Positions 1 through 45,574 of a DNA stretch of 45,574 nucleotides are shown one piece after another. The notes beneath the pieces are model-generated. The model worked only from the letters and a program-made list of their open reading frames with translations. It was not told the origin of the DNA and did not search any database. The stretch lies in IMG/VR virus record IMGVR_UViG_3300045988_139688; one strand, 5' to 3'. This DNA comes from a virus. The stretch's first letter is position 1, and each line of letters starts with the position of its first letter. A program made the translations under genes and the position numbers.

Positions 1-119
1 ACTTTTTTGTTTAGGCTGCTGACCCTAGGTATCATACTAGAAAGCTTACCAATTGCAGTTCCTACTGCAGCACCTGCAGATTTTAATGTTTCGGTAAATC
101 TTTCAAAAATTCCTTTGCT
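1..119. repeat. Terminal direct repeat, left copy (identical to 45456..45574); circular-assembly overlap or short terminal redundancy
   Basis: nt 1..119 (acttttttgtttaggctgctgaccc...aaaaattcctttgct) recur exactly as the last 119 nt. The repeat lies inside one continuous minus-strand reading frame. Confidence 0.95.
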
Positions 120-533
120 TTCATCAACTGCTTCTTTCTGAGCTCCTAAGGGGGCTTCCGATTCTTTTACTTTAGCGTTTATTTCATCTAGCTCTTTGCC
201 TGCCCCACTTAACTCTTTTCCAAAACTATCAATTGATTTTCCTGTGTTCTTTGCTGATAGTCCCAAATCTATAACTGTATCTGAAGTACCATTTATGCTC
301 CATTCCAAATCTTTAACACTTTCTGAAACCTTATCTGTCTCAGATACAAAAGTCTTGTTGATACTTTTTCCAGCTCCCTCAAGGGATTGTTCAAAATCAT
401 TGGTTGAGTCTTTACTGGATTCCATAGAATCTTCGAGCTTATCCAAAGAAGATAAAGCTGATTGCAACCCCTCGAAGAATTTGGTTGCATCAAGTGTTAA
501 ACTGCCACTGGCAGTACCCATATTGATTGGCAA
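1..533 (-). CDS. Tape measure protein, N-terminal part (continues through the circular junction into 42956..45574)
   Basis: The minus-strand frame is open to the left edge. TTG at 533 lies 6 nt after AGGTGA; ATG at 521 is the alternative start. Translation reads (M)PINMGTASGSLTLDATKFFEGLQSAL... and ends ...GKLSSMIPRVSSLNKK, which is the start of ORF 42956..45490. Confidence 0.8.
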   Translation of the reverse strand, partial: MPINMGTASGSLTLDATKFFEGLQSALSSLDKLEDSMESSKDSTNDFEQSLEGAGKSINKTFVSETDKVSESVKDLEWSINGTSDTVIDLGLSAKNTGKSIDSFGKELSGAGKELDEINAKVKESEAPLGAQKEAVDESKGIFERFTETLKSAGAAVGTAIGKLSSMIPRVSSLNKK

Positions 534-548
534 TGCTTCTCACCTCTC

Positions 549-707
549 TTAGTCATAGTCTTTATACATCTCTGTGAAGCTAGAGAACTTCCGTTCAAAT
601 ACAGGCATTTCTTCTTCCTGTTCAATCTTTATCCTGATGTAAGCACAAGCCTGATTCAGACAAAATGCCGTATACGCATCATCTATGAATAGTATTTCAC
701 TTGGCAT
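549..707 (-). CDS. Small ORF between chaperone and tape measure (possible chaperone extension, 52 aa from ATG)
   Basis: The frame is open from 770 to the TAA at 549..551 and overlaps the end of ORF 739..1167 in the +1 frame. The ATG at 707 has no Shine-Dalgarno. Peptide: MPSEILFIDDAYTAFCLNQACAYIRIKIEQEEEMPVFERKFSSFTEMYKDYD. Confidence 0.3.
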   Translation of the reverse strand: MPSEILFIDDAYTAFCLNQACAYIRIKIEQEEEMPVFERKFSSFTEMYKDYD

Positions 708-738
708 TTTGTTGAATAGCTTGCTTTGTGCAATTAAA

Positions 739-1167
739 TCAAGAACCTGTTGACTGGCTACGAAACGGTTTCAGGGCTTTTACCCCCTGTTGACTGTAGT
801 TGAATATGAATGTGTATTGGTCATCGGTCAATTCCATGCCAGATTCTTTGATTTCTTCCCAAGTTGGTTCAACGAAGCTAGCTTCACACAAAGCATCAAA
901 GATAGTAAACATTTCTTTGAGCTCATTGATGTTACTTCCCCCAGAAGACTTGTTAGACCTACCCATAAACAGGTCATTTGCTGTCTTTAGCAACTCGTTT
1001 GGAATTTTGCCACTTTTCACAAGAGCCAGCATGGAAGGTCTTTTTAATCTTGCGACAAACGGCATACCCTCTGCGAAGGGTGGCAGCTCGACGATTTGTC
1101 CTTTTGTATATGTTTTCAAATTCTGAAGAGATGTTATCTGAGTGTTATTTTTTGCCATTTTACTCAC
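739..1167 (-). CDS. Tail assembly chaperone
   Basis: 142 aa, located between the major tail and tape measure genes. Carries a motif typical of Gram-positive phage chaperones: ELPPFAEGMPFVARLKRPSMLALVKSGKIPNELL. Confidence 0.6.
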   Translation of the reverse strand: MSKMAKNNTQITSLQNLKTYTKGQIVELPPFAEGMPFVARLKRPSMLALVKSGKIPNELLKTANDLFMGRSNKSSGGSNINELKEMFTIFDALCEASFVEPTWEEIKESGMELTDDQYTFIFNYSQQGVKALKPFRSQSTGS

Positions 1168-1175
1168 CTTTCTTG

Positions 1176-1763
1176 TTATGATACTGTTGGCAGTTCTGTT
1201 ACGTATTCAATCTTGTATGGGGCTTCTCCTGTGTTTGGAGCTGAATCAATTACATACTCATTTACTCTGAATACATTATCTTCGCTGGACATAGATATTG
1301 GATTGCCTTGACAGTTTGGATAGGTTGTCTTCTCGTAACCTGTGATAATGCCTGCAGCATTATAGATAGCAGAATAGACTATTACATCAAAAACAGGCAA
1401 ATCTTCTCGCTTAGAACCAACAACAGGTGGTGTGTAGCTCTTGATTGCTCCAGAGCTGACGTCAATGTCAAGTGTACCACCTTGCAGTATTTTCACAATT
1501 TCAGGGGTGAACACATTGTCCGTCAGCGTAAGCTGATTGCCTGTAACTGTGACTTGTCTATGCTTCTGAGCTTTGAGTACGCCCTTGATGATAAGCTTGA
1601 TTGCGTCTGTGGTCTCTGTTTGAATGTCCACTTGAATTTTGGATGCTGTATCAATTGCATACTCAGTCTTATCTCCATCGCCCTCTACATGAGGGGAAAG
1701 TGTGACCAGTATACAGTCAATTGTAGCAACTTCATGTGGCTTTTTTGTTGTGGTAGTTCCCAT
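1176..1763 (-). CDS. Major tail (tube) protein
   Basis: 195 aa with GGAGG upstream. Synteny is terminator -> this ORF -> chaperone -> tape measure. No sheath-sized gene is present. Confidence 0.6.
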   Translation of the reverse strand: MGTTTTKKPHEVATIDCILVTLSPHVEGDGDKTEYAIDTASKIQVDIQTETTDAIKLIIKGVLKAQKHRQVTVTGNQLTLTDNVFTPEIVKILQGGTLDIDVSSGAIKSYTPPVVGSKREDLPVFDVIVYSAIYNAAGIITGYEKTTYPNCQGNPISMSSEDNVFRVNEYVIDSAPNTGEAPYKIEYVTELPTVS

Positions 1764-1765
1764 AG

Positions 1766-2158
1766 TTATTCCTCCTTATTGAATGATTGTTTAAATACAT
1801 CGCTGTAGATTTTTCTGAACCCTCGACAAGTTATGTCAGACATCCACCCTTGTACAGCGTCATCAAAAAATGGGGCAGAAATTTCGTTTGTTGATTTTAT
1901 CATCGGGCTTATCTGTAACAATGCTCGTTCAACTTCTTGGATGTATTCTTGTAGTTTAGTTGGTGTATCTTTTGGTACATAGCACAAAATATCGTAGTAA
2001 TCAACATTGGTACTTAAACCAAGATAATTGGTAGAAACACCCTGTTTAACAACAACATATGGTTTTGTGCAGTTTCCTTTGTGTTGACCTGTAAAATACA
2101 CATCAAAGCCTTGAGACTTTAAGCACAGGTACAAATCTTTTAATCTTGTAGTTTCCAT
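1766..2158 (-). CDS. Tail terminator / tail completion protein (SPP1 gp17-like position)
   Basis: ATG at 2158 preceded by GGAGGAG (METTRLKDLY...). Call rests on position immediately upstream of the major tail gene. Confidence 0.5.
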   Translation of the reverse strand: METTRLKDLYLCLKSQGFDVYFTGQHKGNCTKPYVVVKQGVSTNYLGLSTNVDYYDILCYVPKDTPTKLQEYIQEVERALLQISPMIKSTNEISAPFFDDAVQGWMSDITCRGFRKIYSDVFKQSFNKEE

Positions 2159-2169
2159 CAAACTCCTCC

Positions 2170-2532
2170 TCAAGGAAGATTTGAAGCTATGTTATTCACA
2201 TAGTTCTCAAACCCTGACATTATCTCAGGAGATTTGAAAAGGATTGTAGGCTGAATGATTGCATACTTCTTTTCGTGAGCCTGTTCCAGATATACCCCAT
2301 AATCTACTCCATGAGACAGGGTAATTGTCCAGGATTCTTCAGAACGAACAGATTTGCCTTGAAGCCTTTGTCTTGCATGACCAGTTCGATTTTGCCAAGG
2401 TGCTTTCTCTTTAGCATAGGATTCCATACTCGCTGCAGCAGTCGAACAATATAAATCCAAATCTTCCAGGGCAGCATCTTTAAGGGCTTCAAGACTTTCA
2501 CGTATACTGTTTACATCAAAATCAAGTCCCAT
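2170..2532 (-). CDS. HK97 gp10-like head-tail joining protein
   Basis: Start MGLDFDV at 2532. PWQNRTGHARQRLQGKSV resembles the TG-x-L/R motif of the HK97 gp10 family. Position fits the connector module. Confidence 0.5.
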   Translation of the reverse strand: MGLDFDVNSIRESLEALKDAALEDLDLYCSTAAASMESYAKEKAPWQNRTGHARQRLQGKSVRSEESWTITLSHGVDYGVYLEQAHEKKYAIIQPTILFKSPEIMSGFENYVNNIASNLP

Positions 2533-2896
2533 CGAGCACCAACTCCAATGATATATCATAAGCAATGTTCAGATTCCCTATGTTATCTATTCCTGATACT
2601 CTGTAAAGTTTTCCGCAATGTGTCAGTGTATCCCCTTGTGAGATTTGATTAGATGAGTCGTTTATAAGTGTTAATATCTGTGGCTGCGGTTTAGATTGAA
2701 TGGCTGTTCCATCTGAAGTGCTGATTGAAATCCAACTTCTCGTTTGGTGAAACAACCCTAGAATTTCAAGGTGTTTTGTTTCTTGAGTTGGTTCATTGAA
2801 TTGGTCCAAAACAGGTTGTAAGAATGTGAATTTGCATCCATGTGTACGTAGTGCACGAGTAACCTTAGCAATATCAAATGAGGTCTTCATCAACAA
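2522..2896 (-). CDS. Head closure / stopper protein (position-based)
   Basis: 124-aa ORF overlapping its neighbours by a few nt, in the order adaptor - stopper - gp10-like - terminator. Confidence 0.4.
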   Translation of the reverse strand: MLMKTSFDIAKVTRALRTHGCKFTFLQPVLDQFNEPTQETKHLEILGLFHQTRSWISISTSDGTAIQSKPQPQILTLINDSSNQISQGDTLTHCGKLYRVSGIDNIGNLNIAYDISLELVLDGT

Positions 2897-3147
2897 CCCC
2901 CCTGCAATATTCCTGAATTCCTTGGGCGATACCTAGAAGCTAGTCGCTTGAAGTATTCTGATGTATCTGCTGTAGTCATTCCTGAAATGTTCAAGGTGGT
3001 GTTTTCTGACTTTATAATCAAACACTGATAGGCAGTTTGGTTGAGATTTTGATTATTCTCAGCAAGATAGAATTTCAAATCTTCGTCTTCAAAAAATGGT
3101 ATATCCTTTTCTCGAAGGATTATCTTCAATTTGTCAAGATTAGACAT
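2890..3147 (-). CDS. Head-tail adaptor (position-based)
   Basis: 85-aa ORF; first gene of the connector block after the capsid genes. Confidence 0.4.
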   Translation of the reverse strand: MSNLDKLKIILREKDIPFFEDEDLKFYLAENNQNLNQTAYQCLIIKSENTTLNISGMTTADTSEYFKRLASRYRPRNSGILQGGC

Positions 3148-3158
3148 AGAATTCCTCC

Positions 3159-3515
3159 TTACAGAACCGCTCTTATCCTATCCCTGACTGCTTTCTTGCT
3201 CGTGAGACCCTTGATATCAACGCCAAGTTGCTTAGCGTACTCTCTGAGCTGTGCAGAGTTCATTTCAGTGAGGGGAATTTCGCTGAGGTTTTCTTCCTCA
3301 CCGCTCTCGTCCTCACTTTCTTGAGCTAAAATTGGCTCAGTGGTGCTTTCAGGCTCAGGGTCAGGTAATCTATCAGTAGAAAATACCTCATCCTTTTCGA
3401 GCATTTCTGCATGGGTACTAGTGTCTACTGGTTTCCAGCCCTGGGGAGCGTATATGCTCATGTACGCTCCCGATGTGACTGTCAGCGTTTGTACACCATT
3501 TGTGATACAAAGCAT
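3159..3515 (-). CDS. Protein with C-terminal HeH/Rho-N-like motif and acidic linker
   Basis: 118 aa. The C-terminus SAQLREYAKQLGVDIKGLTSKKAVRDRIRAVL matches the helix-extended-helix (Rho-N/SAP-like) pattern. Lies directly downstream of the capsid gene. Confidence 0.5.
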   Translation of the reverse strand: MLCITNGVQTLTVTSGAYMSIYAPQGWKPVDTSTHAEMLEKDEVFSTDRLPDPEPESTTEPILAQESEDESGEEENLSEIPLTEMNSAQLREYAKQLGVDIKGLTSKKAVRDRIRAVL

Positions 3516-3528
3516 AGCTCAGACCTCC

Positions 3529-4575
3529 TTATTCGCCTGTATGACTTACATCACAGATAGCAACTTGGTCTGCAAGCTCGAAGGACGGCAGACAAACCAT
3601 TGAAACCTTAGTCTCAATATTTACTGGGTCAGCCATCGCAATTGTTGTAACTGCAACACCCGTGTCAGTAATAGACACATTTGCCAGTGAAGGATTGGCC
3701 ATGAGGTCACTCTCTTCAGGAGTTGTGCCGAAGTTTGTGTAGCCAAGGTCATCTTCTGGGAAGAGAACAAAAGTGTCATCTGGTACATACTTTGTTGTTA
3801 CACCTGTCTCAGTCTTGTACTGCTTATCATTGACAGCAAGCTGAATGCCGTAGTTGTTCATGATATAAGCTATCATCTGTTGGTCTGTAATAGTTGCCTG
3901 ACCGTTGGAAAGTACATAAATAGCCTTCTTGAACTTGTCATTCTGCAGGAAGTATCTGAATGTCTTTCTGTTGCAAAGTGCTCTTGTAGGTCTGACACCT
4001 GTATCAGCCTCAATCTTGTCCTGCCATGTGATAAGGTCATTACCGATATCAGCAGTTGTTGTAGACCAAGGAACTGTGGTCTGAACCTTGTGTGAAGTTG
4101 GTACGCCATAGTCATACACATAGCTTTGACCATTAGCAGCAATAGAAATTGCACCTGTTGTCAGAGCCATCATTCTCATACGTTCTCTTTGTGCTCTTGC
4201 ACTTTCGAGCAGCCTTGTTTCGTCGTCAAAAATCTTGTTGATAATTGTATCGATGTAAGCCTGATTACCTGTCTCCATAACCATGTTGAGCTGCTGTCTC
4301 ATCTCTTCATCGATGTAAGCTGACTGCTTGAAGAATGGCATCATTGTTGAAAGTCTGTCAAAGCCCTGTCTCTCGATTGGAATAGCCTTTGCATCAAATG
4401 CAGATGGTGCAAGCACAACAGGAAGTCCTGCTGAACCCTTAATCCACTTCAGCTCAATTGACAGTTGCTTTCTTGGTGGGAAGAGTGTTTCACCGATGTA
4501 TGGTGCTCTGTCTTTTGTCATTGTTTCCCAATAAGTTGTCAGCTCTTGAGACTTGATAAGGTCAAAAATTGTCAT
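3529..4575 (-). CDS. Major capsid protein, lambda gpE-like
   Basis: 348 aa. The N-terminus MTIFDLIKSQELTTYWE...APYIGETLFPPRK is typical of E-type capsid proteins. It follows the scaffold and decoration genes. Confidence 0.8.
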   Translation of the reverse strand: MTIFDLIKSQELTTYWETMTKDRAPYIGETLFPPRKQLSIELKWIKGSAGLPVVLAPSAFDAKAIPIERQGFDRLSTMMPFFKQSAYIDEEMRQQLNMVMETGNQAYIDTIINKIFDDETRLLESARAQRERMRMMALTTGAISIAANGQSYVYDYGVPTSHKVQTTVPWSTTTADIGNDLITWQDKIEADTGVRPTRALCNRKTFRYFLQNDKFKKAIYVLSNGQATITDQQMIAYIMNNYGIQLAVNDKQYKTETGVTTKYVPDDTFVLFPEDDLGYTNFGTTPEESDLMANPSLANVSITDTGVAVTTIAMADPVNIETKVSMVCLPSFELADQVAICDVSHTGE

Positions 4576-4593
4576 GTTTCATTCCTCCTTGTA

Positions 4594-4992
4594 TTACTTG
4601 ATGAATGTAATCTTGTTAAGTGCAGCCTTTACTGGTGCTGTGATAAGGGCAGCTGTAGTTGCGTCTATCTTGGTCAGGTCTACGAAGCCGAAGATAAGCA
4701 CTGTGCCGTTCTGATTTCCGTTTGTAACATCTACATCATGAAGCAGAATACCAACTGCGTTTGAAGTCGGTGAACTGTCACCTGTAGTAGCTGCTTTAGT
4801 AAATGCTGTTGTTCTTGCTGTAAGGTCACCTGTTACTGGTGTGCCTGCCTTCATAATCTTTTTGCCGTCTGAGCCTGCTGTGATACCTGTGTTACCAATT
4901 ACTGCTCCAACTGATACCTGCATATCAGGGGCGAAGAGTATCTGATTGGTAGCAATGCCTGAAACCTTTGTAATTCCTGTCTGATTCAGCAT
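4594..4992 (-). CDS. Head decoration protein candidate (gpD-position)
   Basis: 132 aa, Gly/Thr/Ala-rich, between the scaffold and the E-type capsid gene as in lambda D-E. Confidence 0.45.
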   Translation of the reverse strand: MLNQTGITKVSGIATNQILFAPDMQVSVGAVIGNTGITAGSDGKKIMKAGTPVTGDLTARTTAFTKAATTGDSSPTSNAVGILLHDVDVTNGNQNGTVLIFGFVDLTKIDATTAALITAPVKAALNKITFIK

Positions 4993-5010
4993 AATAAATT
5001 CCTCCTGTCG

Positions 5011-5664
5011 TTACTTAAAATATGGGTTTTTTGTAACAGTATTGCTCAGTCTGTTTTGAGCAAGTCTGGCTCCAATTCCTGTTACATTTGTGTTGTTCTT
5101 TGCACCCTTTGGACTAGGTGCTCCGCCTGTTCCTGTATCTCCGTTTTCACCAGCGAAAAATGTTGGAAAATCTTCTTTAACCGATTTCAACGCTGCGTCA
5201 AAATCTTTGTCTTCTGTAATACGGGAATTTGCAATAGCCATGATGTCATTGACATACTTTGGATTGCCTTGCTCCATCAAAATAGAGCATCTTCGCTCTG
5301 CAAGAGCTGCTTTTGATTCTGCTTCTGTTTGTGCCTTAGTTGCTGTTGCCAGTGCTGCTTGAGCTTGCTCTACTTCAGTCTGCTGAGACTTGATATACTC
5401 GTTGTACTTAGCAATTGCATCTTTGGCTGTTTGTTCGTCATCAAATCCAAGCTCTTTAAGCATGGACTTTTTGCCGTTCGCCTTCTCCTGTGCACCGATT
5501 CTGTTCAAATCAGATTGAGTGAAGGTTGCTCCAGATGGATTATTTGGCTGCTGATTCTGGTCACCAGCAGGGTTGTTTTGAGAATTTGTGTCGTTACCGT
5601 TAGATGAGCCAGCACCCTCGGCAAAAAACTGCATTGAAATTCTCAGGGGTCTTGTAAGATTCAT
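5011..5664 (-). CDS. Scaffolding protein
   Basis: ATG at 5664 after GGAGG. Carries the MQFFAEG motif common at scaffold N-termini, plus a long Ala/Glu/Lys/Gln coiled-coil region. Lies upstream of the capsid gene. Confidence 0.65.
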   Translation of the reverse strand: MNLTRPLRISMQFFAEGAGSSNGNDTNSQNNPAGDQNQQPNNPSGATFTQSDLNRIGAQEKANGKKSMLKELGFDDEQTAKDAIAKYNEYIKSQQTEVEQAQAALATATKAQTEAESKAALAERRCSILMEQGNPKYVNDIMAIANSRITEDKDFDAALKSVKEDFPTFFAGENGDTGTGGAPSPKGAKNNTNVTGIGARLAQNRLSNTVTKNPYFK

Positions 5665-5729
5665 AAATACCTCCAATCCAGCTTTAAATTGTGGCTGGTC
5701 ACATCAATTCCGATTGTTCTTTAGTGTCT

Positions 5730-6059
5730 TCAAATTCGGTAAAAAAGACTTGCATATTTGGCATTTAGCCTGTCACGTTCATGGTCGAGTTTTGCTTTAA
5801 GTCGCCAAGCTCGTGTTCTGACCTTGTCAGGGCATTTTCTGTGCTTGAGCTGTGCTTTCATAGCTTGTTTGTAACAAGATTTGTATTGGCTTAGTAGCTC
5901 AAGACTTCTGGTACTGTCTACTTGAACAACCCTGGATTTACCACAACTGGAACATGTAAATATTGTCAATACTACATCGTTTTGCTTGACTTCTTTTAGC
6001 TGTCCAGCTGTAAGTTCACTAGGATTGCCACAGAATTCACAGTTTAATTGAAATTTCAT
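5730..6059 (-). CDS. Zinc-ribbon protein with basic C-terminus
   Basis: 109 aa. Two CxxC pairs (CEFCG ... CSSCG) followed by a Lys/Arg-rich helical tail. Confidence 0.55.
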   Translation of the reverse strand: MKFQLNCEFCGNPSELTAGQLKEVKQNDVVLTIFTCSSCGKSRVVQVDSTRSLELLSQYKSCYKQAMKAQLKHRKCPDKVRTRAWRLKAKLDHERDRLNAKYASLFYRI

Positions 6060-6973
6060 CGTAGTTGTCCTTTCATTGCTTCACGCCATTTTTGGATTTC
6101 TGGGTTAGCATTAAACTTCTTCGAAGATTTTTCTGCTAGCTCCTTGGATATTTGCTCAAAAGATTTTGTGATTACAGGTGCATAACTGCACATTCCGTTT
6201 GGATGGTCTAGGGGCAAATTTTGGGGGGAATAGATTTTGCCATTGCGTTCTTTGCAGATGTCACAAGTTCGTTCTCCCCCTTGAGATAGCCACTTAATGC
6301 CATCGATGTAAGGATTATCCTTTGTTGTTTGAATAACGCTCTGTTGATAAGCATGAGATACCATTGTTCTCGCTAACCTTTGTGCATTGTAGTCTACCCT
6401 TTTGCTTGTTCCAGGATATACCTTAGACCATTGCCAATCCTTATGCTTTGTTGGATTCACATAGAGTTCCAAGTCCTTTGCAATATCATAAGCAGACTTA
6501 TTTGCTGCTGTACCTTCTGCAACAATTGTTCTGATATCCTTCTGGATTTTCTTATCAGCACCCCAGATTGCCCTGCTTAAAGTCCAATTCCCTTTGTAGA
6601 TTTTGCCAGATTGAATACTTGAAACAACCTCTGAAGGAACGTGTGCATATGCACCTTTAATACTTAGATGTGCCTTGTTCAAAAACTGATTAATATCTTG
6701 TACAGTTGTCTTAGACATAGCAGTCATATTGTTAAGAATGACCGATTTCAACTCTTTTGCTACAACCTTCGATTCTTGAGACAAAGATTGTATCAAATCT
6801 TCAAGCTGTTTTCGTTGAAGATAAGCTGTTGCTGTGGTATCTAGCTTGATGCTATCAAGATGGTTTTGAGCTATCTTGGATAACCGCTTGTACATCTTAA
6901 TGATTTCACGTTTCTGCCTATTTGTTAATCGCAGACGTTTTAACTCACTTAGCTTTAGGGATAGAACTACCAT
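6056..6973 (-). CDS. Head morphogenesis protein (SPP1 gp7 / Mu F-like)
   Basis: 305 aa. C-terminal signature GERTCDICKERNGKIY...LDHPNGMCSY. Lies immediately downstream of the portal gene. Confidence 0.75.
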   Translation of the reverse strand: MVVLSLKLSELKRLRLTNRQKREIIKMYKRLSKIAQNHLDSIKLDTTATAYLQRKQLEDLIQSLSQESKVVAKELKSVILNNMTAMSKTTVQDINQFLNKAHLSIKGAYAHVPSEVVSSIQSGKIYKGNWTLSRAIWGADKKIQKDIRTIVAEGTAANKSAYDIAKDLELYVNPTKHKDWQWSKVYPGTSKRVDYNAQRLARTMVSHAYQQSVIQTTKDNPYIDGIKWLSQGGERTCDICKERNGKIYSPQNLPLDHPNGMCSYAPVITKSFEQISKELAEKSSKKFNANPEIQKWREAMKGQLR

Positions 6974-6976
6974 AAA

Positions 6977-8482
6977 TTACAATTCCTCTTTTTCAAATGG
7001 GGGTGAGGAGAAGCTATCTTCAAGCAATTCCCTTTCCAGGGCAATCTGCTTCAGCTCTTCTTCAGCTTCATCATCAGTTAGATTTCTCCATTTTTTCATG
7101 TAAGACTTCTTAGACATTGTTTGAGCTGAGACTTCTGACAAATCTGTCTGCTTCTCTTCTGCTTCGTCTTCTGGTAATGAATACTGATTATCAACCCTTA
7201 TGCTGTAAGGTGTATCAGGTAATGGTTCAGCAGTGTAGCTTGTTACTGATTTTGGATACAAATGAGCTCCGTCAATCAAAATTTGTACAATCTTTTCAAT
7301 CGCTGGTCTCCATTCTTGCATCTTTTCATCACATCTTACAGTTAAACCCCAATACAGGGCTTTGAGCGTCTTACCACTGGATACGACACCTTGAAGTGCT
7401 TCAGGTGATGTATCTGGCATATCAAGTTCTGTGTATGCTGCATTCTTAATGCGGTTCAAGGTACTTGCAAGGGGTGCAGAATATGCCATACTTGTTTCAA
7501 GCACACCAACACTTGGAGAAGCTCCCTCTTGATTTTGGTCTGAAGATAAGTCCCAAAAAGAACCTGCGGATATTGATAACCCCTTGGTTGAGTTGGAATC
7601 CATATCAACTGTGTATCGTACAGGATTCATGCTTTGTCTTTCAGCATCAATATCTGCAGAACTCAGTCGGCTATACCAAGCTTCGCTATCTTGAAGATTT
7701 GCTACCTCTGAAATGCCGTCCAAATCACCTGTTAAGCCGTCATTACGAATGACCACTGCAGGAATATAGGTGAATTTTGTTGCCCTCGCAGGTGTAATCT
7801 CTTCAATCAACGTTCCTGTTCCATCATACAATCCTTCTTCAATCCAACAAACGCCATTCTCTATCCAGTATTTCTTCTTGTAGATACGTTGCTTGGTTTT
7901 GTTACGGTCTTCGAGTGTTGTAAAGAAACACACAACCTTGGTCAAGATATCAATGTCGTTGATGTCTGTTTCATATACGAATTCAAGAGATGGGCAGAAG
8001 TGAACATGAACCTTCTGTGTCTCTTCGTTGAAGTTAACAAAACAAGCAACTCGCTTACCGATAAAGCAATCTTTAGCAGCCTTGAGCAGGTTGGAGAAAA
8101 ATCTGGTTTTACTCAAGACCTTGTCAACATAGCTTTGAATAATGCTTGCATCAGCTTTGGATTTTTCAATCTCCGATTTGTCCTTTGAGGTAATATCAGG
8201 GTCAATCCAGATATCAGGACTTTTGCTGAACATAAATCGGGCTTCTTTGTTGATAAGAGATGCTGTTTGCTTTATACGCAGGTCTGTAGGGATGTAATCA
8301 CCTTTTGAGCCTTCTGTTGTAAAACTAGCTCCCTTCTCATAGATATCATAGTATCGAATGATTTCACCCATTTCTTTGAGAACCTTGCTTCCATACAGCC
8401 CCTCTATCTCTTGACTTATCATGTTTCGTGGAATATTGAGATAAGATTCATATATCTCTGTTCCAGATGTTACATTACTCAT
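6977..8482 (-). CDS. Portal protein
   Basis: ATG at 8482 after GGAGGTG (MSNVTSGTEIYESY...), about 501 aa, between terminase and the Mu-F-like gene. The longer track ORF (to 8596) reads through the tRNA. Confidence 0.85.
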   Translation of the reverse strand: MSNVTSGTEIYESYLNIPRNMISQEIEGLYGSKVLKEMGEIIRYYDIYEKGASFTTEGSKGDYIPTDLRIKQTASLINKEARFMFSKSPDIWIDPDITSKDKSEIEKSKADASIIQSYVDKVLSKTRFFSNLLKAAKDCFIGKRVACFVNFNEETQKVHVHFCPSLEFVYETDINDIDILTKVVCFFTTLEDRNKTKQRIYKKKYWIENGVCWIEEGLYDGTGTLIEEITPARATKFTYIPAVVIRNDGLTGDLDGISEVANLQDSEAWYSRLSSADIDAERQSMNPVRYTVDMDSNSTKGLSISAGSFWDLSSDQNQEGASPSVGVLETSMAYSAPLASTLNRIKNAAYTELDMPDTSPEALQGVVSSGKTLKALYWGLTVRCDEKMQEWRPAIEKIVQILIDGAHLYPKSVTSYTAEPLPDTPYSIRVDNQYSLPEDEAEEKQTDLSEVSAQTMSKKSYMKKWRNLTDDEAEEELKQIALERELLEDSFSSPPFEKEEL

Positions 8483-8519
8483 ATTCTCACCTCCTTGCAC
8501 ATTTGTTATATGTCTTAAT

Positions 8520-8595
8520 TGGTTGGGATAGCTGGATTCGAACCAGCGGAATGACGGAGTCAAAGTCCGTTGCCTTACCACTTGGCTATATCCCA
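8520..8595 (-). tRNA. trnQ: tRNA-Gln (anticodon UUG) with encoded CCA
   Basis: The reverse complement TGGGATATAGCCAAGTGGTAAGGCAACGGACTTTGACTCCGTCATTCCGCTGGTTCGAATCCAGCTATCCCAACCA folds as a cloverleaf. Acceptor TGGGATA/TATCCCA; anticodon stem ACGGA/TCCGT with loop CTTTGAC; T arm GCTGG-TTCGAAT-CCAGC. Overall close to bacterial tRNA-Gln. Confidence 0.85.
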
Positions 8596-8610
8596 ATGTT
8601 GAGCCACAGA

Positions 8611-9942
8611 TTATGTGGCATCTCCACCTCGTCTTGAGTTTCTTGCTCTCATCTTGGCATCTGCAACTGTGTAATTATCAAGCCCGTACCAGATAGCGGA
8701 GAATGTGTGAGGGTCAATATTGAATTCATCAAAGATTTGATTGCCGTTGTTGTCCTTAGCATAAGTCAGATTTTCAAGCTCTCGTATGCAGTTAGGACAA
8801 TCCTGACTACAGATTATCTTTGTGAATCTCTTGATTTTCCTCGTGTTACTCAGCCTTGACCCAATAGACTTGTGACAAGGTCTCATCTTAAAACCCGACT
8901 GCTGATAGAAGCTTATTGTCTTAGGTTCTGCACAATCAGCTACAATCTGTACATCCTTGTAACCTCTTGCTGCAAGCTCTTTGGCTGTTTTATCATCAGT
9001 CATGTGATTCTTGTAGTACTCCCCATAGATATACAGTATCTGGTTCTTGTTGTCAACTGCCATATCTACAAGGGCATTGTAAGATGTCTCAAAGCCGAAG
9101 TCCATACCATGGAAATGGAATACCCTATCAATGCCCTTAACAATTTTATTCACTTGTGCTGCAGGAGCAACACTGAACTGAGGCAGAACTCTTGTACCAT
9201 TGATACCAAATTGACCTTTCTTGGCAATACGCCACAAGTCAATATCGTAGGTCTTCATGTTCTCAAGTTCGTCAACATAGCTCTGCGGAAGGAACAAGTT
9301 GTCTTCACAAACGCTATGATGATAGTAGACTCCGTTCTTAATAATAGTGTGCTTCTTGTACAGCTTTTTGTCATCAAGGACAGTAACGATGTTACCTTCG
9401 TCATCTTGATGTTTGAAGAAATGTTGGTAGACCCAGTTGTCTGTACCAACAGGATTGAGGGACAAGATAATGTGTAGGCTCAAAGTCGGATGTCTTAGAC
9501 GTCCCAGGAGTTCTTTGTAGCCTGCATACTTGACCTCGCTTGCTTCTTCAATCCAGATGATGCTGATACCATTGATGGATTTCAGCTTTGCAGGTTTGTC
9601 CATGCCCTTGAAGATAACCTTGGAGCCATTCGGGAAATTCAGCTGCATTGGACTTGTCTTCGCAATGACCTTGTTTGAAATCTTTTTTGTTCCTGACTCT
9701 TCAAGGAGACCCAAATCAGATAGAATCTCTGTGAATAAGTCAAAACAGCTTTCTCGAATAGTGTCGTACACTTCACGGATGACAAGTGCTTTACGTTTCT
9801 CTTTCAACAACTTCAAGATTATCTTCAAAACCACGTGATAAGACTTGGAAGAACCATAACCACCGACTAACAGCTGTATCTTGTAGTCCCAATCAAAAAT
9901 AAAATTCTCAAATCTTGGGTTGACCGCCTTCTCGACAATCAT
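8611..9942 (-). CDS. Terminase large subunit
   Basis: 443 aa. Walker [13 protein letters not shown], Walker B-like IIWIEEASE, and a C-terminal nuclease-type region. PBSX/SPP1-like organisation. Confidence 0.9.
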
Positions 9943-10002
9943 GGTTCTCCTCCTCTCATCATGGCAAGTGAATTGTAAATGGCTGTATTAATATGTTATA
10001 CC

Positions 10003-10626
10003 TTATATGTCATTTTCTTTGTTAGCTCTTGTAATCTTAATCTCAATTTGTGAGTCTTCTTGCTCATTGAGACCAACAATCTTTTGCTTGAGCTCAAACT
10101 CCTTCTGCAGAAGCTTTGTTTTCTTACGAATTGCTTTTGTTTCGCTTTGTTCCTTCTTTGTCTGCCAACCAAACCCATTCTTCAGTACAAATTGTCCTCC
10201 AAAACTTCCTGTGCGAGAGTACAACTGTGATTCTGCATACTCTTCAATCTTTTGTCGAGCTTCAAGAACTACATCAGCAAACTCAGGCGGTATCAACCCT
10301 GCCCTGGCTTTGTTGTGATATGTCATCAAGGTATTTGTGGTTATTCCCAAGTACCGAGCCAATCCTGATATTGTGTAAGGCTTGTCTTGTTCCATAACCC
10401 TCTCGCCCTTGTCATTTCTGATGATTTCACCATGTTTATCCTTAACAGGTTTCATACAAGACCTGAAGTATGCATCACATTTACGTCTCAAATCATCGGG
10501 GGTTTCATATTTGCGTCTAGCACCAATGCAATGAGCAAAAGGGTCAATTCTTTTCAACGCTCTATGTTTAGCTCTAGCCTTGGCATTAGCATGCAGAAAT
10601 GTGTAATCTGCCTTTATAGTTGACAT
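10003..10626 (-). CDS. Terminase small subunit
   Basis: The segment YETPDDLRRKCDAYF...PYTISGLARYLGITTNTLMTY...LKNGFGWQ is the usual HTH-type small terminase pattern. The start is set at ATG 10626 (MSTIKADY) and is uncertain. The longer track ORF would read through a promoter and a palindrome. Confidence 0.65.
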   Translation of the reverse strand: MSTIKADYTFLHANAKARAKHRALKRIDPFAHCIGARRKYETPDDLRRKCDAYFRSCMKPVKDKHGEIIRNDKGERVMEQDKPYTISGLARYLGITTNTLMTYHNKARAGLIPPEFADVVLEARQKIEEYAESQLYSRTGSFGGQFVLKNGFGWQTKKEQSETKAIRKKTKLLQKEFELKQKIVGLNEQEDSQIEIKITRANKENDI

Positions 10627-10704
10627 GTCAAAGTAGTATCGCCTAGCTTTGTGCTTGATATAGGCACTCAAGATACCAACCTCCAACATCAAATTATTAC
10701 ATCC

Positions 10705-10729
10705 GATAACCACCTTTAAGGTGGTTATC
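10705..10729. promoter_or_regulatory. Perfect 25-bp palindrome just downstream of the late promoter (operator or 5' leader hairpin)
   Basis: GATAACCACCTT-T-AAGGTGGTTATC: 12-nt arms with a single central nt, starting 13 nt downstream of the -10 at 10742..10747. Confidence 0.6.
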
Positions 10730-10741
10730 TTTCTTACCCCT

Positions 10742-10770
10742 ATTATACTACCTTCCGCTGAAAAAGTAAA
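10742..10770 (-). promoter_or_regulatory. Sigma-A-type promoter of the packaging/structural operon
   Basis: Minus strand reads TTTACT-17 nt-TATAAT, with -10 = reverse complement of 10742..10747 and -35 = reverse complement of 10765..10770. It shares the GTAGTATAAT core with the early cassettes. Confidence 0.5.
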
Positions 10771-11019
10771 GCCTTTCGTTTTCCGTGTAAGGTAATATGT
10801 AATTATTTGGGTTTTCACACTTTTGCACTCGTTTTAACCCTCGAATTTTCCGCTTCCTTTCTCCCCTCTTCCAGCCCAGGGTGCATACCCTCAAAAATGC
10901 GGGAGCAACCTGAAACCGACACAGATGAGTTTTTCTTGTAAAAGTAAATAAATTATTAACGAATTTCAGTCAAAATATTAATTTTACAAAGTAAAAAGTT
11001 TTCCGTTTGTGACGTATTT

Positions 11020-11520
11020 ACATAAAAATCGTCGGAAATTTTACAATACTTCAACAATATTGTACAATAAATTTTTCCGACGATTTTTCTTTCGATATTA
11101 TTTTAGTATATATATTTTATTTTATTGTATTTTTATCTATTTTTATTTACCTCTTAATTTTAAAATAAAAAATCGTCGGAAATTTTATACATAGCTCTAT
11201 GTGTAAATACACAAATGTATACAGAGACGATTTTTTAACTCCGCCTTGTAAAAAATACCGATTTTTTCACTTTTTCATACATAAAAATACCGATTTTTTC
11301 ACCGATTTTTATGCACCACCATTTTTCGTGATTTTTCACTTTTCTTCTTTTTCTCCTGCAGTCTAATCGTAAAATAAAAAATCGTCGGAAAATATTACAA
11401 TAAATTCAGCTAATACTACAATAAATCTTACAAAGCTACAACGACGATTTTTTACGATTTTCGTACATAAAAATACCGATTTTTTACGATTTTCACCCAT
11501 AAAAATACCGATTTTTCGAA
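11020..11520. repeat. Iteron array with AT-rich core; putative replication origin / divergent control region
   Basis: AAAATCGTCGGAAA occurs directly at about 11025, 11168 and 11378 and inverted at about 11073. AAAATACCGATTTTT occurs four times, at about 11253, 11283, 11469 and 11501. The CGATTTTT/AAAAATCG core occurs about 14 times. An almost pure A/T stretch spans 11095..11170. The inverted pair GTATTTACA (about 11014) / TGTAAATAC (about 11203) flanks it. Confidence 0.7.
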
Positions 11521-11654
11521 CCTCCTAAAATTTTACTTTTAAACTTTTTAGCTATAAATTATTACCAGATTATTAACAAAATCAAATTTTGTTGTATCTT
11601 AAAAGTTTCTTTGTAGTGATACCCTACAAGAACCTTGTAGATTCACCATTTATC

Positions 11655-11721
11655 AGTTTACGAATTGTTAATAATTATTTTACTAAATATACTTTATTAT
11701 TGTTACAATTGGTAGTATAAT
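11655..11721 (+). promoter_or_regulatory. Conserved promoter cassette, copy A (drives the first early operon)
   Basis: agtttacgaaTTGTTAATAAttatTTTACtaaatATACTTTATT-N14-gtAGTATAAT. Same architecture as copies B-G. Confidence 0.65.
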
Positions 11722-11787
11722 AAGGATGTAAAATAAATAAGACGGAACGCAAACAACACTAAGGTAAATATGAAAGGAGTTAATCAG

Positions 11788-12096
11788 ATGAAAAATGTAA
11801 TTACTATATCAGACATCGAGCAGTATATGGCATACAAGGCTGAAAAAGTTGCACAAATCAAAAATGTCAAGACTGAGAGTGAGTTTGGTAAGATTGCACA
11901 GCACATTGATTTTTGCAAGTTCGTTGACCCTGATGGAAATTCACATTACTACATTTCTGTAGTACACAGAGGACACATCAGTGATTACTCAAACAAAAAA
12001 ACTTGGCTTGAAAATAGATATTCAGTTACCAAAGAAGAAGGCAATAAGCTATATCTTGATGCAAAACAAGGCAAGACAATCTTGATAGTTGATTAA
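11788..12096 (+). CDS. Early protein, unknown function
   Basis: ATG 11788 lies 8 nt after AAAGGAG; 102 aa; first gene after cassette A. Confidence 0.7.
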   Translation: MKNVITISDIEQYMAYKAEKVAQIKNVKTESEFGKIAQHIDFCKFVDPDGNSHYYISVVHRGHISDYSNKKTWLENRYSVTKEEGNKLYLDAKQGKTILIVD

Positions 12097-12109
12097 GGAG
12101 GAATTTATT

Positions 12110-12844
12110 ATGGCAAACACAAATGGTTGGGAAAGGATTGCAATGAACAATCTCAAGAACGCTTACAACTGGATAGTTGGTGGACAAGAAAATGCTCGAG
12201 ATGATGAAGACATCACTGAAGAGCAGTTTCAGAACTGGATTGAGAAAGAAGCTCTTGAACAGATATACGCTGAAGCAATCACAACCTTGTACACAGGAGA
12301 TAGTGCAGGCGGAGAAGCCCCAAAAGAAATGCGTTTTGCAGGCAAGAACTTCTGCTACAAATATCTGAAGAGCTTGTTTGAAAAAGATGGATACAACGTT
12401 ACACTTGAAACTAACAAAAAGGAGATTAAAACTATGAAAAATCTGAAGACTTACAACGTTACTTTGATGAGACACAATCCACAGACAGGAGATTATGAAA
12501 CAACAAGAACAGTTGAGGCTGTCTCAATCAGCTCTGCTAGAAAGAAAGCTCGTGAACTGGCTGAAAGCTGCACATATGGTTCTATGAGTGTTCTTGACAT
12601 TCAGCTTGATGAGTCCTCTGCACCTGTTAAAAAGAACAAGAGAGCCTCAAAAGTTTCGAAGACAACAAAAGTTGTTCTCAAGGCATTTACAGGAATGTTT
12701 CTTGGTGAGTACGAAGCTAAAGTAACAAAGACTGGTTACACTATCACAACCAAGAAAGGTGACATGGAGTTCAACAAGGATGGAACACAGAAAATCAATT
12801 GCAGAAATGCAAAATTCAACAGTCATATCGAGCTGCTTGCATAA
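12110..12844 (+). CDS. Early protein with C-terminal KAFTGM domain (paralogous domain 1 of 3)
   Basis: ATG 12110 after AAGGAGG. C-terminus is KVVLKAFTGMFLGEYEAKVTKTGYTITTKKGDMEFNKDGTQKINCRNAKFNSHIELL. Confidence 0.75.
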   Translation: MANTNGWERIAMNNLKNAYNWIVGGQENARDDEDITEEQFQNWIEKEALEQIYAEAITTLYTGDSAGGEAPKEMRFAGKNFCYKYLKSLFEKDGYNVTLETNKKEIKTMKNLKTYNVTLMRHNPQTGDYETTRTVEAVSISSARKKARELAESCTYGSMSVLDIQLDESSAPVKKNKRASKVSKTTKVVLKAFTGMFLGEYEAKVTKTGYTITTKKGDMEFNKDGTQKINCRNAKFNSHIELLA

Positions 12845-12903
12845 AGCAGCTTGTATATCTTCACCTGCACTATTTTAATATATATACTTAGGAGGAATTT
12901 TAT

Positions 12904-13167
12904 ATGGGACGTCCAATGACATATTCAGACCAACACATTTTAGCAGAAGGAACTTTGTTCCTTTCTGGCTGTTCTATTTCTCAGATTGCAAAACTGCTTG
13001 ATACACCACGGAGTACTGTGAGCTGGCATCTTATCCACCCTCTCAAGACCTTGGATTATCCAGCCTGGATACAGACTAGGGCAAAGCTTATCAAATACGG
13101 AAAGAACAATGCTCGTATTCGTGAAGAACAGTGTTTAATCAACAGCTTCACAACCCGAAGCTTGTAG
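12904..13167 (+). CDS. SpoIIID-like helix-turn-helix transcription regulator
   Basis: 87 aa. GCSISQIAKLLDTPRSTVSWHLIHPLKTL..., with length and helix spacing resembling the Bacillus SpoIIID stage III regulator (...IAKEFGVSKSTVHKDL...). Confidence 0.5.
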   Translation: MGRPMTYSDQHILAEGTLFLSGCSISQIAKLLDTPRSTVSWHLIHPLKTLDYPAWIQTRAKLIKYGKNNARIREEQCLINSFTTRSL

Positions 13168-13182
13168 AAAGGTGGTGATACC

Positions 13183-13776
13183 ATGAACAAAGTAAAACTG
13201 TGGTTGGAAAAGGTTTTTCCAGATTACATCCTAGTAACTAGCAAGCTCAATCAGCATAAGTTCTATGTAGCCGAATGCATAGACCCAAGCCATCTACGCA
13301 GAGTCTTTGACCCGCAAGGAGGATGCAGGCTTGAATGTTCTCCAGTGTATGTTGTAATAGATACATACTGTGTAAGGCACAATATTTTTGAGGCTTCAAC
13401 TGCTACTATTGTAGATAGTATGGAAAAAGCATATGATAAATTTCCTTGGTTCTTTGTTTCTGACTCAGCACCCGAAGTAAACAACACTGAGTTGACTAAG
13501 ACACAAATACAGATTCTAACAGCCTTGAATGTTCTTGGTTATCACTGGATAACTAAAGACAAAAGTGGCAAGGTCTATCTGCATACGCATTCCCCGATTA
13601 AGCTGGAATCACATTGGATTGGTAAAGGTGGATACAGCGTAGCTTTATGTGACCTTCCTACAGCTGTAGATTTTCTTTTCACTTTGGTGTCTTGGTCTGA
13701 TACAGAACCGCTGAGCATAAGCTTGTTGATTGCAGATAAAGATGGGAGTGTTGACTGTGGTCAATCCTTGTTATAA
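13183..13776 (+). CDS. Hypothetical protein
   Basis: 197-aa ORF with an RBS (aaggtggtg); no recognisable motif. Confidence 0.7.
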   Translation: MNKVKLWLEKVFPDYILVTSKLNQHKFYVAECIDPSHLRRVFDPQGGCRLECSPVYVVIDTYCVRHNIFEASTATIVDSMEKAYDKFPWFFVSDSAPEVNNTELTKTQIQILTALNVLGYHWITKDKSGKVYLHTHSPIKLESHWIGKGGYSVALCDLPTAVDFLFTLVSWSDTEPLSISLLIADKDGSVDCGQSLL

Positions 13777-13951
13777 GTGTTCATTTCGACAATCTAAATG
13801 TGCTGTTAGCTGTAAGCATTGGCAAAACTATGTAACTTGGAGAAATGAGCAATATGAACAACGAATGCGACAACGACGTGGGGAGCTGGACTACAAGGAT
13901 TCTGTGATTACAAGGTCTTACAAAAGTCGCACTAAAAACCACAACTGGTGA
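13730..13951 (+). CDS. Small Cys-rich basic protein (start uncertain)
   Basis: NPCYKCSFRQSKCAVSCKHW followed by an Arg/Lys-rich tail. Overlaps the preceding ORF. Confidence 0.5.
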   Translation: MQIKMGVLTVVNPCYKCSFRQSKCAVSCKHWQNYVTWRNEQYEQRMRQRRGELDYKDSVITRSYKSRTKNHNW

Positions 13952-13964
13952 TTTGTTACAAGAA

Positions 13965-14030
13965 GTTAATAAATTGTTAATAATTAATTTACCAAAACTA
14001 CTTTATTGTGCAATGTAAAAGAAGTATAAT
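13965..14030 (+). promoter_or_regulatory. Conserved promoter cassette, copy B
   Basis: gttaataaaTTGTTAATAAttaaTTTACcaaaacTACTTTATT-gtgcaatgtaaaaga-AGTATAAT. Confidence 0.65.
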
Positions 14031-14080
14031 GATAATCATAAAGGAACACCTGAAACAGAAATCTAAAAGGAGAGATTATT

Positions 14081-14332
14081 ATGAAAATCAATGGCATTGA
14101 AATCAAAGGCATCAAGAAGGCAGTTGGAAACGTTCAAAAAGGTTCTTACGAGATACTTGTATATTGGACTCATGACAAGGACGTGTGGGCAGTCTGCCAG
14201 GATTGGTATGATGTAGTTGGTAAGTATGATAGCAGATGTATAAATTTGCACCCTTATCTTAAATCAATGTATAATACAGATGAATATACAATGGAAAGAG
14301 TTACAAACATCTTAGCAAAGTTTATTCTTTAA
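14081..14332 (+). CDS. Hypothetical protein
   Basis: 83 aa with an AAAGGAGAG RBS; first gene after cassette B. Confidence 0.7.
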   Translation: MKINGIEIKGIKKAVGNVQKGSYEILVYWTHDKDVWAVCQDWYDVVGKYDSRCINLHPYLKSMYNTDEYTMERVTNILAKFIL

Positions 14333-14386
14333 GCTTAATGTTTTCTGAAGAGCTTGTACAATAACAAGCTCTATCCCAATCACAAA

Positions 14387-14455
14387 TTTGTTAATAAATT
14401 GTTAATAACTTTTTTACTAAAAAGACTTTATTTGCTCTTTCGAAAGTAGTATAAT
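14387..14455 (+). promoter_or_regulatory. Conserved promoter cassette, copy C (its -10 is bracketed by a 10-bp inverted repeat)
   Basis: tttgttaataaaTTGTTAATAActtTTTTACtaaaaagACTTTATT...gtAGTATAAT. The inverted repeat is CTCTTTCGAA 14435..14444 / TTCGAAAGAG 14465..14474. Confidence 0.65.
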
Positions 14456-14556
14456 TAGTTTAAATTCGAAAGAGTTACAACACTTCACACTGAGACACTT
14501 CAAGATAGGCTAGCTCTTATCTTGTGTGATAATAATTAAATCGGGAGGAATGCATA

Positions 14557-14790
14557 ATGACCTGTCTGGAAAGGGAAAAGGTCAAGGAAGAACTTGACTA
14601 TTTAGAACGCAAGTGTGAGTTGGCTGAGAAACGACTCGAGCAGGAACGCAAAGAGCACAGAAGCTGTGAGAAAGTGAAAGATGCAATATGTATTGCAATC
14701 ATTATCTTTGCAATAACCATGAGCGTGGTTATCGGGGTAGACTTCATGAATTACCTAGATTCATTGGACTACCTGAGCTCACTGAGATAA
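14557..14790 (+). CDS. Small membrane-anchored coiled-coil protein
   Basis: 77 aa. Charged helical N-terminus and one TM segment (AICIAIIIFAITMSVVIGV). Confidence 0.65.
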   Translation: MTCLEREKVKEELDYLERKCELAEKRLEQERKEHRSCEKVKDAICIAIIIFAITMSVVIGVDFMNYLDSLDYLSSLR

Positions 14791-14819
14791 TCAAGAATCA
14801 TACAAGGAGGAATTTTAAA

Positions 14820-15374
14820 ATGTCAATAACTGTTAACCCATATGACATAAACGATACATGTAGAGTGTATCAGAGTTTAATGCACGGACTCATAATGAGA
14901 TACCCTGAATTCAAGGCTCTCGACACCTATTTGAAAGAACATCACTTCAAAGACCAGCCTGCATCTACCAAATACCATCTTAACATATCTGGAGGTCTTC
15001 TGTTACACTCTGTTAATGTAGCTCTTGTCCTTGATAAGCTGACTTCAGAACTCAATCTTCAGTGGCAACGTGCCGAAAGCCCAATTATTGTTGGTCTGTT
15101 TCATGACCTCTGTAAGCTTGATGCTTATCAACAAGACCTTGATGGATTTACATACAACGAAGACCAGCTTATCAAGGGTCATGGTGACAAATCAGTCATG
15201 GTGTTGAGCCAATTTACAACCTTGACCGAGGAAGAAGTTCTTTGTATTCGCTATCACATGGGAGCATATGAGACTGATAGCTGGAAGCAATTTGATTCAG
15301 CTATCAAGAGATACCCGAATGTGTTATTCACTCATACAGCTGACATGATAGCAAGTAAGCTCTGGGAGGATTGA
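14820..15374 (+). CDS. HD-domain phosphohydrolase (candidate dNTP/dNMP hydrolase)
   Basis: ATG 14820 after AAGGAGG. Metal-ligand pattern H...HD...H...D: KYHLN..LLLHS, GLFHDLCK, KGHGDKS, IRYHMG. Confidence 0.7.
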   Translation: MSITVNPYDINDTCRVYQSLMHGLIMRYPEFKALDTYLKEHHFKDQPASTKYHLNISGGLLLHSVNVALVLDKLTSELNLQWQRAESPIIVGLFHDLCKLDAYQQDLDGFTYNEDQLIKGHGDKSVMVLSQFTTLTEEEVLCIRYHMGAYETDSWKQFDSAIKRYPNVLFTHTADMIASKLWED

Positions 15375-16429
15375 TGATGAAGAATAAACCTGCAGATGAC
15401 TTCTACATTGATGTATCCTATTCAAATCTTGATATGACGCTGCCACAGACTAAGAAGATAAAGACGGCTAGACCAATTTTGGATGAAGACGTTTGGAACA
15501 CATTCATATATTACATCAAGGAACGGTATCACATACACGTTTTGAAGGATGTGAAGAAGCTCCCGAAGCCATGGACAAAAGATACCATACTGAAGACGTA
15601 CAGATTCACAAATGTACGTCGGGAGCATGACAAAGAAACAAAATGGCTTATCAAACACATAGCGAAGAATTCAGATTTGTCCTATGAAGACAAATTGCTA
15701 AATTGCATTCTGTTTAGGATGTTCAATAAGCATGAAACTGCCGAGATACTCAATATGCCAATTGTATTTGATGAAACCTATGACCCTGAGAATTATCGTG
15801 AGAGGCTTGAGCAGAAGGCGAAGCAAGACCCTGAGTATGTATTCTTTACACAGGCATTCTTCACAAGTGGTCAGAAGCTTGGAGCTGCTTGTTACACTCC
15901 TGGAGGGCTTAACGAGCGCAATATGGTTATAAGAATGCTCTACTTGGCACAGCATTTGGCTTCTGAAAGGATAGCAGAAGGCATTGGACAAAGCTCAGAT
16001 GGATGCTATGTTAACCCATACAATATTATATCCTTGCTTGCTTCGTACAAAGGTATTGGTGAATTTCTGTCTTACCAGATATTTGTTGATTTCACCTACA
16101 TACCTGAATTTCCGTACAGTGAGAATGAGTATGTAATAGCTGGTCCAGGCTGCAGAAATGGTTTAAGCTATCTGTTCAGAAATACAGACGGAATGACTGA
16201 CGAAGAATGCCTCTTTTGGGTAAGGAACAACTGGGATGAGCTAATTACTCGATACAAAAATGATTGGAACCCCGAAGAAATCTTTGTCGATTTGCCTGAA
16301 GAGGAACAAAAGATGAACATCATGAGTCTGGAGAACTGTTTCTGCGAACTCAGCAAGTACATCCGAGCAAAAGAGCACAAGGGTAGACCAAGAACAAAAT
16401 ACAATGGTTTTAAGGAGAAGTTGATATGA
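15374..16429 (+). CDS. All-helical protein, candidate DNA base-hypermodification enzyme (aGPT-Pplase / amino-acid:DNA transferase-like)
   Basis: About 351 aa. The N-terminal pattern ERYHIHVLKDVKKLPKPWTKDTILKTYRFTNVRREHDKETKWL matches my recollection of that family. Context is HD, dCMP deaminase and MazG. Not verified by HMM. Confidence 0.45.
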   Translation: MMKNKPADDFYIDVSYSNLDMTLPQTKKIKTARPILDEDVWNTFIYYIKERYHIHVLKDVKKLPKPWTKDTILKTYRFTNVRREHDKETKWLIKHIAKNSDLSYEDKLLNCILFRMFNKHETAEILNMPIVFDETYDPENYRERLEQKAKQDPEYVFFTQAFFTSGQKLGAACYTPGGLNERNMVIRMLYLAQHLASERIAEGIGQSSDGCYVNPYNIISLLASYKGIGEFLSYQIFVDFTYIPEFPYSENEYVIAGPGCRNGLSYLFRNTDGMTDEECLFWVRNNWDELITRYKNDWNPEEIFVDLPEEEQKMNIMSLENCFCELSKYIRAKEHKGRPRTKYNGFKEKLI

Positions 16430-16923
16430 ATAGGGCACATGGAATATTTAACTATCTGAATTTGCTGGATTTAGCACACAGCTATGCTAAGGCAGAATCA
16501 GGTTGCTGTAAAGTGACAGTTGGTAGTGTTATAGTTGAGGACAAGCAAAACCTAAGAATACTTGCTTTTGGTGCAAATAAAACTCTGCCAGTCAATTGCA
16601 AGAGCAAGGGTTGTTTAAGAATCCAGAAATATGGTAATGATGACAAAACTCATCGTAACCCTGACGACTGTAGGGCAATACACAGCGAGATTGCTGCCAT
16701 AGCAGCTGCAGCCAGACAAGGTATTTCTTTGGAGGGGGCAACGATTGTTGTTACAAGATACCCCTGTGAAGCTTGTGCAAGAGCCATTGTAGAAGCTGGA
16801 ATACAAAAGGTTGTGTATGGTAGAGAGCAAACGATGTCACAATACAGCTATGATATCTTTAAATCTGCGAAAGTAACAGTAATACACTGTTCTGATTGGA
16901 TAGAACAAGACGCAATAAACTAA
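16426..16923 (+). CDS. dCMP deaminase (ComEB/Dctd family)
   Basis: Zinc motifs HSEIAAI and PCEACARAI with correct spacing; 165 aa. Confidence 0.85.
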   Translation: MNRAHGIFNYLNLLDLAHSYAKAESGCCKVTVGSVIVEDKQNLRILAFGANKTLPVNCKSKGCLRIQKYGNDDKTHRNPDDCRAIHSEIAAIAAAARQGISLEGATIVVTRYPCEACARAIVEAGIQKVVYGREQTMSQYSYDIFKSAKVTVIHCSDWIEQDAIN

Positions 16924-16935
16924 GGAGGTACACAT

Positions 16936-17283
16936 ATGAATTTAACAGAACAACAGATTAACACCTTGGAAGAAGCTCGTAGAGTTTATGGTAATACAGC
17001 TCAGTTACTGGTATCAATCGAAGAACTCAATGAGCTGGCTTGTGTGGTTGCTAAATTTCCAAGATATGATACAGAAGAGGAAGCACGAGCGAAGCTTCAC
17101 CAGAAGGCATTGGACGAAGTTGCTGACGTCTACATTGTTCTTAACCACATTGAGACTATTCTTGGACTTGAGATGTCAGAAATTGCAAGCAGAATTGCAA
17201 GCAAGATAGACCGAGTCAATCGCTGGGTCAGCACAAATGATAAGTTCAGTCAAACACTTGTAGACAGAAACGTGGTGGAATAG
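16936..17283 (+). CDS. MazG-like all-alpha nucleoside triphosphate pyrophosphohydrolase
   Basis: 115 aa. EELNELACVVAKF ... ALDEVADVYIVLNHI matches the E-x-x-E ... E/D-x-x-D helical pattern of the small MazG family. Confidence 0.7.
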   Translation: MNLTEQQINTLEEARRVYGNTAQLLVSIEELNELACVVAKFPRYDTEEEARAKLHQKALDEVADVYIVLNHIETILGLEMSEIASRIASKIDRVNRWVSTNDKFSQTLVDRNVVE

Positions 17284-17284
17284 C

Positions 17285-19213
17285 ATGAACCTAACTGAGT
17301 TCAACAGCTTGGTGGGACAAGATAGCTATGTAAGATGCAGTAACAAGAAACGTTTGGATACAGCAATAGTGTCAAAACAGTTGGCGGAGTCTCATGTTTT
17401 CTCGGGCGGACAAATCGGTTGGTGGGTACGTCCAGGATACATAATTGTAGATATAGACGAAGGCAAACAACAGGCTATTGAGATTATCAAACGGCTCAAG
17501 CTTAAAACCCTTATGTGTAAAACACCAAAAGGTTTACATCTATACTTTCGCACTGACAAAGAATTTCCACAAAGAGTTGGCATGGTGTTGCCTTGCGGGT
17601 TAAAATGCGATTTTCGATGTGCAAACAAGGGGTATGTGATACTGCCCTGGGGTTCTGAAAACAGAGCATTTAACAGGTGCAGAGAGATAGCAGAATTGCC
17701 TTTAGAGTTCACACCAATGATAAATCGGAAAGAGAGTCTGCTTGGTCTGCACGAAGGAGATGGCAGAAATGCTACTCTGTTTGCTCACTTGATGGCTTAC
17801 AAGAACAGAGGAGCTTCTGACAAGCAAATACAAGCTATGGCTTGTGCTATCAACGATGTAATATTTACAGAACCAATGAGTGAAGAAGAGCTTGATAAAA
17901 TCATAAGCAACACAAAAAAATACGAAGCTCAACAGCAAGGTGAAAACCCTTATCTGATATATAACAGCAAAGGTATACCAACAGGTGTTAATCAGCGAGC
18001 TATATGTGATTATTTTGTCAACAGGGGAGATTTATTTGTACTGGGTGGAGAATGTTATCAATACAAAGATGGAGTGTACACAGAGTCAAGTTCTTTTGTG
18101 AGAAATACAATCAAAGATATGATAATGCTTGACCAGTTTATAACACAATCCCGAATAATGGACTGTTACAGGTTAATCATCGATGATACCCGAATTCAGC
18201 GGAATGATTCACAGCTGAACAGTAATCACAATCTTATCAACTTTAAAAATGGCGTCTGGGATGTATCCCAAAATAGATTGTTACCTCACGACAGTAAATA
18301 TCTACAAACAATTCAAATTCCTCATGAAGTCGGATTGTACAAGCCCTTTACAGAAACCAAGCTGTATCAATTCTTTAAGCTGACAAGAATTCCAAAAGAG
18401 GATGTAAAGATGATATTGAAGTACATGGCATATTGCCTAACTTTGAACTATGGTTTGAAGACCTTCATGATACTGTGTGGACAGTCTAATACAGGCAAAT
18501 CTGTATTGTTGAGATTTTTTGAGACATTAATTGGTAAACAGAATACAGCAGCATTGAGCATGCATGAGCTCTCCGCTAGGTTCTATCCAGCGAAGCTTTA
18601 CGGATGTCTATTGAATTCCTGCGGAGAGGGTGGTGCATTGCCGCTAAATAGCATTGAAAACCTCAAGAAGATAACTGGCGGAGACCCAATAATGCACGAG
18701 AAGAAGGGCAAAGAGCCGTTTTTCTTTGTACCATTTTGTAAGCTGATATTTTCATTCAACCAGCTGCCTTTGCAGCTTGAGGAGAAGTCCAATGCGTTTT
18801 ACAAGCGTATGCGTATTCTGTATATGAACAACGAATTGCATATCAATGATGCTTATGTCAACACGCTCTGCAGCAACGAGAGTGTTGAAGAGGTTATCCC
18901 CTATCTATTAAGCTTGTTACCAGTTACAGAGATACCAAGAACAACAAAGTCCAATAGAATGGTAGAAAGCCTTAGACAAGACAGTGATAGCATCCATGCA
19001 TTTATTGCTAAATGCTGCATCCAAGAGAAATCTGCCCTTGTTCCAAAAGCAGCCCTGTATGAAGCTTATGCTCAATATTGTATCTCCTCTGGACGTGAAT
19101 CACACAAAAAGCATGGGTTTATCAGGAATATCAGGTCTCTTGGCTATGAAGAAGTTAGGGATGCTAAAAGCCGTGAAGCCTGTTGGCGTGGTTTGCGATT
19201 GAGGAAGAAGTGA
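17285..19213 (+). CDS. Primase-polymerase / D5-P4-type SF3 helicase fusion
   Basis: 642 aa. N-terminal PrimPol motifs (IIVDIDEG, KTPKGLHLYFRTD) and a C-terminal Walker A (ILCGQSNTGKSVLL) with P4/D5-type spacing. Confidence 0.85.
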   Translation: MNLTEFNSLVGQDSYVRCSNKKRLDTAIVSKQLAESHVFSGGQIGWWVRPGYIIVDIDEGKQQAIEIIKRLKLKTLMCKTPKGLHLYFRTDKEFPQRVGMVLPCGLKCDFRCANKGYVILPWGSENRAFNRCREIAELPLEFTPMINRKESLLGLHEGDGRNATLFAHLMAYKNRGASDKQIQAMACAINDVIFTEPMSEEELDKIISNTKKYEAQQQGENPYLIYNSKGIPTGVNQRAICDYFVNRGDLFVLGGECYQYKDGVYTESSSFVRNTIKDMIMLDQFITQSRIMDCYRLIIDDTRIQRNDSQLNSNHNLINFKNGVWDVSQNRLLPHDSKYLQTIQIPHEVGLYKPFTETKLYQFFKLTRIPKEDVKMILKYMAYCLTLNYGLKTFMILCGQSNTGKSVLLRFFETLIGKQNTAALSMHELSARFYPAKLYGCLLNSCGEGGALPLNSIENLKKITGGDPIMHEKKGKEPFFFVPFCKLIFSFNQLPLQLEEKSNAFYKRMRILYMNNELHINDAYVNTLCSNESVEEVIPYLLSLLPVTEIPRTTKSNRMVESLRQDSDSIHAFIAKCCIQEKSALVPKAALYEAYAQYCISSGRESHKKHGFIRNIRSLGYEEVRDAKSREACWRGLRLRKK

Positions 19214-19225
19214 GGTGATGATATA

Positions 19226-19555
19226 ATGAAACTCAAGACAGTTTTCAAAATTTGCAAGAATTTGGCCAACAAGCAGCTCAAAGCAAACCCGACGCAAGGC
19301 TTTAAGGTTGAAAATGAACACGTATACCTTAAAGATGTTATCCAAGAACTTGACTTATTAACAGGCTGGTGCTATCCTGGAGAATTGGATGTGCAGCAAA
19401 TTGTGCGTTGTAAAAATTGTAAACATTACAAGAAGTTCAAGTCTAAAAACCCATACAACAGAAAAGGTTTCATATACATGTGTAAGTGTACCCGAACGCC
19501 AACTAAACCTGAATTCTATTGCGCACACGGAGAAGACAAGAGAGATATTGTTTAA
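19226..19555 (+). CDS. Cys-rich small protein
   Basis: 109 aa. RCKNCKHYKK...CKC...YCAHGE, a motif common in Firmicutes phage replication modules. Confidence 0.65.
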   Translation: MKLKTVFKICKNLANKQLKANPTQGFKVENEHVYLKDVIQELDLLTGWCYPGELDVQQIVRCKNCKHYKKFKSKNPYNRKGFIYMCKCTRTPTKPEFYCAHGEDKRDIV

Positions 19556-19572
19556 TGAAATGAGGTGTTACT

Positions 19573-19764
19573 ATGACAACAAATAAACAACCTGCCATTT
19601 TTGATGATAGGGCACTTGAAGTTCTCAGAGAAGCAAAAGCCTACGGAAAGCATGGGTCTTACAGGGATTATGAAACCTACAAATGCAAGCTCTATAATTT
19701 GGGGCTAGATGCTAAATCACTGGACGGTGCACTACGCACCTTATCTAACATCTTGCAGGTGTAA
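19573..19764 (+). CDS. Hypothetical protein
   Basis: 63 aa with an RBS (gaggtg). Confidence 0.6.
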   Translation: MTTNKQPAIFDDRALEVLREAKAYGKHGSYRDYETYKCKLYNLGLDAKSLDGALRTLSNILQV

Positions 19765-19766
19765 TC

Positions 19767-20123
19767 ATGAAGAGTCTAAATGAACAACAAGGTACAACTA
19801 TATCAGAACTCGAAGCTGCCTTGGCAGTTTGCAGAAAACTGCTCCAAGCTAAGCTGAGCGAAGGAGCAAAAGGAATCGTATTTGCCAAAGGTAAACCAAA
19901 TCAAGTTAAAATGACCTATAAGAAAGCTTATGCGGTGTTGAAAGAGCTAGAAGCCTATTTTGGCTATAAAGGATGCGTCAGTTTCGGAATCTGTAAGACA
20001 TGTACGAAATTTGATACAACAAAATTTCAAGACAAGCGGTTTGGCTACTGCGGAAATACTATGAAGCATATGTATGATACATGTGAAAAACACAGTAAAT
20101 CAGGAGGAGGATTTGGATTATGA
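19767..20123 (+). CDS. Cys-rich hypothetical protein
   Basis: 118 aa. ICKTCTKFD...YCGN...CEKH. Confidence 0.65.
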   Translation: MKSLNEQQGTTISELEAALAVCRKLLQAKLSEGAKGIVFAKGKPNQVKMTYKKAYAVLKELEAYFGYKGCVSFGICKTCTKFDTTKFQDKRFGYCGNTMKHMYDTCEKHSKSGGGFGL

Positions 20124-20347
20124 ATACCAAAATAAAAATTGAAATCTGCCCTAAGTGTCTTGGCACTGGTAAAATCAGACCAAAACAGCATCTTGTACAA
20201 ACTTCTTTGTATGACTCTGACTGGGTTCAAGACCAAGATTATGAGTGTCCAGAATGTCAAGGTTCAGGACGTGTAGTTGCAACAATCACACCTTACGTTG
20301 AAGACAAGGTGTTTGATTTGAATCATCAGGAGGTATCTCAAAAATGA
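20120..20347 (+). CDS. DnaJ-type zinc-finger mini-protein
   Basis: Two CxxCxGxG units: CPKCLGTGK and CPECQGSGR. Confidence 0.7.
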   Translation: MNTKIKIEICPKCLGTGKIRPKQHLVQTSLYDSDWVQDQDYECPECQGSGRVVATITPYVEDKVFDLNHQEVSQK

Positions 20348-22053
20348 GGTATGCTACAATTGATATTGAGACCACAGGACTGAATCGGTACAAAGACAAG
20401 ATAACCTGGATAGGAGTGGGCTTGGCTCAAGATACTAACAGTGATATTTCTAAGATGTTTATCTATGATGCAGATAGCCCAAAAGACATTCACAAATTCA
20501 AGAACCTTGTAAACAATCTGCACAAGCACAAAGTCAAGACTGTTTTTCAGAATGGCAAGTTTGATACCCTGTTCATCGAGGAAGCCCTAAGCATTAAGAT
20601 ACCGATTCACGAAGACATATTGCTAATGGGTACGGCTTATGACCTAGTTGCAGAACACGGACTGAAGAAGATGGCTCAACGGTATCTTGGTGTATGCGAT
20701 TGGGATATTTCAAAAAAGGAGAAGCTTGCAGGCAATTCTGATACTGTAGTCCCATATCTGAAAGATGATGTTACCTATTCTTGGCAACTGTTTAGATATT
20801 TTTTGGACAACATGACTGAACAACAGTTGAAAATCTATTACAAATTACTAAAACCAGCATATTTGACATACAGGGATATTGAACGTAATGGAGTGTACAT
20901 TGATTTGAAGAAGCTGAAATCAGTCCGCAAGACCTATGCAACTAGAGAAGCCCAATGCCTGAATAAGTTGAATGCTAAGTACAAGATAAACTGGAATAGC
21001 GCAGGTCAAATTCAAGAGGTGTTATTCAACAAAGAGAAAATGCCAATACTTGCAAAATCGGAGAAAACTGGTAAACCCTCTGCAAGTGCGTCTGTGCTGA
21101 AAAAACTGGCCAATAAGGGGTATGAAATACCTCAGCTTATCCTTGATTACAAGGCTGTTAACACCTTGAACAAGATGTTCTTGAGCCGTTGGGAGGGTGA
21201 TTTAGGTTCAGATTTGCGTATTCATCCTTCGTTCAATCTCACCAATGTTCGCACAGGGCGAACAAGTTGTCAAAATCCAAATCTACAACAAGTGCCGAGA
21301 AATCTTGATGTGCGAAGTTTGTTTAATGCCCCCGGAGGACGGCTATTTTTTGAGGCTGACTATTCACAGCTGGAATTGAGAATAGCTGCTGATTATGCTA
21401 ACGATAAGACTATGCTTGAGATATATCACAACAACGGTGATATACATACTACGACAGCCAAATTGATGACAGGCGGAAGAGAGCCAACCAAGGAAGAACG
21501 TGGTAAGGCTAAGGCAGTTAACTTTGGATTTTTGTATGGAATGTCAGCTCGCAAGTTTGTAGAATATGCCTATGACTCATATGGGGTAGTGTTCACGAGG
21601 TCAGAAGCTGAGACTTTCAGAAAGTTGTTTTTTGCCAAGTATAATAGGCTCTTGCCTTGGCATCATGAGCAAGAATTATTGTGTGAAGCTTTAGGCGGTG
21701 TTGCAAACAAGTTCGGCAGATTTAGGTCACTTCCAGACATCTATTCTAGCAACAAATTTGAACGCTCAGGAGCAGTCAGACGAGCTATTAATACCCCTGT
21801 ACAGGGAACAGGCTCAGATTTGCTTATCTCAGCAGTTACTCAAATCAATAAGGAGTTTAAACCCTATGGCTTGAAGGTTGTTGGCACAGTTCATGACTCT
21901 ATCCTTGGTGAATTCAATGAGAAGGATAGAGATTGGATTGTCCCAGAGATACGCAGAATCATGTTACACCCAAGAGTTCTTGATGATTTTGAAGTGGAAT
22001 TAAAAGTGCCATTGGAAGTTGATATCGGAGTTGGTCCTTGGGGTACTCATTAA
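20344..22053 (+). CDS. Family A DNA polymerase with 3'-5' exonuclease domain
   Basis: ExoI ATIDIETTGL. Pol motifs RTGRTSCQNPNLQQVP, DYSQLELRIAA, KAVNFGFLYGMS and VHDSI. Confidence 0.92.
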   Translation: MRYATIDIETTGLNRYKDKITWIGVGLAQDTNSDISKMFIYDADSPKDIHKFKNLVNNLHKHKVKTVFQNGKFDTLFIEEALSIKIPIHEDILLMGTAYDLVAEHGLKKMAQRYLGVCDWDISKKEKLAGNSDTVVPYLKDDVTYSWQLFRYFLDNMTEQQLKIYYKLLKPAYLTYRDIERNGVYIDLKKLKSVRKTYATREAQCLNKLNAKYKINWNSAGQIQEVLFNKEKMPILAKSEKTGKPSASASVLKKLANKGYEIPQLILDYKAVNTLNKMFLSRWEGDLGSDLRIHPSFNLTNVRTGRTSCQNPNLQQVPRNLDVRSLFNAPGGRLFFEADYSQLELRIAADYANDKTMLEIYHNNGDIHTTTAKLMTGGREPTKEERGKAKAVNFGFLYGMSARKFVEYAYDSYGVVFTRSEAETFRKLFFAKYNRLLPWHHEQELLCEALGGVANKFGRFRSLPDIYSSNKFERSGAVRRAINTPVQGTGSDLLISAVTQINKEFKPYGLKVVGTVHDSILGEFNEKDRDWIVPEIRRIMLHPRVLDDFEVELKVPLEVDIGVGPWGTH

Positions 22054-22073
22054 GATTACGAGTCAATCTGGAT

Positions 22074-22139
22074 ATTAATAAATTGTTAATAATTAATTTA
22101 CCAAAAATACTTTATTGTACTCCATAAAAGTAGTATAAT
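22074..22139 (+). promoter_or_regulatory. Conserved promoter cassette, copy D
   Basis: attaataaaTTGTTAATAAttaaTTTACcaaaaaTACTTTATT-gtactccataaaagt-AGTATAAT; nearly identical to copy B. Confidence 0.65.
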
Positions 22140-22176
22140 GATAATCAGAAAGGAAAACAAGGAGGAGTTCAATCAG

Positions 22177-22338
22177 ATGAGATTGATTGATGCAGATGAG
22201 CTTGAAAGTTTGATTGTAAAACAAGCTGGTGAACTCAAAATCAAAGTCTTTGACCCAAGTGTTAATCTGATTTTGCAGGATATCAAAAATGCTCCAACCA
22301 TTGAGATTAAATCCAACAACCCCGACAAAAGCAGATAA
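22177..22338 (+). CDS. Small hypothetical protein (MRLIDADEL...)
   Basis: ATG 22177 after AAGGAGGAG; 53 aa. The longer track ORF starts inside the promoter -10. Confidence 0.6.
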   Translation: MRLIDADELESLIVKQAGELKIKVFDPSVNLILQDIKNAPTIEIKSNNPDKSR

Positions 22339-22362
22339 CTTAACAATCAGGAGGTAATAATT

Positions 22363-22593
22363 ATGTTCTGTTCTATGACAAGAGGTTACTGGGTGTTCCA
22401 TCGTGGAAGATGTCTTTGGGCATGCAAATTCTGGGTAGGAACTCCTGAAGACTTGGTAGCTTATATTCTTGACAAGATAGTTTTGTTCTTGGAAGCTCTC
22501 AAGCCGCAGAATATGATTAACAGATACACAAACAAGATTTTCAAGGTTTGTGGACGTGAAACAAATCACACAGGTAAGAACTTCCACAAGTAA
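22363..22593 (+). CDS. Hypothetical protein
   Basis: 76 aa with an AGGAGG RBS. Confidence 0.6.
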   Translation: MFCSMTRGYWVFHRGRCLWACKFWVGTPEDLVAYILDKIVLFLEALKPQNMINRYTNKIFKVCGRETNHTGKNFHK

Positions 22594-22615
22594 TACCTAC
22601 GGAGGTAAAACAGCT

Positions 22616-22813
22616 ATGGCAAATTTTAATTATGAGTGGTGGACAGTTTCAGTCAAATGTCTAACAGGTACATATCTATATGAACTCAAGGCAAAGAATA
22701 AGCAGAATGTTATCCATCAAATCAAAAAGCTGGAAAAAGAAGACTTCAGCATAGTAGAAATTCTCTGGGACACGTTAAAGCTTGATAGGGTTGGCTACCA
22801 AAGATTAAGCTAG
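22616..22813 (+). CDS. Hypothetical protein
   Basis: ATG 22616 after GGAGGT (MANFNYEWW...); 65 aa. Confidence 0.6.
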   Translation: MANFNYEWWTVSVKCLTGTYLYELKAKNKQNVIHQIKKLEKEDFSIVEILWDTLKLDRVGYQRLS

Positions 22814-22859
22814 GGTATTCAGTTTAAACAGCTTGTACAAATAAACTCACTTGCTTAAT

Positions 22860-22926
22860 AGTTTACGAATTGTTAATAAATTGTTTATCAAATATACTTT
22901 ATTTGGTGCTCAATAAGTAGTATAAT
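22860..22926 (+). promoter_or_regulatory. Conserved promoter cassette, copy E
   Basis: agtttacgaaTTGTTAATAAattgTTTATcaaatATACTTTATT-tggtgctcaataagt-AGTATAAT. The first 20 nt are identical to copy A. Confidence 0.65.
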
Positions 22927-23021
22927 AAGGATGTAAACGAAAGAACAATTTAAATATGACATTCACGAGATAACGTGGTATATTATGAAATCAAAATTAA
23001 TCTTTTCGGAGGTACAAAATC

Positions 23022-23150
23022 ATGGAAAATCAGTATTCAAAATTCGAGTATTCAAGGACAGAAAACCCAAGTGTTCTGAACGGAATCAGAGACGAAGAGA
23101 AAAGCAGCACACGCTGCTTGGCTCGCAAAGTATTTCAACGTGATTTTTGA
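23022..23150 (+). CDS. Short ORF with strong RBS (42 aa); possibly the 5' part of 23140..23454
   Basis: GGAGGT lies 8 nt upstream of ATG 23022. The ORF stops at 23148..23150 while the +1 frame is open from 23080. Confidence 0.4.
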   Translation: MENQYSKFEYSRTENPSVLNGIRDEEKSSTRCLARKVFQRDF

Positions 23151-23454
23151 AATCGAGTGCGCAGAGCTTGAGGGTACGCCAAAACAGATTGACTACGCAA
23201 ACGATATCAGACGCAAGACCCTCTTCTGGAGAGTTGATTCCGTAACCGAGTACGCTGTTGATAAGTGCAAGGGTGCTGACAAGAAAGGTTATGACGTTGC
23301 AGTAGGTTTTGAAATCGTAGCAGCTGAACTGAATAAGCACGGCATGAACATAGAAACCATGAGTGACCTGGTTAAACAACTGATGATACACCAAAACAAA
23401 AAGCTGATAAACGAAACATCAGCCAAGAAAATAATCGAACGTGAAACAATATGA
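23140..23454 (+). CDS. Hypothetical protein (GTG start without RBS, or frameshift continuation of 23022 ORF)
   Basis: 104-aa ORF. The motif GTPKQIDYANDIRRK recurs in many Firmicutes phage orphan proteins. Confidence 0.55.
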   Translation: MIFEIECAELEGTPKQIDYANDIRRKTLFWRVDSVTEYAVDKCKGADKKGYDVAVGFEIVAAELNKHGMNIETMSDLVKQLMIHQNKKLINETSAKKIIERETI

Positions 23455-23624
23455 GGTGAGCCTGCAACCCTGCAGAACGTCAAGGCAGTAACTGAAAGAA
23501 TGTGTGTTGAATACATTGCATGATAAATTCCCCTGATGAGTCTTTGAAAATTAAGACGAAACCGCTGAGAAGCGGTTGGGAATATCACCCAAATAACTAT
23601 ATTATATTACAGGAGGTCATTATT

Positions 23625-24128
23625 ATGGCAACAAAGACAAAGGTAAACACCACATTTCTCAAGACTCTCAAAAAGGGCACAACAGTTATTCTTTGTGCAT
23701 TCACAGGCATGAAGATTGGAGTCAAGGAGATTATTGCAGCTGACAAAGCTACAGTAACTATCGAAACAAACAACGGTGAAGCGGTATTTGACCGCAAGAC
23801 AGGCAAGCAGATTGACCCTGAGCCAAAAGCTGAGAGATTTGCAAACTATCTCACAGAGGACGATGGTTCATTTGTACCACCTACACGTAAGCCAAAAGCA
23901 AAGAAGGCAGAGCCAAAGGCTGAAGTTGAAGAGGAAGATGCAGATGATGAAGAGGACGAGGAAGAAAAGAAGCCTGCACCAAAGAAGAAGGCAACAAAGA
24001 AGGCTGCAAAGAAGGCTGCAAAGCCAGCTGAAAAGAAGTCATCAAAGAAGCCTGAGCCTGAAGAGGAAGAAGAGTGGGAAGAGGACGATGATGATGATGA
24101 CGATGATGATTTTGAGGAAATTGACTAA
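23625..24128 (+). CDS. KAFTGM-domain protein with Lys-rich/acidic block tail (paralogous domain 2 of 3)
   Basis: ATG 23625 after AGGAGG. N-terminus GTTVILCAFTGMKIGVKEII...ERFANYL. The tail alternates basic and acidic blocks: KPKAKKAEPK / EEEDADDEEDEEE / KKPAPKKKATKKAAKKAAKPAEKKSSKK / EEEEEWEEDDDDDDDDDFEEID. Confidence 0.8.
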   Translation: MATKTKVNTTFLKTLKKGTTVILCAFTGMKIGVKEIIAADKATVTIETNNGEAVFDRKTGKQIDPEPKAERFANYLTEDDGSFVPPTRKPKAKKAEPKAEVEEEDADDEEDEEEKKPAPKKKATKKAAKKAAKPAEKKSSKKPEPEEEEEWEEDDDDDDDDDFEEID

Positions 24129-24153
24129 TTACAAATACCATACTGCGGCGAAA

Positions 24154-24180
24154 AGAGGAGCTTGACTGCTCCTCTTGCTT
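24154..24180 (+). terminator. Hairpin, possible intrinsic terminator
   Basis: AGAGGAGC-ttgact-GCTCCTCT followed by tgctt (weak T tract). Confidence 0.4.
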
Positions 24181-24189
24181 AATGGGTTA

Positions 24190-24209
24190 CACCTATATAC
24201 ATATAGGTG
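24190..24209. other. 20-nt near-perfect palindrome upstream of the recombination genes
   Basis: CACCTATAT-ac-ATATAGGTG. Confidence 0.5.
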
Positions 24210-24274
24210 CAGCGGTGACAAACCCCGCATCAAAGAACAGAGTCAAGCAATAACCGCATGAAAGAGGGTGAAAA

Positions 24275-25252
24275 ATGAACATCAGCTACAGTCGTGTTAG
24301 CTCCTATTTGAGCTGCCCTTACAAGCACTATCTTGGATATGTTCAAGGATTGAAGCTCAAGAAGCCTGAACGTCCGTTATATTTTGGCACAGATTTTCAT
24401 AGGCTTTTGGAATTGAGACATAAACCAGAAGAACTGAAAAAAGCCAAGCAGGATATTGGAAGCAAATTCTATGAACTCAAGCCACAATTTCAAGCAGAGC
24501 TTGGAGATGATTACATATGGGACTTGGCAACAATATTTGCAGACTATCAAGACATCTACAAGGAAAGCCCGCAGCCAACTGTAACAGAACAAAAATTCCA
24601 AATAAAGCTTGGAACTTACAAGGGTGAAACGATATACTTCAAAGGCTTTATCGATGAACTGTATAAGTACAAGAGCAAATCAACAGGCAAAAAATCAATT
24701 AAGATTGGTGAGCACAAGACATTTACAAGAAAACCTGACCAAAGTCTTCTTGTAATGAATACACAGAAATGTCTTTACTCAAAAGCCTGTGAAATTTTGT
24801 ATGGCATTTTACCTGACACGGTAATTTGGGACTATGTACACAGTAAACCTGCAAGTGAGCCAATTTGGTTGGAAAAATCACAACGATTCAGTGCTGCTAA
24901 AAGTGACAAAATCACACCTTATAGCTGGCGAAGAGCCTGTGACAAAAAAGGTATCACAGACGAGAAAATACTGTCAGAGGGAGACAAATACTCAGCAAAT
25001 ATCTCCAATTTCTTCTTCCGTTGCGAATTGGAAGTGCTCCCTGTTATGGTAGAAGACGTCTGGTCAGGTTTTGTTTATCAGGCTAAGCAGATAGTAAGAC
25101 AAGGCAATCAAAACAGGACTAAAAACATAACCCCAAGTTGTGCTTGGTGTAGCTATCAACCAATCTGCTATGCTGAGTGCACAGGAGCTAATGCACAATA
25201 CCTCATTGACAAGGACTACACGAGATACGAAAGAAAGGAGGAATCTGAATGA
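24275..25252 (+). CDS. PD-(D/E)XK exonuclease, Cas4/RecB-like with Fe-S Cys cluster
   Basis: N-terminus SYSRVSSYLSCPYKHYL. Nuclease motifs GFIDELY...IGEHKT. C-terminal Cys cluster CAWCSYQPICYAEC. Confidence 0.8.
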   Translation: MNISYSRVSSYLSCPYKHYLGYVQGLKLKKPERPLYFGTDFHRLLELRHKPEELKKAKQDIGSKFYELKPQFQAELGDDYIWDLATIFADYQDIYKESPQPTVTEQKFQIKLGTYKGETIYFKGFIDELYKYKSKSTGKKSIKIGEHKTFTRKPDQSLLVMNTQKCLYSKACEILYGILPDTVIWDYVHSKPASEPIWLEKSQRFSAAKSDKITPYSWRRACDKKGITDEKILSEGDKYSANISNFFFRCELEVLPVMVEDVWSGFVYQAKQIVRQGNQNRTKNITPSCAWCSYQPICYAECTGANAQYLIDKDYTRYERKEESE

Positions 25253-25989
25253 GCAGCTATTTGGATGGCATCGTAGACATATCAGAACTGGGTCAACATA
25301 AACTCGTCGTACTGTATGGTAAATCCAATACAGGCAAAACAGAAGTCGGTTCAACATTTCCGAAGCCAATGTTGTATGCTTGTATAGGGGATGATGGTTC
25401 TAACACAATTCAAGGCAAATCAGGCATCAAAGCAAAGAAGCTGAATAACCTTGATGAATGTAAAGGTTTTTTGAACGAGCTTGTTAAGAAGAAATCTGCA
25501 GGATTTTCATCAGTGTTCATTGATACATTTTCGATGGTTACCAATATTTGGATTGATGAGAATGCTGTTCAAAAGAACAAAAAGATGACCCAACAGATGT
25601 GGGGTGACTTAAAGACTGAGACCGAAGAGCTCATCAGGTTGGCTCATAAGCTAGCCAATTATTGCTGGGTGATTTTGAGCTGTCATGAAGCAACAGATGT
25701 AATCGAGGGTATGGAAGATGAGATTTTGCCAGATGTACGTCCATCTACAACCAAAGGTGCAAGAACCTATTTGGAGGGTATGGCAAACTATGGTTTACAT
25801 ACAACTCGGCTTGAAAAATCTGTTATCAAAGACGGAGTCGAACAAACAGTTGTGCGATATGCAGCACACATTGGTCCAAACCCATTTTATTGGACTAAAC
25901 TACAGATATCAAAGGGCATAAAAGTGCCGAAGCTTGTAATTAATCCAAGCTACGAGAAACTTATTAAAATCATTGAAGGAGGACATTAA
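25249..25989 (+). CDS. Sak4-like RecA-fold ATPase (AAA_24-type annealase)
   Basis: Walker A VVLYGKSNTGKTEV and Walker B-like VFIDTFS. Position between the exonuclease and SSB is typical. Confidence 0.75.
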   Translation: MSSYLDGIVDISELGQHKLVVLYGKSNTGKTEVGSTFPKPMLYACIGDDGSNTIQGKSGIKAKKLNNLDECKGFLNELVKKKSAGFSSVFIDTFSMVTNIWIDENAVQKNKKMTQQMWGDLKTETEELIRLAHKLANYCWVILSCHEATDVIEGMEDEILPDVRPSTTKGARTYLEGMANYGLHTTRLEKSVIKDGVEQTVVRYAAHIGPNPFYWTKLQISKGIKVPKLVINPSYEKLIKIIEGGH

Positions 25990-25991
25990 TC

Positions 25992-26678
25992 ATGAGCAGA
26001 AGAAGAAAGATTGATATGACAAATGTTGAGTCATTTGTAAGATGTACAGAGGGTGAGCATATTGCTAAGCTCGTTGAGGTTCAGGAAAACACAACTCAGG
26101 CAGGAGATGACATGCTTACTTGTGTATTTGAAGTTATCAAAGGCAGCAGCAAGGGTGCAAGAGTGTACGATAATTTTGTTTTGACAGACAAGGCTCTGTG
26201 GAAACTGAAACAGCTGCTTCAGGCTTTCGGCATCAAAGCAGATGGTAAGATTGTTCTTGACCTTGATAAGCTGGTTGGAAAGATTTGTAACATCACAGTG
26301 TACCATGAAGAGTACAACGGCAAGCCCAAGGCAAGAATTGATGAGTATACAGTTATTGAGTCTGCCGATGATGAAGAAGATGAAGACTTCGATGAAGATG
26401 AGGACGAAGAAGTTGAAGAAGAGAAGCCTGTTAAAAAACCAGCTAAATCTACAAAACCAAAGACCAAGAAGAAGCCTGAGCCTGAGCCTGAAGAGGAAGA
26501 GGACGATGATGATTGGGATGAGGATGACGACGAGGAAGAGGACACTCCAAAGAAGCCTGTGAAAAAGCCAGCTAAGAAAGCTACAAAGCCAAACAAGAAG
26601 AAAACTACAACCAAGAAGCCTGAGCCTGAAGATGATGACGAGGATTGGGATGATGACGAGGATTGGGAGGAAGACTGA
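25992..26678 (+). CDS. DUF669-type phage single-strand DNA-binding protein with long polyampholyte tail
   Basis: The N-terminal about 125 aa form an OB-like region (FEVIKGSSKGARVYDNFVLTDKALWKLKQL). The tail alternates acidic and Lys/Pro blocks and ends DDDEDWDDDEDWEED. Confidence 0.65.
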   Translation: MSRRRKIDMTNVESFVRCTEGEHIAKLVEVQENTTQAGDDMLTCVFEVIKGSSKGARVYDNFVLTDKALWKLKQLLQAFGIKADGKIVLDLDKLVGKICNITVYHEEYNGKPKARIDEYTVIESADDEEDEDFDEDEDEEVEEEKPVKKPAKSTKPKTKKKPEPEPEEEEDDDDWDEDDDEEEDTPKKPVKKPAKKATKPNKKKTTTKKPEPEDDDEDWDDDEDWEED

Positions 26679-26684
26679 GTAATT

Positions 26685-26712
26685 CAAGGGGTGTAAACAC
26701 CCCTTGATTTTT
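26685..26712 (+). terminator. Intrinsic terminator/attenuator ahead of the modification block
   Basis: CAAGGGGTG-taaa-CACCCCTTG followed by ATTTTT. The RBS of the next gene follows immediately. Confidence 0.6.
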
Positions 26713-26726
26713 AAGGAGGAAGTCAT

Positions 26727-27725
26727 ATGGACTTATACAAGATTCCTGGAGATACTGGTGGAGATTGGAGACTTCAGAAATTTGTAGAATATCAACACGA
26801 AGTTCCAAGCATACATTACAGGGTATTGGGTGAGTACATAAAAAAATACCAAATCAATAAAAACAGAGCTGTTCTTATGTGTTGGTATATGTCTTGCACA
26901 TATAACGAAGTAACATGTGTATTGATGAATGAATTGATTAGCCCTAAGCTATTAAAAGACAAGACTTATGTCAATAAATTCTGGAAACAATATAAGGCTG
27001 TTCTTGATTTTGGGTCAAGCCGAAAGTACGCTAAGAACATGGACTGGATACCAGAGTTATTGCCTGAGTTCTTCAAACATGTACGAGGGAAGCCCTATGA
27101 TTGGCTAAAGACATTTCCTGATGGCAAGATTGGGTATTCTCAGATATATTCAGAAATTTCTAATCTCAAATATGTCGGAAGATTTGCTACTGATTTGTTT
27201 ATGGAATCCTTGTTGTATCTAAATGATTATTTTGGAACTAACTACATAGAACCAGAAAAACTCGATTGGAAGAACTGCAGTAACCTTACATCTGGTTTGC
27301 TTAACATCTTCTATAAGGATGAAGAAGCAAATTTGTTTGATAAAACTCACAAACTGCCTGTAGAAGAGGATTTGCTTAATGAGTATCTTTCTAAGGTCAA
27401 AGATGCAATATATCAGACTTATCCTGAACAAAGAGATGATGGTATCAATTTGTTTGTTGGAAAGATATGTAGCTTTAGGAATTTGTTCAAAAATTCAAGA
27501 TACGGAGGGTTCCATCATGATAGAGAACTAGGGGTGCTAAAAGCTTATGAGAAAGCTCTTCCTGAGTATTCTTATCTTTGGAGAAGATTCTATGGGCTGA
27601 GACGAGATATGTTTCCCAAGCACCTACTGGGTGAGCTAAATGGCTGGAACGGAATTAGAAGGGAACGCAAAAAGTTGTTTCTCTCTCAAGGACTTACAGG
27701 AGTAGAGATGAATGACCATGAATAG
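26727..27725 (+). CDS. All-helical orphan coupled to the P-loop kinase (candidate 5-HMUDK helical module or aGPT-Pplase-like transferase)
   Basis: 332 aa with an AAGGAGG RBS. It ends 10 nt before the kinase start and has no enzymatic motif I can name. Confidence 0.4.
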   Translation: MDLYKIPGDTGGDWRLQKFVEYQHEVPSIHYRVLGEYIKKYQINKNRAVLMCWYMSCTYNEVTCVLMNELISPKLLKDKTYVNKFWKQYKAVLDFGSSRKYAKNMDWIPELLPEFFKHVRGKPYDWLKTFPDGKIGYSQIYSEISNLKYVGRFATDLFMESLLYLNDYFGTNYIEPEKLDWKNCSNLTSGLLNIFYKDEEANLFDKTHKLPVEEDLLNEYLSKVKDAIYQTYPEQRDDGINLFVGKICSFRNLFKNSRYGGFHHDRELGVLKAYEKALPEYSYLWRRFYGLRRDMFPKHLLGELNGWNGIRRERKKLFLSQGLTGVEMNDHE

Positions 27726-27735
27726 GAGAGTTGCT

Positions 27736-28362
27736 ATGAAATTTATTACAAACAGGGTCATTGTAAATATCAGGGGAACAAACGGCTCTGGAAAAAGCTC
27801 AATCCCATTGAGTATGTTAGATGACCCAGAGCAGTTTATAGTCAAGAAGCCCTATAAAGGCAAGCAAATCAAGATTTTGACTGTATTTCCAACATATAAC
27901 TGGGTTGCTTTAGGAGCTTATGAAAAGGGCAAGACTTGTGGTGGAATGGATACATTACCTAACAACGAATTAACACAAAAGGCTTTTTGGTATGCCCTCA
28001 GAAAATATCCTGAATACAACTTGTTGATGGAAGGAATTATTGCCTCAACAATATACTCAACATACGCAAAGCTTTTTGCAGAAACTCAGACAAAATACCC
28101 TGACACAAAGGTTGTTGTATTGCATTTGACCCCTGGATTACACACATGTCTAAAACGAATACAAAATAGAAATGGTGGCAAGCCTATCAAAGAAAATCTT
28201 GTCGCAGATAAGATTAAGGCGATTAACCGAGCTGTGGACAAGTTTGAACCAGAAGTCAAGGTTATTAAATGGAATAACACAGGTTCCATGAAGAAATATC
28301 GGCACCAGAAGTTGATTTATCAAGTTGAAGAAATTATTGAAGACAACATAATCCCATTTTAA
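27736..28362 (+). CDS. P-loop kinase (candidate 5-hydroxymethylpyrimidine DNA kinase)
   Basis: ATG 27736 after AGGAG. Walker A IRGTNGSGKSS and Walker B-like NLLMEG. About 208 aa; distinct from the Tmk-like kinase downstream. Confidence 0.5.
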   Translation: MKFITNRVIVNIRGTNGSGKSSIPLSMLDDPEQFIVKKPYKGKQIKILTVFPTYNWVALGAYEKGKTCGGMDTLPNNELTQKAFWYALRKYPEYNLLMEGIIASTIYSTYAKLFAETQTKYPDTKVVVLHLTPGLHTCLKRIQNRNGGKPIKENLVADKIKAINRAVDKFEPEVKVIKWNNTGSMKKYRHQKLIYQVEEIIEDNIIPF

Positions 28363-28378
28363 TCAGGAGGATACAGCT

Positions 28379-28546
28379 ATGAGAATACGAAGTTCTGAAT
28401 ATAAAGCCCTAAAAGAGTCTATTGAACTCATCGCAAAGGGAATAATCAAATCTGCTCAGGTGTCAGAGAGCATTAAAGCCTACAAAGTTCCACAATCTAA
28501 AGGCTACACAATAAGGATTGATATAAGGGTCAAAAATGATGAGTAA
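28379..28546 (+). CDS. Small hypothetical protein (55 aa, below the track cutoff)
   Basis: ATG 28379 lies 8 nt after CAGGAGG. Peptide MRIRSSEYKALKESIELIAKG...RVKNDE, stop at 28544..28546. Confidence 0.5.
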   Translation: MRIRSSEYKALKESIELIAKGIIKSAQVSESIKAYKVPQSKGYTIRIDIRVKNDE

Positions 28547-28650
28547 ACCTATCCTGTTGCATTCCGAGCTATTAAAGACCAATTTGTTTGGAAATTTTGG
28601 AAGCAACAAGTAAAAACGTAACATAGACTAAATTAAGGAGGAGTTCTATT

Positions 28651-29133
28651 ATGCTGATAGTTCTTGAAGGCTGCGACGGAAGCGGAAAAACAACCATTGC
28701 AAATTTGATTGCTCCGCTTATCGGAGCAGAGATAATCCATTGTACAGCTGAGACACCAAATACCTATGAGTGGTTTATTGGAATCTTGGATAAATCCAAG
28801 GAAGTAAACATAATCGCAGACAGATTCTGCTATGGGCAATTCGTATACCAAGACCCTTGTGACCGAAGTTTGAATGAAGTTGCATTGAGAAGTCTTGAAA
28901 GCATGCTAAAAGCAGCAAATACCAAGGTTGTTTATGTTGATGCTGATTCAAGAATCATAAAACATAGGCTCAACAAACGTGGAGAATTAACAGAGATACC
29001 TGTAGAAGAGATACAACGACGCTATAGGCAAGTGTTTACTGAATCTACAATGGATGTTTATGTAATCAAGACTGATGAACCGAGTATGTGCATATCTAAA
29101 TTTGCACAGAGAGGAGGATTAAACCATGGTTAA
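28651..29133 (+). CDS. Thymidylate-kinase-type dNMP kinase
   Basis: MLIVLEGCDGSGKTT is the Tmk P-loop signature (EGxDGxGKTT); 160 aa. Confidence 0.75.
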   Translation: MLIVLEGCDGSGKTTIANLIAPLIGAEIIHCTAETPNTYEWFIGILDKSKEVNIIADRFCYGQFVYQDPCDRSLNEVALRSLESMLKAANTKVVYVDADSRIIKHRLNKRGELTEIPVEEIQRRYRQVFTESTMDVYVIKTDEPSMCISKFAQRGGLNHG

Positions 29134-29830
29134 TTCTAACATTGTAATAACAGCTAAGACTGCTAATGAGGCTTGGGAACAATGGTGGACCATTCTTCAA
29201 ACAGATATACCTGAGCAGCCACAAAATTCAAGAGATGGAGCTGTGCATAACGAGGTCTTAAATGCAGTTACAATCATTGAAGACCCTACCAGAAGCATTG
29301 TAACCAGCTCAATACGCAAAATGCCAATGAGATATGCCATCGGAGAAATGCTCTGGTACCTGTCTGGCAAATCAGAGCTTTCGGAGATACAGAAGTACAC
29401 CAAGAACTGGGATAGGATGTCAGACGATGGAAAGACTGTAAATTCCAACTATGGCTGGTGTATCAAGCACAAATATGGTTTTGACCAATGGGAATTTGTG
29501 AAGCGGTTACTTACAAATGCCCCTGAGACTAGGCAAGCAGTCATCCACATTAAAACAGCCGATAATACACCTAGCAAGGATGTTAATTGTACAGTTTGCT
29601 TACAGTTCTTCCTTCGGGATGGAAAGCTATATCTGACAACTTACATGAGGTCTAATGACCTCTGGATGGGCTTTCCATATGATGTATTTCAGTTCATGAA
29701 CATGCAGGTTTTGATGGCTATGGAACTGCATGCTGACCTAGGCACGTATACCCATATAGCAGGGTCTTTACATCTATATGAGAGAGATTTTTTGAAGGCT
29801 TTGGACGGCTCAAATGTAGCTTCTAGGTGA
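29126..29830 (+). CDS. ThyA-family pyrimidine deoxynucleotide hydroxymethylase (Asp at the Asn177-equivalent position)
   Basis: IGEMLWYLSG, NSNYGW, catalytic Cys in VNCTVCLQFF, and YMRSNDLWMGFPYD. Cys-to-Arg spacing of 20 is the same as in E. coli ThyA. Confidence 0.75.
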   Translation: MVNSNIVITAKTANEAWEQWWTILQTDIPEQPQNSRDGAVHNEVLNAVTIIEDPTRSIVTSSIRKMPMRYAIGEMLWYLSGKSELSEIQKYTKNWDRMSDDGKTVNSNYGWCIKHKYGFDQWEFVKRLLTNAPETRQAVIHIKTADNTPSKDVNCTVCLQFFLRDGKLYLTTYMRSNDLWMGFPYDVFQFMNMQVLMAMELHADLGTYTHIAGSLHLYERDFLKALDGSNVASR

Positions 29831-29838
29831 CTTGTCCT

Positions 29839-30189
29839 ATGAAACCAATTATGCAAAAGGTACTTGTAAAGGTACTGAGAAATGGAGACATTCGTTGGGT
29901 TCATTTTTCAGCTGTGCCTAAAGAACTGTATGACAGCTTCTTTAGGCTCACTGAGACTGAGCCGTTGGATTTGAACGCATACTTGTCTAAATGGTGTAAA
30001 GAAGATTTTGATACATCCTTGAACATGGGTAAATACGATGACATTTATCACCTCAAGCTAGCAATAAACGAAAGATTTCAAGCTGAATATGCTGAACTAT
30101 ACGGAGCAGCAGGAATGCCTGAAATCAGGGGCTGGGTTCGAATGTGGCTATCACAGCATATGAGAGAGGAGATTGCAAAATATGAATGA
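29839..30189 (+). CDS. Hypothetical protein
   Basis: ATG 29839 lies 8 nt after AGGTGA; 116 aa. Confidence 0.6.
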   Translation: MKPIMQKVLVKVLRNGDIRWVHFSAVPKELYDSFFRLTETEPLDLNAYLSKWCKEDFDTSLNMGKYDDIYHLKLAINERFQAEYAELYGAAGMPEIRGWVRMWLSQHMREEIAKYE

Positions 30190-30514
30190 TGTAACCAACA
30201 AACTACGGATTATAGCAGTTGATTTTGATGGAACTCTTGTCTATGACAAATTCCCTGATATTGGTGCACCAAGAGCCGAAATATGGGATAAAGTCAAAAA
30301 AGAACAGCTTAATGGTTCAAAAATCATCCTGTGGACTTGCAGAAACGGGGAAGCCCTTAAAGCAGCAGTTGAATTCTGCATCAACCGAGGACTACATTTT
30401 GATGCTATTAATGAAAATCTTGATGAAATCAAGACTTTATATGGGGGAGATACCAGAAAGGTATTTGCTGATGAATACTGGGATGATAAAGCTCTTTATA
30501 TGGGAGGGTTGTAA
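30182..30514 (+). CDS. HAD-superfamily phosphatase-like protein
   Basis: Motif I IIAVDFDGTL (DxDGT); small single-domain size (110 aa). Confidence 0.55.
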   Translation: MNDVTNKLRIIAVDFDGTLVYDKFPDIGAPRAEIWDKVKKEQLNGSKIILWTCRNGEALKAAVEFCINRGLHFDAINENLDEIKTLYGGDTRKVFADEYWDDKALYMGGL

Positions 30515-30889
30515 TTGGCACTTGAGAAATCCATAACCAATTCCATTATCGCATTCATTAAACGACAAGGCGGTCAAGCTGAAAAAGTTATGGGGACAGC
30601 AGTCCAATCAGGTAGACCTGACATAAATGCTTGCTATAAGGGCAGATGCTTGAGGATTGAGGTCAAAACACCTGACCACAAGAATACTGCAAGCAAGAAA
30701 CAATCCATGAATTTGGCACGTTGGAGACGAGCAGGAGCAATTTCAATGACTGTATACAGTAAACAAGCAGTCATCTACTTTCTCATCTGTTATTGCCAAG
30801 GAGAAACAGGAATACTGACCTACAGTGAATCTAATGGCTGCTTATCCATAGCAGACATACCAGAATTGGAGAGCTATGAAAAAACCTAA
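30515..30889 (+). CDS. VRR-NUC domain nuclease
   Basis: TTG start 6 nt after GGGAGGG. GRPDINACYKGRCLRIEVK matches the D...ExK nuclease core. Confidence 0.7.
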   Translation: MALEKSITNSIIAFIKRQGGQAEKVMGTAVQSGRPDINACYKGRCLRIEVKTPDHKNTASKKQSMNLARWRRAGAISMTVYSKQAVIYFLICYCQGETGILTYSESNGCLSIADIPELESYEKT

Positions 30890-32312
30890 GTACATATTCA
30901 AAACAACACCTTGGGAGCATCAAATCAAGGCATTGAATTATCTGTATCAAAGAGATGTGGCTGCACTGTACACAGATATGGGTACGGGTAAAACCAAGGT
31001 GATGATTGACCTGATAATTAATCGCAGATTCAGACGAGTTCTAATCACCTGCACTAGCAAAGGGTGTGACGTGTGGGAACGAGAGTTTAAAAAACACTCA
31101 GACTTACAACCAGAAATTGTCCTAAATTTGTCGGGAGTACCTACCCCAAAGAAAGTATCAACCCTAAAAAGTCCTTTTTATAAGCAAATTTTGAACAACA
31201 AAATGAACACCCTCATTATCATATGTAATTATGAGAGCGTTTGGAGAGAGCCTTTTGCCAGTCTATTGTTAACTAAACGACTTGGAATAGATTGTGTCAT
31301 CTGTGATGAGAGTCATCGTATTAAATCTCCTGGTAGCAAGTGTTCAAAATTCCTAACTAAGATTGGTAAGCGTGTACCATATCGATATTTGGTAACAGGT
31401 ACACCTCTGGCGGAGAACCCTATTGACATATATGCTCAATATCGGTTTTTAGACCCAAAAATCTTTGGTACTCGTTTGTCAGATTTTCAAGACAGGTACG
31501 AGAATCTGGATGCTGCAAGAACAATGCAAGTCGGTTATCGAGTACTGGACTCAAAACACCCTTACAAGAATTTAAACGAGTTGCAAGAAAAGATGTTTAG
31601 CTGTGCATTTAAAGCGGAAAGCTCACTCAAGCTACCAGCTCAGCGGAATATCTGTATCACATTCAAAATCTCTGCTCAAGCCGAGAAAACTTACAAGGAG
31701 TTAACAAAAGAGGGTGTCTTGGAATATGACGAAGGCACAATCGAAGTTGAAAATGTTTTAAACCTGAGTCAACGTCAACAACAAATCGTTTCAGGGTTTA
31801 TTCCTGTAATGTCTGATTGCAACGAGATGAACTTTATTGACATTGATAAAAGTCGCACCGAAGCTTTGGAAGAATTGCTGCAAGGTCTGTCTAAAGAAGA
31901 GCCTGTGGTAGTATTTGCCAGATTCAAAAGAGACCTCAAAAACATCAAATCTGTTTGTCAAAAGCTTCATCGAGGTTACTCAGAGCTTTCAGGCAATCTG
32001 GACACAGAAGCAGATTGGCAAGAGGGGAAAACCCAAATTCTTGGAGTACAATATACCTCTGGCTCAGAGAGTGTAGACTTTACAAAAGCTCGTTACTGTA
32101 TATACTACAGCTACACAACCAGTTTAGCTCAATATCTGCAAAGCAAGAAGAGGATACACCGTCCAGGTCAAACAAGACCTGTTGTATATTACCATATAAT
32201 TGCTAAGCTTCGCCAAGGTATATCAGTGGATGAAAAAATTGTAAGAGCCTTGAAAGCAAAGAAAGATGTTGTTGATTTTTTGATGAATTTTGAACAAAAA
32301 GAAAAGCCCTGA
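30876..32312 (+). CDS. SNF2-family DEAD/H helicase
   Basis: Motif I DMGTGKT, motif II VICDESHRIK, and C-terminal helicase motifs (QYLQSKKRIHRPGQ). Confidence 0.85.
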   Translation: MKKPKYIFKTTPWEHQIKALNYLYQRDVAALYTDMGTGKTKVMIDLIINRRFRRVLITCTSKGCDVWEREFKKHSDLQPEIVLNLSGVPTPKKVSTLKSPFYKQILNNKMNTLIIICNYESVWREPFASLLLTKRLGIDCVICDESHRIKSPGSKCSKFLTKIGKRVPYRYLVTGTPLAENPIDIYAQYRFLDPKIFGTRLSDFQDRYENLDAARTMQVGYRVLDSKHPYKNLNELQEKMFSCAFKAESSLKLPAQRNICITFKISAQAEKTYKELTKEGVLEYDEGTIEVENVLNLSQRQQQIVSGFIPVMSDCNEMNFIDIDKSRTEALEELLQGLSKEEPVVVFARFKRDLKNIKSVCQKLHRGYSELSGNLDTEADWQEGKTQILGVQYTSGSESVDFTKARYCIYYSYTTSLAQYLQSKKRIHRPGQTRPVVYYHIIAKLRQGISVDEKIVRALKAKKDVVDFLMNFEQKEKP

Positions 32313-32329
32313 GACATCTCAGGGCTTTT
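32302..32329. terminator. Bidirectional intrinsic terminator between convergent genes
   Basis: AAAA-GCCCTGAGA-ca-TCTCAGGGC-TTTT. Confidence 0.75.
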
Positions 32330-32343
32330 CTATTGCTATCAGA

Positions 32344-32748
32344 TTAAAGAAGTTCAATCTTGTTAGCAAATCTTGGATTTTTAGAATTTGTCTGAACAAA
32401 AGAAGAATCAAATACAAGAAGACCTTTCTTGGTTGTTACATAATAGAGGGTGCCAGAAGATGTTGCAGTGAATTCTCCGATTACCATTCCTGTAAAGGCT
32501 TTGAGAATAACTCTTATTACCTTGGGTTTTGACTTGCTTATTGCCTTTCGAGCTGCTTTTGCACTTTCAAGCTTGCTGTTGTACTTGTCACAGTCCTCAT
32601 CAAATTTGTCTTCAGTAGAAATGAATCTTATCTTGTAACCATTTCTTTTGAGGTCAGCTTCGAAGCTCTTTTTGCTTGAATAATCTTCTCGTGTAATCAC
32701 CTCAAGCTTGTTAGTGTCCTTATTCCTTACAGATGCTACATATTTCAT
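32344..32748 (-). CDS. KAFTGM-domain protein (paralogous domain 3 of 3), monocistronic with own early-type cassette
   Basis: 134 aa. C-terminus RVILKAFTGMVIGEFTATSSGTLYYVTTKKGLLVFDSSFVQTNSKNPRFANKIELL. Confidence 0.8.
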   Translation of the reverse strand: MKYVASVRNKDTNKLEVITREDYSSKKSFEADLKRNGYKIRFISTEDKFDEDCDKYNSKLESAKAARKAISKSKPKVIRVILKAFTGMVIGEFTATSSGTLYYVTTKKGLLVFDSSFVQTNSKNPRFANKIELL

Positions 32749-32803
32749 ATTTATACCTCCAAGTGTATTAGAGCTTTGTGCTCTTGTTTTTTCTTACAAG
32801 TAT

Positions 32804-32868
32804 ATTATATTACTTTTGTAGCTTGAAATAAAGTATTTTTGGTAAAATAATTATTAACAAATTATAAA
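32804..32868 (-). promoter_or_regulatory. Conserved promoter cassette, copy F (minus strand)
   Basis: The reverse complement reads gtttataatTTGTTAATAAttatTTTACcaaaaaTACTTTATT-tcaagctacaaaagt-AATATAAT. Confidence 0.6.
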
Positions 32869-33447
32869 CTATTTGTACTTTTTATGAATGCAGGATTGAA
32901 TCTCAAGGATGTAGTTCATGTCATAGCCTACTGCCCTAAGCTTTATCAGATATTTGTATATGGTTTTCAGCTCGCAGGTTACGTCTTTAATCAAGCAATC
33001 CACTTTAGCTGCATCTGCCATATTGCCCATTTCACAAAGGGCTTTCGAATAGTCCTCATAACAGTGCTTTGTCTCTTCTTCCCAAGTTTTGTAAGCTTCA
33101 AAAGAGGATTCAACATATTGCTTACGCAATTGAGCTGTAACATCCATTCGAGTATAGTTGTACCAATCTTCAGGTACAACTGAAGCAGGAGCTTCTGAAT
33201 TACAGTTCAAAAGCTTATTGTGTGTAGACATGAAGTAGTGCTTTGTCTTTTGAAATTCCTTGGACTCCTCACAGAATTGATGGTGGTGCCAGCGTTTGAA
33301 ACCTGCAAGACCAAGAAAGTCATACAAGTCTTTCATCTTGTCATGAAACATGAGAGCTTTGACCTGACGTTTTCCAACCTCTTGAAAAATTTCTGTACAA
33401 GTCATCTCTGATACAGGTTTAACAGTGTTAGTTGTATCAATTACCAT
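32869..33447 (-). CDS. Cys-rich helical protein with ferritin-like helix pattern (orphan operon gene 7)
   Basis: 192 aa with 8 Cys. DLYDFLGLAGFKRWHHHQFCEESKEF resembles the ferritin/Dps helix B region, but the canonical ExxH ligands are not evident. Confidence 0.6.
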   Translation of the reverse strand: MVIDTTNTVKPVSEMTCTEIFQEVGKRQVKALMFHDKMKDLYDFLGLAGFKRWHHHQFCEESKEFQKTKHYFMSTHNKLLNCNSEAPASVVPEDWYNYTRMDVTAQLRKQYVESSFEAYKTWEEETKHCYEDYSKALCEMGNMADAAKVDCLIKDVTCELKTIYKYLIKLRAVGYDMNYILEIQSCIHKKYK

Positions 33448-33465
33448 TTGTATTCCCCCTCGAGC

Positions 33466-33888
33466 TTAGCACTCACGAGTGATAAACAGATTAGCTTGAG
33501 ATACAAGGATGTCTGCTGCAGAGTTGTTCTTGATTGAGATTGTTACAGATGAGCCACACGGAACTTTGACAAGAACACTGGAAGATACATTGAAATATGC
33601 ATCAGCAACTGTTGGAGTTACAACCATTTCACTTCCTGAGATTGTTTCTCCTGTGTTTGTAATGTCAAGTGTAATTGGTGCAGCAGTAGTAGGGTTTGCT
33701 ACATTAGCATTGAACCCAATCTCATAAATTCCTGGTTTAGTGATTGTAAAGAGACCGCTTCCGAGGTCATGAGAAAGCCAGCCATCACAGCAAGGCTTGC
33801 AGGAATTTGTTCTAATTCTGTCTGTTGCGAAGGTAACGTTTTGTGTTGCTGCTACAGTTTGTACAGCTGCATTTACTGAGTTAATCAT
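33466..33888 (-). CDS. C1q/TNF-like (BclA C-terminal-domain-like) beta-sandwich protein with N-terminal Cys motif (orphan operon gene 6)
   Basis: ATG 33888 lies 9 nt after AAAGGA (MINSVNAAV...). SCKPCCDG is followed by ITKPGIYEIGFNANV...ISGSE...VKVPCGSSVTISIKNNS...ANLFITREC. Confidence 0.55.
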   Translation of the reverse strand: MINSVNAAVQTVAATQNVTFATDRIRTNSCKPCCDGWLSHDLGSGLFTITKPGIYEIGFNANVANPTTAAPITLDITNTGETISGSEMVVTPTVADAYFNVSSSVLVKVPCGSSVTISIKNNSAADILVSQANLFITREC

Positions 33889-33915
33889 TATAATCATCCT
33901 TTCATTAAATACAAA

Positions 33916-33939
33916 GGAGTGAGTCTTATGGCTCACTCC
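33916..33939 (-). terminator. Intra-operon hairpin (attenuator or RNA-stability element)
   Basis: GGAGTGAG-8 nt-CTCACTCC. On the minus strand it is followed by TTTGTATTT. Confidence 0.35.
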
Positions 33940-33953
33940 TTTATTGAGTAAAC

Positions 33954-34184
33954 CTACACTTCAGGTTTGGAATTTTCCAATATACTCAAAATCTTTTGTT
34001 GGTTGGCAATTATGGTCTTTAGATACCGTTCATCTTGAACCTGGAGCTCATACATGATATCGTCATTGCTTAGCTGTTTTGCATTCTTTTGAACGTTTGT
34101 CAACTGAATACAAAAGCTAATCATTGTGATAATATCTAGTAAATCAAACTGCTGGCTTGATTGTACATTAGCATCCGCAGCCAT
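33954..34184 (-). CDS. Small helical protein (orphan operon gene 5)
   Basis: 76-aa ORF overlapping the end of the upstream gene. Confidence 0.55.
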   Translation of the reverse strand: MAADANVQSSQQFDLLDIITMISFCIQLTNVQKNAKQLSNDDIMYELQVQDERYLKTIIANQQKILSILENSKPEV

Positions 34185-34878
34185 AAGCTTGTCTGTAAGG
34201 GTTTATTGACTCATAAGGTGAGCAGGTGATGTAAGCTGGCTGACTTACAGGTCTTACAGCATTGATAATGGTATTTGTTTGAGCCTGATTGCCGAGCTGA
34301 AGCTGTGCTGCTTGAAGGTTATCTCTGAGCTCTTGAATTGTGTTCTGTGTCATGATATCAACGATACGTTGTGTATTTGCTTGGCTTGCATTGATGATGT
34401 CACAAGTGTTCTTAGCATTCTCGTAGCGGAGAGCATCAATGTTTCTGTTTGTTTCGCAGCAGCAATTCTGCATCTGGTAACCAAGGTTATTGATGTTCTG
34501 ATTTGTTGCATTGAAGCCATTGTTTACTGCACTTGTTATGCCATTGAAACCTTGACAAAGGTCACGCTGGATACCATTGAATCCCTGAAGCATTGTAGTA
34601 TTCTGTGCGTAGAAACCATCACAGAGACCGCTCTGAATACCCCTTACAGAATTATCAAGGCTCTGGAAGTTCATATCTTGGCAGAGGTCTGCTCTTGTAA
34701 GAGTTCCCTGAAGGTCAGCATTTCCTCTGCCACCCCAGAAGCCGTTACCGCCCCAAGCAAGCAGGAAAAACAGGAAAAATACCCAAGCACCATTTCCTCC
34801 AAACATACCATCGTCTACATTTCTGTTTTGCAATGCGAGAGCATCAGCTACAGAAAGACCCGAATTTTCCATACCCAT
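34168..34878 (-). CDS. Membrane-anchored Cys/Asn/Gln-rich repeat protein (orphan operon gene 4)
   Basis: ATG 34878 lies 8 nt after AAGGAGG. One TM segment (AWVFFLFFLLAWGG). Three LC(Q/D)(D/G)(M/F) repeats about 20 aa apart, an NCCCE motif and a C-terminal YGCGC. 10 Cys in total. Confidence 0.7.
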   Translation of the reverse strand: MGMENSGLSVADALALQNRNVDDGMFGGNGAWVFFLFFLLAWGGNGFWGGRGNADLQGTLTRADLCQDMNFQSLDNSVRGIQSGLCDGFYAQNTTMLQGFNGIQRDLCQGFNGITSAVNNGFNATNQNINNLGYQMQNCCCETNRNIDALRYENAKNTCDIINASQANTQRIVDIMTQNTIQELRDNLQAAQLQLGNQAQTNTIINAVRPVSQPAYITCSPYESINPYRQAYGCGC

Positions 34879-34916
34879 ATCTCATTCCTCCTTCGAATAA
34901 AAATTTATGATAAACA

Positions 34917-35138
34917 CTATGGGTTGTGTTTATTTACTGTAAATTGTGATTGAACTTGTTGAAACTGTTTAATTGCGTCATCAAGATTTATACCTCGTTG
35001 TTGACATAAATTTTTGGCAATTTGCTCTAATTCTTGCTCACTTTTTCCACTTGCCATTTCTTGAGCTCTCTTGAACAAGGGGTTGCTCATCAGCTGATTT
35101 TGCATCTGTGCTGATGCCATTTGAATAGGATTGAACAT
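34917..35138 (-). CDS. Small Gln-rich protein (orphan operon gene 3)
   Basis: ATG 35138 lies 8 nt after GGGAGGT; 73 aa. Confidence 0.6.
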   Translation of the reverse strand: MFNPIQMASAQMQNQLMSNPLFKRAQEMASGKSEQELEQIAKNLCQQRGINLDDAIKQFQQVQSQFTVNKHNP

Positions 35139-35589
35139 TAGACATTACCTCCCGATTTAATTGGTCAATTTTGTCCTTTAACGTGTGTATATCATTTTTA
35201 AGGTAAGTTACCACCTCATTCAGCTCTTCACGGTTAACGAGCATTTCTGATTGTGTAACTGGGTGTGTATTTGCTGGAGCTTCTTTTTCATCTAACGAGT
35301 AGGTGTTTAACGTGGCTGTACCATCAAGATTAATCTGTTTTGTGTATATTCGTTTATTTGCGATATCAGGAAAAACAAATACTGACCCGTCCAAGTCAAT
35401 CATTGCTGCTTTGGCTTCATCGATACTTGTAACAGCTCTGCCCTTTAAGATAGATGCTTGCATTTGAGCTGGCTGTGATTGATATGGGTTTTGAGAGTAT
35501 TGCGGAAACTGCTGTTCCATCTGGTTTAGTCGTTGTTGCAACGGAGCCATCGGGTTATATCCTGGTGGTGTGTAATAATTTCCGTACAT
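35038..35589 (-). CDS. Protein with Gln/Pro/Tyr-rich N-terminus (orphan operon gene 2)
   Basis: ATG 35589 after GGGAGGA. N-terminus MYGNYYTPPGYNPMAPLQQRLNQMEQQFPQYSQNPYQSQPAQMQ. The 3' end overlaps the next ORF by 100 nt, so the true stop or overlap is uncertain. Confidence 0.6.
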   Translation of the reverse strand: MYGNYYTPPGYNPMAPLQQRLNQMEQQFPQYSQNPYQSQPAQMQASILKGRAVTSIDEAKAAMIDLDGSVFVFPDIANKRIYTKQINLDGTATLNTYSLDEKEAPANTHPVTQSEMLVNREELNEVVTYLKNDIHTLKDKIDQLNREVMSNVQSYSNGISTDAKSADEQPLVQESSRNGKWKK

Positions 35590-35761
35590 GTGTTATCCTC
35601 CCTGTTGGTATTGAATCTCTGTGCTCTATACTTTGACACAAATCTTCGTATTTATGTTCTTGCTTGTAGGATTGTATAATGCCCTGAGCTACATCAGGAC
35701 TCAAATTATATTCCCATTGTAATTCGTTCAATAGAATTTGTTCTGTGTATATCAAGCTCAT
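35555..35761 (-). CDS. Small protein (orphan operon gene 1)
   Basis: 68 aa; first ORF after promoter 35783..35811. Confidence 0.5.
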   Translation of the reverse strand: MSLIYTEQILLNELQWEYNLSPDVAQGIIQSYKQEHKYEDLCQSIEHRDSIPTGRITHVRKLLHTTRI

Positions 35762-35782
35762 CCCCTCTTCGTCTTTTAAGCT

Positions 35783-35811
35783 AATTATACTCTATTTCTA
35801 ATAGATAAAGT
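35783..35811 (-). promoter_or_regulatory. Sigma-A-type promoter of the orphan operon
   Basis: The minus strand reads TACTTT-17 nt-TATAAT (gatACTTTATctattagaaatagAGTATAAT). It shares the ACTTTAT and AGTATAAT cores with the cassettes but lacks the TTGTTAATAA box. Confidence 0.5.
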
Positions 35812-35848
35812 ATCTATAAAAGACCTGAAAAGGGCTGAAAAAGTATCT

Positions 35849-35896
35849 AAAAATGATATCAGCCCGAAGCAAGCTTTACGCTCACTTCAGGCTGAT
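35849..35896 (-). terminator. Intrinsic terminator after the sigma-like gene
   Basis: The minus strand reads ATCAGCCTGAAG-15 nt-CTTCGGGCTGAT (one mismatch) followed by ATCATTTTT. Confidence 0.6.
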
Positions 35897-35908
35897 ACTA
35901 GCACTATA

Positions 35909-36175
35909 TTACAGGAGTTTTTCAAGTTTTGATAAGATTTTTCTGTGTTTACGTTTGATAGTTGATTCAGAATAACCCATAGTATCTGCAACATAGCTTA
36001 GAGTTTTGTTTTGAAGATATAACAACTTGACTATTTGCTTATCTTCTTGGTTTAGTGTGCTTGATTCGATTAAATCAATAAATGTAGATACTTTTGGGAT
36101 ACTTTGTAATCTGTGCTTTGTTTCTATGTGAAGACTCATAGCTACCCTTTTCTGTACCTCCCACAAGTTGGACAT
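35909..36175 (-). CDS. Sigma-70 region-4-like HTH protein (candidate late/accessory transcription factor)
   Basis: 88 aa. LNQEDKQIVKLLYLQNKTLSYVADTMGYSESTIKRKHRKILSKLEKLL matches the region 4.2 / ECF C-terminal pattern. No region 2 is present. Confidence 0.6.
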   Translation of the reverse strand: MSNLWEVQKRVAMSLHIETKHRLQSIPKVSTFIDLIESSTLNQEDKQIVKLLYLQNKTLSYVADTMGYSESTIKRKHRKILSKLEKLL

Positions 36176-36254
36176 CTTGAACCAGATGAAGATTTTCTTG
36201 TCCTAGTTCGTGTTTTAGTAACAGTTGTTCGAATAATCTTCTGTTTTGCCAAAA

Positions 36255-36548
36255 TTAGTCACTCCCTTCTGTATACTGAGCATTTTCACCTGCTTGATAA
36301 ACGTTGTTACCATTGCCTTCGCCAGTATCTTGTTCAATGGTTTCGGTTGTTGTAGTTGTGGTATCTGATACATCGAATTGGCTTTCATACCAAATAAACA
36401 TACCAACTTCAATCAGATTTACAAGAACCATAATGATGATAACAATCCATAGCCTTAGATGCTCTTTCTTCTTTTGATTCAGTAAATCCAAGGTAATTCG
36501 ATTGAGTGCCATACTCTCCTCAAATGCATTAGATTCATTTGTGTTCAT
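36255..36548 (-). CDS. Single-pass membrane protein in lysis cassette
   Basis: ATG 36548 (MNTNESNAF...). TM segment LRLWIVIIIMVLVNLIEVGMFIWY. Confidence 0.55.
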   Translation of the reverse strand: MNTNESNAFEESMALNRITLDLLNQKKKEHLRLWIVIIIMVLVNLIEVGMFIWYESQFDVSDTTTTTTETIEQDTGEGNGNNVYQAGENAQYTEGSD

Positions 36549-36837
36549 GACTTTCTTCTCGCTCCCTTTCTTCAAGATTTTTTATTCGGGTCTCAAGATG
36601 AGATATTTGTTGAGCATGCTCTGTAAGAAGAATATCTTGTCTGTTTTGCGTGCTTTCTTGGCTATCTAGCTTGCTCTTTATCTCTGCAATACCTTTAGCA
36701 CAGGTGTCCAGTTTCTCAGCAAAACGACCATTTTGTTCAGCTTTTGAGAGACGTCCAGATATAAATGTTAAAATACCAATAACACAGGAAATAACGCCAA
36801 TTAAGAATGTAATTGTTGCTCCGTTCAATAACATCAC
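36535..36837 (-). CDS. Holin-like membrane protein (N-terminal TM + coiled coil)
   Basis: 100 aa. TM segment ATITFLIGVISCVIGILTFI. Starts 10 nt after the endolysin stop. Confidence 0.5.
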   Translation of the reverse strand: MMLLNGATITFLIGVISCVIGILTFISGRLSKAEQNGRFAEKLDTCAKGIAEIKSKLDSQESTQNRQDILLTEHAQQISHLETRIKNLEEREREESHEHK

Positions 36838-36846
36838 CTCTGCAGT

Positions 36847-37677
36847 CTATCTAATCTGAATTCTTTGTCCAGGATAGATAAGATTTGGATTTTTAATCTT
36901 ATTGTCTCGGACAAGTTTTGAGACAGAGGTTTTGTATTTAGCAGCTATGCCAGACAGAGTATCTCCCTTTTTTACAACATAAGTCCTAACTTTTGAGGAG
37001 CTGTTGGACTTGTTGTTTGTTTTTGAGGAATTAGAGGAATTTGTACCTGTAAAACCATTAAGTTTTTTGTTTTTAATGATTGCAGTGTAATCTTTATAAG
37101 CTATGTTACAGTCACACTTAGTATGTACTCCAGGAACTGAAGCTGAACTTGTATACTGCCACATTCCGTATGGAGCTTTGTAGTCTGGTTTTGAAACATC
37201 AAAATGTGCCACCCATACATCAAATCTTTTCCTTACTGCCAGTGGAACGTTGTTAATCAACCAAGAAGCATAGCTGTAGAGGGAACAGAAATAACCAGCT
37301 TTTTCCATAGAAGTGCAAAATGCTGTTATCAGCTGACCCATCTTTTCTTTTGAAATTTCAGATTGACATTTGTCTTCAATGTCAAAAGCCACTGGCATTT
37401 CAAACTTCTTTCCTTTGATAACCTGCTGAAAGACCTTGGCTTCTCTTTCTGCCTCTTCCTTTGATATTGCATAAGAATACCAATATGCTCCTACCTTGAG
37501 CCCAGCAGCTTTGGCGTTTTTGTAATTGGTCTCAAAACAGGGGTCTTTTTGGTGCAAGTATTTTCCATAACCTGCATTAATCATAACAAAATCGTAGCCT
37601 GCTGCCTTGACCAGTTTGTAATCAACGTGTCCTTGATAATGAGACACATCAATACCTTTTGAGTTTTTCATAGACAT
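36847..37677 (-). CDS. Endolysin: GH25 muramidase + C-terminal LysM
   Basis: [31 protein letters not shown] (GH25). A Ser/Asn linker follows, then the LysM domain [43 protein letters not shown]. Confidence 0.9.
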
Positions 37678-37702
37678 CCTCCTATCAATAATTATAATTG
37701 TA

Positions 37703-37760
37703 ATTATACTACTTAGATTTTAACTCCTTATTACTAAACTATAAACAAATTATTAATTAT
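37703..37760 (-). promoter_or_regulatory. Degenerate promoter cassette, copy G, ahead of the endolysin
   Basis: The reverse complement reads aaTTAATAATTTGTTTATagtttagtaataaggagttaaaatctaagtAGTATAAT. The box and the -10 are conserved; the middle part has diverged. Confidence 0.45.
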
Positions 37761-37896
37761 TTGGCTCATTGTAATCCAAGTTGGTTATCTCTTTATACTC
37801 CTCTGGAGTGATTGCTTTAGCTTTGACCAGATTCTTCATCTGCTTTATCTTGTAAAGACCCTTGTCGTAGTATTCCTTGATAATGCTGTAATACAT
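37753..37896 (-). CDS. XkdX-like small protein
   Basis: ATG 37896 after AAGGAGGG. MYYSIIKEYYDKGLYKIKQMKNLVKAKAITPEEYKEITN matches the XkdX family pattern. Confidence 0.7.
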   Translation of the reverse strand: MYYSIIKEYYDKGLYKIKQMKNLVKAKAITPEEYKEITNLDYNEPNN

Positions 37897-38617
37897 CACT
37901 CGCCCTCCTTGCGGTTTCTGCCTGCGTTGCGGACGTTTCAACCGCTGTCTTTGCGGTTTCAGCACGATTGGCTTTATCTAGTGCAAAATTTGCAGCACTG
38001 CTTGCACTGTCAGCAGATTTGCCAGCTTCTTTTGCATAATCCTGTGCTTGATTTGCACCAGCCGTTGCACGCTCTTCTGCACCCTCTGCTCGTTCTGCCG
38101 ATTTAGCAGCGTTCTGCTCGGAATTCTTAGCACTTTGGGCAGCTTTATCAACTTCGTCAGCTTTTTGTATTGCGGTATTTTCTGCACTGATAGCTCTTTC
38201 TTTTGCACTGACAGCCGTATCCCTAGCTTGTTCAGCACGTTCAGCATATTCTTTTGAATTACTCTCATACTGCAGAATCTTGTCCAAAGCATCCAAAGAT
38301 TCTTCATACGAAGGTATTCCTGACTCATCAATGGAGCTTCTTATTTCTTGCTTAAATATATCCGATTTACGAACCAGCTTATAAACTTCACCTTCAACTG
38401 CATAAGCTACAATTTGACATTTAACCTCACAAGCGGTTTTGAAAATTGAAGCTCCTAAAGAACACATTCCATTCTTGATAGGAAGCTCATACACAGTTTT
38501 GTCTGGATATTCAATTTTCAGCTTATAAGCTGTTGCTTCTGGAATAGCATAGTTTAGGACAGATATTTCACGTGCATTTACTTCGCCTACATAACCAAGA
38601 TAGACGAAATCACACAT
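37817..38617 (-). CDS. Tail fibre / baseplate protein: Ig-like N-terminus + Ala-rich coiled-coil
   Basis: 266 aa. Long heptad region AERAEQARDTAVSAKERAISAENTAIQKADEVDKAAQSAKNSEQNAAKSAERAEGAEE.... The 3' end overlaps the XkdX-like gene by 80 nt. Confidence 0.6.
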   Translation of the reverse strand: MCDFVYLGYVGEVNAREISVLNYAIPEATAYKLKIEYPDKTVYELPIKNGMCSLGASIFKTACEVKCQIVAYAVEGEVYKLVRKSDIFKQEIRSSIDESGIPSYEESLDALDKILQYESNSKEYAERAEQARDTAVSAKERAISAENTAIQKADEVDKAAQSAKNSEQNAAKSAERAEGAEERATAGANQAQDYAKEAGKSADSASSAANFALDKANRAETAKTAVETSATQAETARRASDVLQHYQGILRQGSLQDKADEESGQS

Positions 38618-38632
38618 GGCATTATAACCTCA

Positions 38633-38833
38633 TCAAGGGTTATCTGCATCTTTCTTCACCTCCCTTGGTTTTGAGTATTGCGTTCCGAAGTAGAAGGCAA
38701 TAATTGTTGTAAATATTGTTAGATACTGCTCCGAAGATATATCTTTACGAATAGAAAGAATGCAGAAAACAACTGTAAGAAGCAGAGTCACAATTGACTT
38801 AACATCAATCAACTTAGCAAATTTTTGTTTCAT
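38633..38833 (-). CDS. Two-TM small membrane protein embedded in the fibre genes
   Basis: 66 aa. TM segments IVTLLLTVVFCILSI and LTIFTTIIAFYFG. Confidence 0.55.
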   Translation of the reverse strand: MKQKFAKLIDVKSIVTLLLTVVFCILSIRKDISSEQYLTIFTTIIAFYFGTQYSKPREVKKDADNP

Positions 38834-38850
38834 AAGATTTTACCTCCTTA

Positions 38851-39540
38851 TTATTCATCTGCCAGACAGAAAGCTTTTCCACAGAGATATTTCTTATCAG
38901 CAACTTTCATCTTGTTAAACTGAATGGGGGCACAAGCCATCATATAGATACCTTTAAATGTTCCTCCAAATGTGCTATCTGTTACTGGTATCAAATATCC
39001 TTTGCGTGTACCGTCAATAATCGAATTAAATGTTGCTTCTTCCGATATTCCGTTATCTGTTGCGACAACATACGAATTATCATCAGCAACATAGATACAA
39101 CCCTTTGTTGTCGTTCCGTCAAGTAGTGCGATTTCTCCAGCATAAAGGTTATAAAAATGCGGGTCACGAGTATTAGCATTTCCCCCTGAGTAAGCACAAA
39201 TGCAAACACCTTTACTTGTCTTACCAATGGATAATGTACAATATTGTGCATTGAACTCAACACGTTTTGTACCACTTGGTACTGCAATGTTTATTCCCAG
39301 ATAAGCAGAATTTGTTGCATACATATCTAAGGAGAAATAGCTATTTTCTGAAAAGTAATATTTTCCATATGTTTCCTTATATGCCTGTGGATAGCTTGCG
39401 CTACTACTTTCAACAACACTTGTCTTATCACCCCAGGTGTATGCCGACTGGATTGCGTTTAAAAAATTTTTCCACATTGCTAAACTATCATTATTGCCGT
39501 AAACACTCGCTTTAACAGCATATGTTGTATGTTCAATCAT
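38851..39540 (-). CDS. Receptor-binding protein candidate, paralog B
   Basis: ATG 39540 after AAGGGGTGAG. Shares GKYYF..NSY, SIGKTSKG(V/I)CICAYSG, FYNLY.GEI..LDG.T..GCIY.ADD and ATD.GISEE with 39552..40217. Confidence 0.6.
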   Translation of the reverse strand: MIEHTTYAVKASVYGNNDSLAMWKNFLNAIQSAYTWGDKTSVVESSSASYPQAYKETYGKYYFSENSYFSLDMYATNSAYLGINIAVPSGTKRVEFNAQYCTLSIGKTSKGVCICAYSGGNANTRDPHFYNLYAGEIALLDGTTTKGCIYVADDNSYVVATDNGISEEATFNSIIDGTRKGYLIPVTDSTFGGTFKGIYMMACAPIQFNKMKVADKKYLCGKAFCLADE

Positions 39541-39551
39541 TTTCTCACCCC

Positions 39552-40217
39552 TTAATCTTTCAACGCAAGAGCTTTTCCACAAAGGAAACCACCCTGCCCA
39601 TCAACGTCCATAATATTATACCGTAGTGGCGAATATCTCATAATAAATACACCTTCGAAAATATCCCCTGTTGTTGTATTTACAACAGGAATTAAAACCG
39701 CTTTTTTATCTGCTGAGATAACAGAATTTTGTGAACTTTCTTCAGATATTCCACTATCTGTTGCAATAGTCAACGTGCCATCATCTGCTGCATAAATACA
39801 ACCCTGCGCTGTTGAGCCATCAAGCTTTGTAATTTCTCCAACATATAGATTGTAAAACTGAGAATTTCTTGAAGTATTTGCACCAGAGTAAGCACAGATA
39901 CAAATGCCTTTTGACGTTTTACCGATTGAAAACATATAGTATGGGTCTTGTAGACTGATTGTTTTTGTACCACTTGGTGTTACAATTTCAATTTTTACTC
40001 CATAATTATGCGGTACATAATTGCTGATTTTTATATAACTATTTGCCGTAAAGTAGTATTTTCCATATATCGCTGCTATGTTAGCAATATCATAAACTTC
40101 CGAACCTGTTTCCCAAGTATAAGCTGATAGAATTGCATTATATACTGCTACAACCTTATCAACATCATTTGAATCTACCTGAACATTGCTCATCAAAGTT
40201 GTATGTGTTATTGCCAT
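39552..40217 (-). CDS. Receptor-binding protein candidate, paralog A
   Basis: 221 aa; tandem paralog of the downstream gene. Confidence 0.6.
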   Translation of the reverse strand: MAITHTTLMSNVQVDSNDVDKVVAVYNAILSAYTWETGSEVYDIANIAAIYGKYYFTANSYIKISNYVPHNYGVKIEIVTPSGTKTISLQDPYYMFSIGKTSKGICICAYSGANTSRNSQFYNLYVGEITKLDGSTAQGCIYAADDGTLTIATDSGISEESSQNSVISADKKAVLIPVVNTTTGDIFEGVFIMRYSPLRYNIMDVDGQGGFLCGKALALKD

Positions 40218-40897
40218 TATTCTGTCACCTCTCCTTCTGTAGTTTCTGCCTCGTCAGTGGATTCACTAGCTGTACCAACAATTGGAGTAACAGCCACACC
40301 TTCCGACCAAGCATAGGCTGTACCAACAGGAAGAGAAGCTCCTTCCCCTTTAGCTGCCATTTCAACATCACCAAGATATTGTTTAACATTCCCCTCTGAG
40401 TCAATGACATAGTAGACTGTATTAGCATCATGAACCACCATCGCTTCAAATTCTGCAGTAGACATCTGTATCATCTGCATTTTGGTTCTTGGTTCCATTC
40501 CCGTGGTCTCAGCCGATGGAGTCACTCGAACCTTAAATGTTGAAGAAGACAAGAAAGAAGCTCCTTCCAATCTACCCTCTGTTAGTATTACATCTATTAT
40601 AACTAAACCTGGATTTGCAAGGGCTTGACGAGGAAGTCCAATTTTAATTGTTCTTCGACCAGATTGTACCTCACAAGTACAAGGATAAGAATAGCCTGTT
40701 GAAACTTTAGCTCTAGCAGAAACTGTTAAACCATAGGCATCTGTTTGTTCTGGAATTTGAACTGTCACACCATCCCAATTTTGTAACTGTACATTAACAA
40801 ATCTTGAGTTATAATCTCCTTGTTTCGCATAAACCAGCACATCAGTTTCTTGCCCTGTTAAGGGAAGCGTATGTAAAATTCGTGGTGAGTATTCCAT
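40217..40897 (-). CDS. Baseplate upper protein-like (BppU N-terminal-like)
   Basis: DVLVYAKQGDYNSRFVNVQLQNWDG resembles the QGD-x-NSR signature of the BppU N-terminal domain. Lies downstream of Tal. Confidence 0.5.
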   Translation of the reverse strand: MEYSPRILHTLPLTGQETDVLVYAKQGDYNSRFVNVQLQNWDGVTVQIPEQTDAYGLTVSARAKVSTGYSYPCTCEVQSGRRTIKIGLPRQALANPGLVIIDVILTEGRLEGASFLSSSTFKVRVTPSAETTGMEPRTKMQMIQMSTAEFEAMVVHDANTVYYVIDSEGNVKQYLGDVEMAAKGEGASLPVGTAYAWSEGVAVTPIVGTASESTDEAETTEGEVTE

Positions 40898-42039
40898 TAC
40901 TTTGTCACTCCATTCCGATTTAATAATGTACTCAGTGTAATTTGCCCAAACCCAAATTTCGGGGTGATGGTTATACCCGAAGAGTCAAAAGATTTAGTGA
41001 ATGAACTAAATACAGCAGAAGTTTGTAACTCTAAGTTTTTATCTTGGATAATTATTGTATCCCCTAAGTTATAATCTTTACCAAGAACAAATTTGGAATT
41101 GGCCAGATTTACGTTTGAATCATATACAGATACCAAGCGATGATTTGCCAAGAAAGCTTTCGCCAAACCTTGTACATAATCCATAGCCTTTGTTGAAGGA
41201 ACTGACACATTTGCTCCATCAATTGTTAGAGCATAAACCTTGTTTTGGGAAGCGTCTATTTTTGTTCTATCAATACCATCTTGATAGAGGAAAGCAGAAA
41301 CTGGCCCAGTAGTTGCATTATTCAACATTATAGCAACAACACTTGCATAATAGTTCATACTGTTTTCAGCGTAGCTAGAGTCATATAGGTCTCCAAATTC
41401 TGTTGACAGAATAACATTATCTCTTGTTTTTGGGTATAGCAATTTTGATTCCAGCTTGTTGGCTGGATTTATTGTCATATCGAAACCAAGACCCAAAATA
41501 GCAGTGCTGCTTTCTAAGAATGCTAGATAGGTTACATCTTCTACAGGACAAGTGGTCAAAGCTGCTTTTGACATATCATTTGTATTAACATAATGTATTA
41601 TTTCAAGTGGAACACTTTCTGCCATTACTTTTCCTGGTTGTTCTTGATTCAAATGGGAAATTTGTAGAAGATGACTCATATCCAATTCTACATTATCTTT
41701 ATAAACCTCCACATTTAAACTTCCAGATATAGCTTGTCTGATGTAGTGAGAATAGATGTTGCTTGCTGCTTTACCCTTTACAACAATCCTTTTTTGATTG
41801 GATTTTAACTCTTTCTGAACCTTATACACGATTCCAAGAAAATATTCATCGATTTGTATTAGCTTATCCCTCATGTCTTCTCGGGATACCAGCTTATAAT
41901 ACTCATCAGAATATGGGAGTGTAATCGTAAAATCACCAGGAGCATTGAATTGCTTCTCATAGGTGTATGATATACAATCACTTAAAATACCGATTGCTGT
42001 GACTTGGGATATTCCTTGTTTGTATACAATTAAATCCAT
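40897..42039 (-). CDS. Tail-associated protein (Tal / Gp37-like)
   Basis: 380 aa, directly after Dit with ATGA-type coupling. Confidence 0.55.
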   Translation of the reverse strand: MDLIVYKQGISQVTAIGILSDCISYTYEKQFNAPGDFTITLPYSDEYYKLVSREDMRDKLIQIDEYFLGIVYKVQKELKSNQKRIVVKGKAASNIYSHYIRQAISGSLNVEVYKDNVELDMSHLLQISHLNQEQPGKVMAESVPLEIIHYVNTNDMSKAALTTCPVEDVTYLAFLESSTAILGLGFDMTINPANKLESKLLYPKTRDNVILSTEFGDLYDSSYAENSMNYYASVVAIMLNNATTGPVSAFLYQDGIDRTKIDASQNKVYALTIDGANVSVPSTKAMDYVQGLAKAFLANHRLVSVYDSNVNLANSKFVLGKDYNLGDTIIIQDKNLELQTSAVFSSFTKSFDSSGITITPKFGFGQITLSTLLNRNGVTK

Positions 42040-42944
42040 TATTGCCCCTCCAATGAAAAATATTTTGGCGTGAATGTTATAGCTACAGAGCTTAAAAACT
42101 TAGCAGCTGTTCCTCCGCTTGAATTTGAACCAGTTATCTTGATTTTATTGGTTCCTGGACGCAATCCAAAGAATGAACTGCTTAAATCTAAACCCTCTAA
42201 GTCCATTTTTTGGCTTCCAGAAGAATAGGAATAGAATCCATAAGAATCTGTGTCTAGTTCAGTATTTAGGGTGTATTGACCAGATATACTTTTGGACGAT
42301 TTAATCTTGAAGACATTGTCTTTCGTCAGGTAGGTATTACTGATTGTAATTCCAGAGGAAGCTGTCGAAGTTGTAAACCTCATCTCAAATCCAGTTGTAA
42401 CATCTCCAGGGTTTACAAAAGAATCTAAAGAAGAACCTGCTGAGTCAAAATCCAAGAATTGATTACATGGAGCAACTATGGAAGCAGGTATCTTCGTATA
42501 TTGTACCCTGATAGGCTTTCCTGCAAAGAGAGGGTAAGGACAATACAGTTCAATTTTAAACTTACAAATCAAATCATTATTGTCTTTATACTTACTACCA
42601 AACTCAACAGCTTTCTTTGCTCTACAGTTAATGCTTCTGCCTCGAGAGGTGAATTTCAGCTCATCCAGAGGATTGATTATTCTTGATAATCTAGCTTTCT
42701 TATCTTCCAGAGAGCCTTTTGGAACATTGATAACCCAGCCAGTAATAGTAATTGTTCTACCAGAATCTATTTGAACCGTGTTTATCTTCTCTCCAATCCT
42801 ATCAAAGATAGAATAACTTGATATAGCACTTTCCAAGTCCTCGACTTGTACCCCCTCGTCCTCAATCAAAAATTCAGCGTCCGACTGATTAAAATACAAG
42901 GTTGCTTCTTTTGTTGAATTATATATCTCAGCCTCACCAATCAC
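42039..42944 (-). CDS. Distal tail protein (Dit)
   Basis: 301 aa, first gene after the tape measure. Confidence 0.55.
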   Translation of the reverse strand: MIGEAEIYNSTKEATLYFNQSDAEFLIEDEGVQVEDLESAISSYSIFDRIGEKINTVQIDSGRTITITGWVINVPKGSLEDKKARLSRIINPLDELKFTSRGRSINCRAKKAVEFGSKYKDNNDLICKFKIELYCPYPLFAGKPIRVQYTKIPASIVAPCNQFLDFDSAGSSLDSFVNPGDVTTGFEMRFTTSTASSGITISNTYLTKDNVFKIKSSKSISGQYTLNTELDTDSYGFYSYSSGSQKMDLEGLDLSSSFFGLRPGTNKIKITGSNSSGGTAAKFLSSVAITFTPKYFSLEGQ

Positions 42945-42955
42945 ATTATCACCCC

Positions 42956-45574
42956 CTAGAATCCTTCAGCCAACTCTTTTTGTACTTTTTTAAACTCTCT
43001 GGCTGCAGTATTTTCATCAATTGGCTGCGGAGAGTAGAAGTTAAATGTATTTCCTCCAGAATTGCTTCTATTCCCTTCTTCGGAATACTCCTCATTTTCC
43101 TGTTTAGTCATAACTCTTTCACCCTTGTGGAGTACTGCTGCATATCCATCATAAGGCACATAGTCAAGACCTACAGACAAACGAGGCAGACTTAATCTGT
43201 CCAGCATTCCAATACTTACACCAGGAATACCATTGATAATATCAATGACTCCATTCACTCCATCAACAAAGAAATTAACTATGCTTTCAATTGTTGCTAG
43301 CACACCATTAATAGCTGATTTGAAAACGTCAGAAAAAGCATTTGCCACTGTTTCAGCTGCCTTAGAAAATATTGACTTTATGCCGTCCCACACCCCTTGA
43401 AAGAACTTCTTGATAGGGTTGAAGACAGACTTGATAGCACTATATGCTGCTTTGAATATTCCTTTGAACCAACTAGCCACAGAGCTAAAAATATCTTTAA
43501 TTCCATCCCAAAGCCCCTGGAAGAATGTTTTGATACTTTCTATAAATGATGTAACCCCATTAATTACTGGAGTAGCTATATTATCTAACCACCAGTTAAA
43601 TACTGTTGAGAATATTGATACAATGCTATTCCAAAGATTTTTGAAGAAATTAACAACAGAGGTAACAAAATTCGATACCGCATTAATAACTGGAGAGAGG
43701 ACATTATCATAGACCCAGCTAGCTGCAACACTGAACAAAGTTGTAATTATTTCCCAAATCTTTGCAATAATTTCGATTATCTTTTCTACAACAGGAACTA
43801 CTACAGAAATCACAGGCTCTAAAATATTGTCATAAACCCAAGTTCCCACATCTTCAAAGAATCCTGCTACAGTTTCTACAATGGTAGTTAACCACTCAGA
43901 AACTGTATCTATAAACCCATCAAAAGCTTCGGGAATTGTTTCGGTAAAGAATGTGGTTATATCTTCAATTGCAGAATCAAGATATTCAGAAACTGTATTA
44001 GAGATACTTGTAAAGAATTCCACAATAGACATCAGAGCATCTGATAACCAATCAGCAATACCTAAAATGGCTGATTTAATTGTATTCCACAAAGATACCC
44101 AAAAGTTTCTAAACCCTTCACAATTATTCCATAGGTAGATGAAGCCTGAAACCAAAGCAGCAATTGCAGTTATTACCAACCCAATTGGACCAGACACAAC
44201 AGCAAAAGCAGCTTTTAATAATTTAACCACAGAAATAACTTTACCTATGATTGTAATCAATGGACCTATTGCTGCAACAATTCCTCCAATAATAATTATC
44301 ATTTTCTGAGCTTGCGGACTTAAATTGGAAAACCACTTAGCAAAATTATTAACCGCTTCAAGTACATTCTTTAAAGTTGGGAGTAATTGTTCGCCTATTG
44401 AAGAAGAGAGAGTTTTAATTTGATTCCTTATCTCTGTAATTGTTGTACTTGAAGTAGAAGATGATATATCTTGCATATTTTGTGCTGCTCCTGAAACATC
44501 ATCATAGGCAGTGCTTACATTATTCAGGGAAGTAATTATTGCTAAGGCATTGTCTTCGCCTAAAGCAGACCAAGTGTTTGAAGCTACAGTCAGGGCTTCT
44601 TGCTTTGTCATAGTTGTACTCAAATCATTAATAATGGAATTGAATACATCCTGCACAGTTCCTTTACCATCCTTGTATGCATAAAAAAGATACTTCGTTT
44701 GGTCTGAAAAACTGGATAGGTTTTCTTCAATCCTTCCATCAGAAAGGGAGATTGTAAATTCTTTTACAAAATCATTTACTTTGTCCAGATTATAAGCTCC
44801 AGATTCCAAACCATTTTGAAGTATTGAAAACATTTCCTTGGCTGAGAATCCAGCTTGAGACCATAATTGGCCATATTCAGCCAAGTTATCTCCAAGTTCA
44901 TTTGTTTTATCCAGTCCATTTTGTGTTCCTGTTACAACATAATCCATTGCTTCTTGGGCAGAAAGACCGAAATTGACCATCAGTGAATTTACACCTCTTA
45001 AGGTCTCATTCATATCAATACCAAATGTTTTCTCAAGAACAATTGCTTGAGAAGCTACATCTGCCATTTCATTGTCAGATAGATTAGACATGTTCTTTCT
45101 TACCATGATAATTGCATCTGCAACTTCATCAAGGTCAGTTGTAACATTTTTTGCAAAGACCTCTTCTACCAATTTACCATTAGTAGTTGCTGCATCTCCA
45201 ACTTCTCCAAAATAGGTAGAAATTTTTGCTGTAGCACTCTCTACATCTATTGCAGATTTTAAGGCATATGTACCTACACCAGAAATAGGAAGAGATACAA
45301 ATTTTGTTAGCTTAGAACCAAATCCAGAAATTTTTTCACCAACAGACGTTAATTTTTTGCCAGTGGTTTCAATCTTATCAATAAATTTTTCAAACGCTGA
45401 AGTAGTATCTTTTACTTTATCTTTTTGTTCATCAAGTGGAGAACCAGACTCTTTGACTTTTTTGTTTAGGCTGCTGACCCTAGGTATCATACTAGAAAGC
45501 TTACCAATTGCAGTTCCTACTGCAGCACCTGCAGATTTTAATGTTTCGGTAAATCTTTCAAAAATTCCTTTGCT
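42956..45574 (-). CDS. Tape measure protein, main part (frame open to the right window edge; joins 120..533 in the circular molecule, about 1,010 aa in total)
   Basis: The 2.6-kb ORF stays in frame beyond the ATG at 45490 to nt 45574. It has a hydrophobic segment (IIIGGIVAAIGPLITIIG) and long arrays of W/F-periodic helical repeats (e.g. FFQGLWDGIKDIF / FFQGVWDGIKSIF). Confidence 0.85.
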   Translation of the reverse strand, partial: SKGIFERFTETLKSAGAAVGTAIGKLSSMIPRVSSLNKKVKESGSPLDEQKDKVKDTTSAFEKFIDKIETTGKKLTSVGEKISGFGSKLTKFVSLPISGVGTYALKSAIDVESATAKISTYFGEVGDAATTNGKLVEEVFAKNVTTDLDEVADAIIMVRKNMSNLSDNEMADVASQAIVLEKTFGIDMNETLRGVNSLMVNFGLSAQEAMDYVVTGTQNGLDKTNELGDNLAEYGQLWSQAGFSAKEMFSILQNGLESGAYNLDKVNDFVKEFTISLSDGRIEENLSSFSDQTKYLFYAYKDGKGTVQDVFNSIINDLSTTMTKQEALTVASNTWSALGEDNALAIITSLNNVSTAYDDVSGAAQNMQDISSSTSSTTITEIRNQIKTLSSSIGEQLLPTLKNVLEAVNNFAKWFSNLSPQAQKMIIIIGGIVAAIGPLITIIGKVISVVKLLKAAFAVVSGPIGLVITAIAALVSGFIYLWNNCEGFRNFWVSLWNTIKSAILGIADWLSDALMSIVEFFTSISNTVSEYLDSAIEDITTFFTETIPEAFDGFIDTVSEWLTTIVETVAGFFEDVGTWVYDNILEPVISVVVPVVEKIIEIIAKIWEIITTLFSVAASWVYDNVLSPVINAVSNFVTSVVNFFKNLWNSIVSIFSTVFNWWLDNIATPVINGVTSFIESIKTFFQGLWDGIKDIFSSVASWFKGIFKAAYSAIKSVFNPIKKFFQGVWDGIKSIFSKAAETVANAFSDVFKSAINGVLATIESIVNFFVDGVNGVIDIINGIPGVSIGMLDRLSLPRLSVGLDYVPYDGYAAVLHKGERVMTKQENEEYSEEGNRSNSGGNTFNFYSPQPIDENTAAREFKKVQKELAEGF
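45456..45574. repeat. Terminal direct repeat, right copy (identical to 1..119)
   Basis: Exact 119-nt identity with the window start. Confidence 0.95.

Follow-up and report, generated by a model that had tools for sequence, protein, structure and literature searches.

A PF18723 gene block and its probable place in a two-part thymidine-hypermodification pathway of an uncultivated phage

Introduction

What does a compact block of genes directly upstream of a primase-helicase do for an uncultivated phage of about 45 kb? The block lies in IMG/VR virus record IMGVR_UViG_3300045988_139688, and the window (the whole stretch of DNA analyzed) comprises 45,574 nucleotides. The phage belongs to a family of 40- to 55-kb contigs whose nearest GenBank relatives are phages from fecal samples and Clostridium phages. 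A preliminary description made from the letters alone had read the block as a coupled nucleotide-pool and modification module in which an HD hydrolase and a MazG-type enzyme destroy a canonical nucleotide, a deaminase feeds the pyrimidine branch, and a helical protein acts as a transferase-like enzyme. Our analysis leads us to consider it probable that 14820..17283 holds half of a thymidine-hypermodification pathway whose other half lies at 26727..29830. We established directly how the genes are laid out, which families they belong to, which folds they match, which motifs they conserve, and how they share synteny and co-vary; from there we infer all substrates and products.

Results

Gene organization

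Four plus-strand open reading frames in the ORF list are tightly packed within 14820..17283 (Table 1). The HD ATG at 14820 is preceded by AAGGAGG, while a possible alternative ATG at 14688 has no Shine-Dalgarno sequence. The HD and helical genes meet in TGATG at 15372..15376 with GGAGGA just upstream, the helical and deaminase genes overlap in ATGA at 16426..16429 with AAGGAG upstream, the 12-nt spacer between the deaminase and MazG-like genes contains GGAGG before 16936, and a gap of 1 nt separates the end of the MazG-like gene from the primase-helicase start at 17285. No terminator-like site was found on the plus strand across 13700..19400. The genes of the block are co-transcribed, and the junctions agree with the earlier view of a coupled set placed directly upstream of the primase-helicase.

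Table 1. Coordinates of the features discussed in the text.
Feature	Position	Strand	Length	Basis or remark
HD protein	14820..15374	+	184 aa	metal-dependent phosphohydrolase family
Helical protein, PF18723 (HMUDK_hel)	15374..16429	+	351 aa	
dCMP deaminase	16426..16923	+	165 aa	
MazG-like all-alpha NTP pyrophosphohydrolase	16936..17283	+	115 aa	
Primase-helicase	17285..19213	+		Pfam D5_N, DUF5906, PriCT_1; context gene closing the block
Family A DNA polymerase (PolA)	20344..22053	+		tblastn, 62% identity to the DNA polymerase of bajarodcaudo virus 5
Divergent amino acid:DNA transferase-like protein (AADT / aGPT-Pplase2 type)	26727..27725	+	332 aa	AF2 and Foldseek
5-HMUDK (P-loop 5-hmdU DNA kinase)	27712..28362	+		PF18748
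dNMP (thymidylate-type) kinase	28651..29133	+		PF02223, TIGR00041
Thymidylate-synthase-fold enzyme	29126..29830	+		PF00303, phmmer

The helical protein belongs to PF18723

The helical protein, whose translation contains PWT.D.IL..YRFTNVRRE.DK.T.WL, matches PF18723 in Pfam with 225 bits (1.6e-66) and does not match PF18724, the family of the proven clade-2 transferases. It shares 36% identity, across 99% of its length, with gp160 of Salmonella phage ViI (Vi01_130c, orf00160), which scores 279 bits against PF18723 and, at 407 aa versus 351 aa, is likewise a stand-alone protein; gp160 has been listed as aG/PT-PPlase1 (Lee 2018, PMC5889632). The window protein is clearly a genuine PF18723 member of the ViI gp160 type ('aGPT-Pplase1'). 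The earlier guess of an alpha-glutamyl/putrescinyl-thymine pyrophosphorylase was essentially right with respect to this literature group, but Pfam places the protein in PF18723 and not in the biochemically proven clade 2 (PF18724). The match to gp160 gives family membership and no mechanism, and we know of no PF18723 member with a demonstrated activity.

An AF2 model of the protein (pLDDT 85.8) is all-alpha. The structure search that had been suggested as a check on the family guess found Pplase1 clade 1 (E 1.4e-6) and an amino acid:DNA transferase (E 1.2e-3) in BFVD, with TM up to 0.80; in the PDB the best matches were HhH glycosylases at E 0.4-1, and 8z2m was not among the best 50. The helical protein and the amino acid:DNA transferases are all-alpha paralogues. 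Through the BFVD intermediates the helical protein is structurally related to the clade-2 enzymes PaMx11 gp46 (PUGT, 8z2m), M6 gp51, and ViI gp247 (PF18724, aGPT-Pplase2), all of which are all-alpha, HhH-like, base-flipping transferases, and an E-[TN]-x-x-C motif is common to both groups.

Among 73 distinct homologues, which come from very different phages, F78, R83, D86, R115, D239, C324, E325, and K328 are invariant and the motif [EQ]320-[NH]321-x-x-C324 is conserved. This motif resembles E243-T244-x-x-C247 of PUGT, which provides two metal ligands and the nucleophilic cysteine (PMC11472151), and a cysteine and a nearby glutamate are essential in M6 gp51 and ViI gp247 (PMC8989533). hhalign superposes the helical and PUGT motifs, at a level that is not statistically significant (E 0.039, probability 1.3%), and a profile-profile comparison of the two window paralogues (15374..16429 versus 26727..27725) gave no match. 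Going by the conserved residues, we take the helical protein to be a catalytically active, cysteine-dependent transferase paralogue, which would flip a 5-hmdU-derived base out of the DNA and attack C6, and whose product would not be the main hypermodified base.

The second block and the DNA polymerase

The 26727..27725 protein has no Pfam match, and its AF2 model (pLDDT 84.6) finds 8z2m (PaMx11 gp46/PUGT) as the top Foldseek match in the PDB (probability 1.00, TM 0.52/0.58, E 0.018), which upholds the earlier claim of a second helical paralogue. In some close relatives it is fused, as the N-terminal part, to the DNA kinase, giving 531-aa proteins that carry PF18748. At 45% identity it resembles LysYB1 M3_0048, a protein with a weak PF18724 match, and its profile aligns C248 to the catalytic cysteine of Tonitrus Pplase2 (E 0.003). 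The essential proximal glutamate appears to be missing, with Val/Gly in place of Glu-Thr, so that either paralogue could carry out the transfer step in this phage.

The P-loop kinase at 27712..28362 matches PF18748 (HMUDK_HMUD1; 4.1e-26, 92 bits against a cut-off of 27) and is 36% identical to an uncharacterized Vi01 ORF at 38329..38763 of that record. The dNMP kinase (PF02223, 2.7e-11; TIGR00041, 1.1e-13), a homologue of which was detected in a single related locus (L113), would phosphorylate 5-hmdUMP. The thymidylate-synthase-fold enzyme matches PF00303 (3.3e-24), has a phmmer match to SPO1 gp29, annotated as a dUMP hydroxymethylase (1.7e-23), and is 28% identical to a gene of the PaMx11-like cluster; no other thymidylate-synthase-like gene was seen among the larger ORFs scanned. 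It is a putative dUMP hydroxymethylase, the fold by itself fitting a thymidylate synthase equally well. PolA, for which the Pfam DNA_pol_A support consists of precomputed matches of its counterparts in three related loci (L003-L005), presumably incorporates 5-hmdUTP.

Deaminase and MazG-like protein

The deaminase matches PF00383 (4.5e-18), PHROG 174 (dCMP deaminase, 4e-33), ComEB TIGR02571 (6.5e-20), and SPO1 gp21.8, and its translation shows the HSE and PCEAC zinc motifs; it would supply dUMP to the hydroxymethylase. The MazG-like protein has no Pfam match and is matched by PHROG 2245 (NTP pyrophosphohydrolase, 4e-12). Across 24 homologues the EExxE...ExxD signature is invariant, as are G19, Q23, E29, E30, E33, K40, R43, E61, D64, K90, and R93. 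The window protein lacks the Cys-rich extension found at the C terminus of many relatives. The family profile finds Bacillus subtilis YpjD (2gta) as the best solved relative (E 0.0024), and the window protein has the EExxE...ExxD metal-binding signature and its size in common with YpjD and MazZ (7ody), although sequence similarity is marginal. We predict that it is a dTTP/dUTP pyrophosphatase.

The roles that had been proposed for these two enzymes match an experimentally reconstructed pathway, that of Acinetobacter phage 15599, in which a dCMP deaminase (DctD) works alongside a dTTPase/dUTPase that spares 5-hmdUTP (PMC13458397). The dapT pathway of this phage (SH-Ab 15599; NAR 2026) comprises DctD, a dUMP hydroxymethylase, and the gp18 dTTPase/dUTPase along with 5-HMUDK and Pplase2, and the functional set of the window genome is alike: deaminase, thymidylate-synthase-like enzyme, dNTP pyrophosphatase, DNA kinase, transferase, and a PF18723 gene. 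The two systems differ in their pyrophosphatases: in 15599 a dUTPase_2 domain is joined to a kinase-like one, and the window has a 115-aa MazG-like protein, to which the proven dUTPase_2 domain of gp18 has no detectable sequence relation. Moreover, 15599 is a 143-kb member of the Ackermannviridae, and in the window genome of about 45 kb, unlike in 15599, the modification genes form two blocks with about 10 kb between them. ViI resembles the window genome in combining PF18723 with genes for a 5-hmdU DNA kinase, clade-2 transferase, and thymidylate-synthase-like enzyme; a MazG-like gene lies next to gp160 there too, but it has no detectable sequence similarity to the window MazG.

Synteny, co-variation, and the HD protein

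A homologue of the helical protein is encoded in 78 IMG/VR loci. The order helical, deaminase, MazG-like, and primase gene within 5 kb was found in 44 of them, and an HD gene ends less than 800 nt upstream in half of these ordered loci (22/44); the arrangement is more than chance. A deaminase is present in 49 of the 78. Nearly all loci of the phage's family have a primase-helicase with 65-77% identity, and further downstream the gene order SSB, transferase, kinase, thymidylate-synthase-like enzyme, and SNF2 recurs in related loci.

The closest GenBank relative, bajarodcaudo virus 5 (PolA 62% identical), shares primase, PolA, PD-(D/E)XK, Sak4, SSB, SNF2, and HD genes with the window. Scanning of its 16.5..58.2 kb revealed no helical, deaminase, MazG, transferase, kinase, or thymidylate-synthase-like gene. 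The deaminase and the MazG-like gene vary together with the modification gene set and the HD gene does not. Bajarodcaudo virus 5 retains HD (6e-32) though none of the modification genes was found in that range.

The HD protein reaches 21.5 bits against Pfam HD (cut-off 22) and is matched by PHROG 5889/28876. Its metal ligands H53, H63, H95-D96, H121, H146, and D175 (H..HD..H..H..D) are the same in all 18 homologues, 15 of which match TraI_2. The closest solved relative, at a weak E of 0.036, is the HD domain of YhaM/Cbf1. The metal ligands and an upstream 'F..PA....H....GGL..H' segment are common to the window protein, the YhaM/Cbf1 3'-5' exonuclease HD domains, and TraI_2; the window protein differs from YhaM/Cbf1 in its lack of an OB-fold domain, its mere 184 aa, and the weak similarity, and it could equally be a nucleotidase. 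The family also occurs in Faecalibacterium phages, Streptococcus phages MS1/Dp-1, and Lak phages with no modification pathway annotated nearby. This occurrence, together with the retention of HD in bajarodcaudo virus 5, does not support the earlier view of the HD protein as a pathway-specific destroyer of a canonical nucleotide; it is a co-transcribed gene of the core replication module of the lineage and is not counted in the modification pathway.

The same data bear on whether the block might be ordinary nucleotide salvage or house-cleaning for dTTP, with the thymidylate-synthase-like enzyme a true thymidylate synthase and no base replacement. Genes for dCMP deaminase, MazG, and HD proteins occur commonly where phage DNA is canonical, and this HD family is seen in such contexts. 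We nevertheless regard this reading as very improbable, since PF18723, PF18748, and a PUGT-fold protein are present, the characterized members of which all come from thymidine-hypermodifying phages, since the deaminase and MazG genes vanish with those families in the nearest relative, and since the thymidylate-synthase-like protein is closest to enzymes of hydroxymethylase-type clusters.

Discussion

Within a probable hypermodification pathway, the puzzling member is the PF18723 protein. It has counterparts in ViI, in PaMx11-like phages, and in 15599, for which thymidine hypermodification is proven. The PF18723 gene of PaMx11-like phages (1.3e-39) adjoins the kinase gene, and the counterpart in 15599, SHAb15599_00016 (hmmsearch 2.3e-57; PF18723 6.2e-40), lies immediately upstream of the genes for the hydroxymethylase and the gp18 dTTPase/dUTPase. 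PF18723 tracks the dUMP hydroxymethylase rather than the DNA kinase. Adduct formation depends on the clade-2 transferases, which suffice for it once the kinase is present, and PF18723 proteins are not needed: they were dispensable for the kinase and transferase steps in M6 lysates and in the reconstitution of dapT in E. coli (PMC13458397). Their role could be subtle or non-enzymatic.

One speculative role, which we consider unlikely, is the conversion of leftover 5-hmdU or 5-PmdU in DNA to thymine. Here Cys324 would attack C6, loss of phosphate or water would yield the exocyclic methylene, and a hydride donor, not an amino acid, would resolve the intermediate. In phiW-14 and SP10, 5-hmdU is converted in situ either to the hypermodified base or to thymidine, the latter by a route called 'still unknown' (Lee 2018, PMC5889632), and M6 gp51 with borohydride turns 5-PmdU into thymidine (PMC8989533), so that the chemistry of a paralogue can deliver T. 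Retention of the Glu-x-x-x-Cys signature and dispensability for adduct formation are consistent with such a role, as is the phyletic pattern: PF18723 occurs in every hydroxymethylase-based hypermodifier checked (ViI, PaMx11-like, LysYB1, 15599, and the window phage's family), among 29 loci from other kinds of phage, 17 have its gene beside a thymidylate-synthase-like gene, and SPO1, which has neither DNA kinase nor transferase and leaves its 5-hmdU unmodified, lacks it across the complete genome (best E 0.072). Tonitrus, a Rhodococcus phage with a TET/JBP-based pathway that begins with thymine, has a kinase and Pplase2 and yet no PF18723 in the 50 of 58 kb scanned, and it is the one TET-based genome behind this negative. 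The all-alpha protein, moreover, has no cofactor-binding domain or obvious hydride source, and Microbacterium phage Hasitha, with PF18723, a thymidylate-synthase-like gene, two TAGT glycosyltransferases, and no detectable DNA kinase, would need another leaving group. In the literature consulted, no report was found of dT formation with ViI gp160 or M6 gp55 present, and a post-replicative origin of genomic T would have to be assumed for ViI, M6, and the window phage.

Alternatively, the protein may be a module without catalysis of its own that recognizes DNA or the base on behalf of the 5-hmdU DNA kinase and possibly sets the sequence context, a reading we find unlikely. It fits the Pfam name HMUDK_hel, the module being encoded separately here, and hypermodification is sequence-specific, occurring at TG/TC sites, while PF18723 is dispensable for bulk activity in vitro. 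The domain is fused to the kinase in SP10 gp186, although the SP10 kinase domain is active alone, and its gene adjoins that of the kinase in M6/PaMx11-like phages, although in the window phage's family the kinase is fused to the other paralogue and 42 Microbacterium phage records have PF18723 without a detectable kinase. An invariant Cys-Glu-x-x-Lys and several acidic residues across the 73 homologues would also be unusual for a pure binding module.

The conserved Cys/Glu motif, together with the fold class, would suit a second transferase, which, as the preliminary description proposed, might make a different adduct or carry out a second step on the first; in the window the proximal Glu appears to be missing from the 26727 paralogue, which would even leave room for the PF18723 protein as the main transferase, and a TAGT glycosyltransferase gene directly follows the PF18723 gene in 15 related loci. 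We think this quite unlikely. Phages with both paralogues (phiW-14, SP10, ViI, M6, PaMx11, and 15599) contain, as far as reported, one hypermodified base plus thymine, a clade-2 enzyme and the kinase alone make the adduct, and PF18723 is conserved across phages far beyond what adduct diversity would suit. Some other role takes up the remaining probability.

For the hypermodification pathway as a whole, family membership and the reconstructed pathways of phiW-14, SP10, ViI, M6, and 15599 suggest the pre-replicative steps, the logic of which is as in Bacillus phage SPO1 (gp29 dUMP hydroxymethylase, dCMP deaminase, dUTPase/dTTPase). The deaminase would make dUMP, the thymidylate-synthase-like enzyme would convert it to 5-hmdUMP, and the dNMP kinase with host kinases would raise this to 5-hmdUTP, while the MazG-like protein most likely hydrolyzes dTTP and dUTP to monophosphates so that PolA incorporates 5-hmdU. 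After replication, the P-loop kinase would phosphorylate 5-hmdU in the DNA and the transferase-like protein of the second block would swap the phosphate for some nucleophile. The window phage would thereby employ a known type of pathway, one that replaces thymine in phage DNA with a decorated base, and PF18723 is a conserved family that accompanies this pathway.

A coupled gene block and a second block downstream

In the window, the genes for an HD protein, a helical protein, a deaminase, and a MazG-like protein lead directly into the primase-helicase gene, and the four-gene coupled arrangement put forward in a preliminary description is confirmed by the open reading frames together with their overlaps and short spacers. 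Reading of the sequence places TGATG at the HD/helical junction (15372..15376) and an ATGA overlap at the helical/deaminase junction (16426..16429); a 12-nt spacer separates the deaminase gene from the MazG-like start at 16936, and a single nucleotide separates the MazG-like gene from the primase-helicase start at 17285. The junctions between the genes of the block are thus tightly coupled. Shine-Dalgarno sequences stand ahead of the four starts (AAGGAGG at 14820, GGAGGA at 15374, AAGGAG at 16426, and GGAGG at 16936). A scan of 13700..19400 found no terminator-like site on the + strand, and promoter-like matches around the block, like the promoter and terminator scan as a whole, were not above shuffled controls. 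Megablast of 14000..20000 against GenBank phages gave no match.

Genes of the coupled block and of the second block
Feature	Coordinates	Strand	Length	Remark
HD protein	14820..15374	+	184 aa	
Helical protein	15374..16429	+	351 aa	PF18723
dCMP deaminase (predicted)	16426..16923	+	165 aa	
MazG-like protein	16936..17283	+	115 aa	
Primase-helicase	17285..19213	+		next after MazG-like gene
Transferase-like protein (26727 protein)	26727..27725			fold match to 8z2m
P-loop 5-hmdU DNA kinase	27712..28362			PF18748
Thymidylate-kinase-type dNMP kinase	28651..29133			profile matches
TS-fold enzyme, dUMP hydroxymethylase-like	29126..29830			PF00303

The deaminase matches PF00383 (4.5e-18, 65.5 bits against a cut-off of 25) and PHROG 174 (4e-33), its translation holds the zinc motifs HSE and PCEAC, and the gene product is a predicted zinc-dependent dCMP deaminase of the CDA fold. 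The MazG-like protein has no Pfam or NCBIfam match in the window, and 1 of 24 MazG-like relatives matches PF03819 or PF12643 at E < 0.01. The protein does match PHROG 2245, "NTP pyrophosphohydrolase" (4e-12), a search with its family profile hits B. subtilis YpjD (2gta) with an E value of 0.0024, and a MazG signature, E29-E30-x-x-E33 ... E61-x-x-D64, is invariant among 24 homologues together with several basic residues. Many of the homologues carry a C-terminal Cys-rich extension (CxxC ... CxxC, up to about 80 residues) that is missing from the 115-aa protein of the window. A preference for dTTP/dUTP over 5-hmdUTP, as the MazG-like protein may have it, finds its precedent in gp18, the dTTPase/dUTPase of Acinetobacter phage SH-Ab 15599 (15599), which belongs to a different family from the MazG-like protein of the window (PMC13458397).

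The second block lies about 10 kb downstream of 14820..17283. Its kinase scores 92 bits against PF18748 (cut-off 27) and contains the P-loop GTNGSGKS, and its thymidylate synthase (TS)-fold enzyme matches PF00303 (3.3e-24) as well as SPO1 gp29, annotated as dUMP hydroxymethylase (1.7e-23). A homologue of the dNMP kinase was detected in a single related locus (L113), and the other relatives pass directly from the kinase to the TS-like gene. None of the larger unassigned open reading frames of the window resembles a tailoring enzyme of the PLP, radical SAM, FAD, or acetyltransferase type.

The 26727 protein gave no Pfam, NCBIfam, or PDB sequence match, and its family profile likewise found nothing meaningful in the PDB. 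The sole strong PDB match of its AlphaFold model (pLDDT 84.6) is 8z2m (probability 1.00, TM 0.52/0.58), the glycinyltransferase gp46/PUGT of PaMx11, which acts on phosphorylated 5-hmdU (5-PmdU) (PMC11472151). The protein shares 45% identity with a Lysinibacillus phage protein, itself a weak match to PF18724 ("amino acid:DNA transferase"), the family of the proven clade-2 transferases; hhalign detected no relationship between the 26727 family and the PaMx11-like gp46. In several close relatives (59-81% identical), the counterpart is fused, as the N-terminal part, to the kinase in proteins of 529-534 aa with PF18748. The transferase-like genes of relatives range in identity from 66% to about 25%, against 50-70% for neighboring genes, and this divergence beside steadier neighbors suggests that adducts differ within the phage family.

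The helical protein is a PF18723 member with a conserved Cys motif

The 351-aa protein matches PF18723 with 225 bits (cut-off 25; 1.6e-66) over residues 39-334, corresponding to model positions 2-276 of 281, and PHROG 2396 at 1.6e-79; judged by these matches, it is an unambiguous member of PF18723. The Pfam title of this family is HMUDK_hel, 5-hmdU DNA kinase helical domain. The preliminary description had associated the protein, by an N-terminal motif that is indeed present, with the predicted alpha-glutamyl/putrescinyl-thymine pyrophosphorylases, families reportedly defined by Iyer et al. 2013. That association holds for the group named aGPT-Pplase1, to which ViI gp160 belongs, and fails for the clade-2 family in which transferase activity has been shown: at E <= 0.01, Pfam reported PF18723 alone for the helical protein and no PF18724 match, and a genuine PF18724 member, the gp46-like protein of PAKlein3, scores 96 bits for scale.

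The AlphaFold model of the helical protein (pLDDT 85.8) leads to the same group. In Foldseek searches of BFVD, it matched HMUDK_hel proteins with TM up to 0.80, the SP10 kinase fusion F8WQ30 (E 3e-13), phiW-14 C9DG43 (E 1.2e-8), "Pplase1 clade 1" proteins (E 1.4e-6), and an "amino acid:DNA transferase domain" protein (E 1.2e-3, probability 1.0, TM 0.46-0.48). Nothing in the PDB was significant by Foldseek; 8z2m was not among the best 50 matches, and the top ones were the HhH glycosylases AlkA, EndoIII, and Mag1 (E 0.4-1), which are at most consistent with the published HhH-like prediction. PDB sequence searches with the protein and with its family profile found nothing meaningful, and an exact-sequence contig look-up for the protein returned no record.

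An alignment of 73 distinct PF18723 homologues, drawn from this phage family, Ackermannviridae, M6/PaMx11-like phages, a Lysinibacillus phage, and others, revealed eight invariant residues that the window protein shares (F78, R83, D86, R115, D239, C324, E325, and K328). Glu occupies position 320 in 62 sequences and Gln in 11; at position 321, Asn is found in 69 sequences and His in 2. These residues, with the invariant Cys, make up the motif [EQ]-[NH]-x-x-C (E320-N321-x-x-C324 in the window), which has the same spacing as E243-T244-x-x-C247 of PUGT, in which Glu and Thr hold a metal and Cys attacks C6 (PMC11472151); Cys and a nearby Glu are essential in M6 gp51 and ViI gp247 (Lee et al. 2021; PMC8989533). 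The helical-family motif was superimposed on the gp46-like motif by hhalign at a nonsignificant E value of 0.039. Because the motif is invariant, we favor the view that the PF18723 protein is an active, Cys-dependent enzyme over the view that it is a passive DNA-binding module.

The two helical proteins of the window showed no significant relationship by hhalign (E 0.13, a 35-column HhH-like stretch). In a weak alignment (E 0.003), the invariant C248 of the 26727 family falls on the catalytic Cys of Pplase2 from Rhodococcus phage Tonitrus (DINLFVGKIC versus DIAQVETSLC), and the 26727 protein appears to have Val-Gly at the position of the essential Glu-Thr. If this alignment is right, the PF18723 protein would be the paralogue with the canonical active-site signature here.

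Three of the four block genes probably belong to the modification set

The preliminary description had cast the HD protein, along with the MazG-like protein, as the kind of enzyme with which base-substituting phages destroy the canonical dNTP. With 21.5 bits, the HD protein narrowly misses the Pfam HD cut-off of 22, and its metal ligands H53, H63, H95-D96, H121, H146, and D175 are invariant among 18 homologues; Pfam TraI_2 matches 15 of the 18 family members, and among characterized proteins the HD domains of YhaM/Cbf1 exonucleases come closest, at a weak E value of 0.036. Among 78 IMG/VR loci with a PF18723 homologue, a deaminase gene occurs in 49, a MazG-like gene in 47, and an HD gene in 29. 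The order helical, deaminase, MazG-like, primase within 5 kb is found in 44 of the 78, and in half of these (22/44) the HD gene lies directly upstream.

A comparison within the lineage is provided by bajarodcaudo virus 5 (PQ006096), from rodent feces, the closest GenBank relative by PolA (62% identity). It has the primase-helicase, PolA, PD-(D/E)XK nuclease, Sak4-like ATPase, SSB-like protein, and SNF2 helicase in common with the window, and it retains the HD protein (6e-32). A search of 16.5..58.2 kb of its record (41.7 kb) found none of the genes for PF18723, the deaminase, the MazG-like protein, the transferase-like protein, the kinase, and the TS-like protein, and it is a natural "minus" comparison for the lineage. 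Because this virus keeps the HD gene without the pathway, and because members of the HD family turn up elsewhere, in a temperate Faecalibacterium phage, Streptococcus phages MS1 and Dp-1, and Lak phages, the HD protein would be a lineage core gene and not part of the modification set. Synteny, the pathway-free relative, and the distribution of the HD family elsewhere together argue that the helical protein, the deaminase, and the MazG-like protein, three of the block's four products, belong to that set. The HD protein showed no BLASTP similarity to the YfbR-like HD protein of the PaMx11-like cluster, nor did the MazG-like protein to the MazG-like neighbor in ViI, so that the same function in other clusters is an analogy only.

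Between the PF18723 gene and the deaminase gene, relatives have a variable slot of 16-1431 nt (for example, L005:9474-10295 and L003:6148-6681). In 15 loci the slot is occupied by a TAGT (TET-associated) glycosyltransferase and in 6 by a Spo0A_C-like protein, and 5 loci have small Cys-rich proteins there. The slot is empty in the window, where the two genes overlap. At least one contig with TAGT (IMGVR 3300045988_153043) also has the transferase-like gene and the kinase.

Several further features of the window were seen. A tRNA-Gln (anticodon TTG) at 8520..8595 on the - strand closely follows the terminase large subunit gene (8611..9942, - strand). It overlaps the 5' end of the next ORF in its longest reading (6977..8596), and this ORF therefore probably starts further in. 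The signs of both GC skew and AT skew switch near 11-12 kb and 32-33 kb, and these switches coincide with the border between structural/packaging genes on the - strand and replication/modification genes on the + strand. The IMG/VR contig 3300045988_154331 (44,759 bp) is a near-identical relative with 92-99% amino-acid identity, so the window is probably a nearly complete genome.

PF18723 tracks the hydroxymethylase across phages

By tblastn, the helical protein matched 436 phage records, mainly Ackermannviridae. The counterpart in Salmonella phage Vi01 (36% identity, 99% coverage) is Vi01_130c, orf00160, which is ViI gp160 and appears as "aG/PT-PPlase1" in Table 3 of Lee et al. 2018 (PMC5889632); a gene annotated as MazG-like lies directly upstream of it. 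In the PaMx11-like phage PAKlein3, the PF18723 gene (1.3e-39) comes right after the kinase gene, and equivalents are labelled aGPT-Pplase1 in the M6-like phage SN1 and by SEA-PHAGES annotators. In 15599, the PF18723 protein is SHAb15599_00016 (hmmsearch 2.3e-57, Pfam 6.2e-40), whose gene immediately precedes those for the dUMP hydroxymethylase and the gp18 dTTPase/dUTPase (L089:8961-12326). ORF233c of Aeromonas phage 31 was considered as an informative PF18723 fusion and set aside as uninformative, with a 17-bit partial match and an unannotated N terminus.

PF18723 was found in every hydroxymethylase-based hypermodifier checked. It shares a genome with a known or predicted TS-fold dUMP hydroxymethylase in the window, 15599, Microbacterium phage Hasitha, and a PaMx11-like phage, and in 17 of 29 IMG/VR loci of other phage types, a TS-like gene lies within 2.5 kb of the PF18723 gene. 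Neither the whole SPO1 genome (best E 0.072) nor the first 50 of 58 kb of Tonitrus, a TET/JBP-based system with Pplase2 and a kinase, contains it. Hasitha (MZ622182; 40 kb) encodes PF18723, a TS-like protein, two TAGT glycosyltransferases, a dNMP kinase, and a MazG-like protein (L087 3543-10373), whereas neither a 5-hmdU DNA kinase nor an amino acid:DNA transferase could be detected. This gene content suggests a pathway to glycosylated 5-hmdU where PF18723 acts in the absence of the kinase. Of the 436 helical-protein matches, 42 are from Microbacterium, which was not among the organisms listed for the kinase search. In this phyletic pattern, taken over the hypermodifiers, Hasitha, SPO1, and Tonitrus, PF18723 thus tracks the hydroxymethylase plus some further processing of 5-hmdU, not the kinase/transferase pair as such.

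Discussion

The earlier interpretation of the block as one of nucleotide-pool and modification genes was largely right, with the family of the helical protein now specified as PF18723 and the HD protein placed outside the pathway. From family membership and published pathways, the most likely route would begin with the deamination of dCMP to dUMP, followed by hydroxymethylation to 5-hmdUMP and its phosphorylation; the MazG-like enzyme would remove dTTP and dUTP, PolA would build 5-hmdU DNA, the kinase would convert this to 5-PmdU, and the 26727 protein, or possibly the PF18723 protein, would attach the nucleophile.

In studied phages, the kinase puts one phosphate on 5-hmdU in DNA (Lee et al. 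2021; PMC8989533), and the clade-2 proteins M6 gp51, ViI gp247, PaMx11 gp46, and phiW-14 gp109 swap that phosphate for glycine, serine, or putrescine (PMC8989533). M6 gp55 is not required for adduct formation in lysates, and the SP10 kinase domain is active without its C-terminal helical domain (PMC8989533). The dapT pathway of 15599, whose reconstruction was published in 2026, was made in E. coli by deaminase, hydroxymethylase, dTTPase/dUTPase, kinase, and Pplase2 alone, and SHAb15599_00016 was not included in that reconstitution (PMC13458397). We found no activity for any PF18723 member in the literature on these pathways. PF18723 is the one conserved component of these pathways still without an assigned reaction, and from its conserved residues it is apparently catalytic.

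In phiW-14 and SP10, 5-hmdU in DNA becomes either the hypermodified base or thymidine, by a thymidine route that "is still unknown" (Lee et al. 2018; PMC5889632), and transferase chemistry gives thymidine when borohydride takes the place of the amino acid (PMC8989533). This leads us to speculate, while regarding the idea as rather unlikely, that PF18723 proteins (ViI gp160, M6 gp55, 15599 gene 16, and the product of 15374..16429) turn unused 5-hmdU or 5-PmdU in DNA into thymine, using the same Cys-C6/exocyclic-methylene chemistry as the transferases with hydride as the resolver. Such a role, if true, would explain why PF18723 tracks the dUMP hydroxymethylase and not the DNA kinase, why it is missing from SPO1 and from one TET/JBP-based system, and why it is dispensable for the adduct, and it would suit the catalytic motif kept in this paralogue; however, no hydride cofactor site is visible in the protein, the kinase-less Microbacterium case fits poorly, and the TET-based negative is a single genome. 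PF18723 is a concrete candidate for the unexplained step from 5-hmdU to thymine of Lee et al. 2018 in phiW-14, SP10, and their kin, and the main added value of the present analysis is a sharper question about the role of this family.

The system itself is of a known kind. What the analysis adds is its setting: a large, uncultivated family of 40-55 kb phages is shown to have a complete gene set for thymidine hypermodification, and its nearest sequenced relatives come from fecal viromes and Clostridium phages. Unusual in this family are a transferase that is too divergent for any sequence model and is fused to the DNA kinase in relatives, and a variable slot that is often occupied by a TAGT glycosyltransferase in relatives. 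Undescribed thymine derivatives are probably present in these phages, and such bases would block restriction enzymes and hamper sequencing.

What the first reader, a model, noticed from the sequence alone, without database searches (positions are those of the whole stretch)
26727..29830. Compact candidate DNA base-hypermodification module: helical orphan + P-loop DNA-kinase-like protein + Tmk-type kinase + ThyA-family hydroxymethylase
These genes form one tightly packed plus-strand run (with a 55-aa orphan ORF at 28379..28546) behind a leaky-looking terminator (26685..26712).
(i) 26727..27725 is a 332-aa all-helical orphan.
(ii) 27736..28362 is a P-loop kinase (GTNGSGKSS, LLMEG) that starts 10 nt after (i).
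(iii) 28651..29133 is a thymidylate-kinase-type dNMP kinase (EGCDGSGKTT).
(iv) 29126..29830 is a ThyA-fold enzyme with a catalytic Cys and an RSND motif.
This is the gene logic of the thymidine-hypermodification pathways established for phages SP10, PhiW-14, ViI and M6. There, the nucleotide is 5-hydroxymethylated and incorporated by the phage polymerase (here 20344..22053). A P-loop kinase (5-HMUDK) then phosphorylates the hydroxymethyl group in DNA. A helical aGPT-Pplase / amino-acid:DNA transferase displaces the phosphate.
I see no PLP enzyme, radical-SAM enzyme, glycosyltransferase or methyltransferase anywhere in the genome. The end product would therefore be either a simple first-step adduct or a chemistry not yet described. 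The set is unusually minimal for a 45-kb Firmicutes siphophage.
Basis: partly seen in the sequence, partly recalled or inferred. Interest (0 to 1): 0.85.

Follow-up and report, generated by a model that had tools for sequence, protein, structure and literature searches.

The report
Gut-phage DNA base hypermodification gene module
This uncultured human-gut phage carries a real kinase-plus-transferase system for decorating a hydroxymethylated DNA base, but the enzyme that makes that base looks cytosine-specific rather than thymine-type, and near-identical sibling phages carry a different transferase in the same slot.

Summary
The kinase is a clear 5-hmdU-DNA-kinase family member (Pfam PF18748, 92 bits). 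The 332-aa helical protein is not an orphan. It has the fold of the solved 5-PmdU glycinyltransferase PaMx11 gp46 and belongs to a large metagenomic family, but to a divergent clade that keeps the catalytic Cys and lacks the essential neighbouring Glu. More parts lie outside the given coordinates, at 14688-17283: an HD phosphohydrolase, an HMUDK_hel protein (225 bits), a dCMP deaminase and a MazG-like NTPase. A HAD phosphatase sits at 30173-30514.

Two points change the interpretation. (1) The ThyA-like enzyme has the dCMP-hydroxymethylase signature of T4 gp42, not that of the dUMP hydroxymethylases of SPO1, SP10 and M6. All 38 distinct relatives of this type that sit beside such a kinase share it. 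(2) Sibling phages 96-98% identical in the flanks replace the transferase gene with an unrelated Glu-containing allele, and some add a glycosyltransferase-like gene.

So this is a kinase/transferase hypermodification module fed by 5-hm-dCMP. The DNA substrate is either 5hmC, which would be undescribed chemistry, or 5hmU made by deaminating 5-hm-dCMP. A minimal gene set is not unusual.

The parts
14688..15374 (+). HD-domain metal-dependent phosphohydrolase. Candidate dNTP/dNMP pool-clearing enzyme.
   Evidence: phrog_5889 9e-30 and phrog_28876 'metal-dependent phosphohydrolase' 8e-22. Pfam HD scores 21.8 bits, just under the cut-off of 22. Directly abuts the next gene.
15374..16429 (+). HMUDK_hel protein (former aGPT-Pplase clade 1). 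Helical paralogue that accompanies 5-HMUDK systems; its role has not been established.
   Evidence: Pfam PF18723, E 1.6e-66, 225 bits against a cut-off of 25 (also precomputed). Homologues are present in LysYB1, SP10-like and M6-like loci.
16426..16923 (+). dCMP deaminase. Overlaps the stop of the HMUDK_hel gene by 4 nt.
   Evidence: Pfam PF00383 4.5e-18; phrog_174 'dCMP deaminase' 4e-33. Found in relatives whose loci extend far enough upstream.
16936..17283 (+). MazG-like nucleoside triphosphate pyrophosphohydrolase. Candidate for excluding a canonical dNTP.
   Evidence: phrog_2245, 4e-12. Homologues in 20 of 37 relatives with the cytosine-type hydroxymethylase and in 0 of 25 with the uracil type.
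20344..22053 (+). A-family DNA polymerase with 3'-5' exonuclease. Would have to incorporate the hydroxymethylated dNTP.
   Evidence: Precomputed Pfam DNA_pol_A_exo1 and DNA_pol_A.
26684..26712 (+). Terminator-like hairpin plus T-run at the left edge of the swapped transferase cassette.
   Evidence: 10-bp stem, 6 GC pairs, 4-nt loop, then TTTTT. Nucleotide similarity to sibling phages ends at 26682.
26727..27725 (+). AADT-like DNA base transferase of a divergent Glu-less clade ('clade I': GK[IL]CSFRNLFK...RYGG[FY]HHDRQ). Candidate enzyme that displaces the phosphate from the phosphorylated hydroxymethyl base.
   Evidence: - AF2 pLDDT 96.
- Foldseek PDB top 3 are PaMx11 gp46/PUGT (prob 0.98-1.0, TM 0.53-0.62); the next hits have TM at most 0.15.
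- BFVD hits are proteins named 'Amino acid:DNA transferase domain-containing', with TM up to 0.74.
- 48 of 85 family members hit PF18724, but this protein does not.
- Cys248 is conserved in 83 of 85, while position 244 is Val, not Glu.
- Fused to HMUDK in relatives.
27736..28362 (+). 5-HMUDK-family P-loop DNA base kinase.
   Evidence: Pfam PF18748, E 4.1e-26, 92 bits against a cut-off of 27. It is 30% identical to the experimentally verified M6 gp54, with the RG.NG.GK, EG..STI and RNGGKPIKE motifs shared.
28379..28546 (+). Conserved 55-aa ORF of unknown function.
   Evidence: Called in public assemblies and nearly identical in siblings. No family hit.
28580..28582 (.). Empty insertion site. 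Siblings L142-L144 carry here a 732-bp insert encoding a 276-aa glycosyltransferase-like protein.
   Evidence: blastn breakpoints. The insert protein hits phrog_842 'beta-glucosyl-HMC-alpha-glucosyltransferase' at 7e-11 and Pfam TAGT at 3e-3.
28651..29133 (+). Small P-loop dNMP-kinase-like protein of the thymidylate-kinase superfamily. Occupies a variable slot.
   Evidence: - Pfam Thymidylate_kin 2.7e-11.
- Below the NCBIfam dTMP-kinase cut-off.
- Best solved relative is SPbeta YorR, 8e-11.
- Relatives hold other genes in this slot: unclassified P-loop proteins, dUTPase, DUF1599, or a TAGT-like glycosyltransferase.
29126..29830 (+). ThyA-family pyrimidine hydroxymethylase with the dCMP (cytosine) signature.
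   Evidence: - Pfam PF00303 3.3e-24.
- Best solved relative is MilA CMP hydroxymethylase, 8e-30, against thymidylate synthases at 1e-15 or weaker.
- Residues at E. coli positions 143/146/147/166/169/177 are D/C/T/R/D/D, identical to T4 gp42. SPO1, SP10, M6 and LysYB1 have D/C/N/R/D/N.
29827..30189 (+). Conserved 116-120-aa protein of unknown function, always immediately downstream of the cytosine-type hydroxymethylase.
   Evidence: Present in 36 of 37 cytosine-type loci and 0 of 25 uracil-type loci. No family hits. The AF2 model has low confidence, pLDDT 65.
30173..30514 (+). Small HAD-type phosphatase (BT0820 family). Candidate nucleotidase.
   Evidence: NCBIfam NF046079 1.2e-25, below its cut-off; phrog_24386 4e-34. 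Homologues lie next to hydroxymethylases in 36 of 37 cytosine-type and 5 of 25 uracil-type loci.

Best explanation
The window is the complete genome (about 45.46 kb) of an uncultured human-gut siphophage of Gram-positive bacteria. It encodes a two-stage DNA base hypermodification system.

**Before replication**
- The ThyA-like enzyme (29126-29830) hydroxymethylates dCMP to 5-hm-dCMP. This is inferred from active-site residues.
- A small dNMP kinase (28651-29133) and host kinases raise it to the triphosphate.
- The HD, MazG-like and HAD hydrolases and the dCMP deaminase reshape the nucleotide pool.
- The phage A-family polymerase incorporates the modified nucleotide.

**After replication**
- The 5-HMUDK-family kinase (27736-28362) phosphorylates the hydroxymethyl group in DNA.
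- The adjacent AADT-like protein (26727-27725) attacks C6 of the flipped base with Cys248, expels phosphate to form an exocyclic methylene, and adds a nucleophile from a host metabolite.
- No tailoring enzymes were detected, so this first adduct would be the final base.

I think the most likely DNA substrate is 5-hydroxymethylcytosine. The product would then be a 5-(X-methyl)cytosine, a cytosine counterpart of the known thymidine pathway.

The transferase gene is a swappable cassette. Sibling phages carry a different, Glu-containing allele in the same slot, sometimes with an added glycosyltransferase-like gene. This implies that different strains make different adducts.

**What is shown:** family and fold assignments, active-site signatures, synteny, gene fusions and cassette breakpoints.
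**What is inferred:** every enzymatic activity, the identity of the base, and the nucleophile.

**Confidence.** The stated confidence of 0.45 is for the whole statement, including cytosine as the DNA substrate. That this is a kinase/transferase hypermodification module fed by a dCMP-type hydroxymethylase I hold at about 0.9.
For: **The module is of the kinase/transferase kind (confidence about 0.9)**
- HMUDK: PF18748, 92 bits, with motifs shared with the verified M6 gp54.
- HMUDK_hel: 225 bits.
- Transferase fold: top PDB hits are PaMx11 gp46 only, and AADT-named proteins dominate the BFVD hits.
- The transferase-like gene and the kinase gene are 10 nt apart here and fused into a single protein of about 531 aa in relatives.
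- The gene order is conserved across related viral contigs of about 28-53 kb.

**The base starts as cytosine**
- The hydroxymethylase has Asp186 at the position of T4 Asp179 (E. coli Asn177). It has Thr after the catalytic Cys, as T4 does. It has an acidic residue at position 143, the hydroxymethyl marker. It has Asp rather than Asn at position 169, so it is not a 5-hydroxy-dCMP synthase (rules in PMC8670742 and PMC13326640).
- Its best solved relative is the CMP hydroxymethylase MilA.
- Its next cultured relatives after the Agathobaculum phages are Enterococcus VPE25-like phages, where the gene lies near an annotated beta-glucosyltransferase.
- 70 distinct hydroxymethylases in the fetched loci split cleanly into DCTRDD and DCNRDN. 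Of those with an HMUDK in the locus, 38 are the Asp type.
- The genome has no second ThyA-family gene.

**5hmC stays in the DNA**
- Sibling strains insert a gene resembling HMC-directed glycosyltransferases into the module.
- A more distant relative, L008, has a TAGT-like gene in the same slot.

**The transferase is a swappable cassette**
- blastn breakpoints lie at 26682/27720, with 96-98% identity in the flanks.
Against: - Every characterised 5-HMUDK and AADT acts on 5-hmdU, not 5-hmdC (PMC8989533, PMC13458397, PMC11472151). The searchable literature holds no report of a 5hmC DNA kinase.
- The same Glu-less transferase clade also occurs with Asn-type (dUMP) hydroxymethylases, in Lysinibacillus phage LysYB1 and in locus L064. 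The clade itself is therefore not cytosine-specific.
- A dCMP deaminase is conserved and translationally coupled to the HMUDK_hel gene. It could convert 5-hm-dCMP to 5-hm-dUMP.
- The HAD phosphatase family is shared with uracil-type phages.
- The transferase lacks the Glu that is essential in M6 gp51 and ViI gp247.
- No activity has been measured for any of these proteins.
Confidence: 0.45

Rival explanations
1. The post-replicative machinery is the same, but it acts on 5-hydroxymethyluracil reached by a reordered precursor route. dCMP is first hydroxymethylated by the Asp-type enzyme. The phage dCMP deaminase (16426-16923) then deaminates 5-hm-dCMP to 5-hm-dUMP. The Tmk-like kinase phosphorylates that, and the DNA initially carries 5hmU in place of T. 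The final product would be a hypermodified thymidine, as in PhiW-14 or SH-Ab 15599. The pre-replicative order of reactions would be new.
For: - The kinase, transferase and HMUDK_hel families are known only with 5hmU substrates (PMC8989533).
- The deaminase is found in relatives whose loci reach that region, and it overlaps the HMUDK_hel gene.
- The monophosphate kinase in this genome is of the thymidylate-kinase superfamily.
- The Glu-less transferase clade and the HAD phosphatase also occur in Asn-type, 5hmU-type phages.
- Both transferase clades occur with Asp-type enzymes, as expected if the DNA substrate had not changed.
Against: - A dCMP deaminase is equally expected in a 5hmC phage; T4 has one.
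- There is no evidence that this deaminase prefers 5-hm-dCMP.
- Glycosyltransferase-like genes in siblings resemble HMC-directed families.
- In most relatives the Tmk-like gene is replaced by other P-loop proteins that match no family.
Confidence: 0.3
2. The ThyA-like enzyme is a dUMP hydroxymethylase despite its Asp, the deaminase feeds it dUMP, and this is a canonical thymidine hypermodification cluster.
For: - The closest cultured homologue, in Agathobaculum phages, is annotated 'deoxyuridylate hydroxymethyltransferase'.
- The overall gene logic matches M6 and SH-Ab 15599.
Against: - That annotation is automatic, and the Agathobaculum protein also has Asp.
- Positions 147 and 177 co-vary perfectly and match T4 gp42, not SPO1, SP10 or M6.
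- Mutagenesis cited in PMC8670742 shows that Asn/Asp at this site switches dUMP/dCMP preference.
Confidence: 0.1
3. The phage only replaces C by 5hmC. The Glu-less helical protein is not a working transferase; it is a binding or regulatory paralogue. The kinase product, or plain 5hmC, would then be the end state.
For: - The essential Glu is missing, along with a second acidic residue (D98) that is conserved in the Glu-containing clade.
- The protein has no Pfam hit.
- It has no sequence-level match to M6 gp51.
Against: - The Cys and about 15 other core residues are conserved across both clades. His263 is invariant among the 25 clade I sequences examined, which suggests a rewired rather than a dead site.
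- The gene occupies exactly the slot held by a Glu-containing allele in siblings.
- It is fused to the kinase in relatives.
Confidence: 0.07

Closest known systems
Thymidine hypermodification pathways of Pseudomonas phages M6 and PaMx11 and Salmonella phage ViI (5-HMUDK plus amino-acid:DNA transferase, former aGPT-Pplase2)
   Same: - A P-loop DNA base kinase of the same Pfam family, sharing motifs with M6 gp54.
- A helical transferase with the PaMx11 gp46 fold and a conserved Cys.
- An HMUDK_hel paralogue.
- A ThyA-family hydroxymethylase, a dCMP deaminase and hydrolases nearby.
   Different: - The hydroxymethylase has the cytosine (Asp) signature, not Asn.
- The transferase lacks the essential Glu and falls below the Pfam threshold.
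- There are no PLP, radical-SAM, FAD or acetyltransferase tailoring genes.
Minimal diamine pathways: PhiW-14 alpha-putrescinylthymine and Acinetobacter phage SH-Ab 15599 alpha-dapT (dUMP HMase, dTTPase/dUTPase, dCMP deaminase, 5-HMUDK, Pplase2/DADT)
   Same: - The gene count and logic are the same: a hydroxymethylase, a deaminase, an NTP hydrolase, a kinase and one transferase.
- The first adduct, made from a host metabolite, is the end product.
   Different: - Those systems use a verified dUMP hydroxymethylase and a Glu-containing transferase.
- Here the precursor enzyme is of the dCMP type and the transferase belongs to another clade.
T4 pre-replicative 5hmC pathway (gp42 dCMP hydroxymethylase, gp1 dNMP kinase, Cd dCMP deaminase, gp56 dCTPase, glucosyltransferases)
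   Same: - The hydroxymethylase active-site signature is identical at the six positions compared (DCTRDD).
- A deaminase and a candidate NTP pyrophosphohydrolase are present.
- Siblings carry an HMC-glycosyltransferase-like gene.
   Different: - T4 decorates 5hmC by glycosylation only.
- No T4-like phage is known to phosphorylate 5hmC or to use an AADT-like enzyme.
Herelleviridae clusters of Bacillus phage SP10 (alpha-glutamylthymine) and Lysinibacillus phage LysYB1
   Same: LysYB1 has the closest cultured homologue of the 332-aa protein (45% identity, also Glu-less). It is followed by an HMUDK, an HMUDK_hel protein, a hydroxymethylase and a HAD phosphatase homologue.
   Different: - The LysYB1 and SP10 hydroxymethylases are Asn-type (dUMP).
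- The LysYB1 protein carries an extra C-terminal domain of about 300 aa.
- These are 144-kb myoviruses, not 45-kb siphoviruses.

Membership tests
5-HMUDK (Pfam PF18748, 5-hmdU DNA kinase) | Scores above the curated Pfam threshold | tested here: met
   92.1 bits against a cut-off of 27, E 4.1e-26.
5-HMUDK (Pfam PF18748, 5-hmdU DNA kinase) | Walker A P-loop and family motifs shared with an experimentally verified member (M6 gp54) | tested here: met
   RGTNGSGKS, MEGIIASTI and RNGGKPIKE align with M6 gp54; 30% identity.
5-HMUDK (Pfam PF18748, 5-hmdU DNA kinase) | Phosphorylates the 5-hydroxymethyl group of 5-hmdU in DNA | not testable with these tools
   Needs an in vitro assay on SP8 (5hmU) and T4gt (5hmC) DNA.
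Amino-acid:DNA transferase (AADT, aGPT-Pplase clade 2, Pfam PF18724) | Scores above the curated Pfam threshold | tested here: not met
   No hit at E 0.1 or better for the window protein. 48 of 85 family members do hit, best 5e-22. The LysYB1 homologue scores 22.8 bits against a cut-off of 26.2.
Amino-acid:DNA transferase (AADT, aGPT-Pplase clade 2, Pfam PF18724) | Two-helix-bundle fold of PaMx11 gp46/PUGT | tested here: met
   The Foldseek PDB top 3 are 8z2m/8z2n, prob 0.98-1.0, TM 0.53-0.62 over 311-317 columns; the next hits have TM at most 0.15. BFVD proteins named AADT reach TM 0.74.
Amino-acid:DNA transferase (AADT, aGPT-Pplase clade 2, Pfam PF18724) | Catalytic cysteine (Cys247 in PaMx11 gp46) | tested here: met
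   Cys248 is conserved in 83 of 85 family members. It sits in the same ...LC... position as the E-[TS]-x-L-C motif of the Glu-containing clade.
Amino-acid:DNA transferase (AADT, aGPT-Pplase clade 2, Pfam PF18724) | Essential glutamate four residues before the cysteine (Glu243 in gp46; Glu-to-Ala inactivates M6 gp51 and ViI gp247) | tested here: not met
   Position 244 is Val. No Glu is seen at this position in any sequence of this clade examined, which instead has invariant His263, Lys246 and Asn252.
Amino-acid:DNA transferase (AADT, aGPT-Pplase clade 2, Pfam PF18724) | Encoded next to a 5-HMUDK | tested here: met
   A 10-nt gap here. The two are fused in relatives of about 531 aa that carry PF18748.
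dUMP hydroxymethylase (SPO1 gp29 type) | Asn at E. coli ThyA position 177 (uracil recognition) | tested here: not met
   Asp186 in the window protein. SPO1, SP10, M6 and LysYB1 all have Asn.
dCMP hydroxymethylase (T4 gp42 type) | Catalytic Cys, Asp at position 177, acidic residue at 143 (hydroxymethyl product), Asp (not Asn) at 169 | tested here: met
   D152/C155/T156/R175/D178/D186 give DCTRDD, identical to T4 gp42, whose C148 and D179 were verified against the literature numbering. The rules come from PMC13326640 and PMC8670742.
dCMP hydroxymethylase (T4 gp42 type) | Converts dCMP to 5-hm-dCMP | not testable with these tools
   Needs an enzyme assay or in vivo expression followed by LC-MS.
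HMUDK_hel (Pfam PF18723, former aGPT-Pplase clade 1) | Scores above the curated Pfam threshold | tested here: met
   15374-16429 scores 225 bits against a cut-off of 25, E 1.6e-66, and covers positions 2-276 of the 281-position profile.
Thymidylate kinase (dTMP kinase) | Scores above curated family thresholds | tested here: inconclusive
   Pfam Thymidylate_kin scores 43.9 bits against a cut-off of 27. NCBIfam dTMP kinase scores 51.4 against a cut-off of 83.25. The best solved relative is the uncharacterised SPbeta YorR.

The most novel reading that the evidence does not exclude
A widespread group of human-gut Clostridia phages applies the kinase-plus-transferase chemistry, known so far only for 5-hydroxymethyluracil, to 5-hydroxymethylcytosine. 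This would produce a so far undescribed class of C5-aminoalkyl or amino-acid-modified cytosines. Near-identical strains would exchange transferase alleles (Glu-less versus Glu-containing) and glycosyltransferase inserts, and so vary the adduct.
Probability: 0.45. Interest if true: 0.85.

Novelty: new variant of a known kind. Interest (0 to 1): 0.68.

Why it matters
Kinase/transferase hypermodification has been worked out only for thymine-type bases. Here a whole clade of gut phages couples that machinery to a hydroxymethylase with a cytosine signature. Either outcome is new and directly testable with four or five recombinant proteins:

- a new family of hypermodified cytosines, with a 5hmC DNA kinase that would be useful for 5hmC labelling or sequencing chemistry; or
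- a new precursor route to 5-hm-dUTP that bypasses dUMP.

The Glu-less transferase clade is a natural experiment on the catalytic mechanism proposed for AADTs.

Transferase alleles are replaced between phages that are 96-98% identical in the flanks. This shows DNA modification chemistry diversifying at strain level in the human gut, presumably under pressure from modification-dependent restriction. It also matters for metagenomics, because such DNA may behave abnormally in library preparation, restriction digestion and nanopore base-calling.

Tried and rejected
1. **Glu loss as a marker of a switch to cytosine.** Rejected. The Glu-less clade occurs with Asn-type hydroxymethylases in LysYB1 and L064, and the Glu-containing clade occurs with Asp-type enzymes in 17 distinct loci.
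2. **Direct sequence links from the 332-aa protein to verified AADTs.** All failed:
   - no Pfam or NCBIfam hit;
   - the 85-sequence family profile found nothing among PDB sequences at E 1 or better;
   - hhalign of the clade alignment against M6 gp51 gave probability 0.4.

   The link therefore rests on fold and on transitive homology through family members that do hit PF18724.
3. **Nucleotide search against cultured phages.** The module has no megablast match among 50,697 phage records.
4. **The search for related loci.** It failed with the 85-sequence alignment and with the single protein. A closer 30-sequence alignment worked.
5. **Structure of the conserved 120-aa protein downstream of the hydroxymethylase.** pLDDT was 65, too poor for a fold search. 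No family hits.
6. **tblastn of the siblings' glycosyltransferase-like protein.** It gave only weak partial hits to Microbacterium phage glycosyltransferases, which says nothing about base specificity.
7. **Literature searches.** Searches for a 5hmC DNA kinase, for 5-phosphomethylcytosine and for Agathobaculum phage DNA modification found nothing relevant. The Iyer et al. 2013 paper is not held.
8. **5-hydroxy-dCMP synthase.** I considered that the ThyA-like enzyme might be one. Rejected, because position 169 is Asp, not Asn (PMC13326640).
9. **Host identification.** The genome scan found only phage-like contigs binned into MAGs (Avilachnospira, Acutalibacteraceae, Bacteroidales). This is too weak to name a host.

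Full report
**Where the window comes from**

The window is a complete, circularly assembled phage genome. Bases 1-119 repeat exactly at 45456-45574. The same sequence is a 45,574-bp contig in ENA assembly ERZ27260792, and a near-identical 45,510-bp scaffold exists in another metagenome assembly. The terminase, SPP1-type portal, tape measure, Sipho_Gp37 protein and GH25-LysM endolysin mark it as a siphophage of a Gram-positive host. Its terminase is closest to those of Clostridium and Bacillus phages. No cultured phage matches the module at the nucleotide level.

The hairpin at 26684-26707 with its T-run is a good terminator-like structure. It is followed at once by AAGGAGG and the ATG at 26727. 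The 55-aa ORF is conserved in sibling genomes.

**What the genes are**

- **The kinase (27736-28362)** is an unambiguous member of the 5-hmdU DNA kinase family: PF18748, 92 bits against a threshold of 27. It is 30% identical to M6 gp54, the enzyme shown to phosphorylate 5-hmdU in DNA (PMC8989533). They share the P-loop, an EG..STI motif and RNGGKPIKE.
- **The ThyA-like protein (29126-29830)** hits the thymidylate synthase family (3e-24).
- **The 160-aa P-loop protein (28651-29133)** is only loosely Tmk-like. It passes the Pfam threshold but not the NCBIfam one, and its closest solved relative is the uncharacterised SPbeta YorR.
- **A second block upstream (14688-17283)** belongs to the system. 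It encodes an HD phosphohydrolase, a strong HMUDK_hel protein (former aGPT-Pplase clade 1, 225 bits), a dCMP deaminase overlapping it by 4 nt, and a MazG-like NTP pyrophosphohydrolase.
- **Downstream of the ThyA-like gene** sit a conserved unknown 120-aa protein and a small HAD phosphatase.
- **Tailoring enzymes.** No PLP, radical-SAM, glycosyltransferase or methyltransferase hit is on record for any gene of this genome.

**The helical 332-aa protein (26727-27725)**

It is not an orphan. It has 400 hits in the 90%-identity collection and 161 clusters at 50% identity. It has no Pfam hit of its own, but 48 of 85 aligned family members hit PF18724, the amino-acid:DNA transferase family.

Its AF2 model is very confident (pLDDT 96). 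In the PDB it matches only PaMx11 gp46/PUGT, the 5-PmdU glycinyltransferase, over its full length (prob 0.98-1.0, TM 0.53-0.62). The next hits have TM at most 0.15. Among viral predicted structures, the best match after the LysYB1 homologue is a run of hits that includes proteins named as AADT domain-containing, with TM up to 0.74. In close relatives the protein is fused to the kinase.

The family splits into two clades:

| Feature | Glu-containing clade | Window's clade |
|---|---|---|
| Motif around the Cys | E-[TS]-x-L-C, as in PaMx11 gp46 (E243, T244, C247) and M6 gp51 (ETVLC) | GK[IL]CSFRN, no Glu |
| Position 98 | Asp (98%) | Ala/Ser |
| Position 244 | Glu (100%) | variable (Val here) |
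| Position 246 | Ser/Thr | Lys (88%) |
| Position 252 | Lys | Asn |
| Position 263 | Tyr | His (100%) |

Both clades keep Cys248 and about 15 other core residues. The Glu is essential in M6 gp51 and ViI gp247 (PMC8989533). I therefore call this protein AADT-like, in a sister clade with a rewired active site, and not a member of the defined family.

**The base**

The decisive residues of ThyA-family enzymes are documented:

- Asn177 (E. coli numbering) selects dUMP and Asp selects dCMP.
- An acidic residue at 143 goes with hydroxymethyl products.
- Asn at 169 marks 5-hydroxy-dCMP synthases (PMC8670742, PMC13326640).

The window enzyme reads D143, C146, T147, R166, D169, D177. This is identical to T4 gp42, whose Cys148 and Asp179 I checked against the literature numbering. 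The verified dUMP hydroxymethylases of SPO1, SP10 and M6, and that of LysYB1, read D, C, N, R, D, N.

The best solved relative is the CMP hydroxymethylase MilA (8e-30, against 1e-15 or weaker for thymidylate synthases). Across 70 distinct hydroxymethylases in the loci I fetched, the two signatures never mix. Of those with an HMUDK in the same locus, 38 are the Asp type and 25 the Asn type. The genome has no second ThyA-family gene. So the precursor made here is predicted to be 5-hm-dCMP, not 5-hm-dUMP.

**What this means for the DNA**

Two readings remain.

- **5hmC is the substrate.** 5-hm-dCTP is incorporated and the kinase and transferase work on 5hmC. This is my preferred reading, at about 0.45-0.5.
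- **5hmU is the substrate.** The conserved deaminase converts 5-hm-dCMP to 5-hm-dUMP, and the known 5hmU chemistry follows. I put this at about 0.3.

A more distant relative has a TAGT-like gene in the same slot. After the Agathobaculum phages, the next cultured relatives of the hydroxymethylase are Enterococcus VPE25-like phages, where the gene lies near an annotated beta-glucosyltransferase.

For the second reading: all characterised kinases and transferases of these families use 5hmU. The Glu-less clade and the HAD phosphatase also occur in Asn-type phages. The deaminase is translationally coupled to the HMUDK_hel gene. No paper in the searchable library describes a 5hmC DNA kinase.

**Cassette swapping**

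Contigs L142-L144 and L065 are 96-98% identical to the window on both sides. Between window positions 26682 and 27720 there is no nucleotide similarity. There they carry a 311-aa Glu-containing allele (VVESNLCFFRK; PF18724 at 25.4 bits) instead of the 332-aa gene.

L142-L144 also carry a 732-bp insert at window position 28580-28582 that encodes the 276-aa glycosyltransferase-like protein. L065 lacks it. This gives three haplotypes of one phage. Both transferase alleles occupy the same slot in front of essentially the same kinase, which argues that the Glu-less protein is a working alternative transferase. The slot between kinase and hydroxymethylase is also variable in more distant relatives: unclassified P-loop proteins, dUTPase, DUF1599, or a TAGT-like gene.

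**Comparison with known systems and verdict**

The gene logic is that of the M6, ViI and PaMx11 pathways. In its minimal form it matches PhiW-14 and SH-Ab 15599, where kinase plus transferase give the final base (PMC8989533, PMC13458397). Minimality is therefore not unusual.

Three things are new:

- the cytosine-type precursor enzyme across a whole clade of HMUDK-bearing gut phages;
- an uncharacterised Glu-less transferase clade;
- strain-level exchange of transferase alleles.

I rate this a new variant of a known kind, with interest 0.68. All activities are inferred, and a short set of recombinant assays would settle the base and the adduct.

Noticed in passing
window 1-119 and 45456-45574: The first and last 119 bases are identical. 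This is the signature of a circular or terminally redundant genome closed by a k=119 assembler, so the true genome length is about 45,455 bp.
   Followed up: partly
window 11655-11732, 13966-14046, 14391-14455, 22075-22155, 22860-22937 (+ strand) and 32783-32877 (- strand): Six copies of an intergenic element of about 80 nt, 80-90% identical to each other. Each has an AT-rich stretch (TTAATAAATTGTTAATAATTAAT), then TTTATTGT and a TATAAT box. They are probably a repeated early or middle promoter with an operator.
   Followed up: partly
window 25992-26678: The DUF669 / SSB-like protein ends in a long low-complexity tail of alternating lysine/proline-rich and Asp/Glu-rich blocks. The antisense strand gives spurious long ORFs there.
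   Followed up: no
L142 6134-6229 versus window 26682-26726: Each transferase cassette brings its own, unrelated terminator-like hairpin upstream of the gene. The hairpin therefore travels with the cassette rather than with the preceding gene.
   Followed up: partly
L016/L017 11576-12466: In some relatives the slot between kinase and hydroxymethylase holds a P-loop domain (Pfam AAA_18 only weakly) fused to a DUF4406 domain (1.3e-25).
   Followed up: no
L001 (Lysinibacillus phage LysYB1) 7998-9917: The closest cultured homologue of the 332-aa protein carries an extra C-terminal domain of about 300 aa after a Pro/Glu-rich linker. That domain has no family hit. The cluster around it (kinase, HMUDK_hel, Asn-type hydroxymethylase) suggests LysYB1 has an uncharacterised hypermodified thymidine.
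   Followed up: partly
L002 (Agathobaculum phage AB434P3) 5992-6654: The closest cultured hydroxymethylase homologue (63% identity) is annotated as deoxyuridylate hydroxymethyltransferase but has the Asp (cytosine) signature. No kinase or transferase homologue was found within the 12.6 kb fetched.
   Followed up: partly
window 26727-27725 versus 29827-30189: The exact 332-aa protein was found on only 3 public contigs. A 99%-identical form of the 120-aa protein downstream was indexed in 88 blocks of the collection. The Glu-less allele may therefore be a minority haplotype of this phage.
   Followed up: no

Follow-up and report, generated by a model that had tools for sequence, protein, structure and literature searches.

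A predicted dCMP hydroxymethylase encoded beside a 5-HMUDK-family DNA kinase and a divergent transferase in an uncultured phage lineage

Which base does a phage modify when its hydroxymethylase looks like a cytosine enzyme and the genes beside it look like thymidine machinery? This question is raised by a locus in a 45,574-nucleotide stretch of viral DNA (IMG/VR record IMGVR_UViG_3300045988_139688), hereafter called the window. The locus encodes a homologue of thymidylate synthase (ThyA) together with a 5-HMUDK-family kinase and a divergent amino-acid:DNA transferase (AADT), and P-loop kinases and AADTs have been treated as thymidine-hypermodification machinery (PMC13229309; PMC8989533). A first-pass annotation made from the sequence alone had pointed to a conflict between the hydroxymethylase and these DNA-level genes, and our analysis bears this out: a PF18748 kinase and a PUGT-fold transferase are in real tension with an Asp-type enzyme. 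Hydroxymethylases and kinase/transferase pairs are well-known kinds of proteins, and we found the combination in no paper. The product is probably a modified cytosine of a new kind; otherwise the phage would supply the thymine pathway along a route not yet reported.

The hydroxymethylase gene (Table 1) starts with an ATG preceded, 7 nt upstream, by a GAGGAGG Shine-Dalgarno sequence, and this start overlaps the stop of a Tmk-like kinase gene by 8 nt, an overlap seen already in the first pass. The sequence KDVNCTVCLQFFLRDGKLYLTTYMRSNDLWMGFPYD is present in the translation and yields Cys155, Arg175 (+20) and Asp186 (+31), the ThyA spacing originally described. In HMMER comparisons with solved thymidylate synthases, "gfpyd" lay opposite "gvpfn" or "gnpfn", which puts Asp186 on E. 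coli Asn177. A MAFFT alignment with E. coli ThyA, T4 gp42, SPO1 gp29, SP-10, PaMx11, a ViI-like phage and VPE25 placed it in the same column, so that both methods agree on this site. This column has Asp in T4 gp42, MilA and the window protein and Asn in four dUMP hydroxymethylases and ThyA. Asp at 177 and Thr at the position of His147 were kept in 120 of the 120 closest database homologues, and also in 44/44 D-type homologues from the fetched loci, showing that Asp186 is not there by chance. The catalytic set of the ThyA fold (E74, Y109, C155, R175, H216 and Y218, equivalent to Glu58, Tyr94, the Cys, Arg166, His207 and Tyr209) is invariant in the alignment. In E. coli numbering, the signature D143/C146/T147/M165/R166/S167/D169/G173/D177 equals that of T4 gp42 and of VPE25, with W80 and N168 likewise common to all three, and the previously noted resemblance of NSNYGW and CT..Q..(L/I)RD to T4 gp42 is real in the alignment. 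The best solved relative was the CMP hydroxymethylase MilA (7.6e-30, vs ~1e-15 for ThyA), and the chain stops about 40 residues before the end of ThyA.

Table 1. Features of the window discussed in the text.
Feature	Position	Strand	Evidence
HD-domain phosphohydrolase (228 aa)	14688..15374	+	Pfam HD 2.4e-4, slightly below cut-off; phrog_5889 9e-30
Stand-alone HMUDK_hel protein (352 aa)	15371..16429	+	Pfam PF18723 1.6e-66
dCMP deaminase (165 aa)	16426..16923	+	Pfam dCMP_cyt_deam_1 4.5e-18; PHROG dCMP deaminase 4e-33
MazG-like NTP pyrophosphohydrolase (115 aa), candidate dCTPase	16936..17283	+	phrog_2245 4e-12
Family A DNA polymerase with 3'-5' exonuclease	20344..22053	+	Pfam DNA_pol_A 1.4e-81
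Divergent amino-acid:DNA transferase (AADT/aGPT-Pplase-like, 332 aa)	26727..27725	+	Fold match; sister-version Pfam matches
5-HMUDK-family P-loop DNA nucleobase kinase (216 aa)	27712..28362	+	PF18748 HMUDK_HMUD1 4.1e-26
Conserved 55-aa ORF between kinase and glycosyltransferase remnant	28379..28546	+	Called and conserved in sibling contigs
TAGT-family glycosyltransferase gene remnant	28537..28633	+	First ~46 nt and last ~54 nt kept; 731 bp internal deletion
Minimal Tmk-like dNMP kinase (160 aa)	28651..29133	+	Pfam Thymidylate_kin 2.7e-11
Predicted dCMP hydroxymethylase (ThyA fold, 234 aa)	29126..29830	+	PF00303 3.3e-24; residue signature
Asp152 (E. coli L143) codon	29579-29581	+	
Cys155 (C146) codon	29588-29590	+	
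Thr156 (H147) codon	29591-29593	+	
Arg175/Ser176 (R166/S167) codons	29648-29653	+	
Asp178 (D169) codon	29657-29659	+	
Asp186 (N177) codon	29681-29683	+	
Small HAD-type phosphatase (113 aa), conserved downstream of hydroxymethylase	30173..30514	+	NCBIfam BT0820-type HAD phosphatase 1.2e-25

Several of these positions have published meanings. With N177D, dCMP takes the place of dUMP as the preferred substrate, and 177 and 147 are the two positions that best tell cytosine-modified contigs from unmodified ones (PMC8670742). Mutagenesis in three systems has shown that Asn or Asp at the 177 site sets dUMP vs dCMP preference. An acidic residue at L143 accompanies hydroxymethyl products, and D169N is the mark of 5-hydroxy-dCMP synthases (PMC13326640). 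The window enzyme has Asp at both sites: Asp152 indicates a hydroxymethyl product, and the retained Asp178 speaks against a 5-hydroxy-dCMP synthase. Deoxyribose substrates are marked by R126'/S167 rather than K/A (PMC5175136), and the equivalents Arg136 and Ser176 indicate such a substrate here. Every published diagnostic position reads the same way, and on these residues we predict that the protein is a T4-gp42-type deoxycytidylate hydroxymethylase that would convert dCMP and methylene-tetrahydrofolate to 5-hydroxymethyl-dCMP. As a comparison, the four proven dUMP hydroxymethylases (SPO1, SP10, PaMx11 and ViI-like) have Asn177 and differ from the window enzyme at 80, 147, 165 and 177, where it carries W, T, M and D rather than the states of the SPO1 gp29 type. 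Asn177, Asn147 and a residue other than Trp at 80 were found in 37/37 Asn-type sequences and Asn165 in 32/37, with a few Gln, Thr or Ile. Asn-type proteins are 346–437 aa long vs 234 aa for the window enzyme, from which their C-terminal extension of 110–200 aa is absent.

Gene context and annotation could be taken to mean that the enzyme hydroxymethylates dUMP despite its Asp and that the cluster carries out ordinary thymidine hypermodification: the kinase lies directly upstream of the ThyA homologue, as in SP10 and ViI, and a 63%-identical gene of an Agathobaculum phage is publicly annotated as "deoxyuridylate hydroxymethyltransferase". We consider this very unlikely. That annotation is automatic, four linked active-site positions rather than one are in the cytosine state, the mutagenesis results assign Asp to dCMP, and all proven dUMP hydroxymethylases combine Asn with the C-terminal extension. 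It is hardly credible that the enzyme is instead a thymidylate synthase, a dCMP methylase or a 5-hydroxy-dCMP synthase. The ThyA fold and conserved catalytic residues would suit such activities, but the best NCBIfam score was 68.9 bits vs thymidylate synthase equivalog cut-offs of 108–576, in line with the initial view that this is no ordinary thymidylate synthase. Plain ThyA is also dismissed on residues, with Leu143, His147 and Asn177 not matched, Asp replacing the water-excluding Leu143 and the end of the chain shortened. A 5-hydroxy-dCMP synthase of the RB69 gp48 type needs Asn at the Asp169 position, and a dCMP methylase was dismissed on the diagnostic residues. A MilA-type CMP (ribo) hydroxymethylase was also discarded, with Lys133'/Ala176 expected and Arg136/Ser176 seen. 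This dCMP-type protein is the only ThyA homologue within the window, where there is no dUMP-hydroxymethylase source of 5hmU. No TET/JBP domain was found among the scanned replication-module and modification-cluster proteins (+ strand, 11770..32312).

The kinase scored 92 bits against PF18748 (cut-off 27), has an intact P-loop and shares 40% identity with the SP10 gp186 kinase domain and 32% with the kinase of the ViI type. It belongs to a clade that was found only with Asp-type hydroxymethylases and is sister to SP10-like kinases; no isolate phage carries a member, the best matches (41%) being in SP10-like and Lysinibacillus phages. The characterised commercial 5-HMUDK is specific for 5hmU and does not phosphorylate 5hmC DNA (PMC6457204). 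Neither a 5hmC DNA kinase nor 5-phosphomethylcytosine turned up in our literature searches, so a kinase/transferase step acting on 5hmC would be new, as had been suggested from the sequence.

The stop of the transferase gene overlaps the start of the kinase gene. The transferase had no Pfam match of its own and no sequence match in the PDB, and hhalign gave no significant match between its family and PaMx11 gp46 (prob 0.33); it is tied to AADTs only by a fold search and by transitive Pfam matches via sister versions. Its AF2 model (pLDDT 84) gave PaMx11 gp46 PUGT, 8z2m/8z2n, as the best PDB folds (prob 0.99, TM 0.50/0.57), and same-position genes in related contigs matched PF18724 ADDT at 2e-17 to 1e-5. 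PUGT Cys247 aligns with Cys248 of the transferase, a candidate nucleophile. PUGT Glu243/Thr244 are Val/Gly in the window transferase, and several AADT versions in the lineage keep the Glu/Thr(Ser) pair, which in PUGT binds the metal that contacts thymine O4. The transferase has about 400 homologues with 100+ invariant positions, many of them fused N-terminally to an HMUDK kinase. These recurring fusions, the invariant positions and the intact ORFs point to purifying selection on a joint kinase/transferase function.

The Tmk-type kinase and the dCMP deaminase had been read at first as pointers to uracil or thymine. This did not hold: the Tmk-like kinase, the deaminase and the MazG-like protein say nothing about the base that the phage uses. 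The Tmk-like kinase scored 51 bits for NCBIfam dTMP kinase, under the cut-off of 83, among isolates it comes closest to SPbeta YorR-type kinases, and a comparable gene adjoins the Asp-type enzyme of Enterococcus phage VPE25; it was rejected as a base diagnostic, and it may phosphorylate hydroxymethyl-dNMP. The deaminase and MazG-like ORFs listed earlier are both confirmed by profile matches (Table 1), and they are neighbours across the lineage. The MazG-like protein had no Pfam or NCBIfam match, and tblastn gave only weak matches to hypothetical proteins of Bifidobacterium phages. MetaGPA detected a dCMP deaminase, an NTP pyrophosphatase and an Asp-type ThyA homologue as a set on contigs with modified cytosine (PMC8670742). 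This trio is also the T4 gene set, and the deaminase is present in unrelated Asp-type phages as well.

The HD protein heads a run of HD, HMUDK_hel, deaminase and MazG genes, in which the HMUDK_hel protein is translationally coupled to both the HD protein and the deaminase. The HMUDK_hel protein has homologues in PaMx11 (gp50) and in SP10, where it corresponds to the C-terminal domain of gp186, and it is kept in lineage members without the kinase. A sequence search of the PDB with it gave no match, and we detected no relationship between it and the transferase. The HAD phosphatase is 41% identical to SPO1 gp30.2, which lies beside gp29. As a dTMPase marker of thymine replacement it was rejected, since homologues occur widely among the Herelleviridae of Listeria, Enterococcus and B. 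cereus.

The pairing of an Asp-type hydroxymethylase with an HMUDK recurs in about 29 distinct contigs of uncultured phages, all with one synteny and in one lineage. In an HMUDK-centred scan, the ThyA homologue, where a locus had one, was either short and Asp-type or long and Asn-type, and the Asp-associated kinases formed one clade. All Asp-type/HMUDK loci are in a single lineage, so the co-occurrence represents one evolutionary event. A second scan, anchored on the family A polymerase, gave 15 lineage loci with the hydroxymethylase. The enzyme was Asp-type in 15/15, and the deaminase and MazG genes were present in 14/15, with or without a kinase (the remaining locus, L105, is truncated on its upstream side). 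In 10/15 loci the slot in front of the hydroxymethylase gene held the kinase, with the transferase too in nine of those ten; in the tenth, L098, a divergent kinase (PF18748 1.9e-8) occurs without the transferase, together with a dUTPase/DCD-like gene. Among the five kinase-free loci, three have TAGT glycosyltransferases (one with radical-SAM/SPASM), one has radical-SAM/SPASM and DUF1599, and one (L102) has nothing recognisable. Cassettes were swapped even among genomes that are 95–98% identical. From this comparison, the kinase and transferase are one interchangeable cassette, in a slot that follows the T-even pattern of one hydroxymethyl base and exchangeable decorating enzymes. Neither the cassette nor the conservation of the pairing across the lineage had been seen in the first pass.

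The TAGT family has been linked to phage TET/5hmC clusters (PMC8256090), and the window itself retains a gene remnant of this family. Four sibling contigs (L094–L097, 94–98% nt identity) have a 276-aa gene at this site, with the blastn junction at window 28580-28582, and the encoded protein is a full-length homologue of a TAGT in locus L103 (PF20691, 3e-11). A tblastn search with it against phages was uninformative. Megablast of 7 kb around the hydroxymethylase gene found nothing among 50,697 phage records, the lineage has no cultured member, and HMUDK, AADT and TAGT are absent from both the main text and the supplements of MetaGPA.

Three known systems and one antibiotic pathway help to place the locus. 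T4 gp42 is like the window enzyme in fold, length (246 vs 234 aa) and active-site signature, including Asp177, Thr147 and Asp143, but is only about 25% identical; the window enzyme is nearer to MilA and to homologues in Firmicutes phages. The T-even 5hmC pathway (gp42, gp1, gp56, cd and glucosyltransferases) has the same accessory set of dNMP kinase, NTP pyrophosphatase and dCMP deaminase, and the same logic of one hydroxymethyl base with exchangeable post-replicative decorators. By contrast, the dNMP kinase and pyrophosphatase of the window are small proteins unrelated to their T4 counterparts, the window has no phage thymidylate synthase, and its decorators are a nucleobase kinase and an AADT rather than glucosyltransferases. 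With thymidine hypermodification (SP10, PhiW-14, ViI, M6 and PaMx11) the locus shares a PF18748 kinase adjoining a PUGT-fold Cys transferase near a ThyA-fold hydroxymethylase, as well as an HMUDK_hel protein. It differs in its dCMP-type rather than dUMP-type hydroxymethylase, in the separate clade of its kinase and in a transferase that is too divergent for Pfam and is without the Glu/Thr metal ligands. Fusions differ too: the transferase is N-terminal to the kinase in many homologues, whereas the SP10 kinase has a C-terminal HMUDK_hel domain. The Enterococcus phages VPE25 and VFW, the nearest isolate clade with relevant data, have a short Asp-type ThyA homologue (42–45% identical) with an adjacent Tmk-like gene, as in the window. 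There is experimental evidence for modified cytosines in these phages, whose DNA resists bisulfite conversion at C. Their decorator is a T4-like beta-glucosyltransferase beside the gene, with no HMUDK or AADT, and they differ in phage backbone (86 kb, Pol III alpha). MilA and BcmA, from nucleoside antibiotic biosynthesis, are the best-scoring solved structures; Asp186, Cys155, His216 and Tyr218 have the same numbering as in the window enzyme. Lys133/Ala176 of MilA select ribose, in contrast to Arg136/Ser176 of the window enzyme, which are as in deoxyribose enzymes, and the genomic setting is an antibiotic cluster vs phage replication.

We favour, at somewhat better than an even chance, the explanation that 5hmC is first incorporated into the DNA, where it is afterwards phosphorylated and aminated. 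The scheme that we infer extends to all activities, the base in the DNA, the donor molecule and the role of the MazG-like protein. The hydroxymethylase would make 5-hydroxymethyl-dCMP (hm-dCMP), which the overlapping mini dNMP kinase and a host NDP kinase would convert to hm-dCTP. The phage family A polymerase, which must accept this modified dNTP, would put it into DNA as 5hmC. The MazG-like protein may act as a dCTPase, and the dCMP deaminase, as in T4, would provide the dUMP from which the host makes dTMP. Once the DNA is replicated, the 5-HMUDK-family kinase would phosphorylate the hydroxymethyl group of 5hmC in DNA, and the AADT-like protein, using Cys248 as its putative nucleophile, would replace the phosphate with an amine or hydroxyl donor to give an aminoalkyl- or aminoacyl-methylcytosine. 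Seven lines of evidence argue for this: the residue signature, the published meanings of its residues, MilA as best relative, VPE25/VFW, the conserved pairing, the variable slot, and the Cys and fold of the transferase. The signature, the family assignments, the transferase fold and the conservation of the pairing in one lineage are established here. A wider proposal, which we see as evenly balanced, is that a lineage of gut Firmicutes phages re-targeted "thymidine" hypermodification to cytosine. It would include the first DNA 5hmC kinase (product 5-phosphomethyl-dC), the first amino-acid/amine:DNA transferase with a cytosine derivative as its target, a so far unreported class of aminated 5-methylcytosines, and donor specificity swapped between near-identical genomes via alternative transferase versions.

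Against incorporation of 5hmC followed by its modification stand the 5hmU-only activity of the characterised 5-HMUDK and the literature assignment of these kinases and AADTs to thymidine. AADT versions with the Glu/Thr(Ser) pair would suit a uracil-type base, and the deaminase in 14/15 loci leaves a path from hm-dCMP to hm-dUMP. The same observations favour a route in which the phage deaminase converts hm-dCMP to hm-dUMP, the Tmk-like kinase phosphorylates hm-dUMP so that 5hmU is built into DNA, and the 5-HMUDK-family kinase and the AADT find there the substrate usual for them, all the more as the window kinase is 40% identical to a proven 5hmU kinase domain, that of SP10 gp186. We regard this route as improbable on balance, although it deserves to be taken seriously. 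The deaminase is not linked to the kinase, being equally present in kinase-free members, in unrelated Asp-type phages and in the T4 and MetaGPA sets. Firmicutes phages, among them those of the sister kinase clade, often have dUMP hydroxymethylases of the Asn type, so that a detour offers no obvious advantage; hm-dCMP would also be open to the dNMP kinase, and no such pathway has been reported. There is a smaller chance that the DNA has plain 5hmC, glycosylated in the siblings, and that the kinase/AADT-like pair has another target, acts at very few sites or is a decaying cassette. The highly variable slot, the swapping of cassettes between close relatives, the recent loss of the window TAGT gene by deletion and the absence of the PUGT Glu/Thr pair from the window AADT version would fit this. 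Both ORFs are intact, though, with a conserved P-loop and candidate catalytic Cys, and the large homologue family with its invariant positions and recurring kinase fusions is difficult to reconcile with decay. Of the two readings offered in the first pass, the 5hmC-based genome is thus favoured by the evidence, and the deamination route stands as a live rival.

If 5hmC is indeed phosphorylated and aminated in DNA, the locus would represent a new family of cytosine hypermodifications in phage DNA, and its 5hmC-specific DNA kinase would be of immediate use for labelling and mapping 5hmC, as 5-HMUDK is for 5hmU. If the deamination route is true, it would be a new nucleotide-pool route to 5hmU. 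Either way, annotation of ThyA homologues beside HMUDK from context is unsafe. Current papers label such neighbours "dUMP hydroxymethylase" from context alone, and the residue signature at 80, 143, 147, 165, 169 and 177 should replace it. In this lineage, which is abundant in human-gut metagenomes, the variable cassette slot offers a natural experiment in the arms race of phage DNA modification against host restriction.

The ORF at 29126..29830 has a strong ribosome-binding site, and its start overlaps the stop of the upstream Tmk-like ORF by 8 nt. Its translation includes KDVNCTVCLQFFLRDGKLYLTTYMRSNDLWMGFPYD, in which the spacing described in the first-pass annotation, a catalytic Cys followed by Arg at +20 and Asp at +31, is borne out as Cys155, Arg175, and Asp186. 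We aligned the protein to solved thymidylate synthases with HMMER and, with MAFFT, to E. coli ThyA, T4 gp42, SPO1 gp29, and the proteins of SP-10, PaMx11, a ViI-like phage, VPE25, and an Agathobaculum phage. Both methods placed Asp186 on E. coli Asn177, so the claim that the specificity column holds Asp and not Asn is upheld. The column also holds Asp in T4 gp42, MilA, and VPE25, and Asn in ThyA and all four dUMP hydroxymethylases. We validated the numbering of the E. coli ThyA reference against the residue list in PMC13326640; it reproduces W80, Y94, A142, L143, C146, H147, Q165, S167, C168, D169, G173, and N177. All 120 of the closest database homologues have Asp at 177 and Thr at 147.

Against the NCBIfam thymidylate synthase models the protein scored 69 bits, where the cut-offs are 108-576, which upholds the view that it is not an ordinary thymidylate synthase. 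Among solved relatives, the cytosine hydroxymethylase MilA was the best match (7.6e-30), ahead of ThyA (~1e-15) and T4 gp42 (4e-12). Asn177 to Asp sets dCMP preference, and the positions that discriminate best between contigs with and without modified cytosine are 177 and 147 (PMC8670742). Hydroxymethyl products accompany an acidic residue at Leu143, and flavin-dependent 5-hydroxy-dCMP synthases are recognised by Asn in place of Asp169 (PMC13326640); Arg126'/Ser167, not Lys/Ala, mark deoxyribose substrates (PMC5175136). The residues of the window enzyme (Asp152, Thr156, Asp178, Asp186, Arg136, and Ser176) agree in direction with these diagnostics at 177, 147, 143, 169, and 126'/167. Across 19 active-site positions, W80, T147, M165, S167, D169, G173, and D177 are common to T4 gp42, VPE25, and every sequence with Asp at 177 (Asp-type); position 168 is Asn in all Asp-type sequences except one, and Asn-type sequences depart at 80, 147, 165, and 177. 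From these residues, the ORF very probably encodes a dCMP hydroxymethylase.

Features of the window, with the transferase position in two related contigs
Feature	Coordinates	Strand	Remarks
HD phosphohydrolase	14688..15374	+	
Stand-alone HMUDK_hel protein	15371..16429	+	PF18723 1.6e-66
dCMP deaminase	16426..16923	+	
MazG-like protein	16936..17283	+	
Primase/helicase	17285..19213	+	
Family A DNA polymerase	20344..22053	+	
Recombination genes	24275..26678	+	
332-aa protein (putative transferase)	26727..27725	+	no Pfam match
5-HMUDK-family P-loop kinase	27712..28362	+	PF18748 4.1e-26
55-aa ORF	28379..28546	+	
Tmk-like mini-kinase	28651..29133	+	
Predicted dCMP hydroxymethylase	29126..29830	+	234 aa; PF00303 3.3e-24
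HAD phosphatase	30173..30514	+	
SNF2 helicase	30876..32312	+	
Transferase, contig L008	7688-8602		
Transferase, contig L094	6943-7875		

The first-pass annotation had read the Tmk-type kinase and the dCMP deaminase as pointing to uracil or thymine, and neither argument is supported. The kinase scored 51 bits against a dTMP-kinase cut-off of 83, its nearest isolate relatives are of the SPbeta YorR type, and in VPE25 the Asp-type enzyme has a similar gene beside it. T4 has the same deaminase and NTP pyrophosphatase set as the window, and the deaminase is present with or without a DNA kinase in the lineage (uncultured gut phages sharing the gene order). In MetaGPA, Asp-type ThyA homologues, dCMP deaminase, and NTP pyrophosphohydrolase co-occur on cytosine-modified contigs (PMC8670742). 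The MazG-like protein was rejected as a conflicting neighbour on the T4 and MetaGPA grounds, and the HAD phosphatase because homologues are common in unmodified Herelleviridae. The genuine conflict with a dCMP-type enzyme is the pair of a DNA nucleobase kinase (HMUDK) and an amino-acid:DNA transferase (AADT). Commercial 5-HMUDK leaves 5hmC DNA unphosphorylated (PMC6457204), and literature from 2026 still counts P-loop kinases and AADTs as thymidine machinery (PMC13229309).

The 332-aa protein has ~400 homologues, many with an N-terminal fusion to a kinase domain. Its AlphaFold model (pLDDT 84) best matched PaMx11 gp46, the 5-PmdU glycinyltransferase PUGT (8z2m/8z2n; prob 0.99, TM 0.50/0.57), with HhH DNA glycosylases second. 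Same-position genes of related contigs match the AADT family PF18724 (2e-17 to 1e-5), to which gp46 itself belongs (1.6e-27), and MAFFT placed Cys248 on the PUGT nucleophile Cys247. The PUGT metal ligands Glu243/Thr244 are present in some transferase versions and are Val/Gly in the window type. Because of the kinase family, the predicted fold, the PF18724 sister genes, and the aligned Cys, the window appears to encode a pair of the kind behind hypermodified thymidines in SP10, PhiW-14, ViI, M6, and PaMx11 (PMC8989533).

A scan of IMG/VR with the kinase alignment gave 72 loci, where each ThyA homologue was either long and Asn-type (346-437 aa; SP10-, ViI-, and M6-like contexts) or short and Asp-type (221-291 aa; ~29 distinct contigs). 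The Asp-type loci have a single synteny: transferase, kinase, (Tmk), hydroxymethylase, p120, HAD, p124, SNF2. In a neighbour-joining tree, their kinases group in a single clade whose sister is the SP10-like kinases; this clade was not found in cultured phages. With the polymerase as anchor, a further scan gave 15 lineage loci with a hydroxymethylase, all Asp-type; 14 have both deaminase and MazG, and the one exception (L105) is truncated on its upstream side. Between the DUF669 gene and the hydroxymethylase lies a variable slot. Ten loci have a kinase there, accompanied by the transferase in nine; L098 (15491-17078) has a divergent HMUDK-like kinase (PF18748 1.9e-8) and a dUTPase/DCD (dCTP-deaminase)-like gene. 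Of the five without a kinase, three have TAGT glycosyltransferases (PF20691, 41-44 bits against a cut-off of 27.5), joined in L106 (15816-18116) by a radical-SAM/SPASM enzyme; L100 (15895-17251) has radical-SAM/SPASM and DUF1599 ('nucleotide modification associated domain 1'), and L102 only small unannotated ORFs. Close hydroxymethylase relatives (56-70% identity) occur without the kinase in other phages, and in Agathobaculum phages one adjoins a choline-kinase-like gene and a cytidylyltransferase. In phage AB434P2 (769-5582), the Asp-type enzyme is 63% identical and annotated 'deoxyuridylate hydroxymethyltransferase'; its neighbours are a Tmk-like kinase, a choline/ethanolamine-kinase-like protein, a cytidylyltransferase, and two unknowns (328 and 361 aa). 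These genes could make a different, uncharacterised 5hmC decoration via a CDP-activated donor.

Near-identical genomes also differ in this slot. In contigs L094-L097 (94-98% identical to the window), a 276-aa TAGT-family gene separates the 55-aa ORF from the Tmk-like gene. Positions 28537..28633 of the window are what remains of this gene after a clean 731-bp internal deletion that L008 shares: ~46 nt from its beginning and ~54 nt from its end. L008 and L094-L096 have a 311-aa transferase (ESNLCFFRKLF / YYADR, FGPH) in place of the 332-aa one (GKICSFRNLF / FHHDRE); the two are 28% identical between flanks that are 94-100% identical. This exchange looks like a swapped specificity cassette.

In its organisation the lineage resembles the T-even phages, with a conserved pre-replicative module that would make one hydroxymethyl base (by way of dCMP hydroxymethylase, dNMP kinase, NTP pyrophosphatase, and deaminase) and a hypervariable slot that would supply post-replicative decorating enzymes. 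We favor, with modest confidence, 5hmC as the base and a kinase/transferase clade adapted to it, because the enzyme has the cytosine-type signature, the closest experimentally informative relatives, VPE25/VFW, have bisulfite-resistant cytosines (PMC4999554), and TAGT is linked to phage TET/5hmC clusters (PMC8256090). The transferase would proceed by Cys attack at C6, phosphate loss, and an exocyclic methylene. Cytosine-5 methyltransferases act on cytosine by the same mechanism, and by this analogy the kinase/transferase chemistry is plausible on 5hmC.

The main rival, deamination of hm-dCMP to hm-dUMP, would leave the kinase on its known substrate and fits the retention of the Glu/Thr metal site in several transferase versions; we give it a lower, though still appreciable, probability. 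Some other role for the cassette is less probable still. Use of dUMP despite the Asp is very improbable, and an enzyme that is not a hydroxymethylase at all would be the most surprising outcome. Literature searches turned up no report of a 5hmC DNA kinase, 5-phosphomethylcytosine, or AADTs acting on cytosine derivatives, and surveys of HMUDK contigs named neighbouring ThyA homologues dUMP hydroxymethylases from context (PMC8989533). The combination of a dCMP-type hydroxymethylase with HMUDK/AADT is new whichever reading holds; both component kinds are known.

The HMUDK_hel protein shows translational coupling to both the HD protein and the dCMP deaminase. Lineage members lacking any HMUDK kinase keep it (L100, L102, L106, and L113), so its Pfam name probably misdescribes its role. 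An 84-nt element, AATTGTTAATAA...TTTAC..AAA..ACTTTATT...GTAGTATAAT, occurs in five + strand copies that are 65-89% identical (11657-11740, 13966-14049, 14391-14474, 22075-22158, and 22862-22945) and resembles a conserved phage promoter preceded by a motif. There are copies 5' of the HD/HMUDK_hel/deaminase run and of the block ending in modification genes. Repeated GA-rich stretches (23905-24127 and 26353-26677) encode long Asp/Glu-rich acidic C-terminal tails on a 202-aa protein (23520..24128) and the DUF669 protein (25992..26678).

Follow-up and report, generated by a model that had tools for sequence, protein, structure and literature searches.

A horizontally mobile accessory gene cassette of gut Clostridia phages and prophages with a putative private regulator

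Seven genes on the minus strand of a siphophage genome, together with a sigma-region-4-like gene just upstream, represent one copy of an accessory cassette that moves horizontally and is very common among the phages and prophages of gut Clostridia. The genome, IMG/VR record IMGVR_UViG_3300045988_139688, was analyzed as a single stretch of 45,574 nt (the window). The consensus order of the cassette is a sigma-r4-like regulator, G183, G73, G236, optionally G76, optionally G140 or a Cys-rich protein of ~130 aa, and optionally G192. An earlier sequence-only reading had described the block (32869–35811) as a self-contained operon of Cys-, Gln-, and Asn-rich orphan proteins in moron position, possibly altering the host or spore surface, decorating the virion or barring superinfection. 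The observation is partly confirmed and its interpretation partly supported. The functional unit is larger than the seven genes, and the upstream gene sig88 belongs to it. As a tentative overall explanation, we propose that sig88 switches on the cassette as a final expression wave and that its products form a non-virion assembly at the membrane face.

All seven co-directional ORFs are present and are real genes. Good Shine-Dalgarno sites precede G183, G73, G236, and G192, and dN/dS against a relative (47–76% identical) is 0.09–0.25 where computable. The orphan label is wrong: PHROG matches were obtained for four of the seven, and homologs number in the thousands. Enrichment was borne out for Gln (8.3% versus 3.8% in the remaining proteome) and Asn (8.3% versus 5.3%), but is weak for Cys (2.7% versus 1.8% overall). 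Only G236, G140, and G192 reach ~4% Cys, and other proteins of the same genome have up to 5–6%. No signal peptides were found in the cassette products.

Directly upstream lies sig88 (35909–36175, minus strand), which encodes an 88-aa protein consisting only of a sigma-70 region-4-like helix-turn-helix, the putative dedicated activator of the cassette. It matches Pfam Sigma70_r4 (2e-10, 40.4 bits, cut-off 24.1), scores below threshold against the RinA model, and adjoins G183 on the upstream side in 83 of 138 loci (~60%). No promoter was found between sig88 and the preceding gene, tm106. The intrinsic terminator noted earlier (35856–35898, minus strand; 19-bp stem with 8 G-C pairs, then a T-run) ends the lysis/sig88 transcript and insulates the cassette. 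Relatives have a hairpin and T-run at the equivalent position.

The cassette has a private promoter with a phased direct repeat in place of the -35 box. The -10 box, TATAAT (35784–35789, minus strand), was read from the sequence, and TATAAT or TATATT is kept at the same distance in the cassette promoters of relatives. A usable -35 box is absent, and a consensus promoter scan misses the promoter. In the -35 position, 17 nt 5′ of the -10 box, is the proximal copy of TAGATACTTT (35807–35816, minus strand). An exact distal copy, a putative operator, lies 33 nt 5′ of it (35840–35849, minus strand). The promoter had been called sigma-A-type; its TATAAT stands, but it is not canonical. Two more copies of the motif, TAGATACTTT and GGGATACTTT, lie 11 nt apart and antisense within the sig88 ORF (36085–36105, plus strand). 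GATACTTT occurs seven times in the 45.6-kb window, and four of these occurrences fall inside 35807–36105 (~300 nt). Two or more repeat copies were found in 24 of 115 upstream regions versus 0.8% of control segments. Cassette promoters of relatives have 2–4 phased repeats spaced by 11 or 22 nt, and the repeat sequence varies with sig88 subtype.

Like RinA/ArpU-type late activators and sigma-r4/GerE-like HTH-only proteins, sig88 is a small phage sigma-70 region-4-type putative DNA binder, and it adjoins a promoter lacking a normal -35 box. However, RinA-type activators are much longer than the 88-aa sig88, which is encoded downstream of the lysis genes rather than ahead of terS. Putative operators of sig88 are confined to the cassette promoter and the sig88 gene, with none at the packaging/morphogenesis operon, so sig88 looks like a private regulator rather than a general late switch. 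The cassette promoter appears to depend on this activator, which is co-transcribed with the lysis genes, so expression is to be expected during the final minutes of the lytic cycle and not in lysogeny or sporulation.

At the other border, no terminator was found between G192 and g134 (32344–32748, minus strand), a variable cargo gene with homologs in only two loci of the 138-locus set. The transcript from the cassette promoter probably runs past G192 to 32300, and g134 is probably also reached by this read-through. The unit had been proposed to end at the next promoter. A sigma-70-like promoter is indeed present 5′ of g134 (32861–32888, minus strand; TTCATA, 16-nt spacer, TATAAT; 10 of 12 consensus positions), but no terminator precedes that gene. 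The real 3′ end of the transcription unit is a terminator common to the convergent replication module (32300–32331, minus strand; 14-bp stem with 7 G-C pairs, then a T-run). Both borders of the supposed seven-gene operon were therefore misplaced, with sig88 left out, the rare G68 counted in, and no stop before g134.

The cassette lies between the lysis genes and the replication module, as first described. On one side are a GH25+LysM endolysin gene (36847–37677) and a holin-like gene (36535–36837). Between the holin-like gene and sig88 is tm106 (36255–36575, minus strand), whose product has one strong transmembrane helix (Kyte-Doolittle 19-residue mean 2.62). In 45 of 138 loci tm106 is syntenic upstream of the cassette; distant lineages and Clostridium perfringens phages are among them. 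On the other side, the convergent replication module ends with an Snf2 helicase gene. No integrase was detected in the phage genome, and the phage recurs as free contigs of 42–45.5 kb; it looks virulent.

G183, G73, and G236 form the core. G183 (35038–35589, minus strand) matches phrog_21718 and is found in 131 of 138 loci, with 1139 homologs. Its N-terminus is disordered and rich in Pro, Gln, and Tyr; a small alpha/beta domain (residues 48–100) and a long helix (120–152) follow (AlphaFold2 model). G73 (34917–35138, minus strand; 112 of 138 loci) overlaps the end of G183 by 101 nt and has its own GGGAGG ribosome-binding site. Its family alignment contains Met/Gln/Asn/Pro-rich NPxQMM repeats and a conserved GKS..NLC.QRGI helical motif. 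G236 (34168–34878, minus strand), the core and anchor member, matches phrog_16490 (1.8e-32). It has 7371 homologs in 2311 clusters at 50% identity and occurs at 510 places in IMG/VR and in 134 of 138 loci. After a short Gly-flanked hydrophobic helix come a Gln/Asn-rich region and a GCGC tail at the C-terminus. Across a diverse alignment C141 never varies, and C86, C139, C140, and C234 hardly do. Membrane anchoring of G236 is not certain, because its AlphaFold2 model is not usable (pLDDT 46) and the hydrophobic segment is only short (Kyte-Doolittle 19-residue mean 1.48). For the core triad, fold and family searches gave no match pointing to function, and Foldseek with the G183 model returned no PDB match. 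The folds of G140 and G192 were supported by profile searches.

The remaining members are variable. G68 (35555–35761, minus strand) is small, and its homologs, which share a conserved L..EL.WEYN motif, were found in just 6 of 138 loci. G76 (33954–34184, minus strand) is a small helical protein found in 47 of 138 loci, C. perfringens phages included; its family conserves a hydrophobic N-terminal helix, LD..a..SF.iGLaNY.EN.

PF18573 domains form the C1q/TNF-like heads on exosporium hairs and on the tip fibrils of endospore appendages. G140 (33466–33888, minus strand; 88 of 138 loci) is a stand-alone C1q/TNF-like, BclA_C-like domain without a collagen stalk, sharing the jelly-roll of BclA and F-BclA C-terminal domains (PF18573; PDB 1WCK, 9H38). 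The C1q/BclA-like domain perceived in the first reading was upheld. G140 itself matches Pfam BclA_C at 1.1e-6, below the family cut-off, and homologs at 50–78% identity carry PF18573. The family profile matches cerebellin-1, F-BclA-CTD (9e-5, over nearly the full length), and BclA (2e-3) in the PDB. The family is a bare, phage-encoded domain of 134–220 aa that lacks both defining features of BclA-type exosporium proteins, the collagen-like GXY stalk and the exosporium-targeting leader. Nothing comparable to the other cassette members is encoded in exosporium or appendage loci. Cysteines of G140 lie near the N-terminus and in C-terminal strands, a placement that recalls the CC motifs of appendage tip proteins (PMC12357932). 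About one-third of loci lack G140, and in other lineages its place is taken by the unrelated ~130-aa Cys-rich protein. Cysteines are conserved in G236, G140, G192, and this alternative family.

G192 (32869–33447, minus strand; 53 of 138 loci) matches phrog_17879 and is a divergent ferritin-like four-helix protein, in agreement with its initial description. All top 23 PDB matches of its profile are ferritins (best E = 7e-4), although no ferritin match was found in Pfam. Two histidines and four carboxylates (H35, H54, E61, E123, D155, E159) are conserved on the four helices. G192 is a probable di-metal protein akin to the ferritin/Dps superfamily (PF00210) and, by analogy, to spore-coat CotJC. 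It differs from ferritins in having ExxE for ExxH and a different helix-A ligand; both metal binding and a cage are putative.

Cassette members were searched in 138 fetched loci with iterated HMMs. The order G183-G73-G236-(G76)-(G140)-(G192) recurs in ~130 of them, in phages and prophages, and the members detected never depart from one order. Carriers include siphophages such as the virus of the present window, myo-type phages and prophages with Baseplate_J, GPD or sheath-initiator genes, cultured phiCP13O-like C. perfringens phages, contigs of 119–142 kb, and one 30.7-kb phage. Lysis genes precede the cassette in most lineages. In the C. perfringens phages it lies amid early-looking genes, ~2.7 kb downstream of a sig88-like gene 3′ of the holin, a context that counts against the late role proposed below. 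Most assigned hosts are Clostridia, many of them spore-forming; binning assigns some carriers to Phascolarctobacterium or Megasphaera, neither known to sporulate, and this binning is uncertain. Among 36 relatives picked by the Snf2 gene alone, 24 have the full cassette, 4 have partial deletions, and at least two have zero cassette genes despite at least 3.7 kb of downstream DNA. The cassette is also internally mosaic. Close relatives thus range from a complete or partly deleted cassette to none at all, so it is dispensable and accessory.

The moron-like character proposed at the outset holds. Like lambda bor and lom, or the toxin and immune-evasion genes 3′ of the lysin in staphylococcal and streptococcal prophages, the cassette is autonomous: promoter and terminators are its own, and it closes the late region, in prophage relatives between the endolysin and the integrase or prophage end. 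It is polymorphic in presence and is transferred between unrelated phages. In contrast to morons of one or two cargo genes, it comprises 6–8 co-evolving genes with a dedicated activator and persists in a phage that appears virulent. The cassette does not stand out in base composition, and its promoter looks phage-activator-dependent rather than active in a lysogen.

We suggest, with low confidence, that the cassette encodes a late, host-directed, self-assembling membrane-associated complex that acts at or after lysis. sig88 would be expressed from the 3′ end of the lysis/late transcript, as its final gene, and would bind the TAGATACTTT repeats, turning on the cassette as the final wave of expression. 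The products would combine prion-like Gln/Asn/Pro/Tyr/Met-rich segments, coiled coils, and a short hydrophobic anchor with conserved cysteine clusters, a trimer-type C1q-like head, and the probable di-metal ferritin-like protein. Co-assembly at the cytoplasmic membrane face would yield a host-directed, non-virion structure. That structure may come into play at lysis or later, for instance as an adhesive or a cross-linkable material freed when the cell bursts; this purpose is the weakest step of the proposal.

The view that the products are not a canonical virion, lysis or replication module is supported. Other roles were weighed. An accessory, non-essential virion decoration or side fiber, with trimeric G140 as a receptor- or mucus-binding head and G183/G236 as coiled-coil stalk or attachment, is unlikely. 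Phage fiber tips do use TNF/C1q-like heads, weak PDB profile matches of the G140 family include tail-needle knobs, late expression suits a decoration, and deletion variants are compatible with a non-essential one. Some gene contexts would also fit a virion role: the cassette is directly 3′ of a receptor-binding protein in Dulem virus 36, in Bajarodcaudo virus 2 it is flanked by the portal and major capsid genes, and in one protein a tail-fiber-like region (phrog_4242, 8e-10) is fused to the G236 C-terminal domain. This fusion was seen on just one 2.9-kb contig and may be a deletion artefact, as at loci L151 and L179. A specific docking site is hard to reconcile with the same cassette (44–57% identity) in phages of unrelated capsid and tail types. 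Private regulation apart from the morphogenesis operon, the position after the lysis genes, the hydrophobic anchor of G236, and the replacement of G140 by an unrelated protein also argue against a virion role.

Remodeling of the host spore or cell surface, with products in or on the spore coat, exosporium or envelope in the manner of Cys-rich coat proteins, BclA heads, and CotJC, appears very unlikely. The G140 fold, the conserved cysteines, ferritin-like G192, many sporulating hosts, and the GerE-style helix-turn-helix of sig88 are consistent with it. So are the absence of signal peptides, as expected for assembly in the mother-cell cytoplasm, and the classical lysogenic-conversion site of prophage cassettes. 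However, G140 lacks the stalk and targeting leader, Cys enrichment is modest, the phage looks virulent, and some carriers may infect non-sporulators, if their binning is right. The promoter appears to answer to the lysis-linked activator and not to a sporulation sigma factor, and the SpoIIID-like regulator reported earlier found no match among ten ORFs tested (eight early-region and two minus-strand ORFs in the plus-strand block). Control at the membrane, in which a G236-centered complex tunes holin/endolysin timing (antiholin-like or egress) or blocks a second phage by superinfection exclusion or defense, is also improbable. Zero matches to 5027 defense models and no holin-family matches, the separate hol100 gene excepted, were obtained. 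Exclusion and anti-defense genes are normally early or lysogenic and usually single proteins, and a set of 6–8 genes that includes a C1q-like head, a ferritin-like protein, and extended low-complexity regions does not resemble known lysis regulators. Exclusion or defense genes are nevertheless frequent at the prophage moron site. The cassette adjoins the holin-like gene, tm106, and endolysin across unrelated lineages, although this site may be merely permissive for insertion. Hydrophobic helices are present in G236 and G76, and in deletion variants tm106 is fused to G236 or to G140.

At about 45 kb, the window covers a siphophage genome that is essentially complete. An IMG/VR contig of 44.8 kb is 99% identical to it, and contigs of the same phage, 42–45.5 kb in length, occur in several gut metagenomes. 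The minus strand encodes the late genes (small and large terminase, portal, scaffold, major capsid protein, and tail tube), and the late order continues across the window ends with tape measure, Dit, tail proteins, fibre, and then endolysin. The GH25+LysM endolysin (36847–37677) is followed on the same strand by a holin-like protein (36535–36837), the small transmembrane protein tm106 (36255–36575), and sig88, an 88-aa sigma-70 region-4-like protein (35909–36175). Plus-strand genes at 11–32.3 kb encode primase, DNA polymerase I, exonuclease, and Sak4-like, thymidylate-synthase-like, and Snf2 helicase proteins. The cassette described here is flanked by sig88 on one side and by the convergent end of this replication module on the other. 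No integrase was found among the window's large ORFs, and the phage is apparently virulent.

All seven minus-strand ORFs described in the sequence-only reading are present. Named by length in amino acids, they are G68 (35555–35761), G183 (35038–35589), G73 (34917–35138), G236 (34168–34878), G76 (33954–34184), G140 (33466–33888), and G192 (32869–33447). Clear ribosome-binding sites precede four of the seven, and dN/dS is 0.09–0.25 where computable (against a relative 47–76% identical). G183 and G73 share 101 nt (35038–35138), where the end of the former is read in a different frame from the start of the latter; both frames look conserved, NVQS[YN] being found in the tail of G183 and MFNP.QM where G73 begins. 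Despite this overlap, G73 has its own GGGAGG ribosome-binding site. A Cys-, Gln-, and Asn-rich composition had been noted, which is half right. Compared with the remaining proteome, Gln (8.3% versus 3.8%) and Asn (8.3% versus 5.3%) are enriched; Cys richness is weak (2.7% versus 1.8%), concentrated in G236, G140, and G192 (about 4%), and Cys reaches 5–6% in other proteins of this phage. The sole tRNA, a tRNA-Gln(UUG) at 8520–8595 between the large terminase and portal genes, was considered as dedicated to the Gln-rich cassette and rejected, the CAA share of Gln codons being 0.64 both inside and outside it. This tRNA is the window's only Rfam match; Rfam reports nothing in the cassette region.

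Regulation of the cassette is the most concrete new result. The intrinsic terminator proposed upstream is strong, with a 19-bp stem (35856–35898). Downstream of it, the expected sigma-A-type promoter is present in part: a TATAAT lies at 35784–35789, but a sigma-70 consensus scan reports no promoter because there is no usable −35 hexamer. Two exact minus-strand copies of TAGATACTTT (35849–35840 and 35816–35807), 33 nt apart, lie instead between the terminator and the −10 element. From the end of the proximal copy to TATAAT there are 17 nt, which places this copy at the usual −35 hexamer position, and the promoter including the repeats spans 35784–35849. Seven copies of the 8-mer GATACTTT are present in the 45.6-kb window, and four of them fall within 300 nt, two at the promoter and two in the sig88 ORF. 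Within that ORF, TAGATACTTT and GGGATACTTT are found 11 nt apart on the plus (antisense) strand at 36085–36105 and could serve autoregulation or an antisense promoter.

The layout of sig88 stop codon, hairpin terminator, two to four direct repeats, and TATAAT is kept in relatives. At least two motif copies are present in 24 of 115 upstream regions versus 0.8% of control segments. Where sig88 subtypes differ, the repeats differ as well (for example, GTATACTTT, CATACATTC, AGATACTTT, TTGTGGGGA, TATAGGGAA in four copies, and ATGTCRTTT), with a spacing of 11 or 22 nt. No promoter was found between tm106 and sig88, from which we infer that sig88 is the last gene of the lysis transcript; its product would be made last and would then switch on the cassette promoter.

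As the sequence-only reading proposed, sig88 is sigma region-4-like and passes the Pfam Sigma70_r4 model (PF04545; 40.4 bits, cut-off 24.1). The match is confined to residues 40–84 of 88, in region 4, and region 2, which serves −10 recognition and core binding, is absent. Since sig88 also scores below the cut-off of the RinA model (TIGR01636; 26.4 bits versus 31.9), it can be classed neither as a complete sigma factor nor as the general late activator. It shares with RinA/ArpU activators a sigma-70 region-4-type helix-turn-helix, but differs from them in being sited after the lysis genes and in the lack of an operator motif upstream of terS. A SpoIIID-like regulator, also suggested, had no match among the ten ORFs tested. 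The 88-aa protein and the phased repeats that replace the −35 box could provide Clostridia with a switch for late-phase expression that is compact and orthogonal, and several regulator/operator specificities co-vary between lineages.

The 3′ border of the cassette is soft. The operon was thought to end at the next promoter, and a sigma-70-like promoter is indeed found upstream of g134, the gene downstream of G192 (32861–32888), but no terminator separates the two genes. The first terminator past G192 (32300–32331) is common to the cassette and g134.

The seven proteins are not orphans, as had been supposed. Four match PHROG families of unknown function, and homologues number in the thousands. 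G236 has 7371 homologues in a 5.8-billion-protein set, 510 places in IMG/VR, and 55 in GTDB genomes, mostly Clostridia. In a representative library, this family alone forms 2311 clusters at 50% identity, nearly all in phages of gut Clostridia. G183 has 1139 homologues. Iterated HMMs for each protein were run on 138 fetched loci, and the homologues travel as a block in one constant order. G236 is present in 134 loci, G183 in 131, G73 in 112, G140 in 88, sig88 in 83, G192 in 53, G76 in 47, and G68 in 6. G183-G73-G236 is therefore the core, and the remainder is a variable shell. Alternative shell genes encode a Cys-rich protein of about 130 aa (44 loci), DUF7841 (46 loci), and an Arg/Gly/Tyr/Ser-rich helical protein (15 loci). 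These have no PDB match and no informative Pfam match, and a PDB profile search with the Cys-rich family returned nothing at all. No description of the cassette was found in the literature. It thus represents an uncharacterised gene programme that is widely shared, dispensable, and privately regulated in human-gut phages.

Gene contexts vary widely. In siphophages of the window type, the cassette follows holin, tm106, and sig88. Myo-type prophages (with Baseplate_J, GPD, or P2-I genes) have it after holin and a GH25 endolysin, next to host genes or an integrase, and a 68-kb myophage has it after an M15 endolysin and a sigma-r4 gene. The cultured Clostridium perfringens phages XP41-N3, vB_CpeS-17DYC, and CPD1, for which lysogeny is not known, carry it between an antirepressor and Gam/Erf recombination genes. 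It is also found after the receptor-binding protein in Dulem virus 36, between portal and capsid genes in Bajarodcaudo virus 2, and on 119–142 kb contigs. Its movement among unrelated types of particle points to a function independent of a particular virion.

Dispensability was assessed in 36 relatives picked by their Snf2 helicase alone. The full cassette is present in 24, and 4 have partial deletions: two retain only sig88-G68-G183-G73, one retains only G140-G76-G192, and one retains G140-G76-G192 together with a fusion of tm106 to a G236 fragment. At least 2 of the 36 have no cassette gene in at least 3.7 kb downstream of Snf2. Such natural deletion variants, together with cultured carrier phages, make experiments practical. 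Deletion variants also make single ORFs, matching tm106 and G140 in locus L151 (12499–13023) and tm106 and G236 in locus L179 (12470–13003). On a 2.9-kb contig (L182, 263–1936), a tail-fibre-like protein is fused to the C-terminal domain of G236, after which come an 80-aa ORF, a candidate G76 by its size, and then DUF7841. The cassette of another relative (L005, 6447–9453) is a mosaic, with G236 and G140 82% identical to the window proteins and G183, G73, G76, and G192 45–56% identical, a pattern that indicates recombination inside the cassette.

It is well supported that the cassette is widespread, horizontally mobile, dispensable, and equipped with its own regulator, and that it behaves like a multi-gene moron. 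The moron-like character suggested by the sequence-only reading is borne out by the promoter and terminators, presence/absence polymorphism, and transfer between unrelated phages. Like phage morons, the cassette has its own promoter and terminators apart from neighbouring modules, is present or absent among relatives, and occurs in sipho- and myo-type genomes. Unlike them, it has no atypical base composition (GC 0.37–0.41 versus about 0.39 genome-wide). As for moron-type expression from a repressed prophage to the lysogen's benefit, the promoter has no −35 box and carries putative operator repeats for a phage-encoded regulator, and no integrase was found in this phage.

Pfam, PDB profiles, and homologue annotation agree that G140 has the C1q/BclA-C-like fold first suspected. 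G140 itself matches Pfam BclA_C (PF18573) at 1.1e-6 (28.9 bits, under the cut-off of 38), and homologues at 50–78% identity carry PF18573. A profile of 32 diverse homologues matched PDB entries for cerebellin-1 (6e-5), 9H38, the F-BclA C-terminal domain (9e-5, nearly full length), and BclA (2e-3). 9H38 is the C1q-like tip of an endospore appendage (PMC12357932). No run of three or more collagen-like GXY triplets occurs in G140, and its 86 relatives are all 134–220 aa; it is therefore a bare C1q-like head and not a BclA-type protein. The N-terminus comprises only about 25 residues (MIIMINSVNAAVQTVAATQNVTFATD) and has no match to the exosporium-targeting motif, which is proline-rich. G140 thus shares the head domain with BclA-type exosporium proteins but lacks their GXY stalk and targeting leader, and, where those are expressed in the sporulating mother cell, it is phage-encoded behind an activator-type promoter. 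Kinship of G140 with the replacement proteins in C. perfringens phages and other lineages was rejected, as hhalign shows none.

A PDB profile search likewise supports the ferritin-like fold proposed for G192. The top 23 matches are all ferritins (best E = 7e-4), and H35, H54, E61, E123, D155, and E159 are conserved as candidate di-iron ligands of a four-helix bundle. G192 differs from ferritin at the Pfam level, with no match to PF00210 at E ≤ 1, and in the replacement of the ferritin ExxH by ExxE. An encapsulin/IMEF-type cargo role was rejected, since the matches are to classical ferritins only.

G183 has a disordered Pro/Gln/Tyr-rich N-terminus, a long helix, and a small alpha/beta domain (residues 48–100, pLDDT about 88) in an AlphaFold2 model, for which Foldseek found no PDB match at E < 0.1. 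G73 has a conserved helical motif and NPxQMM repeats that resemble Met-rich STI1/SGTA-type segments. G236 has a short Gly-flanked hydrophobic helix, then a Gln/Asn-rich region and a GCGC tail. Across a diverse alignment, C141 is invariant, C86, C139, C140, and C234 are nearly so, and Y216 and P221 are invariant in a PAY...P motif. Charges around the hydrophobic helix suggest that the large C-terminal part may be cytoplasmic. The AlphaFold2 model of G236 (43-sequence alignment) was unusable at pLDDT 46, and a double-glycine bacteriocin leader was rejected when the sequence was read against the leader consensus. G236 has no Pfam family and no solved relative. PDB profile searches gave nothing meaningful for G236 or G183, searches of Pfam and NCBIfam with G68, G183, G73, G236, and G76 turned up only noise, and no PADLOC defence-system model matched the cassette proteins. 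No signal peptide was seen on reading the seven sequences.

With low confidence, we interpret the cassette as a programme expressed in a last wave. Its products (low-complexity, coiled-coil, cysteine-bearing, C1q-like, and ferritin-like) would assemble at the membrane, and their action, at lysis or later, would be on the host or the surroundings and not in the virion. A non-essential virion decoration or fibre would fit the contexts after the receptor-binding protein in Dulem virus 36 and between portal and capsid genes in Bajarodcaudo virus 2, as well as the single tail-fibre fusion on the 2.9-kb contig; the spread over unrelated particle types argues for virion independence, and we regard a decoration as rather unlikely. 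A membrane device for lysis timing or exclusion is likewise rather unlikely. The first idea, that the cassette remodels the spore surface, is very doubtful: BclA features are missing from G140, the lifestyle is apparently virulent, the late promoter is apparently activator-dependent, and the hosts with which some carrier contigs were binned are not known to form spores.

A bolder version of the last-wave, membrane-assembled programme, which we consider quite improbable, is that it makes cross-linked material resembling spore coat or endospore appendages, released by lysis as a previously unrecognised extracellular "extended phenotype" of tailed phages. The material would be made in the last minutes of infection under the private sigma-r4-like activator and would self-assemble from prion-like low-complexity proteins, a membrane anchor, a C1q-like adhesive head, and a ferritin-like oxidative enzyme, cross-linked via cysteines or metals. 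In the gut lumen it might embed, tether, or protect progeny virions or cell remnants. Viral occlusion bodies and the Bacillus extrasporal matrix would be loose analogues. If the products are such released cross-linkable or adhesive material, they would offer phages a new route to gut persistence and spatial structure.

Other features of the genome lie outside the cassette. A divergent intergenic region of 27.5% GC between the late and early modules (11000–11560) contains several AAAAATCGGTATTTTTATGTA-like and TTTCCGACGATTTTT-like repeats and is a possible origin or repressor/operator array. In near-identical genomes, the genes at 27712–28362, 28651–29133, and 29126–29830 match HMUDK_HMUD1, a dNMP-kinase (faintly), and Thymidylat_synt in Pfam, which hints at hydroxymethyl-dU-type modified DNA. 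The PHROGs label of the first of these, a "terminase small subunit" family, is probably misleading. Four relatives (L183–L186) have an identical G140 and a common gene layout around the cassette. Their distal tail regions differ between L183 and L186 (3486–5846) and L184 (3531–5575) and L185 (2992–5038), with one gene of 754–786 aa in some and three of about 225 aa in others, which looks like a host-range module swap.
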